Shown here: positions 1-64,000 of the stretch, piece by piece
How the letters are laid out: each line of letters begins with the position of its first letter
Numbering within the stretch: position 1 is the first letter of the stretch
Assembly (NCBI GenBank): GCA_965644295.1
Contig: CBFFRP010000253.1
Location: 1-64,000, forward strand
Origin: Paraphysomonas bandaiensis
Lineage: Eukaryota > Protista > Chrysophyceae
Length of the DNA: 64,000 nt
Direction: 5' to 3'
Notes under the pieces: generated by a model
Seen by the model: only the letters and a program-made list of their open reading frames with translations
The model's database searches: none
Told to the model about the DNA's origin: nothing
Made by a program: the position numbers and the translations under genes

Positions 1-1882
1 CACTTGTCTTCGTTCAGTTACGTATTGCTAGTGGTATGTCTCAGTGTTTGTGGGGCTCTCGGGTTGCTGTGTGCTATCGTGTCAATGTCAATGTCTCTCT
101 CGTCCATGAGGGGACATAGAGGGGACATATCTCAACAGCACTATCAGAAAGGTAACCATCAGATACACATATAGATGTATATGCATACAGATATATGTAT
201 AGATGTTATACGCGTATGTGTTACATGTGTGTGTGTGTGTGTCTGCAGGCTCGTTAGTGTATGTATTTTTCTATGCCCATATATGTTAGTGTGTATGTAT
301 ATGTCTGTATATGTGTCTCTGTATTGCTTATTCGTTATACATCTGGTACTTATCAGTGTTTGTGCTTTAGGTGGGAGTGGACGTCCCCTGAAGGCAGTGT
401 CACAACCTCCTTCTAAACCTTCTAATAGCTTTCCAAAAGGTTCATTTTTTGCAATGTATGTTGTCTAGTATTTGTTAATGTATGTCATAGTCCGTCCCCC
501 TACATATACGCCTGTCGAGCGCCCCCCTCCGTCGTGGAATTTAACGACGCCCTTTCCCTGGCTCCCCTCTTCTCTGGAAGAGCTGCGGCACGAATATACA
601 GAACAGGAGTGGTGCGCCATGCACACCGCAATATCATCTCGGCATAAGGTTGGTGTTGGGCGACTGTGTTCGAACAAACTGTTCCGTAGCGCTCGGCTAA
701 GTCGCGAAAGTCGCAGCGTGGAGTACAAGCAGCTTGACCAAGCCCTCAAGCTATACCCTAGATGCGAAATACCTGCTGGAATCCCTCGTCGCAAGGAACG
801 AGAATGTGTGTCTCGCAGCACGTTAGATCGACGGGGCATGAGACATACATGGGCAGGGCTGCCCGTAAACTCGTCCGATACGGCTTTAGACTTACTTTAT
901 TACCTTCTGGGTCGAGCTGGCGAAGGGGCTGTTGTCAACTTAGTGTTTCTAGGAGATTCTGTGTCTCAGCAGTTAGGACGTTTTTTTCTCTGCGATCTCA
1001 TTCGGTCAGGAGTCTTTCCTACGCAGTCAGACAGTGCAGTGGCGAAGAGTACTCTAACTGAATTTGTACTTCCCCCGGCGGCACCTTCCTCCTCCCCCTC
1101 TGTTCTGCGGGTGCACTGTCATCAGTTTAATCTGCCTTGCATTTACCCAAACTCTCATAACTCTGAAAGTGGTTGTGAATCAGAACAGGAGAGTCTCGCC
1201 CAAGTGCAAGAGTTCGTCTCTGGACTACTTGCAAACTATTCCTCGTCTTCCCTGGCACAGTTACCTCTCCTTCATCCTCAATCCGAGACAAGCACCCGGA
1301 ATCATCTGGGTCAGCAGCAACACACAGTGGCTGTTGTCAACTATGGGCTACATCTGAAGAGCAAACATGCTTCGTGGGCAGTGAGCGGCATGGCTCAGGC
1401 GCTGTTGAATGCGTCACGAGCACTAAGGGCCGACAATACATCACTGCTGTTCCGCGAGACCTCTGCACAATCATTCAGCTCTTCGCCAGGTAATTAGGAA
1501 CTTTCCATGTATAACTACATATGCTAACTGTATGGCGACAGACGGGTATTACCACATGGAGTTGGCGAACAAGGCATCTCCAAACGAATTCTGCTGTAAT
1601 CTCCCCCTCAAAGACCCTCATTATTCTAACTGGCGCAACGACCTTATGCAGCGGCAGTTGGCCGCATTAGACCCGCGTTGGGAAAGTGAGATCGGATGGG
1701 TGCCTTTTTTTAACGCATCCAGCGCCCTCTTTGACCTGCACGTAGAATATAGCCCAGACAGATATGTAGTGGATTGCACCCATTTCATATATACCCCTAC
1801 TGCATACAGTGTGCTTTGGTGGGAATTGAAGAGAGCTCTGGGTGAACTCACTAGCCGTCAGAAAACAATCATAGGCACCTAA
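1..1882 (+). CDS. SGNH-fold PC-esterase / trichome-birefringence-like (TBL) protein, putative glycan O-acyltransferase or esterase; start lies upstream of the window
   Basis: Phase-consistent exons 1-151, 371-439, 491-1489 and 1542-1882 with GT-AG introns. N-terminal hydrophobic anchor (YVLLVVCLSVCGALGLLCAIV), GDS motif (VFLGDSVSQQ), VVNYGLH and C-terminal DxxH (VDCTHF). Confidence 0.7.
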
Positions 1883-2515
1883 GCTGCCATTTCAATAAAA
1901 TGTAAATGGCTGTAGTCGTAGAAACAAATGTATGTAGTATGTATAGTGCATGTTTCTTTCATGATCGTTTAGGAACGACTGCGTATGTAATAATTTGAAT
2001 TTTGCTCGAAGCATAGTAGTATAAGGATATCAGGAGCTATTGGATTTTTTTCACGTAGTCGCTGCCGTTACATTTCATACGTAGACCCATGCTGTAACTG
2101 CAACGAAAAAGCGGTACCGATGATATAAATATGATTAATTACAATCATATTCGTAGTCCCGAGCTAGAAAACAATGTATGACAGTGTATGTTGTACATTG
2201 TATTGATATTGTAGTAGCCAGCTATCTTGGTTATTCCAATTTGCAATCACTCTTGTGTATGCTTGTGCAGCACCTACGCTTGAAATGTATTTAAAGATCT
2301 AGAGGACCTTAGTATGGCAAGATGTATTGTCCCTAATAACGAGTATGCCACAGCAGTCTCTATTCCCTATTTATCATTATTACTATGATTATAATGAGAT
2401 CTTCCTTCCCGATATATCATAGCATCATTACATGCATCTAGTGTCGGAGTGTTACCCCCGTTCATAAAACTGTAACACACATGAAGTACATCACAATACA
2501 GTGATATTATGTTTC

Positions 2516-2820
2516 TTATGACTCTGTCGGTGTACTGTACGCCTCACTGAACTCAACTGTTATGTTGCAAGCAGCCGCCCACTCAACCACAGCCTTCTTC
2601 AGCTCATCCGCATCAGTATACATTGTGCACTCTATATGTACAGACTTATCGTAAAACTCTATATTGCCGACACCTACACGTATGATGAGCTATGCAGAAT
2701 TTACGTGGAATGTTCCTGCTAACCTCGGAATCTTCCAATAATGTTCCTGAGGTTATCCAGACACTGATCATCAGCTCTGTCGACATTGATTATAATAAGC
2801 CTGGGTTCCTCGTATTGCAT
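2516..2820 (-). CDS. Small HMA/ATX1-like fold protein (about 84 aa) with a degenerate metal-binding loop
   Basis: Two exons (2820-2724 and 2673-2516) and a 50-nt GT-AG intron give MQYEEPRLIIINVDRADDQCLDNLRNIIGRFRGVGNIEFYDKSVHIECTMYTDADELKKAVVEWAAACNITVEFSEAYSTPTES*. Size and the LKKAVVEWAAACNITVEF ending resemble ATX1-type copper chaperones. Confidence 0.5.
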
Positions 2821-2991
2821 AGTGCTAATATGATAGAAGGACTGAAGGTTGAGACATAATGGAGCTCTACTAGAATAGGCTGGGAGTGTATGTGATACAC
2901 TAGACGATAGAAAGATACACCCACATACGCATACCACAGTCGTACTGATGGAACGCAGAAATACAGCTGTATAATGAGGGTATATACGGTG

Positions 2992-5026
<2,035 letters not shown>

Positions 5027-5178
5027 GGTTCATGTGGTTAAGGTATTGTGTTTTGGGGTATTGAGTGATGTATAGAATTTCACATCTCTATGCATAGATC
5101 TCTCCATATTATCATATAATTCCACTCTAGTTGATATTCTTCATCTACTTCAAGCCATCAGGTCGCTTCATATCGCTA

Positions 5179-8100
5179 ATGGAGTCGGAGTTATTAAATA
5201 ACTTCAATGTATTGAATCCCACGCTGTCTGTTCGTTTATCAGCACTGGAGGTCATCGTATTCTCTCATATGATGTTTGAATAATATGTTTTTGTATTGAT
5301 TAGAATGTTCGAGAAATTTCTATGGAGAAAGAAGGTGTGATTAGACGGATATGTCGTGATGTTATATATAGTCTAGTGGCCATACATTACACGGAGAAGA
5401 GATGGACACGTGCGTGCATTGATTTCATCGCTTATGCGGTCAATCTACCATTGTCATTTGACTGTATGGCTTTTTGTTTGGAGGTGTTGAATAATAGATT
5501 GACTCGTGTGTCTCGCGGGGAGCAGTTATGTGTGATTATAGAGATTACAGTGGCTATGTTACAAGCCCGTGCCGACTCTTGTGCACCTGCCTCACCCATT
5601 GAGTCGGAAACATGTGCACCTGCTGTGGTATTGGTGGGTAAAGCAATGGACAAGTTGGCTACAGCTTCTAAGGAACGGAAGAATTATGTTTCACGTGGAG
5701 CAAGAGCTGCGTGTGCTCTACTCGTAAGGTGAGTTTTCATACTGCGCCACCCTATCATAAATGATATACTTCTTCGAACAGACATCCAGCCTATATTCCT
5801 GTATGTGTGGATGTGTGGTCGGCTTCATCACCCACACACTCCATATCTGCGCTGTCTTTGGTGCTTTCCAATCCCATCCTGTCTCGCCATTTGTCTGCTG
5901 CCCCCTTAATGCATCAGGCCTTGCAGAAGCTCCTCACCGCCCCTAAGCCTCCTGCTCCTGGTCTACTAGACTGCCTATCAACTTTTGTACAATCTCTTTC
6001 TCAACAGGAGTGGACAGAAACCTACTCTCCTATCCTTTCGAAACTCATCAAGAAGTCTCCTGAAAACAGTGCCCAAATGGTTGCAACACTCTGTTCAGCT
6101 GTGCAGGTCGATTTGACTCAGCTGACTTCTGAAACCTTGTGTACAACTGCTCCGAGAATGCTTAAGTCTGCCAACTATATCACCCGTGAGGCTGCATGTG
6201 TGATTGTAAAAGAGGTGGCGAATAAGTGTGCCGACCCTGCAGCTTTCTGCTCGCTGCTCACGGCACTTCTGGAATCCTTGCAAGGCAAGACACCAGGGGC
6301 AACACTGACCCAGACATACCAGAAAGCCGCTACTGTAGACGCTATACGTAGTTGCTTTAGGTCTATAAAAAAGTTCCAGGGCCAGAGGACAGAAGAAGTT
6401 TCCCAGGCCACCGAGACAGCGATGATCGTCCTCCTGGGTTGTTTTGAGAAAGAGCCTGATGAAGACATCAGATGCTCTGAGGCGCTAACAGCAACTCAAT
6501 GTCTGCTAACAAGACAGACCATCTCTACTAAAATTATTTCTGCAATTTCTCAAGGACTCACGAAAAAGAAGATTGGAACAAGTGTGTCTCCTTTGTTGTT
6601 AATGTTGCACGCTCTTTTCCAGCGTCCAGTTAGCGGTAACATTGATGAGTACTGTAGTGCCCTAGTCTCGTCCATTGAGATAGTCTCCTCCCTGGCGAGT
6701 ACCATCAAAGATGCCATAAAGAAACCACAGGTTCACCACATTGCAACTTCTTATACATTGTTGTACTCACTGCCTCTCAATATATGTGCAGGTGGCTAGC
6801 CCTGATGCTGTTCTTGCTTTGCATATCCTGCTCGAGCTAAAGGCACAAGTTGGTCTGCCCGATGACACGCTGGATTGGAGCAAGATTCCATCGTTGTCTA
6901 CTTCTGAGTCTTTTCTCTCTTGTCCAGCTTTACAGAACTTTCTCTTTTCTTCGTATTCAGCTGCTTCGTCCAGAGAGACGTATGGTGTAAGAAGAATGTG
7001 TGGCGAGGTTGTTATTGCTCTATCCGCAGTGGTAACAATGACTCAACGAGACATGTGTGCCAGTGCTCATCCTGGTGTGAAACCCTTGACTGCTGGGATA
7101 ATGGGATTCTGTATCCTTTTTCCAGGCAGAGATACAGCATCTGGAGTAAATTACTGGGTGGGAGAGATGCTCAACAGTGCCCCGGGGGCCTCTACTTGCA
7201 TGCTGGAGTGGCTGTACGCATCACTTCATGCGGCTACTGTTGACAAAGAAGATAATGAGCTACAGACCCGCAGAAGTTTGAAGGGACCAGAGGGTTCCTC
7301 TAACACTGGTCGGCCTTCTGATCGGATGCACCTCGCTTACCTTCCTCCCTCCCGACTTAGAGCCGCGGTGCACGTATGTCTGCCTCGGACTGTGCACTCT
7401 CCAACATGTTCTGCATCCGTTTTTTCACGAATCTTGGTCCTCAGTGCCCATCCCAATATCAGCAATTCATTCTCCCAATCCATCAGCATGTTTAGAAATA
7501 TATCTCAACGATTCGACTTCAGCCTAGATTCTGCTCTATCAGACCATTTGTACGCTGATGAACTCTCTGTCTTTCTTCAGGAAGCAGCCCTCAACTCGGC
7601 CTCCCAGTCCACTCGCAAAGCCGGGAGCGGAGCCCTCGCCCTCCTACACAATACTGATCTAAAGTCAGCGCACGCAATTGTTCTATCTACAGTGTCAAGA
7701 ATAGTTGGCACACTTGGCGATAACGATATAAGCACTCTGTCTGACGAGGAGGTGGAAGTATACCAGAACCCACAGTATCTCATAGACAAGGCCATTACCG
7801 TAGTGAACGCGGAGGACATAAAGATCACCAATGCAGATAGAAAAAAGAGCTCCGCTCGCGGAACACGCAGAGGTATGTTCGGGTCAGACTTCACTGAAGA
7901 TGAGGACTGGGCGGAACAAGTACGCCGAGAGAAGGCAAGAAAGCTTATGGAGACCAAGGGAGAGAACTCCCCTGAAGTAGAGGAGGCAAGGTCTCGTACT
8001 GCTGATATCCTTTCTCGTGTACAAGCGACGCTTAGTTCTAGCCTCCATGCCCTCAGTTGTCTCTCTCACATGGCAGAGTTGTGCTCTGCTGCTGTAGCAG

Positions 8101-11100
8101 ACGTATGTCATATGATTATACAGCCGCTCTTGACTTTGGTGCGATCCAAGCTCGTCGGACAGGAAGCCACCCTCTGCCTTGAAGTCCTCGTTATGAACCT
8201 CGTTGACAAATCTCTGGCTCACTGCAAGAGGTACTAGCACCTTGTGGATCAATATATATGTACCACAATATGATAACACTTGTGTGAAGGGATATCGTAA
8301 ATGCGTTGCGACTTGTGGCTCTCATACTGCAAGAGCCAGTAAGCAAGCAAATGCCGGAAGAACATATATATGCACGGGCAGTGGAGGTTGCCCCTGCCTT
8401 TTCGGGAGTAGTACGGGAGCTTCATGTTCTTGCGGCCCGCTCCATTACTCCTACTCCCGCCTGCTTTCATATGATTTTTCCACTGCTGAAAGGCGTCCTG
8501 TCTCTGCGTGCTCTTATACCCGGCTGTGAACAGGCCTTTATGGTTCTGGAAAGGTATGTGTATGACATAACACTATGGCGCACTCATTGATATGGGTGTA
8601 TAGGTTCTGGTCTGCTATGGACATGGACGCCTCAAGTTCAGCACGTCCCCTGCTGCGCCCCCTCTTGGAGACGTGCCTGACAGCGATGGCTAGGTACCGT
8701 GTGACCCCTGCACCCGAAAAAGTGCTCTTGCGAATGGTATCGGCGGTCCCTCTGAGCCCCATGGAGTGGTCTCCGATGCTTGGTGCTCATGGACTTCTTC
8801 ATCATGAAGTCCATGTGCGGCTTGCATGTCTGCGTGCTCTTCATCATGCTGTAGAATGTGGCATGTCTGAATCTATGAATCGGAACCCGCTCCTGGTTTC
8901 AAGAGTGTGGCTTGTGTGTTATGACTTAGAAGAAGAGGTGCGGACTCTTGCCGTTGAAGTGTGGCAAAAGAGCGGTATGGTGCAAAGGGAGGCCTTCATG
9001 ACCTCGCTTGTACCCTTGTTTTCGCATGAGGCAACACATGTGGCAATGTCAGCGGCCCGTGCTGTTGCGGGAGGCATGACTCTATACCCACATCTTTGCA
9101 GGGAGTGCGTGGAAACTCTGTGTACGATATTCACAGAAGCGATGCCTGTGAAAGAAGCACCCCCGCGCGCCATTGCCCCAACGGGATCTGGTGCTGTTGC
9201 ATCTCTGATGATGCGGGCACCTGTAAAGAAGACTGAGGATGTAACTTTCCCTTGTAGAGTGGCCGTGGCTGCTAGCTTTGAGGAGATTGGGAACACCATG
9301 GCACTCGTTAAGGCTCATGACACGGAGGAGTTGGTACAAGGTAACAGAAGATTGGTTGAGCTGTGTTTTTATTATTGATGTGTATTTGTAGATGTCATTA
9401 CGTTCGTATTGAGTGAAGGTGTGACGGATGAACACCCTTCTGTGCGTGAACGTATGCTTGCTGCTGGGCGTGCAGTAATCGATACGTATGGTGTGGATTA
9501 CTGTGATGGTATTATCGCGACGCTCGAACATACTTTGCGGCAGGAACAACAAGAAGGAGAGGAGGCCGCAAGGTTTGACCATCGGCATGAGGCAGCTGTC
9601 ATCTTGCTTGGAGCAGCGGGAAAGCATCTGAAGAGCGATGATCCTAGTATGATGGGTATTTTAGAATCACTGGTAGTTGCTCTCAACACTCCGGTTGGAA
9701 GTATTCAGCGGGCAGTGGCGGACTGCCTTGTACCACTAGTACAGGGGCTTAAGAGTGATGAACGAGTGAAAACTATGCTTGAAAGTATCATTAACCAAAC
9801 GCTCAATGCAGAGACGTATGGTGAGAGGAGGGGAGCAGCCTATGGACTGAGTGCATTTGTGAAGGGCATGGGTATTCCCAGTATAAAGAATCACGACATC
9901 GTGAATAGACTGAAAGATGCCTGTTCTTCGGGTTCAATCAACAATAGACAAGGTGCCCTTTTCGCATTTGAGTTGCTCTCAGAAAGACTGGGCATGCTCT
10001 TTGAACCCTATGTTATTACGATCGTTCCGATACTGCTTAAGTGTTTCAGTCACTCCTCTGATCACGTGAGAGAAGCCTCACAAATGGCGGCTAAAGTTAT
10101 AATGGCTAAACTCAGTGCACATGGTTTGTATTCATACTTGTTCGCGTACGTGATACTCATATTTCTGTCAGGTGTGAAACAGGTTTTGACACCGATACTC
10201 TCTTCTTTGCCAACAGAAACGGCCTGGAAATCTAAACAAGAGGCACTGCGATTACTTGGTACGATGGCCTTCTGTGCTCCTAGACAACTGTCCACGAGTC
10301 TACCGCAGATCATTCCACGGCTGGTGGAGGCTGGATCTGATCCCCACCCAAAGGTTAAAGATGCTGCAAAGAAAGCTCTCACCGACATTACGTCAGTTAT
10401 ACGCAACCCAGAAGTCTCGTCTTTGAGCGGTGTACTTATCGGGGCCCTCACGGACCCATCGAACAAGACGAAATCTGCACTGGAGGCTCTGTTGGAGTGC
10501 GAGTTTATGCATTCGATTGATGCCCCCTCGCTCGCGATCCTAGTGCCTATCTTAGCTCGAGCCTTACGTGACAGAGGTGGTGATCTTAAGAGGAAATCTG
10601 CTGTTATTATTGGAAATATGTGCAGCATGATCAATGACCCGAAGATCATAGTCCCATATTTGCCACAGGTATGTCAAACACTGTTGAAGTAAAACGAAAA
10701 TTACTCATGCAACTGTATTCAGGTGGTGCCAGGACTACAAAGTGTTCTTATGGACCCCATTCCTGATGTACGTGCGACTAGTGCGAAAGCACTTGGTAGT
10801 CTAATGGCAGGTGTCGGTGAACAAGAGCTGAGTGATCTGATCCCTTGGTTGATGTGTGCCCTGAAAGATGACACCTCACCTGTCGAACGAAGTGGAGCAG
10901 CTCAAGGTCTGGCTGAGGTGCGCTACCTTGTCTATTATAGTGTTCACACGCTTACCATTAGCAGATGTGTCTATCCTTGGAAGAAAATAGAGTAGATGAA
11001 ATCGTCCAGGATGCACTGAATCTACAGAGAAGTCCCAAGGCGTCTGCTCGCGAGGGCCTTCTCTGGCTACTCACTTTCCTTCCATCCGTGGTTGGCGAAA

Positions 11101-14100
11101 TATTTGCCGTCTACATTGGTCATACACTTCCAGTCGTTCTAGCGGGGTTGAGTGATGACTCGGAAGGGGTACGCGAGGTTGCGCTCAGGGCTGGACAGGT
11201 ACAAATAATCGAGAATTTCTTATGCGGTTTTCTGATACGTATATTTCTAATAGGTGTTCGTGCATGCTCACGGCAGAAACCACACCCATGACGTGGTAAA
11301 TCCTTTACTTTCCGGCATGTTTGATGACGACTGGCGTATCAGAGAGAGTTCCGTCACTCTCTTAGGTGAGTGAATAACAGTGTTTTGTTCACAAGATTTA
11401 CCATATTTGTTAATATAGGTGAACTCCTCTATCTGATTGGAGAGACTAAGGCGGTCGGACTCACGGACAATGAGAACGACGACGAGGATGGCAATGCTGG
11501 TGGCCTGGGGTCATCAAGTCGCGTCGTCACCACTATCCGCGCCCACGTTGGCGAGGAGTTGGCAGACACAATTTTAGCATCGCTATATATGGTGCGCTCT
11601 GATGGATCCGTTACAGTCCGGCAAGGGGCACTTCAAGTATGGAAATCCGTTGTCTCTAATACGCCGCGCACTCTCAGAGAGGTCATGCCGTCACTAGTAG
11701 AACTTCTCATTCGGAAGCTATCGTCACAGTCTGATGATCATAGAACAGTCGCAGGTCGGTGTCTTGGAGATCTCGTCAGAAAGCTGGGTGACCATGTGCT
11801 TCCATTGGTTGTCCCATATCTACAGAGAGGTCTTGGAAGCAGTGATGATGAGCTTCGACAGGGTGTGTGTCTGGGGCTTTCTGAGATATTGCGCGCAGCT
11901 ACTCAAAAGCAGGTGGAAACGTACGTTGACACTCTAGTACCTGCCTTGCAGCAAGCTCTATGCGACGACTCGGATCATGTGCGGACACTGGCCGCTCAGG
12001 CTTTCCACGCTCTTATGAAAGCAATTGGTGAGCGCGCTACCGCCAGCGTGGTTCCTTCGCTTCTTGCCCGTGTGAAAGACGAATACGACCCTATGCGACC
12101 AGAGGAGATTGGGTCTGCACTCAGAGGTTTGCGAAGTATTGTTATGCATAAACCGCGAGATCTGCTCGAGTATCTCTTGCCGGTACTACTCTCCCATCCT
12201 ATTCACCCCCATTCTGCGGGAGCTCTAGGCGTCATCTGCGAGAGTGCAGGGGCCGCTCTTCATCACCATTTTTCTTTCCTTATTCCACAACTAGTGGACG
12301 AGCTCGTCGTGATGGATGAGAAGATTGCAGAAGTCAGTGATGATGACGCCAAGGCCACGTTTGAAGTGTTGCGCCATTCTGTGGGGGCGATTGTTGGTGC
12401 CACCTCCACCCAAGGAGTCAACTACTTAGTAGGAGAACTCGGCAAACAAATTGAGCATGAAACAGACTTTCGGCGCAGGAAATGGGGTTGCATCATCACC
12501 GCTGACTTCTTTCGCCGCTGCAAATCGGACTATGCCGAGTATGTTCCTGTACTGCTTAAGTACTTGCTCAGCCGGAGTGCAGATGCCGAGAAAGGTGTGT
12601 TGGAAGGGGTGCTAGAAGCTCTCAGAGCCTTAGCTGCAGCCGTCAGTGTGGACGAACTCTCCTCTCATATGGACTTCGTGAGGTCCTGCATATCTCTCAC
12701 TGCGAGTGATGCTAAACATCGCTCTGGTCGGGCGAATCTTATTGCACAGGACGGGACCGTCCTATTACCACTTTTCCGACTTCCCAAAGCCCTGGACCCA
12801 CTCTTACCGATCTTTATACATTGCCTCATGAACGGGTCCCCTGACAGCAGGGAATGTGCTGCGGATGGTATTGGTGAGCTGATGACAATGACTGAGACAG
12901 CCCTTCTGAAGCCCTACCTCATTAAGACCACTGGTCCCCTCATCCGTGTTGTTGGAGACAGGTATCCGAGCAATGTGAAGTATGCCATCTTACAGGTGAG
13001 GGTGCTACTTTGATATAGATATGTTCACATCAATATTGTCATGTAGACGCTCTGTATTCTTCTTCAAAAGGGAGGTGTCGGTCTCAAGGCTTTCGTCCCA
13101 CAACTTCAGACTACTTTCGTAAAATCTCTCAGTGACCCCGCGAAGCAGGTCCGCAGCAAGGGTGCTCATGCTCTTGGGATGCTTGTTCCAATGAGTACCC
13201 GGGTTGATCCTCTGCTCAATGAACTCTCTTCAAGTAGTCATCAGGCGGAGAGCAATGCTATTCGCGCGTCTATGTTGCAGGCTCTTGCTCAGGTAATACA
13301 TGCAGGAGGTGGGAAGGCCTCCGAAGGCGCACTTGTCAAGGTCTCTCAGACCGTGTTGCAATGTTTAGTGGCGGATGAAGAGCAGGTGCGACAGAGCGCC
13401 TCGGAGTGTGTATCTTCACTTGCGGTGGTGTTGACGGAGGATGGCGTATGCGATTTATTACAGGATATTGTTGACCTCGACTCGTCTTCAGGAGCTGTGT
13501 GGGCTCCAGCTGCAGGCAAAGTACTGGGATGTGCAGCCGTTTTGCGCTCTGGTGGATCCCGTACATCGCGCGCCAGAGGCCAAGCCTTTGATCTAGTGGA
13601 TGCTTCTCTTGCGGACGATAGAGTAGCTGTTAGAGTGGCAGCGTGCAGGTAAATCTAATATACCTGGAATCGTGCGTAGTTACTTATGAACTTTTTAGCT
13701 CCTTAGCAATGGCAGTGGCACCTCCTTCCCTTACTACAGGTTGCCCGGAGGCCACAAGCGAGCATAAGGACCTTAGCGCAGCGCTTATCACATCTTTTAC
13801 CCCAAAAGTACTGGCCTGTGTTCGGGGAGAAGCTCTGGAGGTTCGTAGAGCTGCAGTGACCACGCTGAAGGAGTTCGCGAAGCACCACCCGTCAGTTCTG
13901 CTTCCATTTTCTGCTCAAATAGGCTCAGAGCTCTACCCTTTTCTTTCGACGAACGAGATAAACATTCGGGTAAGTACTAAACGAGTTAATGTTCAAGTGT
14001 CATTCTAATCTACAACACAGCTAAAGAGGCATGCCGAGCGCACTATGAAATACATCATGGGCATATCTTATCACTCAAATCTGGACAGCGAACTCTTTCA

Positions 14101-14218
14101 GACAACGTTGGCTACTATACAGGCGGCAGGAAATGCTGAATTGGCTCGGTTCTTGAGAGATTACGCCAAGCGAATGCTCAATAAACTTGCAGATGAGAGT
14201 GATGATAACATGTGGTGA
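5179..14218 (+). CDS. GCN1: eIF2-alpha kinase activator GCN1 (large HEAT-repeat protein), multi-exon
   Basis: Conserved segments YGERRGAAYGL, FEPYVITIVPILLKCF, DPHPKVK, IRNPEV, HSIDAPSLAILVPILARAL, DPIPDVRATSAKALGSL, VERSGAAQGLAE, VWKSVVSNTPRTLRE and TGPLIRVVGDRY across consecutive ORFs joined by about 50-nt GT-AG introns. ATG at 5179, stop TGA at 14216-14218. Confidence 0.95.
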
Positions 14219-14599
14219 ATTATGAGTGACAGATACACCATATTATAGTTGTTGCCATTCTGATAATAAGAATAGTCATCAAACAAAATTAATGCCTATA
14301 GTTTGACGAAGCGTTGCAATATTCAGCGATATGATATGTCAAAGTGCAGTCTACTTTATAATGACTTTCTCTTGAGTGTGTATTGTGTGTTTCTGTATGT
14401 AGTATTATATCGTGACCTTCTTGTTCAGTCTTTACACTCCCAAGTGAGAGTGAAGAAAAACTCCCCTTCATACCAACCAAAAAATTCCCTCCCTTTCACA
14501 GAGCCTTCATCACCGCCACAATCCAGTGGCCGAGGCACATTTGCGGCAACAACGAAAGAAATTGAGGAAATAGCGGAACAAGAGTACGGAAGCTTCAGG

Positions 14600-14870
14600 A
14601 CGAGGATGGGAAAATCCAGGAAAGTCCCCAAAGATAAACGCTCTTAATCTTCTTCAGTTTTAGTGTGTTCTGGAAGTGCAACATATGGTTTCCAACCTGT
14701 TGTTCCACAACCTAACACCTGATGGGAACTCCATTCCTCTGGGACAAGGAAACTATTGGGATTTAGTCTCAAATTATGCGCCACCCCTAAAAAGACCCAG
14801 CCCCTGAACTTCTGAAGTCTGAGATCCAGAGCATTCAACAACTACCTTTCATCCCAGCAACCCGAACGTC
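14600..14870 (+). mobile_element. Possible decayed Penelope-like / non-LTR reverse transcriptase N-terminal fragment
   Basis: A frameshifted reading, HNLTPDGNSIP / SGTRKLLGFSLKLCATP, resembles the LLGLGLKFCPTP-type motif upstream of Penelope-like RTs. Many stops. Confidence 0.3.
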
Positions 14871-15559
14871 ATTTACTGAGGCAGGTAATGCACGCCCCGG
14901 GACTCAAATTAGTCTGCGTTACAGTGAAACAACAGCATGTATGATAGATGATAGCAGTTACAAGGAATTTTTTCGTATACAGCTGGCACATGACCAAGCG
15001 GCCCGACTTGAGAGTGCGCACAAGATGATTTAGCTATCGGTCAGGAGTACTCTCATAATAATATTATTTTATAACTTGTTACTACCAAGCAAAACTTTTA
15101 ATGACATGTCAAAATAGTTCCTATAAACATTTTTATTGATGCTTGTGGATCCAGGAGAATTGCTATGCTATATTCATATGAAAACCTTGTCAAATCCATT
15201 TCCCAGGTTTCATGCCCAGGCGGCTTGTAGAAGGAGATGGTAATACCGCAATAAGATCAGATTAGAAGTTGTAACTGGACCGACAAACTGAGGGTTTAGC
15301 TGATGAGGAGAACACAAATCATCTGGGACTAGAAAAAAGGTGTTCAAAACTAATATAAAGAACTTGGCTAAACGGTTGGAGGGGAAAGTAACTCGATATT
15401 TAAAGTAGTTCTGTTTGTAGTGGGCTCACACAAAATGGTTGATTAATCCTTCAGAGAGAAGGAATGCTTGCTGATAATGATACTGAGATAGAAATATCAG
15501 CAAGTGACTTCTTGATATACACTATTATCTAGATCGTAAGTGCACAGTAGCTGGTTAGT

Positions 15560-16483
15560 CTGGACACGCGTTGGAACTACCTAATGTGGAAGAACTGCCA
15601 CAATTCTTCACACGTCAAACGGCTGACGATCTACGGGTGAGTGTGTTGTGTCAAGCGGACGTGGAGGATAAGCAATCCGTTGTCCTATACATTGTGTCTA
15701 CTAGGCATAGAACAAGTGTTCACCAGGGGCAACAAGATGTATGTAGCTGACTTGAGAAATCGGATGGAACAAAACAATGTGAATATTACAACAACGGCCA
15801 TAAAAGAACAACCCCTGCGAGGACAAATTACAGGGGTGAAAGTAGACGTGTGTGGAGCGGGGTCCACATGGACAAGGTCGATCTAAAGAGCAGGAGACTG
15901 AAAGAGACTATAAGATGCGAACAGTCGGGACTGCCGATATCATGGTCAGAAACATAGCGAAGTACTCGAACAGCCGTTTAAATATAAGAAGGCCATCCAC
16001 AGGAACATCTATTGTTGCGCCACGAGTAGCATTCACGGGACGGAAGCCCAATTACAAGAAGGGGCAAGAGATAGCATTCGGTGACTACGTTGAATGTTAC
16101 AACCCTAAGGTTAAGAGCAACGACGCTGAAGTTGATGTATCGCTTTATATCCTACTGGCAACGCTATGGCAGTTGGGTTTTATGAACGCTAAGACATGCA
16201 AACGTGGTTCAACAGACTGTATACGTGGACACATAGTCACTGACTGAGCAATGCAATCAATAATGATGTGTCTGACTATGGCGGCTAAGGAGGGAAGACT
16301 TATAGGCACCATGAACATCGGAGACGCCTTCCTAATTGCTGGATGTCCGATGAAGAAGTCATCATGGAGCTGGGACCTCATACTAACTACAATATTAAAA
16401 AAAGGTGATGCCTGAGGTATCCCCTTATGTTGACACGCCCGGTAAAGTACTAGTCAGACTAGATTATGCTCTGTATGGATGTA
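15560..16483 (+). mobile_element. Degenerate Ty1/copia retrotransposon pol relic (integrase and RT fragments)
   Basis: APRVAFTGRKPNYKKGQEIAFGDYVECYNPKVKSN (region after the integrase core), IMMCLTMAAKEGRLIGTMNIGDAFL (RT D-I-x-x-A-F-L motif, decayed) and VLVRLDYALYGC (RT LxKALYG motif). Interrupted by stops, frameshifts and deletions. Confidence 0.8.
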
Positions 16484-17060
16484 ACCTTAGGGTTGTGACA
16501 TTCAACATAGTCACCGAACGCTAGCTCTAGCTCCTTCTTGTAATTGGGCCTCCGTCCCGTGAATGCTACTCGTCTTTAGAAACATTAATGAACAAATAGC
16601 TCTTTTCAACTAAATTGTCGACAAGTCCTTCAGATGCACCGGACTCATAGCCTTCGTCTCATGTAGAAGCTGTTTCAGTTCCGCTTATGATAACATCATA
16701 CGTCGGTGAGCCATACTCACGTAATCTCTTCATTACACTTGTGTGATAGGCCCTATACTCTACTGGCCTGACTTTCCCTCCTCCGACGTGTCATTCTCAA
16801 TGCTAGTCTTGTTACTGCTAGTAGTACTGCTGTCGCATTTCACAGTGTGCTCTCCATTGTCTGACTCCTCGTCAATGAGCTCCGGGACCTCACCGTCTCA
16901 TCTAAGTCTCCGCTTTGCCCTCTGTCGACTTCGGTTTGTTGAGCTCCGTTTGCATTCCACACTGATGGAAAAGGGCATACAGGTCTCGTGGTTAAAGTGG
17001 GCAAAGCTACAGTACTCTGTAAGACATCTAAACAACGCATTGTCACCCGCGACTCAACGG
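16482..17060 (-). mobile_element. Second copia relic in inverted orientation
   Basis: Minus strand 16572-16482 reads RVAFTGRRPNYKKELELAFGDYVECHNPKV, near-identical in DNA to 16023-16113. The upstream part is stop-riddled (DGEVPELIDEESDNGES). Outer boundary approximate. Confidence 0.65.
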
Positions 17061-18240
17061 AATTGAAACCGGTAGGGGTATCAGACATGCTAATGTAGTG
17101 ATGAAATGTGCAGACTTCATAAGAGGGCAGGGCTACAATATGAACGTACCAAAGGTGCAGCAGGACAACACTTCCATTTTTCTGTAGTAGCGAAGGGCGT
17201 ATGTATTCCACTTTCGCTATTCACTGGAATAATAGAAGTAGTAACGAAATGGTTGATTTTGATATATGTAGTAAAAGTACTGAGAAGTAGAAACCGAGTA
17301 AGAAACCGACACTATGCATTGAATGAAATCTAAGAGAATATTCCATGGTCTGGAAGGGGATTGGAACCATGGATAGACTCATTCTATATATATGAAAGTC
17401 TGATTACGGTTGCTCATTCAAATACCACTTGTCATTAGTGATATAGTGTATTGAAAGAGCCTAACTTAACCCTAATCGAATAGCTTAGAGACCTCTAAAA
17501 TGCTCGTGTGATAAGTGGGCACGCATTTGCACTGTGGCAGCTAAACTTCATAACTACATCATAGACATGGGTGAGGGTGGGGATAGCGCAATGTCAGCGG
17601 GTCGAGCGGAATGTGATATTCAAGGAGGGAACGCAAGCTTAATGTACTTAAGTGGGAATTTCAATGCAAGTGACGAGATCTAGAACACTAACCGTTCAAG
17701 TCGAGATCACGGTCGACAACTAACACAGTGCCTACACGATGAAGGAGTTTAGGACCTCTTGTGAAAGTTTATAACTGCCTAGTTCCATTTAAATAATAAA
17801 ACAACCATCACTCTAAAACTCCAATACAATAAATCACAATCCCACTCGATGCGTGATGAGATGCACTCCATCATACCGTAAAGCTTTGAATCAACGCCGT
17901 CAGTCCCACCCACTTGATCTCATCGCTTCTCTTGCTGCTGTCTGTTGACTGCAAATAGACAGCATGCCACTCGAAGAAGAGGGTTGAGTGGGTGAACCCA
18001 TGCAGATATATGGAGCGTTATCGTGTCGTGGTGGTGGGATATGCATGGGCTCCTATAGGGATGCATGCACTATGCAATGAATGCTGCTGTGAGGGATCAG
18101 CATGTGATGGATTCATTGAATGATATGCAGGAGTTCATGGAGATTATGCTGTTAGTGTGTCTTATGTTGCTGTGAATGAGTCCTGGAGGCAGACATCAGC
18201 ATCACTGCTACGCTATGGACAAAGCTGCTCATATCAATGA

Positions 18241-19170
18241 TACACAGGGATGTATAGATCAGTACACAGGGATGCATAGATCAGTACACAGGGATTGTAT
18301 GTATAGATCAGTACACAGGGATGTATAGATCAGTACACAGGGATGTATAGATCAGTACACAGGGATGTATAGATCAGTACACAGGGATGTATAGATCAGT
18401 ACACAGGGATGTATAGATCAGTACACAGGGATGTATAGATCAGTACACAGGGGTGTATAGATCAGTACACAGGGATTGTATGTATAGATCAGTACACAGG
18501 GATGTATAGATCAGTACACAGGGATGTATAGATCAGTACACAGGGATGTATAGATCAGTACACAGGGATGTATAGATCAGTACACAGGGATGTATAGATC
18601 AGTACACAGGGGTGTATAGATCAGTACACAGGGATTGTATGCATAGATCAGTACACAGGGATGTATAGATCAGTACACAGGGATTGTATGTATAGATCAG
18701 TACACAGGGATGTATAGATCAGTACACAGGGGTGTATAGATCAGTACACAGGGGTGTATAGATCAGTACACAGGGATGTATAGATCAGTACACAGGGATG
18801 TATAGATCAGTACACAGGGATGTATAGATCAGTACACAGGGATTGTATGTATAGATCAGTACACAGGGATGTATAGATCAGTACACAGGGATTGTATGTA
18901 TAGATCAGTACACAGGGATGTATAGATCAGTACACAGGGGTGTATAGATCAGTACACAGGGGTGTATAGATCAGTACACAGGGATGCATAGATCAGTACA
19001 CAGGGATGCATAGATCAGTACACAGGGATTGTATGCATAGATCAGTACACAGGGATGTATAGATCAGTACACAGGGATGTATAGATCAGTACACAGGGAT
19101 GTATAGATCAGTACACAGGGATGTATAGATCAGTACACAGGGATGTATAGATCAGTACACAGGGATTGTA
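18241..19170. repeat. 22-bp minisatellite (TACACAGGGATGTATAGATCAG) with interspersed 27-bp variants, about 40 units
   Basis: Read directly. Variants: GGGATTGTATGTATAG insertion type, GGGGTG and GATGCA. Confidence 0.97.
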
Positions 19171-19476
19171 TGTACATGTATATGTAGCCCGTGTACAATG
19201 ATATGTAGCCCGTGTGGGATTGGTCAGTACGATCATATCCCGCCGTTGCATACTTAACATAAACACCACTCGCTCCCTTGCCCTTCATCTCATATCACTA
19301 TAATATTCCGTTGTAAACCATTAATTTCTTTCTTTGTAATTCCTTTCATTACATTGAAGGTTCCTGTAGTTGAAGTGGTGCAATAGAACCCTTTAATCAA
19401 TCAGTTTATCTCTGCTGGCTGAGGTGCATATCTTCCTATAGAAACACAGACTCTACCCTGCAGCAGTACCCTCATA

Positions 19477-20759
19477 ATGGTTCTAGATAACACAGATACT
19501 TCCCTTGCCCAAGATGTATATACTGTACAAGATGGAGACACTCTTGTTGGCATCTCTATCAAGTGTAACGTGTCAGTGGCTCGTATCAAGCAATACAATC
19601 ATTTATACGGCAAAAATAAGATATATTTCGGACAGGTAACACACTGCTGTGTATTCCCTCTTATCTCTAGTTTCATATTATATATAAGGTGATTCGTCTC
19701 AAACCGTATACGGATATAACTGAGAGACCATTCAAGATGCTTGCCGATTGTCATAGAGGTTCTTCGTTTAAAGAGAAGGAGAGATTGCGTGCATCGACTG
19801 CATCAATGAAGAGTTATATAAATAAAATGCCACAACTGTCATCTGATTCTGTGGAAGCGTCATCCTGTGGGTCAGAGATATCTGTTACTGTCACTGAAGC
19901 CGCTCAACCATTGAAGAGTATCTCATCCTTTCGTTACAAAGCAATCAGCGATCCCAACCTGAGTGATAAGGCGAACTGTGGCAAGCTGAAAATAGAAGAT
20001 GAAATTCATATATTTCCGAGACGACGCATAACATACTGGGATAATGTATGCGAGTACTCGGATGACGAGACTGAATCGGTTTGTGACTACGATCAATTCA
20101 CAGATATGGAGTTCTCAAGCTCGCCCTCATCCTCCGTTGACTTGTTACAGCACCAACTGCACTTACCACCCTCAGTTCAGATACAAAATGCTAACAGCAG
20201 CATTCTTAGTAACCGTCAGGTGGGAGCTCTGGCTCGGCGACTTCCTGCCTCACTGCAGCTTGATTCTTGGGTTCCGCTCTACTCACTGCAACTGCACGGT
20301 GCTGACCTGAACTCTTTTTACCAGTGCGCAAAGGGTCACAAGTACACTCTCCTCGTGGTGCGAGCGGAGGACGGCAGTGCGTTTGGAGGATTTGGGTCTG
20401 AACCTTGGCGGCCACAACGACAGCATATGTTTTATGGAGGAGGGGAATGCTTTCTCTTCAGGACACTCAGCGACTCCAAAGCTGACGATGTGGAGGTGTT
20501 CGACTGGAAGTTTGAGAACTATTTTTTCATGTGGAGTAGTCATGAGCAGGTGGCGATGGGTGGCGGAGGGGGGCAATTTGGCTTTGTTCTTGATCCAGAC
20601 TTCCTATACGGCGAAACCAACCCATGTGACACCTTCGGGAACCCTCGCCTTACTCCGCACATACTACCATTCAAGATATCTGACGTTGAGCTTTGGGGGT
20701 TCGAGAGTTTTATAAACACAACCAGTGCCTGTGGTGGTGGATACCGAGAGGCACTATAA
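19477..20759 (+). CDS. LysM + TLDc domain protein (OXR1/NCOA7-like)
   Basis: Exon 1 (19477-19635) encodes LysM (YTVQDGDTLVGISIKCNVSVARIKQYNHL). Exon 2 (19689-20759) encodes TLDc (LYSLQLHGADLNSFY, FGGFGSEPW, YGGGECFLF, MGGGGGQFG, CDTFGNP, VELWGF). Confidence 0.9.
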
Positions 20760-21954
20760 CTGAACAACGGACATGTTCTCGAGACAAGACCTCACAACAA
20801 GCACGTACTTGAGCTGTTATTTTTGATTGTTACGAAGACATATATTCGAGTTAATATATTTTCTTAAAAGTTTCATGTACTACCTACTGTAGCCCATGCC
20901 AATTTTATCTGATATCAAATTGGGTCTATATGACTCTAATATTTTAAGTGTTATGTTTTATGGTTAAAAGTGAAGCCCGATCTATAGCTGATTAGGCTAA
21001 TCCTATTTTATGAAAATACTTGTCTATGTGAGACAAGTTAACTTGGATAATTAAGTATCATATTTTCCTAAGCTATGAAGGGTTAGTTTGAGGTCTGAGG
21101 TGCAAGCAAATACGAATGTTATGTTTGTCTGTGTCATGTGTTACGCATTACTGCATCAATTGTTACCAGACATCATCTGTGTGTGCAATATGAGCATCTG
21201 TTTTCCCACAGACCACAGATGACAGCATAGCGCATAGCTGCACATGTATATACTCAGTTAGTTTATGTTACTCAATCTTTTGATAACTTCAATATGCATA
21301 CTACGACTAGTTCTCCTCTACCATGCATCTCTTACAGGGCAGGGCTAGTGGGCTCTATATATATGGTATACTCACAGAGCTCTTACAGTTATCCATTAAT
21401 AGTAACCATAGACATGACACGTGTAGACAAATCTTATATTAACTGCTTCTAATGGTAACTAAACACATTCTATTGCATAAGATAAACAACTAAACACTAG
21501 CTTATCTACTCCTCTCTCTCTCTCCCTCCATGGAGTCACTGGTTGGATATATGAGGCATAAGATACTGTAAACCCCCATACAGATACATGTACACACACA
21601 GCATAGAGCAGCCAGTGTCTATATACTGGAGTATTGGACTCAAAACACCCAATTTTTATAAAGAATTCCTAAGAAACACCAAAACCTGGACTAAATACTA
21701 ACTGTATTTTCAGCATTTTCAATTAGTAGAGAAATAAACAAGATTTTTGGGCACATAAATACACCAAAACTACAAAAAAGGAGGAAATATGACTAAAAGT
21801 GGAGGAAATATGTCAAAGTTAGTTTTTCTAGCTTATAAAAATCAGTAAATTTGGATAATATCAATGGTAGACATGAGGGATCCAGTGGGCTGGAGTTCAG
21901 TCCACTTAAACATATGTGTATATGCACCCACATCCCCTCTATAGTGCTATCCAG

Positions 21955-23435
21955 ATGATGAGATATATCTCACAGTGTAGAGTGATAGTCTTCGTATTGT
22001 TCACATGTCTTCAATGTACACAACAGACTGATCTGAAGGCTAATAAGCGGACGGTAATGGCTCATAGATACATACATATACACACATATAACACACACAC
22101 AGACGCATGTTCCTCCAACAGATGTCACTCCAATGGATCTCATACGCAGTCAGATGTCTCTTGGTCACATGATTGTTGATCAAAATCATAAGATTGCTTT
22201 TTGTCCCGTTGAAAAGGTAGCCGACACACACACACACACACACATACATACACACACGCATACACGCATATGTATATGTATACACATGACTGCATATGTA
22301 TATATATGACTGTATATATATGTAACTCTGACTGTGTATGTATATATATGACTGTGTATGTATATATATGACTGTGTATGTATATATATGTTTTTTACTC
22401 TATTTTTGTTGCAGGTTGCGTCTACCCATATTAGACAGGTACAGGTACTTGTATTACTACTGAAGGAGTAATATTTATGTTCAGCTCTTTTACCGCATGT
22501 CGGGCGATAAACTTTGGTTCATGCCCCCATACCACAAGCCAGGCAACTTAGTTACTTTTACATCAATGAACGACACAAAAAGGACTCATGAGATTATGCA
22601 CGATCCTACATGGATTAAAGCTATATTTTTTCGTGACCCTGCTAAAAGGTAAGTTCGGTGTGTGCTTGAAGTATTGTCATTAACACCTGCAGGTTGCTCT
22701 CTTCATATCTTCACCTTATCAAGAACCCCAAAGCAAGCCCTAGATACAAGACGTACATCAAAAAGTTCAACCGAAGTACCAGCTGGGATGATTTCTGGAG
22801 GCTTGCGACGGAGAAAAATGGATTAGACAATCCCCATTGGAAGGCCCAAGTTTCCTACTGCAATTTCCAGAAGTTTTATTCTCTGGTAAGTGTTCACTTA
22901 CCACTTTGCATTTGAATATAATATATGGTAGTATAACTTCGTGGGGAACTATGAGATGATCAAGGATCATTTTGCTCTGCTTGAGCGCATGGCAGGACTA
23001 CAAAATTTCAGTACGTACTTGTTAACCCCTCTCTGCTGCCGCAAACTAATATCTCTATGTGTGATGCCAGCGGCCTCTGGGTGGGAGATGACGAAACGTA
23101 TACGGCAACCTTGGTCGGCTGGGCATGATATGCAATGGCATATTGACCTGTGGAGGCGTAGGGGCATATCTCTTGAGCCGAACCCAGAAATATCAGGCGA
23201 CTGTATGTGGTGCTCCAACGAGGCCCACCATAAGGCGAGTTACTACTATCTTACCCAACCATTGCGTTAACATTAGTGTCTATACCCACAGAACAATTAT
23301 TCCAGCAATCCGGTAGATAGCTATCTAACCTCCTCTGTATTGCATGGGATCAGAAATAGCCACAGATACCAGAAAGACTACGGTTTCTTTAAAAAGATCA
23401 CCACAATCCCTTTTAACAGAAGCATGTACTTATAG
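21955..23435 (+). CDS. Carbohydrate sulfotransferase (Sulfotransfer_2 / CHST-like), multi-exon
   Basis: N-terminal hydrophobic anchor, 5'-PSB-like KIAFCPVEK|VAST, 3'-PB-like IFFRDPAKR|LLSSY, and DNPHWKAQ. The terminal YQKDYGFF motif is reached through a GC-AG intron at 23235-23291. Confidence 0.75.
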
Positions 23436-23725
23436 TACTTGAGGAACTCATCAACATGAGTTACATTTTGGTATTTTCTAATATATATTGCTAATGTGGT
23501 GATACGCTTCTGTGCAATAATCGGAAAGTAATTAGTACGTGCAGTATAGAATGATGCGATTTTGGAATTGATTTTATTTTCTAGACAAGAAGCACACTTG
23601 ATCAAGAGCGAGCTTGCATAGTGTATGTAACATTGGTAAAAAGTTGTAAAAAATTAACCGAATATGTTTATTTCTATAACATCATATACACATCAATCTG
23701 TCTATTATCTATTACCCGTCCCAAG

Positions 23726-24957
23726 CAGGGCCAGTCAAAAATATATTGGATTTCAGTATATTGCAATTATTTATTCTTGCTTGCTACAATATATTGATTA
23801 TTATTTTAGCAAAACTTGGCTTCGCAATATATTGATTTATATTGCTCATGCTAGTGTGTCTGAGAAAATATACTTGATTAAGATCATAATCACTTAACTC
23901 ATCTACTATTATAACATCGAACAATTATGATAACTACCTGCAACGAAGATCACTATTCATGTTCAATACTAGTATTCGTACTGTCTGTCTCTGTAAGGCT
24001 ATTCACCAGATAGTAAACTCCAAACTGCTTTAATTGATGGTGTCATTCTCATACAAATATGTTTGTCTTGTGATCTGTAATAGAATGCCCGTCTAAACAC
24101 AGTCACTAAGGAAGTGCCAGTAAAATGATCGCCATATCCGCCCAAACCCCACTACTAAACAATCACTGTACAGTATACAGTCATAGTCATTACCTACATA
24201 TGCATGTGAGCATGTGAAGAAACTGTTTGTTCTTCTTACTTTAACAGTATAGTCCAGTGGGTTCAGTGGGTTGATTCTCGTATCGGCATCCTTTCTATAT
24301 ATTTTTGTTCAAAGATGCCTGATATATTGAGACAACAATTATGTGTACTTCAGCCGTAGTTGTACTTCAGTAATATAGACGAATTTTGCTTCAATTTATT
24401 TCCGAAAAATAAGATGCATACGCTCCATCTCTGCTCATCATGTGCTTTGATGGATTGTTCATTCCACTGATTTTTCATTGTTTTTGCACAGAGCTACCAA
24501 GAAGTTACGACTACAGCTTCACCCCCAGTGTTGATCGACTACAAGCACATATTCAGTACAACTAATGTTGTGGAGCGTTTGTTCAGCAGAGCCAAGATTA
24601 TCATGACACACTTGCTGCAAGGAATAACCCTACGACCCCTCGAACTGCTGCTGTTCCTTCGCTTCAACAAGCACTTGTGGACGGCAAAGACTGTGCAATA
24701 GGTCATCGATGATGGACTGTCCGATTATAAGAATGAGGACGACAGTGACGAAGAGTTGGAACTAGTTGTTGCATTTTTATTGGGTTTTCATCATTATGTT
24801 GAAACCTCTACTAACTAGTTACTACCGATCGAGCTCATTTCTTCTTAGCGCCCAATATATATCAATGTATTGCAACATATTTAATAATTATTATTGGTCT
24901 TGAAAACATTATTACTATTATTTATTTTTGCTTGCAATATATTGTTGACTGGCCCTG
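23726..24957 (+). mobile_element. Non-autonomous hAT DNA transposon (1232 bp) with a decayed transposase C-terminus
   Basis: TIRs CAGGGCCAGTCAAAAATATATTG / CAATATATTGTTGACTGGCCCTG. Perfect 8-bp TSD GTCCCAAG (23718-23725 and 24958-24965). Internal STTNVVERLFSRAKIIMT...LELLLFLRFNKHLW (hAT dimerisation region) at about 24530-24770. Confidence 0.93.
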
Positions 24958-25344
24958 GTCCCAAGTGAGCAGCAACAAATCTTTTACGTATCTTACTAAG
25001 CGGATAGACACACACACGCTTACGAATTCATACACCTTTGATGTCTTTGTATTGTTATTGAGTTAATCATCAATATAACCGCACAGCCTAGCCAGCACAT
25101 TGACACCAATTTTAAATCTAAAGTAGCACTTCAATACATTTTCCTGCAGCCATAATAGTAGCTAGTACTTGCAATATGAGACTCGCCGCAACGAAGAACA
25201 AACACAAAAACAGCTACCTGCCGCGTACCATATGAAAGATCTCGCATTGAATTGATAAGATAGCTACATATGGGAACCACTAAAGCTCTCTATTACATGA
25301 ACGGCTTGCAAGTTGTCAGCCTACATCCCATAGATACATTGCAT

Positions 25345-28050
25345 CTATAGGCTTGAATTTTCCATTTCTGCCATAGGGTTTCTGGTTGATGCACCACTTT
25401 CATTACCCTCATTTGCACCATGTCCAGCAGGTTCATTGATAGGTGTGGTCAAACTGGACGACACGGACCTGTTGCGAATTGCATTGAAGAATTCATGAGA
25501 AAGACACATGGGAATTCAAGCGACTTACTTTTTCTTGTAATAGTATGCCCCAAACACAGCAATGGCAATGCACGCTAGGATTACAAAGGGTACTGTGACA
25601 CCAATCACAACAGCTTCGTCATCATCATCATCGCTCCCGCCGCCCTTGGTGTCGGTGGGCACAGAGGGAGCAGCAGTCGGAACAGACGGCGCATCAGTTG
25701 GGTGAAGTGAAGGAGCGGTGGGAAAAACAGTTGGCGCTGGAGTAGGAGGAGGAATGTCGCAGCGTGTGTTGAGCCCAAGCAGCTGCACGGTACCCTTGTA
25801 GTTAACTTCCGATGCGTAACTCCAGGCGTTGGCCATACAAATCCCATAGTAGCCCTCTCCTTCAATACCGTACTGGGTGACATTCTCCAGGGCAGTGTAC
25901 AGCCCTTCGTCTACAGACCTCCATGAGCTTGGCCACTCACCCGCATACTGCACACCAGGTATGTAGTAGTTGAAGCCTCCCACCTGCACACCTGAGGACT
26001 GGGTACTGTAGTACACAAGCAGTGCCATATCGTAGGCCCATTCCCCAGTCTCAGACCCCGAAAAGTACAGTGATATGTCGATCATATCCAGTGAAGCATT
26101 GGCCGCGAAAGAAAGACACTTCATCTCTTTGCCTGCGAGGCTAAGATCGTAGCTAAGCTCCACCGGCTCGTCGCACTCAGATGTGAGAGCCCAAGGCGTT
26201 GCAGTAGGGGCGTGGGACAGAGATGGTGCAGAGGTGGGATCAAAGGACGGGGCTGCGGAGGGAGGGAAAGATGAGGAGGGTGCGGGAGTCGCTTTTATTG
26301 TGGGCAGAATAGAGGGTGCCGGGGAGATTGTAGGGGCTGCAGTTGGCAATTCAGAGGGAGTCGCTGTCGGAGGAGTGCCTGTGGTCATCAATGACGGGGA
26401 AAATTTCAGAGATCCAGTGTAATCAACAAGGAACCCCCCCGATGCAGTCGTATAGCCATTTCCGACACACACACTCCACTGTGTCGCATTGAACTGAGCA
26501 CGAGACACAACAGCCGTGTAGTTGTACCACCCCTCTAGATGAGAATTCCATGAAGTTGGCCACTTGTCAATAACACCACACTCAGGATAGTTATAGTTCC
26601 ATCCGCCATACTGTAAACACTGAATCATCTCGCCCTCTTCAGTGAGCTCTTTAACGACAAGAAACATATCAGCAGCAAATGTTGCAGTCGATTTTGTTCC
26701 GCCATCAAAATACAGTGTAGTATTAATTATAGTTAAGTTGCCGGTAGCTAATAGACTGGAGCACTCTGATTCACCTAAAACAAACATATAAGTTAACTGG
26801 ACTATAAACAATAATAAGAGGAACAAGAATATGTACTTATAATATGATAGCAAATAAATATCAAGAGCTATAAGTATGATAAGAGGGTTATGTGTGTGAT
26901 AAGAGGGTTATATGTGTGATGAGAGGGTTATGTCTGTGATAAGAGGGTTATAGGTGTGAAAAGAGGGTTATGTGTGTGATAAGAGGGTTATGATGAGAGG
27001 GTTGTGATGACAGGGTAATGTGTGATAAGGGGGTTATGTGTGTGATAAGAGGGTTATGTGTGTGATGATAGGGTTATGTGTGTGATGATAGGGTTATGTG
27101 GAGGGTTATGATGATAGGGTTGTGTGGAGGGTTATGCCGAGGTTATGATGAGAGGGTTATGAGTATGATGAGAGGGTTAAGTGTGTGATGAGGGTTATGA
27201 TGACAGGGTTATGTGGAGGGTTATGATGAGAGGGCTGTGTGGAGGGTTATGAATATGATGAGAGGGTTAAGTGTGTGATGAGGGTTATGATGACAGGGTT
27301 ATGTGGAGGGTTATGATGAGAGGGCTGTGTGGAGGGTTATGAATATGATGAGAGGGTTAAGTGTGTGATGAGGGTAATGATGAGAGGGCTGTGTGGAGGG
27401 TAATGATGAGAGGGCTGTGTGGAGGGTTATCATGAGAGGGTTGTGTGGAGGGTTATGATGAGAGGGTTGTGTGTGTGATGAGAGGGTTGTGTGGAGGGTT
27501 ATGATGAGAGGGTTGTGTGTGTGATGAGAGGGTTGTGTGGAGGGTTATGATGAGAGGGTTGTGTGTGTGATGAGAGGGTTGTGTGGAGGGTTATGATGAG
27601 AGGGTTGTGTGTGTGATGAGAGGGTTGTTTGGAGGGTTGTGTGGAGGGTTATGATGAGAGGGTTGTGTGTGTGATGAGGGTTATCATGAGAGGGTTGTTT
27701 GGAGGGTTATGATGAGAGGGTTGTGTGTGTGATGAGAGGGTTGTGTGGAGGGTTATGATGAGAGGGTTGTGTGTGTGATGAGAGGGTTGTTTGGAGGGTT
27801 ATGATGAGAGGGTTGTGTGTGTGATGAGAGGGTTGTTTGGAGGGTTATGATGAGAGGGTTGTGTGTGTGATGAGAGGGTTGTTTGGAGGGTTGTGTGGAG
27901 GGTTATGATGAGAGGGTTGTGTGTATACGTACCTCCAGCTACTTGTACGGAGTATTTCATAGCCGCTGGCTCTCCCTCATTAGATGTCTGATAGATACGA
28001 CCATGCACCGCATATGCGGTGAGAAGTAAAACACATGCAGTGATATGCAT
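25345..28050 (-). CDS. Type I membrane protein: signal peptide, two homologous Trp/Tyr/Gly-rich extracellular domains, Pro/Thr/Ser stalks, TM helix, short cytoplasmic tail
   Basis: Phase-consistent exons 28050-27933, 26774-25529 and 25468-25345. Signal peptide MHITACVLLLTAYAVHG, PTxAP repeats, TM VVIGVTVPFVILACIAIAVFGAYYY followed by KKK, tail containing TRNPM. Confidence 0.8.
26875..27925. repeat. G-rich degenerate minisatellite (GAGAGGGTT[A/G]TG... units) filling intron 1 of the membrane-protein gene
   Basis: Read directly: recurrent GAGGGTTATGATGA, GAGAGGGTTGTGTG and GGAGGGTT units. Confidence 0.92.
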
Positions 28051-28585
28051 TGCAGCTTGTTTTAATAGTGTCTGATGATTGAGATATACGGCAACTTATT
28101 GATAGAGACTGTGATGCTGAAGTGGGAAAATACTAGTTTAGTTTTAGTATGAAAATGCTCAATTTTTAGTGAAAAGTCTCTGATTTTTTGCTATAATCAG
28201 CCTATTTTTGGTAGAAAGTTGGTTTTTGATAGTGAACATCTGTTTGATAGGAAGTTGTTTTTGTATCTTCTCTTCAGGCCATTTATCGAAACCTCTACAA
28301 GATACTCCCCCTGAAGAAGTGCGTAGAACTGGAGATGAATATCATAGAAAGAAGTGGAAGTGAAAACCCTTAAAGATATTAAAAAGCGTCCACTGTCATA
28401 TATCTCTACTGTGTATGTAGTACGCAGCAAAAGGAATGAAGTAAGTTGAAGAATAAAATGAAGTGAGTTGAAGTATAAGAAAGTGAGTTAGTGAATTCTT
28501 TAGAAGAACTTCATTCTACGAATATCAGTGTATTCATACAACTATATGAAGATATCATACTTACCATCTAAGTGCTTACTCTTAA

Positions 28586-28855
28586 GAGGATAGAGATATG
28601 CTCATGTAATTGATGGTAATGAGGGTGTGGGAGGATAGAGATATGCTCATGTAATTGATGGTAATGAGGGTGTGGGAGGATAGAGATATGCTCATGTAAT
28701 TGATGGTAATGAGGGTGTGGGAGGATAGAGATATGCTCATGTAATTGATGGTAATGAGGGTGTGGGAGGATAGAGATATGCTCATGTAATTGATGGTAAT
28801 GAGGGTGTGGGAGGATAGAGATATGCTCATGTAATTGATGGTAATGAGGTTGTGG
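28586..28855. repeat. 45-bp tandem repeat, about 6 copies (GAGGATAGAGATATGCTCATGTAATTGATGGTAATGAGGGTGTGG)
   Basis: Near-perfect copies read directly. Confidence 0.95.
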
Positions 28856-30443
28856 ATGGCTCCTGTAGAAGGGCTTTTTATTAATCTCATATGACCGTAA
28901 TGTTCTTCTAAGTAGAGTGTGTATGTATGTATGCTGCTATTATACATAACTCAAACACATTGTAATACACATACATGACCTCAGAGGAGAAAGTAGATGA
29001 TGATGATGATATCCGTTACATATGCTGGTAGCAGTACTGTGATGCACAGTGTTCGTTTATCAGTGCAGTGAGATGTTTGCTATGTAGAACAATCAACACC
29101 CTCAGTTTGTACGGTCATAAACAGTACCACCTCCGCCTTCAGGAGACCGAAAACGTTTCGTACCCCACTAATATGACCTGCATTAGAACTGCATACTGGT
29201 CGATTTGCTGGATGTTGATATTTGTCTCCAAGGAAGTTCGTGCCAACGGTTTGAATCAAATTTTAGTCGACTGCAACTGTACTTCCACTTACATGCCCTC
29301 GAGCTTTACCACTCCATTGCATTCAGATAACCACTGACCTCTCTGTCATGGAAAACTTGTTCATTGTTAACTACGACTTTCCTTATTCATAGAATCAGTA
29401 CCTCGACCGGAACGGCAAGAGAATCAAAGAATCAAGGGACTCGTAGTTTCATTTGTTTCTTGTCCAAACGACGAAAATATTATTCGAAGTGTTGAAGAGA
29501 AGTTCTCTGTCCTCATTTTGTAATGCCAGCAGTGCTCCCTCCTTCATGTTGGAAGCCTTATATATAGTGTAAGCTTGTAGGGTAGCTCTCTATAAAGACT
29601 TGGAATAAGATTTTGATATCACAGTGGCTGTTCCATTATAATAGCAATTCCCATGTGGCGTTATGGGAATAGGTCTTTATTTATACAAACAACTAATTGA
29701 AATCTATGTCTTACAATGTAATTACGTTACTATCAGCCTTAAATTAAGTATGACTTGTATTATTTTATACCATAGTCATAGTGACATTTAAGTCATTGCT
29801 GCGCGCTGCGCGATATATTTGTTAGATAATATTCTCCTTTAGCCATTTTTTGCTGTATTAGCTAGCACTATATTTAGTTTACAAGAGCCACTGTTCACTC
29901 ATGATTATTCAGCTGGGTGAGAATAAATCAGAGATGCTTGCCATTGCCGCTGTAAGAAAAGTATTATATATTTATATATATAGTACAAGGAGGATCTACA
30001 CTTAGTTACCATGATGACCGTTGCTCAGACAACTCGACTTACAATTTACTACCAGTTTACCAGTAGATTAGTGTGAATTTGAAATGACAGTAAAAATAGG
30101 CGTATAAATATAAATTGGTATTGTATATTTTGAATTACTTCTTTCATTTATTGTACTGTACTTCTACATCTACGGGTTATCGTTACAAGCCATACCACAG
30201 CAGGTCTGCGATATTTTCACGCAGGATGGACCTCTGGTTTGCACGGTCCAATTTACGAAAAAAATTGCAGTTCATTGAGTTCCTGATACGGCCACCTAAA
30301 CGAATGCAAGAAAAAGGCACAAAACAGTATAGTAATATCATACAACGATAAAAGTTATGATATCGATTTAGTAAAAACATGAATCCCATCATTCATCTGA
30401 GGATGCGCAGGCCGCTACCTACAACCACGATAGTGTGCACGAG

Positions 30444-32439
30444 CTAGCGGGCGGCGAGATACTTGCATAACTCAGACCGAATCATATCTTCTCCAGGCAT
30501 TGGTTTTTTCCAAACTGCATCTGCTCCGGCTTCCAAGAAAGAGGTAGCATACTTCTTAGCATTTGCACTGCACCCAATTATGATCGTGTTGTTCGGAACA
30601 GACCGATTGCCTCTCAATATCTTCACAACCTACAAAGAGACGACGCAGAAGAACACATAGTCACGTTTTGAATGAAAAGACTATACTGTAGTGTCTGTGA
30701 ACTCACCTCGTGACCGAGAAGATATCCTCCCGTGCTCTGCAGGTTTTCATCCACGAATATCACATCAAATGTTTCTTTCGAGCTTATCAAGCGCTGGATC
30801 GCCTCCTCCCCATTTCCAGCCTCGCTAACAACCCATGCCCCAGCCGCGACGTCTGCGGCTATCTCTCCTTCCATAATATCCATGGACACTGGACAAGGTA
30901 TATCTCCATGCAAACTGTTGGATAAAGAGCCTCCTCCACTGCCACAGTTGCCACTATGTCGACGCGTGGGCGATGAGGCTCCGCTGTTGGCCTCACTACC
31001 AGCATGAGAGCCACCGCTAGGTCTTTGCTTATTGAGCCTTTTTGCCATCATCTTGCGCTGAAAGGTGCTGTCTTCTATTACCAATATGCGCAGTCCTTTC
31101 ATAAAGCTCGTCGCCTTTGACACCACCTCTGATAACCCTCCTTGAGAAACCACATTACATTCCGGGGTAGCATCTACAGACTCTGATCTCATTCGCGTTA
31201 TGGTAAAGTGCGTACCATCCTCGCCGTGAATGTCTCCTGACGACCCAGTCGGGGAGGTGCTCATAAATGACCCTGAAGGGCTAGAGTGAATGGAAGAAGA
31301 TGGCGAGTGGCGCGTCGCTCTCCTATGCTGCACATCCGACTCTGACACAAACCTACAGTCGACATCGTCCGGCATGTCTGACTCTACCACACCGAGTAGG
31401 GCTGGAATCGAACCAGAGGGACGACGTCCAGCAGATGGGCGCTTCCTCATGTGTGCTTTCTTCCTGGGGCGATATATATACACCCCGTTATCTGCCACTA
31501 TATCTTCCTCGATACCTTCAGATAAAGTGCTCACAGTAAGACTCTTCTTCAGTTCATCAGCGTTGCGCAGTAGAGCGAGAACAGTCGCAACATATGCCCG
31601 AAAGCTCGGGGCGTCTGCTGAATTGAGTCCAGCGGCTGATATTTCCCCATGTCTGATGCGATCCCAGAAGTCTGCACCTAAAAACTTCTTCTTCATCTGT
31701 ATAACCCCGCACATGTTACTATAACTGTTTTCACATGCACACGAGTTTAGGTACCTGATGCTGCACGACCTCCAATGGCCACAGAGCGTGTTTATGCTTA
31801 CGAACATAGAACTGGGTCACAGCGGAGGTAGGGTACAGCTCTTCTCCATCTGGCGAAAGCTCTGATCCTTGCTCAAGTCTGGAGGATGCGTAAAGCTGAA
31901 TCTCCTGCATGCTTTCCCCTACCAGTCGCTCCCCACCAACAGATGAGAACACAGTTCGCAGCAGTAGCTCAAGACTGGAGAGGCTGATAGTCTCGCAGTT
32001 ATCCGGTTCAGAGTATATGTCGATCACAAACCGCACAAAATCGTTCGGATCAGATAGACAGATAGCAGCAAATACGCTGGATACACACATGAGACAGGTG
32101 AACTTGTATTGTCATGAGAACAACATATGTATTACCAGGACAAGTGGTGTGGGAAACTAACGGAGAGATCATTATCAGGCCGATTCAGATAGTGCTCCAA
32201 AATAAAGTGAAAAAAGTTCCGATGCTGACTGTTTCCGGCCGAATCTTGATAAAATAATATATTTACAAGCTCCTCAGTATCGATCTGCTGCTGGTCCTTT
32301 CTAGATCCCTATAAGATCATATATATATCAGTATAGAGTTCGATAAGACATACATATATAACTATACCAGCAGTGAATGTACTTCATGGAGTATAGTGTT
32401 AATCCCGTTAATAACATCCACTAACACAGCAGTACTCAT
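30444..32439 (-). CDS. EF-hand-like (calcineurin-B-like) N-terminal region fused to a response-regulator receiver domain
   Basis: Receiver motifs LRILVIEDSTFQRKMM, SEAGNGEEAI, FDVIFVDENL (phosphoacceptor Asp), IIIGCSAN and FLEAGADAVWKKP. N-terminal FVRFVIDIYSEPDNCETISLSSLELLL and KHKHALWPLEVVQHQ|MKKKFLGADFW. The 5' exon phasing near 32170-32310 is unresolved. Confidence 0.7.
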
Positions 32440-33705
32440 CCTCACACAACACCTGTATATATATGTATGTATAGAGGGGTGTATGTATGTGTAGAGGGGT
32501 GTATGTATGTATAGAGGGGTGTCGAATAGATGATATGTAGTGTATTATATGATATTCATAGGAGTGATATGTATATATGACTGACAGGAGATGAAGAGAT
32601 AGTTAGAGGCCTATAGAGGTCACAGGAATGAATGGGATATGCAGGAGATAAGAATCAGATAGAGGGATAAGGTCAGATAGATATCTAGATGCAGATAAGT
32701 GTGTATATGATAGTATGGTATGTCTATGGAATTAAGAAGAAGTCTGATTGAGGTTATATATGGAAATATCTGTAAAGAGAGTGAGACGTACGCATAGATA
32801 TGTATATATGAGTGAGTGATGTCACTATGATTTTCTTTTTCTACTTCTGGACTTCTGTTTTCTATATGAAGATTCCCATATGATAGATATGTATACAGTA
32901 CTGTATATGTATGTACGTACGAGGGTGGATCTACAGGGGAATAATTATCGAGATTTTCCCTTATCATTTTTTGATGTTGATTACTCACGAGCAGCAGGTA
33001 TGTTGGAACGGAATTTTCGAATAATATATATATGAAATTAGGAATAATTTTAGTGATGTTTATATGAGATGGAGGAGAGTTGGAAAGGTTTAATAAGTGA
33101 GATTATGACATTGTGTAAGGTGTATTGAGTGGTAGATGGAGAGATATACTTTAACAGGCAAGTGAGCCTAGCTATCGGAAGTCGCCATCAGCAATCCGTT
33201 AAGTGAGTTTATAGCTGTATTCCGCATACAGCTGTATACAATCTAGAATACAATACATATGTGTACTTTCAACTGCCAAAATATTATAGACGTTGACTAC
33301 ACATACTACAACGTATACCACATACATACATCGCCTATGAGTATACAGCAGTGTACACCAAAGAATACACCCGTATAGAGAGTATGAAGGAAGTCAATGT
33401 ATGAAGTGTACTGTACTCTGTGTCCATATATGTATATATATGTATGGTATAGCCAGCAGCAGTAGGTCTGTATATATGATACAGGCATGTACAGTAGTGT
33501 ACATGACTATGCTATCCTCTAGATGTTCAAGTCAGTGGAATATATACGTCTATTTCCATATGTAAGCACACTCCTCCTCACTCTCTCACTATACACCCCA
33601 ATACAATCAAATATTAATCAGATACATACCTACATTATCTCCACAATAATCCTCATATCATAGATCAGTAACATCATTCATTCATCGCCTCAATCATCTG
33701 TTTAT

Positions 33706-36700
33706 ATGAGCACTATGGCGATCTCTATTCATGAGTTAATATCGAATTATGTAGAGGTTATTATCAATATCTAACTATGAAATCACTCATATTTTCATCA
33801 GAATGATGATCTCAATAGTCCCCCTCGACTTCACTCTGATCAGTTAAGTGATATACGAGATATCATCCAATCAGATTCAGGTATATACATACATACATAT
33901 ATAGAGAGAGACTGATAGTCAGTCATATCATTCATACAGATAATATCTTAAATGATAACTTCATTGAGACACTCGCAACTCTCTTATCTGGAGAAATATT
34001 ATCTGCATCTATAGAAGCGAAGGCTATGAGTATTGCCACTGCTTATTCTAGTTGGAAGAGCTCAGATAACTCCAATGAGGGCACTGTCACTGACAGAATC
34101 GAACACTGCATTCAGGTCATCACCTTATAACACTATCTTTGAACACTGGTGACTATGTTATGAACATAGGCATGCGTGTGTATCTCTCTGTTACTGGCAC
34201 GGGAAGCCCGACGAGGGTCTCTTTTATGTTCCACTTTATTTTCAGAGGAGTGCTTGGAACAGTGCATCGTGGCCGTCACCAAGTGCCTGACTAGTAACTT
34301 CAGTGTAGTTTCTTCTACCACGGCTATGTCACCGGTCAAAGGACGAAAGAGGAAACAAGAAACTCTCGAAGTTGTTAATACTGAGGCCGGAGAAGAAGAG
34401 GATGACAAGACACAAGTCCCGAAGAAAGTGATGACTGATGCTGTGAGTAACCCTTTCTATTTCTTCTTCCTAGCTGATATTTGACAGATCCGACGACTAT
34501 TTCCTCTGATGCATTGCTTCGTATGGTCTCTGCGAACCGCGCTGTGTTCTCACCGGCAGACAGATAGAGTCTGCGTATGTCTCTGTGAACTTGGCTTTTC
34601 TCTTCTCAGAAGCAATCTGTATGACCCAAGTAGTAATACCGCTGGGAGTAAGAAACGGTCCGAGCCCCACAGCCTTTTAGTATCTGGATCAGGTCTCGCT
34701 GAAGGCGGCATCGCTGTTCTCTGCGATGTCTTTCGACACTCAACTACCCAACGCCCGATGCTTATGCAGGAGGTGTATTCCTTTCTCCGTCTGGTGTATA
34801 CCTCACCTAAGAGTTACCCACGAGTGATAACTCTCCCCCTTCATTTGAGCTCTCACGGAGGAGGGATGTTTAAGTATGTTAAGCGTTGCAAAGTAACTGC
34901 TGCGGGTGCACTGGTAGTGTGCTTAGTGCAGTGTGTGGTGGGCGGAGATGAGGACTTGGTACTTCCTGTGATGCCAGAGGACGGATTGGGGATTGATGGT
35001 CGGCAAGCACTGCTAAAGGATATATACACTAGATACATGAAAGACCCGAACGCAGTTGCGAACACGGTTATGTCCGGTATGCTTACGGTAATTCGATGCT
35101 ATAATTCCTTTTGCGGCGTGTTACAACTGTCTTGTCTGCAGAGGTGTCGTCACCGCGAGACAGGGTCTGACTACAGGGAGGCTCTCAATCAGCTCGTTGC
35201 CGAAGTACTCGAGTGCCATGTACACCAGCACTCTCCAGGGGCTACTATATTACTTTCCGCATTTTTGCGGCGATGCACGGCAGATATCTCATCGTTAACA
35301 TCCTCCTCGCCAACGAACACAGCTGACACGAAAAGCGACACCTCCTTCGTAAATTTCCTAGTGGATGTGATGGGGGGACTTGGGGCGAGGGTGCGAGAAA
35401 TCGAAGTAGTGGCTAAAAGAGAGGCGGATGCAGCGAGATGTGCAGTAGTTCCAACAGGTAGCATATCACGAGGTGTATTAAATGCATTTTACTGTAGATC
35501 TCATGCTGTACCTATCACAGGAATCAGCACAGCACTATCCAAACAGTATGAAACTCTTTGTCCCATAGTGGACAGGATACAGTTGCATACACAAGAGAGT
35601 TCCAACACAACTACAGAATCTCCTAGTGGTAAAAGCAATAAGAAACGCAAGCAGAGCAAGGGAAAATGCAAGAAGCAGCACACTGTGCCATTGCAGCCTT
35701 TGTCCGTTTCAGCTGTGCGTGACGTTCTATCCTTATATCGGGACCTGGCTGGATCCGCTCTGGATCTCCTATGTGACGGTGCCGTAGACCCAGAAATAGC
35801 ACACTCCAATAGCTGTGAGGGTCCTCCGAATGGCATTGCTCGGAGTCTCTCGGCTACTATAGTCGATAATTCTCCTCTTGTCCTTACTTCTCCCGCCCTC
35901 TCTGCTCCCCCTTCCACACCTAGGACAACTACGCCAGCGGTCAACTTTCCGCAGAACCCACTCCCTGTGACCCAGTCTATTGCGCTACCATCTTTTGCAA
36001 CATTACTTTCTGAGGCAGGAGCACCAGAGGATGTGAAGAATAGGTGTGTTTATTTGATTTCTAAGATCTATTGTCATGGCATCATTCAGTTTGGAGTCCT
36101 ACGTGTCGGTCATGGATCTCTACAATTGGTGTCTAATTGATGGGATGGTAGTGCTAGCTGGTGAAGACTCATCTAGTGCCATCAACCCGTTCCTTTACGG
36201 TGCCGCTGAACTTTTGACTGTTATGTGGATGATGTAAGACTGACTGAACTCGTGTACAGCTTCAGTAACGTGTATTCAGGGACACTGTTAATCGTGACAA
36301 CATTGCGGTGGGGGAACTGGCATTGGGAATATTGCGGTACTTATCAGGCACCCGTAGAGGTACCAATACAGCTTCGTCTTTGTCGTCGATACTCTCACTT
36401 GCTGTGGGGCGTGGGGATGGTGCTGGTGGGGACACTATATATACTCCCGAATGGGGAATGGTTAGCTATAGGGCCGTGCTATTCGAGGACCGATGCTTGA
36501 GCAAAGATTTCAGCCTTGTCCTGCGCTTGCTGCTTTTACTTTTCTCCCAGCCGTCACCACTGGTAAGGTCCAGAGTGGTGCGAGCACTGGCCTGTCTCGT
36601 GGCTGCGGACCCCTCTCTTCTCTCTTCGCCAGAGCTACAGGAGTGTGTCATAGAACGCTTCAACGATGTTTCCATATCAGTGCGGGAGGAGACGGTGAAA

Positions 36701-39700
36701 TTGGTGGGAGGGTATATGCTCGGACAGCACCATCATCAACACCAAAGGGATGGGGGAGAAGGCATGTCTATGGATGGATATCTTAATGGACTGCTAGTGA
36801 GACTTCGAGACAAGGGGGTGTCTGTGCGTAAGTCTGTGGTCACAATTCTTCGGTCTATTCTCCTTCACCAACCGAACCACCCCAGGTGCATCCTTCTAAT
36901 TGGTATGTTGTCACTTGTTTGATTTCGGCAACAGGTATTCCGAAGTGTGCAAGGCACTCTTGGAACGGTGCTGGCTACCGAAAGAGGAGGATACCCTTAA
37001 GGATGTAATTCGTCTAACTTTTCAGCAGATATGGTTTAACCCTGCCCCGTCTGAGGCCGTGCGTGCGGCCGCTATGTGGCGATCCGCGTCGTCTGTTAAC
37101 TTAACTACCTCTCTTGTGAGGGAAGGGAGTCCGTCATCAGCTACTGTAATTACTGATACAGCTACTGCTGATGTGATAGCGGAGAATGCGAAAGATGGGA
37201 CCCTTCAGATCGACGTGGAATGTGGTGGAGAGGGTGAGGAGTTCTCCGGTCGAGATACAACAGTGGCTACACCAGAAGGGCAAGGACATGAAAATGCCAC
37301 TCAGTACCACGCCGAAACTACTGCGGCTCAAATAGTAGATGTGGTGGCCTCATCTTCCCTCCAAGGTGGGGGCGGGAGGGAAGACCAGTGGCTGGTGCAG
37401 ATGCTACGGGAGATGCTTCATGGCAGTAATGCAGCCTCCGAAGTCACTGCGCAGGTATACGCATATCATGTACAGACTCCTATACTCACTACGGTTTATA
37501 CGTGTGTAGGCAAAGAAGCGGAGAGCCTGTGCAAGGCTTCACTGCTGCCGCCTGGTGGAATGCTTGATAGAGTTGCTCATGCGAGCAGAGGAGCGACTTG
37601 CGGCCACTCTGAATGGGAACCCAGGAAATGATGCCGAGAAGTCGTGCACTAGTATGACACCACAAGAGGAAATAGTTGCTATATTCGTAACTCTGGCATG
37701 CTTCTGCAAGGTATTAGTATTTCTTGAAGTAATGTGTTCGAGGTTTGTTCATACTTCTGATGCCTGTTTAGGCACACCCTCCTTATGTAATTCGCCATTT
37801 ACATTTGTTGATACCCTATCTGGCGGGAGATAACGGACTTTCTAACCAGCAACAAGAGTCTATCGTGTGTTTGAAAGTTACACAAATGCTATCGGAGGCC
37901 TTTCTGGTGTCTCCTAATGGGTCTGAGCCTGATGAATGTCTACAGCAGGGTTTGTGGGAGAACAAGTGAGTCTTTTTAGATGTTTTACTCGTTTGTTAAG
38001 TTGAAATTTAGGGCGGAGGAGATTGGACAAGACCTTACCCGAGTGGCACTGACGTATTCCGGTCCGAATATACAGGCCGCGGTGGAGTGTCTGGGACGAC
38101 TTGCGACGAATATATTACACCATGCTCGACACCTCACCGATCTTGCAGATAAGTGCTTTCGGGCCATTGCTGCTGTGTCTACTTCTTGCACCGACATGGA
38201 GGTACCTTCGTATGAGACAACATACTCACTTCCCCAGGCCGAGGTACTCATTACATTGTTTCGCATTGCGGTATGCTTATTATGTCAATCGGGTATAGAT
38301 GGCTAAGCTTCAGCGCTGCATCGTGGTGCTTGGTTACATATGTGAACAGAGCAGTCAATGTCCGATGCTTCTCTGCTCTGCCGACGGAGACGAGGTAGAT
38401 GACAGGTATGACGAGGACATTGCTCGTAAAGAGCTCACGGGACCAGGGGGGCTGTCTTTTTTGCCTGGGGGTGCGCTGAATGGTGCGACGTATGTGTGCG
38501 TCAAATACTGTCTGCGTGTGGCTAACGCAGCAGTGAGATCCCGTGCCGTGCAGGCTCTCTGTTCGATATTTGTCGGTCGACCGACGCTCATGCTGTTTGC
38601 GGAAGAGACTGGCCTGTTGCGGCGAATTTTGTTAGGACAAGCTTATGGAGACTTAGTACTAGACCGAATGTTGCAAGCACTTAGGCATGTGCTTCTTATG
38701 GAAGAGGTGGAAGTGTTGTGCTCTTATTTTTAACGCTTTTACTTATATTGTTGCATGCAGTCACGACTGGAACATGGCGCTGCTGTTGATCAAATGAGAC
38801 TTGCAGGCACATCCTTGGGGTCCAAAGTACAGGGTGCTGACGTTGCTGCGGAAAACACGATAACAGGATCCGTACTGCAGCAGCACTTGTCCATTCTTTC
38901 CCGGCTTCCGGTCGATCATTCAGACCCTGGTATTCGACTCTCATCTCTGGAGTTGTTGGGCACGTTGCTCAACCACGGCATGGTACATCCACTGGACATC
39001 CTTTCCCTTCTGGTGGCACTGCAGGGCGACGAAGAGCCTCTTATCAGACAAAGGGCTCTTGCACTGCTCATTGAACAGGATGAACGGCGGTCGTCCTTCT
39101 TGGACAATAGGTGCGTATGTCTGTCACTGTGGTCTTGTGCACTGATTTGTATGCCACTGTTAGGCTAATAGAGGGCATGGAAACTGCTTGTGATATGCAA
39201 CTTCGCAGATTGGGTCACATCTACCCGTTCTTATCTTCGGCAGATCCGGAGGGTGAGATACTATGCAGCCCTGATGACCTTTCCGTAGTCTGCCCTTCCT
39301 CTGTGTTTTCCTCTCTGTACACTGCATGTGTGAGGCCCCATAGAAAACGACGCATGGATGTGATATGTGGTATCCTTAGAAAGTGTGAATCTCACTACCA
39401 GACGCTGGCTTCCCTGCGTTCAGCCTGGGAAAAATGCGACGTTTCATCCCCAATGAGTCCATCTGTAAGCCGCTCCAGAAACAAAACGGGAAGCGAAACG
39501 AAAAGGCCTGGCGCATTTTCAACCGACAGGGATGCCGATAAATTATTACTGGATTTAATAGCAGCTTCATCAGCACTTTCTCGCATCAGGTTTTTGGTTT
39601 GTGTCCTTGCTAAGCTACCTTTCTCCGTCCAGGACGAGCCCTTGATGGCCGTGTACTGGATTAATCGAAACGTTCCTGTTGGTGCGGGGATATTCCAGAA

Positions 39701-40514
39701 ACACATGCAGCTTGTTCTCTCTACTGCAGGGGCAGAGAAGGAGGGCCTCAATGTCAGCGGTGTTGTGGCCAAGAATTCTGTCTCCACACATCACGAAGAG
39801 GACATGCTGTGTGTGAGAGCTGACTCGTTTAATCAAAGAAGAGCGGCTACCAATAATAGTAATAACGATGGACTACTGGTTCTCTATAGCCTGGAGTGTC
39901 GGGGTAGGGAGACATTGCTGAGATTAAAAAGCTTCCTAAAAGCTGCTTACGGTCTGTCGGATGAGCGGTGTCTGGCATTTTCTCCATCTGAAGATGTGGG
40001 AGTGGCTACATCGGGAGGATTTAGGGTGGGAAGTGTGTCTGACCGGGACAGGGAGCGCCATAGAGACTCTATATTTTCTGTGAGTACAGGGTCCAAGGCT
40101 TCTGAAGATATTCTGATGTCGTGGAGTCAGGCGGAGTGCTGCTCGCCGTTAACTGATAAAAGAGCATTGAACTTACTTCAGACTTGTGTAGAAGATCACA
40201 ACAGGCTCTGCTCTATGCTTGACGGAGACGTAGCGGATGACTTCACTCTGGTTCCCTCCCGCAAGAGCAGCAGTATTAATCGTCCGAAACGCAAGCGAGA
40301 CGTGCAAACGTCGTCACCAGGGAAGAAACGGCGAGGGAGGAAAGCAGGGGATGTAGGAATAGAAGTGTCTATTCCCACGAGAACTGCCAGTGCAAGAAAG
40401 AAAGTCAAAACGAAGCGCCTCGGCGAGTCAGTGGAGATTGATGCGGTTGGTGAGGAAGGAGAATTCAATGCGGTATCAGCCGATGATTCCTCGAGTTCAG
40501 AGTATAAGATGTGA
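33706..40514 (+). CDS. NIPBL: Cohesin loader Nipped-B / SCC2 / NIPBL homolog, multi-exon
   Basis: Cohesin HEAT segment RSRVVRALACLVAADPSLL...ERFNDVSISVREETVKLVG...RLRDKGVSVRKSVV. Nipped-B C-terminal motifs HGMVHPLDILSLLVALQGD and LAKLPFSVQDEPL. Start codon approximate. Confidence 0.88.
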
Positions 40515-40881
40515 AGTCGAGTTGGAGATGAATAGTTCGAGAGTATGAATATTGTTAGTCTGCGTTAGTATAGATTGAAGTCGTTATTTTTATTGTTCGT
40601 TTGAAATGCGAATTGCGTTGCAGTGTATATTTCAGATTTTGTTGCTTGTGCAAAGTAGATATTAATGTTTATGAGTACCAGCACGGTAATTGTGTATCTG
40701 TAGTCTAAAGCACTTGTTTGTATTATTTGTAATCGAATTTGTACTTTGCTCTGGAATTCCTATATTTTCCCTGGTATTATGTTCTCTTAACTATAATATT
40801 GAAGCCGAACAGATATGTCCATGAACTGAATTTTGAGCTATATTTTTCTCAATTAAATAAGATTTAGAGCTAGTTTTAGTA

Positions 40882-41330
40882 TTTAACGAAAGATATACTT
40901 CGTATTATTAGAAGATAAAGATTGGTTATATAAACTTCACATGAAAGATAAGGCCTAATAGTATGATACAGGGCCTGATAACCGTTGATGGTAATGACAT
41001 TAACCATTAACGGTTACCAGGCCCTGGTATGATAACAAGACACGTTTGAACAGGGTGTTAGCACCACACACATTTGCGTATCTTGTACAGTCGCGTATCG
41101 TGTATCTGTGTATCTTATATAGTTTGGTAAATATTCTGTCAAGTTGATATTTCATTGTGTACATGTGTTGTATTCACGCGTTAAGAAATATACGTGAAGC
41201 AATGAATCTTAATACAATTCTGCTTCATTCAATCGCGTCTTGCTATTATTCTATTAGGCTTTATATGTCATGTGAAGTTTATATAGAGCTTTATCTTCTA
41301 AATAATACGAAGCATATCTTTCATTGAACT
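40882..41330. mobile_element. Old foldback / MITE-like element with imperfect inverted arms of about 100 bp
   Basis: 40885-40961 (GAAAGATATACTTCGTATTATTAGAAGATAAAG...ATATAAACTTCACATGA...CCTAATAG) is the imperfect reverse complement of 41252-41328. The match continues past the nested mini-element (ACAAGACACGTTTGAA vs TTCAATCGCGTCTTGC). Confidence 0.65.
40969..41026. mobile_element. 58-bp hairpin hAT-type mini-element
   Basis: CAGGGCCTGATAACCGTTGATGG...CCATTAACGGTTACCAGGCCCTG flanked by the perfect 8-bp TSD GTATGATA (40961-40968 and 41027-41034). Confidence 0.85.
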
Positions 41331-41811
41331 TAGTAACACTTACTTCTATTCACACTTAGAGTTATATATTCCCATATTTTTTTTTAATGCTAGCTATAAA
41401 TCTTGTTTTGGCAGTAGATGAGTTCAAGACTAACGTGACGATAACTACTTTTGTGGGCTCGGGGATACAAAATCCTACGAAATATGATTGCTAGAAACCT
41501 TTGTATATTGCTATGTGTGTGATCACTCCCATATATATTCAATTAACATAACTGAAGTTGGAAAAAGCTTGTTCAGGCCTGGGAATTGACCGTAATGTAT
41601 CAGATCTTGGTGAGGCGCGCATCTACAAGGAAACGCATGCCTTATCCATAATATTGACAGCGTTGACTATTGTCGTGGGCTAAATCAATATATTTCAAGT
41701 TTTCCCCCACATTCATTAAAAAGAAGGAGAGCAACGTGAAAAAATATATGTAACGTAGGTATGCTTAATTAGGCATGGGCGAAACAGGTGATCATAGTAA
41801 AGCACAAGAGT

Positions 41812-42393
41812 TTACTTGAGAGGGATGAAGCGGGAAGAGTTTGTGGATCCGATGCCGGGGCGTCCGTGTCTCACAGGTCTATAAAGAAGCAAGCAAATGA
41901 ACGAAGCCTATTTACATACAAACAATATATACCTGTAGGTGATGGAGAATTCGCCGAGGTAGTGACCAACCATCTCAGGCTTGATCTCAACATGGTTAAA
42001 CACCTTACCATTGTAGACAGCGACCTGAGAGCCAATCATCTCAGGAACAATAAGCATATTTCTGAGATGAGTCTTGACGGCTTCAGGCTTATCAAGAGGA
42101 CCAGCAGCTGTATATATACACACATGTTATATATATACATACAGTTGACATGAGTGTGTATATATAACACAACACATACCGGCTTTAGCCTTCCTGAGCT
42201 TCTTAATCAGAGCCATTGGCTTTCTGGTAAGACCTCTTTGCATCCTCCTACGTGCTCTAGAGTGAACATAATTGAGGAGCTCCTCATGCGAAAGATCCAG
42301 CAGCTTATCGAGCTCAATTCCACGGAATTGGAATTTCTTAAACTGTCTCTTCTTACGAAGAGCAGCAATAGCGTCTACATCAATATCAGCCAT
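41812..42393 (-). CDS. RPS15: 40S ribosomal protein S15 (uS19), 3 exons
   Basis: [60 protein letters not shown] and [19 protein letters not shown]. Confidence 0.97.
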
Positions 42394-42436
42394 GTTTCTT
42401 GTTGCCTAACTACGTGGTTTAGTTATATATAGATGA

Positions 42437-42529
<93 letters not shown>

Positions 42530-43279
42530 TGAAGAAGAGATCTTCAAGAGATTTTCAGTGAGTTGAGATTAAGTGAAAAACAAATAAAATATATGATAAA
42601 GTGATTGAGAGGAAATGATTGGTTAAGATTGAATGGGAAGGGAATACGTGTTATACGAGGTGAAATACAGAAGAGGTACAGTGATGTGTACTGCTGTAAA
42701 GAGGACATATACATCCACCTCATGACAGCTTGATCTAAGCATCAATCATTCTATTGTTCCCTGAATGGAGTCTTTCAACGAGAACTCGAATGATGTGCAA
42801 TGAAGCTGACAGATACTACCTCAATCAACTCCCCTCAAGTATATTTCATTCTACCACTAAATCCTAAATCCTATACCCCCTTATGTACTTCCCTACCATG
42901 TACTTCCATACCATGTACTTCCATACCAATCTACACGTACTCCTCATCATATCATCCTCATCATCAGCACTTCCATAAATGTATGGTTCATCACACTGTT
43001 CTGAATATTCTCTACGTGATTTTTTCTATAACTTCATCACTTCATTTTCTTCCTACGTGAATTCTTATAATCAAAGGAACACACACACATACATACATAC
43101 ATATACATACTCTCCGTCTATATACATACACATACATGACTGTGATACCATCAATACACACTCAACTAACACACTCCTCAAACACACATACATAAACACA
43201 TACATACACACTCTTATCATTCCATTCACTCCTTCTCTTTCTATCTGGCAATATTAAGTATCTCTATCTCTTTCTTCTC

Positions 43280-45588
43280 ATGTTATCTGTATCAGCACGT
43301 ACAGTCTCTCGCTATATATACACCCCCTTCACAAAACCACATACTCCTTATTCTTTACTTAATAAACGTGGAATTTTTGATACAATTCGTTCAAAAATCA
43401 ATCCATCATCATCACTTTCATCCCCTGAACAACAAATTCAAAATGAAATTGAAAAATTAGCAAAACGTCATCCAATGAGGGCTGTTCAAGTCATAGAGAA
43501 GGGATGGAGTAGTAAAGAGCTACCAGTCAATGATCATTATCTTAGATTATATTTAAAATTAGCTGGATCATTACAATTATTTGATAAAATGGATATTGCA
43601 GCATTTTCAAAAAATATTGAAAGTAATGTGATAAGAGGGACTGCAGGGGAATCATCTACTGCTGCATTGAGTATGGCAGGTGGAACATCCCCTACACAGC
43701 CATTGTATGTGCGAACAGTTAATAACAATAGTTTTTGGGATTCTTTAAAGTCTATGGCGATATCAGGGATAAAGTTTTTCGTGGTTGTGTCGTTTTTGAT
43801 GGTTCTCTTTGATGACAAAAGTAATGGAGGAGGAATTTCCAAATTAACTGGGATGAACTCTATCGTTCACGTCGCAGAGAAGAGTGACAAGTCCTTCGAT
43901 GATGTAGTTGGAGTGGATGAGGCCAAGGAAGACCTACAGGAGATCGTCATGTACTTAAAGGAGCCAAAGAAATTCACCAAGTTGGGGGGCAAACTCCCCA
44001 AGGGTGTGTTGCTCACTGGTCCCCCCGGAACAGGGAAAACCCTCTTGGCCAAGGCGATAGCCGGGGAAGCCGGAGTACCTTTCTTTTATACTTCAGGGTC
44101 TGAGTTTGAGGAAATGTTCGTCGGGGTTGGTGCTAGACGTGTTAGAGACCTTTTCCAACAGGCGAACAGTCAGTCCCCTTGTATTATATTCATCGATGAG
44201 ATTGACGCCATAGGCGGTAGTCGGCACCTTAAGGATCAGTCTGCCATGAAGATGACTCTCAACCAGCTGCTGGTAGAAATGGACGGGTTCCAGCAAAATA
44301 GTGGGACGATTGTTATTGCTGCCACCAACTTTCCGGAATCCCTCGACTCTGCCTTGACCCGGCCTGGACGCCTTGACAAACACGTAGACGTATCTCTACC
44401 TGATGTTGGCGGACGTAAGGCTATCCTCGAGCTGTATGGATCTAAGGTGCCACTTTCTAAAGATGTGGATCTCGAACAGATTGCGAGGGGCACACCAGGG
44501 TTCAGCGGAGCAGAGTTGTACAACTTAGTCAATCAAGCAGCACTGAAAGCTTCTCGAGATGGCCTTTCTGCTATTGGTATGGCCTCTCTGGAGTACGCCA
44601 AGGACAAGATCATGATGGGGGCAGAACGGCAGTCTGCAGTTATAAGCAAGGAGACGATGAAGACAACTGCATTCCATGAAGCAGGCCACGCTTTAGTTTC
44701 CTTGCTGACAGACGGTGCGGATCCTATACACAAGGCTACCATCATGCCTCGTGGACGAGCTCTGGGAATGGTAATGCAACTTCCTGATGGTGACCAGACC
44801 TCTCTATCCAGGAAGCAGATGTTGGCTAAGTTGGACATATGCATGGGCGGCCGGGTAGCTGAAGAGCTGATATTCGGAGAAGATAATGTTACATCTGGTG
44901 CTTCTAGCGACTTCCAACAGGCCACTAGGTGAGCACACGTGAATGTATATGTGACCATGAGAATTATTACTAAATGCCTTTTGTATATGTTCTGTGAGGG
45001 TCTTTTAGCGTGTGATATTGTAACGGTGGTGTTTGTAGACTTGCTAAAATGATGATTACCAAATGGGGATTCAGCTCGAAATTGGGTATACAGTATATGG
45101 ATGACAAAGACAAGTTCTCAGGAGATACTCAAACGATAGTAGATCAGGAAGTGCGAAAGCTTCTCGAGGAGAGCTATAATCGCGCAAAAACGTTGCTGGA
45201 GACACACCGCAAGGAGCTAGGATTGATTGCAAATGCATTGCTTGAACACGAGACTCTATCGGGTAGTGAGGTGGTAGACATTTCCAAGGGAAAACCGCTC
45301 AATTTGCGTCTGCGGTCTCAGAAAGCTTCTCGTGAGGCTACCCCCATCCCACCTTCCAAGCGCCCGAAGGCAGAGAAAGATAAACCAAAGAGTAGTCCTG
45401 TTACCGTGCAGAATTCCATTGCTCCTCCTTCGTCATCCTCCTCCTCCTCCAGCAGTACCAATCAACAGCAACAGGCTCCGTCCAGCACTTCACAAGATTC
45501 CCCCAGCTCCACCAGCAGCAGTACTAGTGCGTCTGCAAATCAGCAGTCAGGAAGTAATCCTATCAGAGGCCCGCCCGTCGGCAAATAA
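43280..45588 (+). CDS. ftsH: ATP-dependent zinc metalloprotease, YME1/FtsH4-like (mitochondrial i-AAA type)
   Basis: Presequence-like N-terminus, single TM, Walker A GPPGTGKT, Walker [31 protein letters not shown] and zinc motif HEAGH. One intron at about 44929-45039. Confidence 0.93.
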
Positions 45589-45908
45589 TATCCCGTATAC
45601 TTCATAAGTAATATCTTCCGTACGTAGATACCTTTTGTGCCGGATAGCGAACTCTGAAACAATACAGAAGTATTTTGACTGTTTTGGTCATAAATCATGA
45701 CATAACTTGCAACTTATGGTGCCATGTACTTCTGTGTTGTAATATCCGTCAGGGTTTTGTGAGGCCATGTTTCTAGTATTAATAATGTAGAATTTTGATT
45801 AATTTTGTCGCACAGAATTGTTCGCCTAGGTGCTGCAATCTTACTTGGAGACTTTTTTCGACAAAGCGGACCAGTCTGGTCCCACTTTTTTTGTATTGTG
45901 TTTTTTCG

Positions 45909-48322
45909 CAGGGATAGGGAACAATATATTGTATTGCAATATATTGTACAATATATTGCAATATATTGTAAAATATATTGATTGGTGGACTGGTCAAATA
46001 TTCCATCAATAGTGTTTCTGTTAATAGAGCTCACAATACTATTGCAATATATTGCAATCAATATTATGATAGTCATATAAGAGAAGATCCTCAACTGTAT
46101 GGTGCAAAATATACGCCTCTGTATACAAATATCCGGAAAATAAGAAAAAAAGCCTATTTTTGATGTTATTTTCTATTTTTTATGTATCGCCAGCTCAAAC
46201 AGCACTCTACACCTCTCCACATGTATGTACAGTACTTCTCTTAATATAGTATATATATCCTATAGTGACAAGAAGAGACAACTGAATGATGAGTGCATAC
46301 AAGAGTAGGGACATTTACCGCTGTTTTTGGAGTCCGGTCGAAGGTGTCCCGAACAAACACGAGTGTAAAATCTGCGGACGTAAACGACAACAGAATATTC
46401 GGAATGGATACAACAATCTAAAGGATCACACTTTCTCTCATGATGTGTGGGAGGAGACATTGAAGAGGTATTTACGGGCTGTCTGCACCAATGGTCCCAT
46501 GGATGCTTTTGTTCTGCAGCCTTCAGACAAGGCGAAAACAATTTATGAGTGGGTGGAGTGGATTGTCGAGGAAAATCTTCCATTAAATTTCTGTGAGAAG
46601 AAATTAACTAGAAATAAGACTTCTTTGGGTAAGATAACTACAAAAACACTGAAAAAATATATGAGACTGTTGGAACTGAAGCTACGTGATATGATTAAAG
46701 ATATATTACCACCAACATTTGGTCTAGTCATGGACGGTTGGACGTCGGACTCCCACCACTACAGTGCAATATTTGCAACCTTTTGCGACCGAACCAATAC
46801 TCCGAATTTGTTATTGTTGTCTTGTAATGTGCAAGAGGATATTGATGACAACACTGTTTTCGATGAAGATCTACCTGATGAAGAGAAATTCTACGGATTC
46901 ACTGCTGCGGATTGGTTTGATACTATCGTAGAAGTTCTCAATAAATTTGGAGTTGAGGTTAACGCTGACAATGTTTGCGACATTGTTGAGTTTTATCTTG
47001 GAGATAACTGTGCTACAAACAGAAAATTGGCTACTGATTCTGGTAACACCGTATTACTTGTGTGAAATTGTCGAATGTTATAATATATATTAGGTGTACC
47101 CCTAGTTGGATGTGCATCTCACCGACTAAATCTCGCTGTCAATGAACTCATTGGCAGCAAAGAGAAGAGGAATAACCAAGGAGATGTGACAAGATCTGAC
47201 GAAGGCATTAGGCCTCTTATTCGCAAAGTAGACCTACTAATGGGGAAGTTGAAGCAGATTAAGAATGCTGCATTGCTACGTGGCCAAACCAGTCTGCTAC
47301 CAGAAAGGGTAAATGTCACAAGATGGTCTTCTATGTTTCAGGTTCTCGTAAAGTGGATGCGTATAAAAGATCATGTATTAAAAATTGAAGACTTACCGCT
47401 TGCAGTTACTGATATGATTCCTACTCCTCGACAGAATACCGAAATAATCGCCCTTGTAGACGACCTGAGGAAGTTTGAAAGCGTCTCGAAATTGCTTCAA
47501 ACTGGAGGATCAAGTCAAGTGAATCTTTATGAATGCCGGAACATATTTGATGGCTTATTGAGGGACTTTAGGCCAAAGTATCCACTATCTGCTTTTTACA
47601 GAAAAACAGTCCCATTGTTAATGATCCGAATTTCGAGAATGGAATTGCAAAACTCCAAGCAGGCGAAGAATTGGACTTGACAAGATCTGAGAAAGATCCT
47701 GTTAGAATATATCTCCGTTCAGACAGTGATTATTGCAACAATACAGAGGATGATGAAGCTGAAGTTGGCTATGCGGAAAAAATTCTTCAATCAGCTCAAA
47801 AACTTAAGAAGCGAAAAGTTGAAATATCTAAGTACAGGTGCACGAGTCATGTAGTATGTACTTCCAATACGTGTGAACGCCTGTTCAGCGCAGCAAAACT
47901 GATTATATCAGTGTTGCGCAAACGTATGCATCCTACTACACTTAATATGCTGTTGTTTCTGAAAGCTAACCGACAGTTGTGGCCGGATGCAAGCATATTT
48001 CAATCAATATTGAATGAATATGGTGATGATGATGTCACCGATGATGGCTCAGAGGATGAGTATGAGGAAACTTTTAATTAGTTAAGAGTAGTGGGTTTGA
48101 TTATCAAGTGACCTTAGACCTTATAAAATATGGCAAGTACTAAAAATGAAAACTACGGATGTGTTTACTTACTGATTAGTCATACTAATATATTGCAATA
48201 TATTGTACAATATATTGCAATATATTGCAATAGTATTGTAGGACCGGTTTAAAAAATCCATCAATACTATTGATGGAACGCTACCTAACAATAGTATTGC
48301 AATATATTGTTCCCTATCCCTG
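45909..48322 (+). mobile_element. Full-length hAT DNA transposon (2414 bp)
   Basis: Perfect 23-bp TIRs CAGGGATAGGGAACAATATATTG / CAATATATTGTTCCCTATCCCTG. Perfect 8-bp TSD TTTTTTCG (45901-45908 and 48323-48330). Subterminal CAATATATTG repeats at both ends. Confidence 0.96.
46286..48081 (+). pseudogene. hAT transposase, near-intact (one intron at about 47043-47093, one apparent frameshift near 47590)
   Basis: BED finger (CKICG...NLKDHTFSH), catalytic D (VMDGWT), second D (LGDNCATN), CxxH (GCASHRLNL), TRWSS and catalytic E (TSNTCERLFSAAK), then dimerisation region MLLFLKANRQLW. Confidence 0.88.
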
Positions 48323-49743
48323 TTTTTTCGTATGGAACATGAGTGTAGAGCTTTGAAATTGTAGTCAAAATGAGTACAATTTTTTTATTTCGAGTGGGAC
48401 CAAATACAGTCCGACAAGTGGAGGGCTGGTCCACTTTGTCAAAAAACGTCTCCTTGGCATAGCTAATGCTGTATTTTGTATAATATTGCGTTGTGTTCAA
48501 GTCTTTCAGCCACCACATATCTATCATCCCATACCTAGCATTAAGTGGAAAACGAAGTGTCGTACAGAATAAACTGGCATCCGGAAATGAACCCACCTCA
48601 AGGGTATCCGGGGTATTGAGCTGCCAACTGAAGTCAAGCATCCGGGATGTTCACCTTCAGGACAGTGAGCGAAAGGGGTTGCTCCTTGGTGTTTGCGGTT
48701 TCGTAGCGCCAATTAGTAGGATATTATCAGAGTTAAGCACTAGTTAGTTAAATTGTTTTGATACATTAGTTCTGACTCTGACATTATCATGCCTATTATT
48801 CTAATAATAATCAGACACTCACGACCTGACCGTATAAGATTGTGATATATCTAACAAGATTGTATGGAAATGATTGGTAGTTGAGACAAAACATAACTAT
48901 GGAAATTGACAGTGAATGACAAGTAATATTGATCTTAATTTTAATATGTTTATAATTTATAATCTCAGCACATAGAGTGAAACTCTTGTTCAGTAATGAC
49001 AATTTTCTTACAGACCTTACTTGAATACAGTAGTTGTGCACAGTACTACATGAGCTAATCATAATGATGACATGAATAATGTTAGTGAAACTGAAATACT
49101 TTGACTGTCTAAGATCAAAGGGACATTGATCAAAATTTAATGAATACGTAAAAATTCAGTTGTTTATTTACACCATCAATCAAATGTCAGCTTCGGATAT
49201 GGTAGCAGATGTTAAGTCAGACTACTGGAAACAACTTCCGAAGTACGATCAGTTTGGGGTGATCAACTACTGGACGAAGAAATTCAAGGTATGGCTCATG
49301 CACAAGAACTGAAACCTTTTAAGACTCTAGAAACGACCAATGAGATCCGCCGATAACTCACCTATCTACTGGATCTCAAGAAATGGTTAGAGGAATGACA
49401 CTTGTAGGCAGTTGTTTAGAGGAATGGTTGGAGGAATTTTCGAGGCAGTCCAACCTGTGGCTTTAGCACTGAAGATCGTTGATAAATACTTCAGGGAGAA
49501 GAATATGTTGCGATACGATGACCATGAGAAGGAATTGCAGCCAGCAAATAAATAGAAAGGACGTCGGAACAAAAACGAAGCTACAGACCACCCTCGAAAC
49601 GCTGGAGAACTTGGCGCAGTTATATACTAATTTATATCTGAACGGTGAACTTACGCATACATATGTGAACCTCTCGGTACTAAACATATCTTGAAAGATC
49701 AAACTACATATTCAGTTTCTCAATATCATCACAGAATTTGTAC

Positions 49744-49811
49744 GAGGGCCTGGTAACCGTTAATGGTAATGGCATATTGCATTAATTGCCATTAATGGTT
49801 ACCAGGTCCTG
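49744..49811. mobile_element. 68-bp hairpin hAT-type mini-element, same family as 40969-41026
   Basis: GAGGGCCTGGTAACCGTTAATGG...CCATTAATGGTTACCAGGTCCTG flanked by the perfect 8-bp TSD ATTTGTAC (49736-49743 and 49812-49819). Confidence 0.85.
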
Positions 49812-50371
49812 ATTTGTACATCACCATATTTCACTGTATTCTCGTACATTGTCTTCAAGTGACATACTGAATATTCTAGAATATAATCCATATCCTTATA
49901 ATAATATGTACTCTATATAGCAAGTCCAGTTTTTAGTCAGTCTATAGATGAAAAGCTAGTTTCTGTACACAACCGTTCTCATGTAATAATCAAACTTTCT
50001 TAAGAATATGTATTATCATTTAGATTAACGATATTTTGATAGCGAAGTATATAATATTGTCGTTGAGAGTAGCATGATGTCTTCTTGTTATGATTTTTGA
50101 CGGGTTTATTTTTTGTTGGTGCCGATTTGTTAATAGTAGCGATGAGAATTCATGCTATACTCTACACTCTACACAACAAGTAGCCATAAGACCAATGAAA
50201 ATATATCGGTATACATGCATAACTATTTTCTTGTTATATTTAGAAGCCATCAACAATTGAAATCTTAGATTACCCTTCTGTTGTGGTTGGTTTTACATGG
50301 AGCCCTGTGCGCTTCTATCTGTAGGTCGTTATTAGATTGTGCCCTTTCGTGTAACACATAACGCCCAACAA

Positions 50372-52280
50372 TTACAAATTTGTGACCATTGTGTAAAGTA
50401 AAGCTACTCCATACCCTGTGGCCCTCTCACCGATATGTGAAGGGTAGGCCATGTCAATGTGCATCCAGCTACCCCCTTTGGCAAGGAAGGAGTCCAAGTG
50501 GTTCCCAATGAACTGGCCAGCACAGGATGTTTGTGCGTTAGTACGACATGCAACACTGTTCTTCATGTCAGCCACCGCTGATGCAAACTCCACTGTAAAG
50601 AACTCAGGGCAATAGGGTATTGGGTGCACCAGGTCCCCGGAAAAGCGGCCCATGCGTACTGCGAGAGTTTCGAGAGACTCGTCGTTTGTGTACACCGCTG
50701 CATGCCTCTTCCCCGTGGCGATACCCTGTGCACCCGTGAGAGTGGCCATGTCGACTATGTGGGAAGGGTTGAGGTGTTTGGAAGCAAACGCCACGCCATC
50801 GGAGAGCACCAATCGCCCCTCTGCGTCGGTATTGTTGATCTCTACAGTCTTACCAGAGTACATGACGTGAATGTCGTCAGGTCGAGTGGCCTCAGGCCCA
50901 ACGCTGTTCTCGGCAAGGCAGAGAAGTGCATGAAGTGGCCGTTTAAGCGACCCTCCATCTAGTACTAGAGACTGAAAAGCACCCAGCACACCCGCAGACC
51001 CACCCATGTCGCGCTTCATACCTGGCATGCCCTCTTTCGTCTTGATTGAGAGACCACCGGTGTCGTACACAATACCCTTGCCGACCATACAAACCGAAGG
51101 AACGGCAGGGTCGCAAGTAGGGGGAGTGTAGGATAAAACAACAAGTGCAGAAGGATGCACAGCTGCTTGTCCAACTCCGAACAAACCATTCATCCCTCGC
51201 TCCCGCAGTTCATCTCCACGTATTACAGTAAGGTTGACAGCATGGCCAACCTCAGTAAGACTAGCTGCCACGCTCTGGGCCACTTCGGTGAAGTGATCGG
51301 TATGCAAGATATTAGGAGGCATATCTGCGATTCATACTATTAAAACTGTAACAACGAGATATCTTACTCACCTACTAGTTTCTGGCATAACTGGATACTG
51401 CTGGCAAGATTATTAAAAGTACCACAGCTATAAGAGCCAGCGAAATTAAGGTAAACCCGAACAACACTCTCCCTTGGACCATTCTGCTTCAGAGCGTACG
51501 TGGGAAAAGCCCGCGCCACAGCACTATTTATCATTGTTTCAATAAAACGAGAGGGAGGGATACATAGAAAGTGAGCTTACCAAGCTGTGGACAAAGAGGT
51601 CGAAGCAGGATCTTCATTCAGGAGAACCACAGTTAACTCCCCGCTGCCTTTATTCGCCTTCACCAAGTCGGTAACAGCATGTGGGCGACCAGGAGCATTG
51701 TGTCTGGAGCATCCTGTGCATCGCATGAGGGTATATGATATACATATATATATACATATACTATCTGTGCATCTATATATACACATACTATCTATACATA
51801 TAGACATACACATAGTATCTATACAGCTATATATCCAAATAATATCTATACGTATATATATACATATACATACTATATGTACAAATACTATAAACACATA
51901 TACATACACTATCTATACAGCTATATCTACACATCCATATACACATCTACATATACACATACCCAGCCATATACCCCTATATCTGTATGTATGTGTGCAG
52001 GTATCTTACCTGTGGGTATGGCACACACCGCCACCCTCTGCATCTTATCTCCAACAGAAAAAAATGTTTCAGCAGATGCTCCATGTTCAGCTGATGGTGT
52101 TAGAGTAGAAGAGATGGTTGATAGAGTCTTCAGTTGATTGTTAATAGGGAATATGCCGCTCTCCACACACATGCTATTCATATGAATAGAACTCAGAAGA
52201 GATCCACTCCCAATAACAACTACATTGAGAGGAACCTCTGAGAGATGAGTAGAAGAGAGATCGTGATAAGTAACTGGCAT
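50372..52280 (-). CDS. NPEPL1: M17 leucine aminopeptidase, NPEPL1-like, 4 exons
   Basis: CSRHNAP, AVARAFP, LV|DMPPN, VGKGIVYDTGGLSIK, MKRDMGG, NNTDAEGRLVLSDG and DMATLTGAQ. Metal ligands intact. Confidence 0.9.
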
Positions 52281-52353
52281 TGTGAGGAGTTAGATTTTGT
52301 AAGAAGAGAAAATGATACTTAAACAACCCCACAAACAATACCCACCTCACACC

Positions 52354-52613
52354 CCATACACACACACCCCATACACACACATACACACACACACATACAT
52401 ACATACATACATACATACATACATACACCCCATACACACACACACATACATACATACATACATACATACATACATACATACATACATACATACATACATA
52501 CATACATACATACATACATACATACATACATACATACATACATACATACATACATACATACATACATACATACATACATACACCCCATACACACACACAC
52601 ATACATACATACA

Positions 52614-52647
<34 letters not shown>

Positions 52648-52793
52648 CATACATACATACATACATACATACATACATACATACATACATACATACATAC
52701 ATACATACATACATACATACATACATACATACATACATACATACATACATACATACACACATACATACATACATACATACATACATACATACA

Positions 52794-52822
<29 letters not shown>
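52354..52822. repeat. (CATA)n / (CA)n microsatellite between divergent genes
   Basis: Read directly. Confidence 0.97.
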
Positions 52823-52825
<3 letters not shown>

Positions 52826-52892
52826 CTTATGTGTATCTATTGTTTGGGTGGGTGTGTTCACTCTTCTCTTCTCTTAAGTCTGTATTGTAATA

Positions 52893-54348
52893 ATGGAAAT
52901 AAAAGTCGGTGAAGTGGTTATCGACGTAGAGGATATCATTCATATCGCAGAGAAGGCCTCAGAGGGTGTGATGGGTGTGTATCGGGGTCTATCAGAGGTG
53001 TATGTATGTGTGTATGGATGTACACGTAGATCACATGTATGTGTGTGTTATAGCAATGGAATGATATGTTCCTAGAGGAGGATACGCCGCTTATACAGGC
53101 ACAGGAGGTGTCTCATAGGATATTGACTTCTGGTATACGCTCCACCCCATACTGTCATACGTGTGTATGTGTGTATATATATGTGTATATATGTGGATAT
53201 GTGCAGTGCTTATGTATGTATATATGTGTATAAGGCCATGTATATGATAAGCATGTATGTATGTGTATGTACGATGTGTTTGTCTGCTGTGTGGTGTGTT
53301 GTTTTTTCTTGCTCTTGCAACACACTGTTTTGAAGGCTGTATACTTACACTATATACGCATGCAGAACTTTCCAGCCGATTTCCTGATATTCCTGTTATT
53401 TCCAAGAATAGCAAAATGGAAGGTTACGCTGATCGAGTTTCATACCAGCATTTCTTCTGTGTGAATCCACTGGATGGATACAAGGTAATTGGTGCAGACA
53501 CTGGTGTGAATTGCTAATACTGTAATATATAGGAGTTCGTGCGGCGTAGTGGACAGTTTAGTATCAACATTGGCCTGTGTGAGGGTCAGACACCGGTGCT
53601 GGGTGTTGTATATGTGCCTTGTGGGCACTCAGGTAACTCAGCTCCCGCTGTGTACTATGCCGTGGATGGATTGGGTGCCTATACTCGAGAGGTATCTCTT
53701 TGTCATGCGGAGGGTGGTGCTGATAATAAGCCCCGTCTTCTAATTCCGAAGCGACTGGAGGCACAATCTTTTTACGAACACGATTCTGGCCTGCGCATCA
53801 TTACACCTTCAACTTCTTATTTCACAGATGCTACACATGCCTTCGTGTCGGCATTTACTGACCCTGTCCTGCTCGGGGATGGGGGCAACTCCCTTCTGAA
53901 TATGCTGCGTGTGGCATCAGGGGATGCAGATGTGTATCCAAAACTGGCTCCAACATGCGAGTGGAATACATGTGCGCTTCATGCTATTGTGAATGAAGCC
54001 GGGGGAGAGATTTTGCAAATCGGTGGGGGAGCAGATGCTGTTCCCGGGATGCAGTTAGAGTACAATAAACCTCACCCACTCAACCCCTATCTTGTCACTT
54101 ATGGAAAGAGACTTGTGCGTATGCCGCCATCATTGCCCGGAATTGCGGGACAAGAGAATGTAAGCGAGAGTGAGAGTGAGAGTGACGAGGGTAGTAGTTC
54201 TGATAGCGAAGTACTGGAAGAAGTCAAGAATGATAATGGCGAGAAAATAGTGTCACACTATTTCATAGGCTTGCTAGTGGTGACAATAGTTTCTTTAGCT
54301 GTATTATATTTTGTCCTGATAGAAGGAAATTTGCCAATACTTAGATGA
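52893..54348 (+). CDS. CysQ / 3'(2'),5'-bisphosphate nucleotidase-like protein (inositol monophosphatase superfamily) with degenerate metal ligands and a C-terminal TM helix
   Basis: LSSRFPDIPVISKN, FFCVNPLDGYK|EFVRRSGQFSINIGL, PVLGVVYVP, VASGDADVYPKLAPTCEWNTCALHAIVNEAGG and LEYNKPHPLNPY. TM YFIGLLVVTIVSLAVLYFVLI. 5' exons approximate. Confidence 0.82.
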
Positions 54349-55079
54349 GTTTTTGTTGGACCTCATTTAGTGACAGTGCCTTTGGTGTATTTACACCAGG
54401 AAAAAGTCTTCCTCTTGAATTAGTGAAGACGTCGCATTCATTATATATTTGGCTGCTTTATACTATTATGTAAATAGTCGTTTTAAATGTAACCTTGGTG
54501 TCATTTTCTAAATTCTGACATCTGTTAGCTATGTATATGGTAATTCACTCTACATCACATAAGTATTTCAAAGTGATTTTAAAAATAAGCATGTAATACC
54601 TATTCGACACTAGCAGTGTACTTTGTAGTGTTCCACACTGCCGCTACTGGATGACGAAGAAGTTAGCAACGATGGAGAGAGACGGTCCTGAACGTAGAAC
54701 TCTATAGCGTGAGGCTTAAGCCAGAGCAAACAGCCACATACCAAAATGCAAATAATCAACGACCTGAACGTGCGTAGTACCACAGCCATATTCTGAAAAG
54801 TGAAAAGGTCTCTGTACACTGTACATATACATAAATATGAAGCCGTATACGGGGTACGATGACAATATTATTTTAAAACCGAATGATGTGTATTATTGAA
54901 ATAAAATAATAACCGACAAAATCAAGTTTTCAGACATAAGTACTTGCACATTTATTACAAAAAGATACGATAAATATAATATCAATACAACATTACTACG
55001 ATGTGTAAGTATCTATATTTTCTTTATCAGCTGAATACGAATATGATACAGTGCTCACGAAATATAATATACACAGTTA

Positions 55080-58000
55080 TCAGCCTATACTAAACAGATT
55101 TCTAAGTGTGTTACTCACAACGTTGTTAACATCAGCCCTAGATACCATTCTAGTCAATCGCATGAGATCTATCCTTTTGACCACAACACCATGTCTTTCA
55201 TACAAGTACTGGTCCCTTGCTTCACAAAATCGTCTCTTTCGTGGGTGTCTGTGGGTGGGACCATCGATTTCAATGTTGACGATTGCACCCGACTCCATTT
55301 GCAATACACAATCTGCTTCAAAACCATGTAATAGTCGATTTCTCATACAATGTGCGCCCGGAAGGCGGGCCGTTACTTGAGCGTCAATTGCATCTAGGAA
55401 CTGTGTTTCCACGGAAGTGCTACACATAGGAGCTGGAGTAGTTTCATCAGCGAGATGCACATGTCCGTGTAGGTATCTCTCCAGTTTATTCAATCTCTTG
55501 TCAACATCACTTGGAAGTCCAGCGACCTGGTGTCTGAAGAGAACTACGGTCCGCCAGAGGTTCACGGTCCACCCTCCTGATTCAACTACTCTTTCAGCTT
55601 GTGTCAACACCTCATCGAGAATATCTTTGACTTCCCTGTTAGCGGGATCCATCCCTTGCAGCCCATAGAGACAGAGGCCCGCACCCAAAGGAGAGAGTGA
55701 ACATTGTTGCATTCGAACAGTGAGCGCTGTAAGAACCTTTCGCACCTCCACATGCTCACTGGACATACTCTGCAGACCGTACAGACAATTGCTTACATTT
55801 TGGTCACTGAAAGTCTCTGGACATGTTTCTATCCTTTTAGATATTTCCTCAAGCAAATTTCGCACTTCAATTTGTTTACATGACATGTTTTGAAGTCCGT
55901 ATAATGCCATCGTCAACCCCTGTGGTCGCAATGTCTCTGAGGATGCAGACAAACTGGTTGCCAACGTCGCAAGAAGTCCACGTACATCGGCATGAGCGCT
56001 GGACATTCCCTGGAGACCATAAAGTGCGTTTGCCACTGCAAGAGCACCCATCGGCTCTGCGATACGGTCCACAATAGCTAACCGTAAAACAGAAACTAGA
56101 TTTAGAACTTCTACATGATCACTTGACATACTCTGCAGACCGTAAATAGCGTACCCTGTGTTTTTCCCACTTGGAGGTTCAGAGCACTCCGCTATTTTTA
56201 CGCTTAAGGCAGACAGCAAACTACGGCACTCAGGCCATTCCGCTGACATACCCTGAAGCCCAAACAAGGCACGACACACTTGAAGGCCGGTGAATACTTC
56301 CTCACATATATCAACTTTTGTCGTAAGAATTGATAGCAGAGCTCGAACACTGGAGTGATCACATGTCATATTTTGCAGACTATTGAGACAGTCGCAGATA
56401 AGTTTCCCACGGAATTGATAATCACTGCGACTCAAGAGCCCCACCACGGAGCGCAAAAGTGAACACACTTCAGGATGACGAGTTGACATCCGCTGTAGTC
56501 CGTATAATGTTCGTGCGGCATCACTTGATGTCAGAGTCCCCTCACATTTCATTGTTTGTTGAGCTAGCACAGCCAACAACCCTCTCACTTCAGGTTCATC
56601 ACTACTCATATTCTGTAGTCCGTACAACATAGTGCCCACCATCTGACCACTGAATGGCTCTGTACACTCCGATACTTTCGCAGTCAACGCTAATAATATC
56701 TTCCTTACCTCTTCATGCTCACTTGACATGTTCTTCAGTCCATAGAGAGCGCTGCTTACATTCTGTGCCTCAAGAGTATCCTTACAGTCAACAACATTAT
56801 CTGCTATCACCTTGAGTAGTTCTCTGACCTCTGTATACTCGCTGGACATATTTTGAAGACCATAAAGAGCACTGCTGATTGCCAACGCAGTCGCTTGATA
56901 ATTACTCTGTCGAATCCTTGTTGTTAACACCGACAATACATTCCTCACCTCTGGGTGTTCGCTGGACATAAGTTGCATACCATAGAGAGCATTCGCCACT
57001 GCCTGAGAGTTTATAGGTTCGTCACACCCCGAAATTTTCTTTGCCAATACCACCAAAATGCCCCTGACCTCATCGTGGTCGCTGCTCATATTTTGTAGGC
57101 CGTAGAGTGCGTTACCCACTGATTGAGAACAGAACACTTCCTCACAGGTCTCGATGCGACTCTTTAATGCGGAGAGAACGGCGCGCACCTCAGGGTGAGA
57201 ACTACACATCATCCGCATGCCGTACAGTGCGTTGCCAACTGCTTGCGCACTCAAGCTACATTGTACCTCATCCAACCGGCTAGAAAGAACATGTAGCAGT
57301 TCTCTTACCTCTGGATGATTCGCAGACATCCTCTGCATACCATAGAGAATGATTCCAACAGCCTGTTCTGTCAGCACGTCATCGCACCACTTTAACTTTA
57401 AAGCGAGAGCACTAACTAGTCTTCGCACCTCCTCGTGCTCACTAGACATTCTCTGTAGGCCATAAAGAGCATTACTGATGGCTTGGCCTCCACATATATC
57501 ACGACTGTCTTCAATTTTTCTACAAAGGGCCCGCAACAAACATCTCACCTCCTCGTGGTCACTTGACATCCCTTTCAAACCATATAAGGCATTACCCATA
57601 GTCTGCTCATCTAGCTCATTGCACTCCCCCACACGTTTGCTTAACACAACCAACAACTCCTTGACCTCAGCATGGTCACTGGACATATTCTGCAGTCCAT
57701 ATAAAGCGATACCAATGGTCCGAACTGTGAATCGTTCTGGGCATGATGCCACTTTTTCAGACAGCACCGTCAGTAATTCTCTCACCTCCACATACTCACT
57801 GGACATTCTCTGCAGTCCGTAGAGAGTATTGGCTACACCTTGCGCCGTCAAAGTCTCTTTACCAGCCGACATCTTTATCGTTAGAGCACGAAGCATCCTT
57901 CGTACCTCAATGTGATCGCTACTCATGCGCTGCATTCCATATAGAGAATTGCTTATTTCTTGGCCATAGAGAGTCCCTTTACTATTAATAACCTTATCAT

Positions 58001-58658
58001 GAAGAGCAAATAAGAGTTGTCTGACTTCAGCATGTTCACTCGACATTCTCTGTAGACCATATAAAGAGTTCCCCACTGCTCTTGAGTCGAATATATCCAC
58101 ACAACGTGTTACCTTATTAGCCAATATAACAATTAATTGTCGTACTTCTTCATAATCACTTTTCATTGAATTTAATGAAAATATCATACTTGCAATATTT
58201 CTAGATGTTAAAATATCCGTATAATTGATTAATAATAGTGATAATACGGATATATAGGATCGTACTTGTGGACTATCGCTTGACATGATCCGTAATCCAA
58301 TAAAACACATTTCAATTTGATATTTTTTTAATTTGATTGTATTTGATAGTATTGATGTGATCATATGAATATGTGAACTAGATAATGAGATTCGTAAAGT
58401 TCCACATGATTGCATGATTTGTGGGATAAGTGAGACATGATTCCGTTGAATGATGAGATCAATTAATTCATGAATGTATTTTGGATGATGATGATAATGA
58501 TGAAATAAATATTTTAATGTTTTATTATTTAATTGATTGAATTTGTTTGGATTGTATTTATGTTTAATGGATTTAGTTGTATAGTAGATGGATTGATAGT
58601 GTTGATATGATGGGAGACGTAAGAGTCTATAGGAGGGTTTATATATAAGATTATGCAT
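55080..58658 (-). CDS. Intronless helical-repeat protein (about 23 x 40-aa OPR-like repeats) with a C-terminal RAP domain; putative organelle-targeted RNA-binding or processing factor
   Basis: Repeat consensus of about QxVGNALYGLQxMSSEHxEVRxLLxxLxxKIxxCxExL. C-terminal LHGFEADCVL...NIEIDGPTH...ARDQYLYERHGVVVKRI. Acid-free, basic and hydroxylated N-terminus. Confidence 0.88.
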   Translation of the reverse strand: MHNLIYKPSYRLLRLPSYQHYQSIYYTTKSIKHKYNPNKFNQLNNKTLKYLFHHYHHHPKYIHELIDLIIQRNHVSLIPQIMQSCGTLRISLSSSHIHMITSILSNTIKLKKYQIEMCFIGLRIMSSDSPQVRSYISVLSLLLINYTDILTSRNIASMIFSLNSMKSDYEEVRQLIVILANKVTRCVDIFDSRAVGNSLYGLQRMSSEHAEVRQLLFALHDKVINSKGTLYGQEISNSLYGMQRMSSDHIEVRRMLRALTIKMSAGKETLTAQGVANTLYGLQRMSSEYVEVRELLTVLSEKVASCPERFTVRTIGIALYGLQNMSSDHAEVKELLVVLSKRVGECNELDEQTMGNALYGLKGMSSDHEEVRCLLRALCRKIEDSRDICGGQAISNALYGLQRMSSEHEEVRRLVSALALKLKWCDDVLTEQAVGIILYGMQRMSANHPEVRELLHVLSSRLDEVQCSLSAQAVGNALYGMRMMCSSHPEVRAVLSALKSRIETCEEVFCSQSVGNALYGLQNMSSDHDEVRGILVVLAKKISGCDEPINSQAVANALYGMQLMSSEHPEVRNVLSVLTTRIRQSNYQATALAISSALYGLQNMSSEYTEVRELLKVIADNVVDCKDTLEAQNVSSALYGLKNMSSEHEEVRKILLALTAKVSECTEPFSGQMVGTMLYGLQNMSSDEPEVRGLLAVLAQQTMKCEGTLTSSDAARTLYGLQRMSTRHPEVCSLLRSVVGLLSRSDYQFRGKLICDCLNSLQNMTCDHSSVRALLSILTTKVDICEEVFTGLQVCRALFGLQGMSAEWPECRSLLSALSVKIAECSEPPSGKNTGYAIYGLQSMSSDHVEVLNLVSVLRLAIVDRIAEPMGALAVANALYGLQGMSSAHADVRGLLATLATSLSASSETLRPQGLTMALYGLQNMSCKQIEVRNLLEEISKRIETCPETFSDQNVSNCLYGLQSMSSEHVEVRKVLTALTVRMQQCSLSPLGAGLCLYGLQGMDPANREVKDILDEVLTQAERVVESGGWTVNLWRTVVLFRHQVAGLPSDVDKRLNKLERYLHGHVHLADETTPAPMCSTSVETQFLDAIDAQVTARLPGAHCMRNRLLHGFEADCVLQMESGAIVNIEIDGPTHRHPRKRRFCEARDQYLYERHGVVVKRIDLMRLTRMVSRADVNNVVSNTLRNLFSIG

Positions 58659-58879
58659 AGATTAGAAGTGAGATGAATGAAGTGAGATGAATGAAGTGAG
58701 CATGAGAGTAGGGTACACTGTACTGTATTGTATGGATAGTGGAGGGTGAGAAGATGGAAGGATGGAAGACTTCATTGATGTGGAGAGATCAGTGAAGTGG
58801 ACATGTACATGTACTGCAGGCCTCATATCCACTCCACTCCCATACTATATACATGGAATACAGTACTGTACTGCATAGG

Positions 58880-58951
58880 TACATACATACACACATACAT
58901 ACATACATACATACACACATACATACATACATACATACATACATACATACA

Positions 58952-58983
<32 letters not shown>
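58880..58983. repeat. (CATA)n microsatellite between divergent genes
   Basis: Read directly. Confidence 0.95.
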
Positions 58984-58984
<1 letters not shown>

Positions 58985-59105
58985 GCACATATGGGTATAT
59001 GGTCGTCCTATCTATCTATAGTTAGTGTTTGTATCGTTGCTTCAGGGTCTCGATCTCAGTACAGTCACTCCATCTACTCTCTCCATACATAACACATATA
59101 ATCCC

Positions 59106-59654
59106 ATGGAAAAAAAATCTGATTACTGGGAAGTATCATTCTTACAGTCCATTCTAGGTGTCTCTCGACTGGAGAAGGATATCTTGAATCAAGTTAAGAG
59201 TGATTATCCCAAATACCATCCATCAACATCTGAAATTGAATTCAGTAAGAAATCATGTGAATATCGTGTGAATCAAGCATTAAAAGGTATTGGTATGGGA
59301 GCTGGATTGGGTCTATTGATATCAGCTACGGCTATGAGACGCAAGAGGTTGGGTGCACACTTAGCTTTGAATTTTATGTTCCAAAATATAGGGTACATTG
59401 TCTCAATTCGTGAAGCGGTTTATAAATCTTTAGATGATTGGGTTACATTTGATAAGAATGCGATCTTCAATGGTGATACTTTAGAATACATTCAACTTGG
59501 CCCAGAGAAATCGGAATTCAGCTTCATGGCTGAGTACTTCAGACGAAAGAGATGTACATTACATGGTGGTGCGTCAGCAATAATCGCACCATATTGCAAG
59601 AATGAAACTGAGTTGAATGAAATATACATAGCCAAATTTGATAATGATTATTAG
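59106..59654 (+). CDS. Hypothetical 182-aa protein with a central Gly-rich hydrophobic segment
   Basis: Open frame from ATG 59106 with normal amino-acid composition; GIGMGAGLGLLISA followed by a basic patch. No family recognised. Confidence 0.55.
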   Translation: MEKKSDYWEVSFLQSILGVSRLEKDILNQVKSDYPKYHPSTSEIEFSKKSCEYRVNQALKGIGMGAGLGLLISATAMRRKRLGAHLALNFMFQNIGYIVSIREAVYKSLDDWVTFDKNAIFNGDTLEYIQLGPEKSEFSFMAEYFRRKRCTLHGGASAIIAPYCKNETELNEIYIAKFDNDY

Positions 59655-60106
59655 GGCTAGTGGGGTAAAGTTAACGTCTTATTCTTTGAAATTCAGATTG
59701 TTGTTCAGCTGGACCCAAGCAATATATATACAATATACACAAAGATAATGCGCATAAATTTTGATAGTATTAGCGTACCATCCTATTTGACATGAGTATG
59801 TGTTGATTCTGGCAGCTACTTACTTATAGTTATACCCTCAGGTTCAAGCAAGAATCCACATTCCTCATAAAAAGAACTTACAATTAGATGGAGCTTTAGT
59901 TACGTCGGTATTGCTAGCTAGATTTCTAGTATATAATCTTACTGCCTATCAGAGGGATTACATCTTTTCAAAACTGGTGGCTAATGGTAATATTGTACGT
60001 TATTTACTTTGTTAGAGATAATAATTACTGGAAAATGTAAAACTTATATTACAGCTTGATGGGTATATCGTAAGGTTGCTTGCACCAATACGGCACAGCT
60101 TTACCA

Positions 60107-61046
60107 TCACTCTATCACTTCAACTCGGGGTGTACTATCTTCATCCATCTGTTTCTGCTCGACTCCTTGCACTGCCTCTGCTAACTCTCGTTTGTACTTT
60201 TCCTCCCTGTCAGCAGCAGCTGCCACTCTCCTCTGGTGTCTAGCTCGCAGCTCCGCTGGTATATCTTGACACCATACAAGTTCCGCATCACCTTCTCCAC
60301 CACCTATACCACAAGCAACATACTGTTAACACACCTACTGTATACAAACCAGCACAGAATACCTGTGGACAGTGACTGCGAGAAAACATCCAATAGTGCC
60401 TTCAAAACTTCGCTGGATAAACCTGCTGTAAGATCCGAGGGCTCAGAGAGACGGGGGAGAATGACAGACCACATTCGTGTCGCTATAAGATACTTTCTAC
60501 CAAAACTTTTTGACGCTTTCAGTACGCTGGCATCAGCCTTTTCCTTCATATACAAAGCTGCCTTGTACCTCGCTATCTCATCAAGCCTATCTACTGACGA
60601 AGAGCTCTCGTCCTGTGGATATTGCTGTCCCCACTCCACTGGATCTAGAAGAGTGAAGTTGTTGATTTCTTTTAAAATAAGTCTACAGTAACGAATATCA
60701 GTATATCGCTATAAGGAGTAACTATAAGTATAGATATATGTATATCTATGACCTCACATATACATATATATGCCTATATAGGGATAGATATATATGTAAG
60801 TTCATGCAATGTACACATATACAAGTCTATCTGTACATGTCAACACCAGTACCTTGCAGCAGCAATCACTTCTTGTGCACTCACAGTAGCAGTAGCAGTA
60901 GCAGTGTGCTCGTCTCCTGTCTGTATCTGTGCTAAGTACTGTGATATCATATTCTTAACCGCTGCATCGATCTTCGGTTGATCTTCTATAAACTCCTTAC
61001 AATACGACTCCAGTACAGCACTACCGGATAAATCGGTATGAGACAT
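60107..61046 (-). CDS. Hypothetical protein, 3 exons, charged helical C-terminus
   Basis: MSHTDLSG...VIAAAR | LILKEINNFTLLDPVEWG...VFSQSLST | GGGEGDAELVWCQDIPAELRARHQRR...VEVIE*, joined by GT-AG introns. Confidence 0.65.
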
Positions 61047-61193
61047 ATTGTGTGTTATGTTTGATATAATGAGAGGAATAGAATGCGAGTACCACTCCAC
61101 TGGAATAGTCCACACTCCTCACTTCTTCTATACCTATACTACAGCAGTATACACTATACTAGGAACCTACAGAACAGGTACTAGGAAACATGC

Positions 61194-61661
61194 ACATACA
61201 TACATACATACATACATACATACATACATACATACATACATACATACATACATACATACATACATACATACATACATACATACATACATACATACATACA
61301 TACATACATACATACATACATACATACATACATACATACATACATACATACATACATACATACATACATACATACATACATACATACATACATACATACA
61401 TACATACATACATACATACATACATACATACATACATACATACATACATACATACATACATACATACATACATACATACATACATACATACATACATACA
61501 TACATACATACATACATACATACATACATACATACATACATACATACATACATACATACATACATACATACATACATACATACATACATACATACATACA
61601 TACATACATACATACATACATACATACATACATACATACATACATACATACATACATACAT
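61194..61661. repeat. Pure (CATA)n microsatellite between divergent genes
   Basis: Read directly; about 117 units. Confidence 0.98.
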
Positions 61662-61768
61662 CCTCTATGGTGTGCGTGTATATTATTGCTGCAGCGCTCC
61701 TAACTACACTCTTATTATTCTATTCACATTACTTCTAACTCACACTAATCAAACAACATCTAATACCT

Positions 61769-62504
61769 ATGGATTCTTGTTTCGGCCTTGTTGGTGACGG
61801 GTACGTATTCCTAATCTCCTCTGTCCAATCCGTTTAACCCTTTAACTGTATTAGATTTGCTATACTAGCAGCAGATGCCTCTGCCGGAAGATCAATACTT
61901 GTATTCAAACATGATGTCGACAAGGTATATCAGAATATATTAATATATTATTGTTTTTTAATGGATGTATGTTTAGATTATGGAATTAGACAGTCATAAG
62001 CTATTAGTGGGGTCGGGTACCCCCGCAGATACTGTTAATTTCAATGAATTTATTCAGAAAAATATGAAACTTTATGAACTCAACAATGATCTTCAGCTTA
62101 CTACTCATGCAGCTGCAAATTTCACCAGAGGAGAGGTAAGAATTTCTTGTAATTTATGCGTAGGCTGTGGTTGATGATGTCTACAGCTTGCTAAAGCCTT
62201 GCGAAAGGGTCCTTATCAGACTAATCTTTTGCTCGCGGGACATGACTCACAGAATGGGGTGTCATTATACTTCATTGATTATCTAGCATCTCTTGCTAAA
62301 GTAAACTTCGGTGCACAGGGATATGCCTCCAATTTTGTCCTATCAGTTTTCGATCGGGAATGGCGTGAGGGTATGACACTTGAGGAGGGGCTCGAAGTCA
62401 TTAAGAAGTGCATCCATGAGCTTCACACAAGATTCTTAATATCCCAACCAGTGTTTGTAGTCAAGGTTGTTGATAGTGAGGGCACGCGCACTGTACAACT
62501 GTAG
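61769..62504 (+). CDS. PSMB2: 20S proteasome subunit beta type-2 (beta4 / PRE1), 4 exons
   Basis: MDSCFGLVGDG|FAILAADASAGRSILVFKHDVDK|IMELDSHKLL...DTVNFNEFIQKNMKLY...AAANFTRGE|LAKALRKGPYQTNLLLAG...FIDYLASL. Confidence 0.95.
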
Positions 62505-62990
62505 GGTGCGTGTCTGATGTTTTTGGGTGGGTGATTTAGCACCATTAGATAGTATCAGCGAAGCGCTATGTTGTGCAGTTTTCGTTGTGGAACTCGAATA
62601 AATAATTTATGGTTTATATGAACATGGATTAATTTACATTTGTAATAGGTCAGTGCCCCAATATTCATGACCATTCGTAGTTCATAGTGTCTGTGTCTTT
62701 TGTCCAGCTTCCAGCTTGACTGTACGCTGTTGTACAACACTGTTGAAATTGACCTTGAAGAAGTCAGTATACCTACCGTGGCTTCCAGGTTAGTATACAA
62801 CGTAAGTGGATATTCTATATCGGCGATCTCATCGTGATATAGTGATATATATTGTCATTGTCAGCGATCATCACAACTTGGCAGTGATTTATAATTTATA
62901 ATTTATACTGCAAATGAACGCCTTCCCTTTGATGCATCATCGTCGCAAGAGCATGCTATCATTGCTCATAACTAGAAATTGATATATAAG

Positions 62991-64000
62991 TGTTACTAAG
63001 TACTAAGCCATCCTAAATTACAAGGTACATTGCCACATTATAGACTATAGACTACGCAACTGAGAAATTTTCAATAACTACCTTCTAATTCTAACAAAAT
63101 TCTAAATTATAAGCTACTATGCAAAACAACTCAGCTATACAGCTACACTAGGCTATAGGTTATTAGCTTAAAAGTCTCAGCAACGTCGAGCCAGTGGCGT
63201 TCATTTGCTCTTAGAAGAGCGAACGGCTTGTGCATTGCAATAAAGAATTGATCTTTATAATAGTAAAACAATGTTGTGATTATTAGAGTGTAAGTAATGA
63301 ACACGATAGAGTGAAAAATTATGAATAACAATATAGAACGTACTATCATGCACAACGGAATAGTTAGAAGTGTAACTGATAATGACGACGTTATGATGAC
63401 GATCACGTATCTTCGACAGATACTCTCTCTAATTCAGTTCATGGTGTATTTCATTGAACATTATAACTCACAGATACAATCATGTATTAAGCTGAATCCT
63501 AATACGCCCCCTCAATGAAATAATCAGTGAACCGTAGATAATAGAGAGAATATGAACTTATGCACACTGAGAATAAAAACCAGAGTAGCAGTCACTAGAC
63601 AATAATAAGCGAACTGCAGAGATGCCATATTGTGAGACTATCCTTCTAGTCCAGCATCATGTATTGAATAAAAGTAAAAAAAAATGGTAAAAACTCCGTG
63701 TAACTCAAACTAGCCACCTAGGTCGCTTGTGGCTTGTTAATTGTGATTTAGGTGTCTCTGAGGTTGTTGATCGCTTCCTGTTGCTGCTGGATGGGATGTC
63801 GAACCCAGCTCCCCCCATCAATGTAGTTCGCAATTGAAGAAAATTAGTTGCTCCTAGTGGTTTCGTGAGAAGATCGGCTAACATTGACGTGGTGGGAATA
63901 TGGTCAACAGTCAATTGGTTTTCGGCAATATTTTCTCGAATGAAATGATACCGTATCGCAATATGTTTCGTACGACGATGATGAGTAGGATTGTAACATA
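62991..64000 (-). mobile_element. 3' end of a Ty1/copia retrotransposon: RNase H C-terminus, polypurine tract and putative 3' LTR
   Basis: Minus strand 64000-63705 reads NPTHHRRTKHIAIRYHFIRENIAENQLTVDHIPTTSMLADLLTKPL (copia RNase H). PPT-like TTGAGGGGGCG at about 63515-63505, followed by TATTAGG. Candidate LTR end TAACA at 62991; LTR limits tentative. Confidence 0.8.

Follow-up and report, generated by a model that had tools for sequence, protein, structure and literature searches.

The reading frame at 55080–58658 on the minus strand raises the question of what a 1192-residue repeat protein, encoded as an unbroken ORF, does in Paraphysomonas bandaiensis. The window, i.e. the whole stretch of DNA analysed, is 64,000 nt long; the source organism is a marine golden-alga relative. 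We consider the protein probably to be a nucleus-encoded, mitochondrion-imported RNA-processing factor from a 40-aa branch of the OPR/HPR-RAP superfamily. The gene and its parts are as follows.

55080..58658, minus strand: gene encoding the 1192-aa repeat protein, without introns (ORF; unspliced RNA contigs; synonymous allele differences)
54988..55079, minus strand: 3' untranslated region (RNA contig coverage)
58554..58658, minus strand: probable mitochondrial presequence, residues 1–35 (basic, free of acidic residues up to residue 30, disordered in the model)
58332..58553, minus strand: N-terminal capping helices, residues 36–109 (AlphaFold model, pLDDT >80 from residue 41)
55578..58331, minus strand: 23 OPR-type repeats, residues 110–1027, with positions 5 and 2 as candidate specificity sites (repeat counts, profile, AlphaFold model)
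55431..55577, minus strand: helical linker joining the array to the nuclease fold, residues 1028–1076 (predicted model)
55083..55430, minus strand: Vsr/DUF559-type (RAP-like) nuclease fold, residues 1077–1192 (model, fold search, residue conservation)

Expression of the gene was seen in two RNA runs, each with one unbroken contig (54988–58481 and 55130–58463). The GT-AG intron of a neighbouring gene had been removed by splicing in the same two runs. The gene consists of a single exon, as a sequence-only reading of this DNA had claimed for the 1192-aa ORF. The RNA contigs end at 58481, short of the first ATG and residues 1–35. The alleles differ at four sites, and all four differences are synonymous.

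The array runs from residue 110 to about 1027 and comprises 23 repeats; 19 are exactly 40 aa long, three others have 39, 41 and 38 aa, and the last unit is truncated. This agrees with the earlier estimate of about 23 mostly 40-aa repeats, and all 21 five-residue strings given there for repeats 3–23 were reproduced exactly. In the AlphaFold model each repeat forms two helices, helix A (positions 3–11) and helix B (21–36). The repeat signal is not due to chance, because shuffled paralogs gave no repeat match to the profile. A 40-aa spacing was found in 227 of 293 repeat spacings of the family in P. bandaiensis; a 37-aa spacing occurred once in about 1,390 in homologs. Most repeats have Q at position 4, G at 7 and N at 8; repeats 16–19 lack both Q4 and N8. 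The array is acidic (net charge -15). The array had also been described as unusually regular and homogenised. Its regular length stands, but recent homogenisation is rejected for this gene, as the mean identity between repeats is 39% for protein and 48% for DNA, with a maximum of 62%.

The repeat is in register with the OPR motif of Paulinella (PMC7729196), with 10 full matches compared with 0.02 in shuffles, which supports its proposed classification as OPR-related. The core F-x-x-Q-x5-L-x-A-x-x-L lies in helix A, each position being occupied as expected in 12–23 of the 23 repeats, and both repeat spacing and model reveal tandem two-helix units within the 37–40 aa of OPR/HPR-RAP proteins, stacked as an alpha-solenoid. 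The period of 40 differs from the 38 aa of strict Chlamydomonas OPRs, and neither PPPEW nor LWALAR, nor the shorter LWA, occurs in the array. Nor does the period fit HPR (37 aa) or PPR (35 aa) proteins; a PPR match from Pfam is lacking, and the P. bandaiensis genome has separate true PPR genes. Pfam contains no OPR profile, and its matches on the whole protein (YejG, hemerythrin) were rejected as spurious helical hits.

Several known systems share parts of this design. The Chlamydomonas NCL cluster with NCC1/NCC2, the Paulinella OPR-RAP proteins and Arabidopsis RAP resemble the protein in organelle targeting (probable here), in tandem two-helix repeats with the core in register, in a C-terminal Vsr-like domain and in lineage-specific expansion. 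The branch differs from all three in its strict 40-aa period, an LYGLQ core in place of LWA/LNA, the absence of PPPEW, up to 28 instead of 7–13 repeats, a far less degenerate scaffold and the unmatched Pfam RAP profile. According to reviews, NCC1/2 destabilise RNA and acquire new targets through single substitutions (PMC8635915, PMC7729196). Human FASTKD5 and FASTKD4 (HPR-FAST-RAP) likewise combine helical repeats with a Vsr-like RAP fold and are mitochondrial, as is probable here, but have few, degenerate 37-aa repeats instead of many regular 40-aa units. Bacterial OPR-like DUF1601 proteins and SKWP effectors (RipS, XopAD) have regular two-helix repeats of 37–42 aa followed by variable C-terminal enzymes; these are secreted effectors or proteins of unknown function, have no organelle presequence, and the SKWP core motif differs. 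PPR proteins, including PPR-SMR and PPR-DYW, follow a similar concept, in which each repeat reads one base and an effector domain is added, but have a 35-aa period and another motif.

The notion of a new class of repeat was rejected in view of the register with the OPR motif and the OPR/HPR-RAP fold neighbours, nor is the architecture new, as an OPR-RAP pair that destabilises RNA (NCC1/NCC2) and an HPR-RAP protein that cuts it (FASTKD5) have already been published. The protein is an unnamed, distinct 40-aa branch within the known OPR/RAP family which is missed by Pfam. The literature accessible without subscription yielded no account of such a 40-aa family in chrysophytes. The branch is expanded in chrysophytes, with about 30 paralogs in the P. 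bandaiensis genome, and numbers over 1,000 clusters at E <1e-30. Its chrysophyte ortholog groups include plastid and untargeted ones, and its direct bacterial members have units of 38–40 aa. A quick tree of the C-terminal part was mostly unresolved; the query and four other genes of this genome group at an SH-aLRT of 80 only.

A single-sequence search of solved structures gave nothing significant. The repeat profile matched the mitoribosomal RAP protein mL104 (E 1.5e-4), followed by RESC8, RESC4 and Toxoplasma RAP proteins. Neighbours in the Atlas are RAP, FAST, RESC6 and DUF1601 clusters. With the full-length model, the fold search returned mainly generic solenoids, led by RESC subunits of trypanosomes. 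The array very likely binds RNA. An armadillo-like solenoid that binds protein, with Asn8 holding an extended peptide and the variable residues reading side chains, would account for the 40-aa period, the conserved Asn and the acidic charge; designed armadillo proteins match at E about 0.01–0.03, and one bacterial relative carries a fused OTU deubiquitinase. However, the repeats have two helices rather than three, the neighbours by sequence and by fold are RNA-binding proteins of the OPR/HPR-RAP kind, and the array is joined to a nuclease fold and to a probable organelle presequence, which makes this explanation improbable.

Import into mitochondria, as suggested earlier, is supported by the composition of the N-terminus and its disorder in the model. 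Basic, acid-free N-termini are present in 20 of 21 family genes (from about 30 paralogs) compared with 8% of control windows. Plastid psbA and rpoB were not found in the assembly, which does contain a mitochondrial contig; this contig appears to be the host's only organelle genome. The protein is very likely mitochondrial.

The model of the last 404 residues (pLDDT 95) is closest to ASA2 among solved folds (Z 15.3), followed by Toxoplasma and Chlamydomonas mitoribosomal proteins (Z 11.5–14.4), FASTKD4 (Z 11.4), I-Bth0305I (Z 9.5, rmsd 3.1) and Vsr (Z 9.3, rmsd 3.0). Behind the helical repeats there is thus a Vsr-like alpha/beta nuclease fold as in RAP domains. Vsr, I-Bth0305I and DUF559 endonucleases share this fold (Z 8.6–9.5, rmsd about 3 A over about 95–103 residues) and its E-x-D-G-x-x-H and R-D motifs, but they are DNA nucleases of bacteria and lack a repeat array. 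The EAD and IEIDGPTH motifs noticed initially are present at residues 1114–1116 and 1129–1136. The active-site-type residues of Vsr/DUF559 (Glu, Asp, E-x-D-G, His, Asp) correspond to E1084, D1116, E1130, D1132, H1136 and D1149; D1116, E1130, D/E1132, G1133, H1136 and D1149 are retained in 58–62 of 62 sequences. Together with the fold matches, this supports the proposed RAP/Vsr-like domain with intact putative catalytic residues. The Pfam RAP cut-off (PF08373) was not reached (0/62 at E 0.01; 1/30 at E 0.13), the domain scoring with DUF559 and MTES_1575 instead; a Pfam RAP search of the genome gave no match anywhere, the controls being equally silent, and so carries no weight.

These profile scores, the cutting of DNA by Vsr and I-Bth0305I, and one hypervariable residue per repeat, which recalls TALEs, would also fit a DNA-directed, TALEN-like enzyme that nicks mitochondrial DNA in repair, recombination or defence. 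We consider this slightly more improbable still than a peptide-binding solenoid: the characterised proteins of the same architecture all act on RNA, RAP domains have themselves been modelled on Vsr and I-Bth0305I, and no TALE structure was among the fold matches of either model.

A non-catalytic role deserves more weight. The nearest homologs of known structure serve as non-catalytic subunits of the ribosome or of ATP synthase, and FASTKD4 has a nuclease fold but no activity (PMC11879112). Many P. bandaiensis paralogs lack the end domain or carry a degraded copy, its profile matching 13 places as opposed to about 30 family loci. The protein might thus be a scaffold that protects or chaperones mitochondrial RNA or the mitoribosome, its nuclease fold serving as an RNA-binding or structural module as in FASTKD4 and mitoribosomal RAP proteins, and recognition being perhaps partly shape-based with no simple code. 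However, FASTKD4 has Asn in place of Vsr His69, whereas the His is kept here and in 58 of 62 relatives and the acidic residues in all; D51 and H69 of Vsr were equated by order and fold, not by residue alignment. Further, none of 211 relatives is an ortholog of the 23-repeat array, which sets it apart from a fixed subunit of the ribosome. Such a scaffold is therefore rather unlikely. FASTKD5, an HPR-RAP endonuclease, cleaves pre-mRNA in vitro (PMC12242768); its essential Asp429 has not been demonstrated to be a Vsr-type site. Cleavage by the C-terminal domain is plausible, and for this copy an active and an inactive nuclease seem equally probable.

Variation is not concentrated in the five-residue strings, as had been stated: helix-B/linker positions 25, 28, 32, 35, 36 and 38 vary more (3.0–3.6 bits) than the string positions (1.7–2.9 bits in the 23 repeats), although positions 2 and 5 do vary between repeats. 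These two differ from repeat to repeat yet stay conserved among orthologs, with a within-ortholog entropy of 0.65–0.77 bits in two independent groups compared with 1.6–2.6 at variable helix-B sites. In homogeneous arrays, bacterial ones included, no site varies more than position 5, which ranks first in 14 such arrays and twelfth in 125 divergent ones. The pattern fits the proposed OPR code of one main position plus three upstream. At sequence level, this supports the idea that N-terminal residues of helix A behave like specificity sites and that one of them may read bases; the signal lies mainly at positions 5 and 2 (also 3, 4 and 8 in one ortholog group) and is not spread evenly over all five, as the sequence-only reading would have it. 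Conservation of positions 2 and 5 could instead be structural, position 2 capping helix A. Diversifying selection at positions 1–10 of young duplicate repeats was rejected: 8 of 11 amino-acid changes and 7 of 14 silent changes fall there (Fisher p 0.41), so that silent changes cluster as well and patchy recombination explains the data equally well. On balance we slightly favour a modular code centred on position 5.

The analysis establishes the gene and its expression, the anatomy of the repeats, the predicted fold, the kinship and the conservation of motifs; for an RNA-processing factor we infer the following course. After import, the repeats would stack into a solenoid on one single-stranded mitochondrial RNA site, each of them reading roughly one base. 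The main selector would be position 5, where helix A starts (mostly A, E, N, G and H), assisted by positions 2–4 and 8. The Vsr-type domain would cut or trim beside the bound site and so define transcript ends in polycistronic RNA, and paralogs in which this domain is missing or has lost its residues would serve as stabilisers. New specificities would arise as repeat blocks are duplicated and exchanged; exchange of blocks is seen between paralogs. A further reading, which we consider rather unlikely, is a natural RNA endonuclease that is programmable, with a code of almost a single residue (position 5, modulated by 2–4 and 8) and a scaffold regular enough for designer arrays, common to chrysophyte organelles and bacteria and retargeted by repeat-block swaps.

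A main reason why the OPR/HPR recognition code has resisted solution is that the known repeats are short and degenerate. The branch supplies long regular arrays, conserved ortholog groups and near-consensus natural arrays that vary at one position, and its base-reading-like position could make the unsolved OPR code testable. With regular arrays, many clusters and a small mitochondrial genome in the same assembly, this may be done by computation, with about 30 arrays to set against a single small genome, and with designer proteins. Should the end domain prove to cut, the protein would be a compact, all-protein programmable RNase. The family also suggests that chrysophytes have a set of mitochondrial gene-expression factors that has escaped annotation.

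The open reading frame of the repeat protein was proposed to consist of a single exon, and two sequencing runs agree, each yielding one unbroken contig over nearly all of it. Both runs were taken as RNA because the neighbouring gene is spliced and the intergenic DNA is empty in them. The contigs, which cannot show transcript start sites, do not reach the first ATG; they end 180–195 bases from it, in an AT-rich stretch beside an allele difference. All four allele differences within the frame, two of them among the first 60 codons, are synonymous. The assigned features of the window are:

5807–13652, GCN1-like HEAT protein
19689–20759, TLDc protein
43280–45588, FtsH/M41 AAA protease
50372–51322, M17 aminopeptidase
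53539–54348, inositol monophosphatase family
55080–58658, minus strand, repeat-protein ORF of 1192 aa

No functional link of the five ordinary neighbours to the repeat gene is evident. By eye, two ORFs at 46286–47680 (plus strand) resemble hAT-type transposase fragments; a Pfam comparison at E 0.001 matched neither. Spurious long ORFs arise from long, pure arrays of the tetranucleotides CATA and ACGC (2992–5027, 52370–52823, 61194–61661).

Anchored on the LYGL core, with the first repeat starting at residue 110, the array comprises 23 repeats, of which 19 measure exactly 40 aa and three others 38, 39 and 41 aa; the last merges into a linker. This matches the sequence-only reading (about 23 repeats, mostly exactly 40 aa), whose five-residue strings for repeats 3–23 were reproduced exactly in 21 of 21 cases. 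In our numbering (L1 S2 A3 Q4 x5 V6 G7 N8 A9 L10 Y11 G12 L13 Q14 x15 M16) these strings are positions 4–8. Variation was thought to be concentrated there; position 5 is indeed variable (2.9 bits), but the highest entropies (3.0–3.6 bits) belong to positions 25, 28, 32, 35, 36 and 38, which lie in helix B or the linker after it. Position 2 reaches 3.0 bits and positions 4, 6, 7 and 8 reach 1.7–2.3 bits; across 1,461 homologous repeats Q4, G7 and N8 are constant in 61%, 56% and 65%. The array is regular in length as described but old rather than recently homogenised, with residue identity of 39% between repeats and base identity of 62% at most. Repeats 16–19 have neither Q4 nor N8, so the read length may fall below 23.

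The full-length structural model (pLDDT 91) contains 23 helix pairs. In a model of residues 789–1192 (pLDDT 95), helix A spans repeat positions 3–11 and helix B 21–36, and the repeats are followed by a helical linker and an alpha/beta domain. The best structural match is Polytomella ASA2 (Z 15.3), which is counted among the OPR proteins (PMC5541062), followed by mitoribosomal helical-repeat proteins of Toxoplasma, Chlamydomonas and Polytomella (Z 11.5–14.4); trypanosome RESC subunits and FASTKD4 (Z 11.4) also match. As helical repeats easily reach middling Z values, we place weight on the agreement of structure with sequence. The repeat profile matches mL104 (E 1.5e-4), aligning the LYG core; the Paulinella OPR motif (PMC7729196) is in register at positions 1, 4, 10, 12 and 16, with 10 full matches in the protein versus 0.02 in shuffles. 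In our reading, the helix-B Pro and Leu of that motif would be positions 21 and 26 if each loop gains one residue, which would explain a period of 40 instead of 38 aa. On these structural, profile and motif matches the protein works like an OPR-RAP protein and is a member of that superfamily. The suggested OPR kinship thus stands, but the protein falls outside the strict definitions of OPR, HPR and Pfam RAP.

The C-terminal domain had been assigned to the RAP nuclease fold. The fold is Vsr-like (Z 8.6–9.5, rmsd about 3 Å, against I-Bth0305I, Vsr and NGO0050), but Pfam comparison gave no RAP match, and DUF559 matches 20 of 30 such domains. Residues D1116, E1130, D/E1132, G1133, H1136, R1148 and D1149 are kept in 58–62 of 62 aligned sequences, and E1084 is E or D in 55; RAP domains in general are reported to reach roughly 50% (PMC8190603), which is far less. 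FASTKD4 carries Asn where Vsr has His69 and is judged inactive (PMC11879112), whereas our protein has His. FASTKD5 cleaves pre-mRNA in vitro (PMC12242768), and single substitutions in NCC1/NCC2 cause new targets to be destabilised (PMC8635915). The kept acidic and His residues and these precedents make nuclease activity plausible, with the chances about evenly balanced.

About 30 related loci occur in the genome (62.6 Mb, 669 contigs), and 20 of them supplied 21 long uninterrupted ORFs of 10–28 repeats; in these, repeat spacing is exactly 40 in 227 of 293 cases. The end-domain profile matches 13 places, the domain being degraded or absent at other loci. Of 21 scorable N-termini in the family, 20 contain no more than one acidic residue and three or more basic ones among their first 30, versus 8% of control windows, and residues 1–35 of our protein are unstructured in the model, in keeping with the probable mitochondrial import proposed earlier. 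A mitochondrial contig (C669) is present in the assembly, in which neither psbA nor plastid rpoB was found, as would fit a heterotrophic chrysophyte without a plastid genome. On C669, cox1 (49607–50944, minus strand) sits within an open frame of 641 codons, which exceeds the 434 matched positions.

At E 1e-30 profile searches gave 1,028 clusters, and at 1e-3 they gave 5,436. Named homologues come from chrysophytes and synurophytes (Ochromonas danica, Chromulina nebulosa, Epipyxis, Spumella vulgaris, Mallomonas annulata, Ochromonadaceae CCMP2298). Ortholog group A (P0001, P0004, P0010, P0030, P0045 and others) is conserved in chrysophytes, with 15 repeats, long low-complexity ends, a degenerate end domain and no targeting peptide or organelle presequence; it may be an OPR-type protein of the cytosol or nucleus. 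Group B (P0095, P0014, P0090, P0112 and others; clade support 100 in a quick tree of the C-terminal part) combines 10 repeats with an intact end domain, and its signal-peptide-like N-termini suggest a plastid-targeted candidate RNA-processing factor. A third kind comprises fast-evolving, mitochondrial-type proteins. No ortholog-level matches to group A or B were found in this genome.

Bacterial members have units of 38–40 aa and different C-terminal parts. P0002 (L051:10001–15616) carries 22 units of 39 aa and P0124 (L052:443–5431) 17 of 38 aa, with 72–81% identity within the array, a hypervariable position 5 and long C-terminal regions without Pfam match; both would serve well as natural templates in designing a scaffold. 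P0121 (L053:6001–10263), from a Pseudomonadota MAG, carries 13 of the 40-aa repeats and, fused to them at the C-terminus, an OTU deubiquitinase domain (E 3e-12); it looks like an effector from a host-associated bacterium. P0166, a Solimicrobium member, has 38-aa units.

A site that sets specificity should vary from repeat to repeat yet be the same across species. Among the 29 sequences of group A, which are 60% identical, positions 2 and 5 show 2.5–2.7 bits between repeats and 0.73–0.77 within orthologs, positions 25, 28, 32, 35 and 36 showing 2.2–2.6 bits within orthologs; group B (12 sequences) repeats the pattern and adds positions 3, 4 and 8. As a caveat, position 2 caps helix A, and packing could account for the conservation of that helix's faces. 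In the 14 arrays whose internal identity is 50% or higher, position 5 has the top mean entropy (1.63 bits), narrowly above 36, 38 and 2; in 125 divergent arrays it ranks twelfth. The two bacterial arrays of greatest regularity place it first or second, its residues being drawn mostly from A, E, N, G, H, Q and T. Among the 39 repeat pairs that are 70% or more identical, it is the site that changed most often (44%). In very young repeat duplicates of this genome the signal is non-significant after counting silent changes. The proposed OPR code, as a figure legend in PMC13126933 describes it, combines one primary position with three contributing ones immediately upstream; if the registers agree, this would match position 5 with 2–4. 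A helix-A code in all five residues was too broad, Q4, G7 and N8 being mostly constant, but position 5, with 2–4 and 8, behaves like a candidate site, and the ortholog comparison together with the homogeneous arrays reduces the candidate code to these positions.

Comparison of the protein's own repeats revealed no recent block exchange. Elsewhere in the genome, two head-to-head paralogs (L031:1198–5502 and 6002–8524, contig C90; 28 and 13 repeats) have 1.6 kb in common at 97.9% identity, nuclease domain included, and a 520-base block occurs twice in the longer one; shuffling and exchange of repeat blocks, a route of diversification, is visible here in progress. Most likely, the protein would be imported into mitochondria, its array would bind a single RNA site, and cutting or trimming beside that site would lead to transcript maturation.
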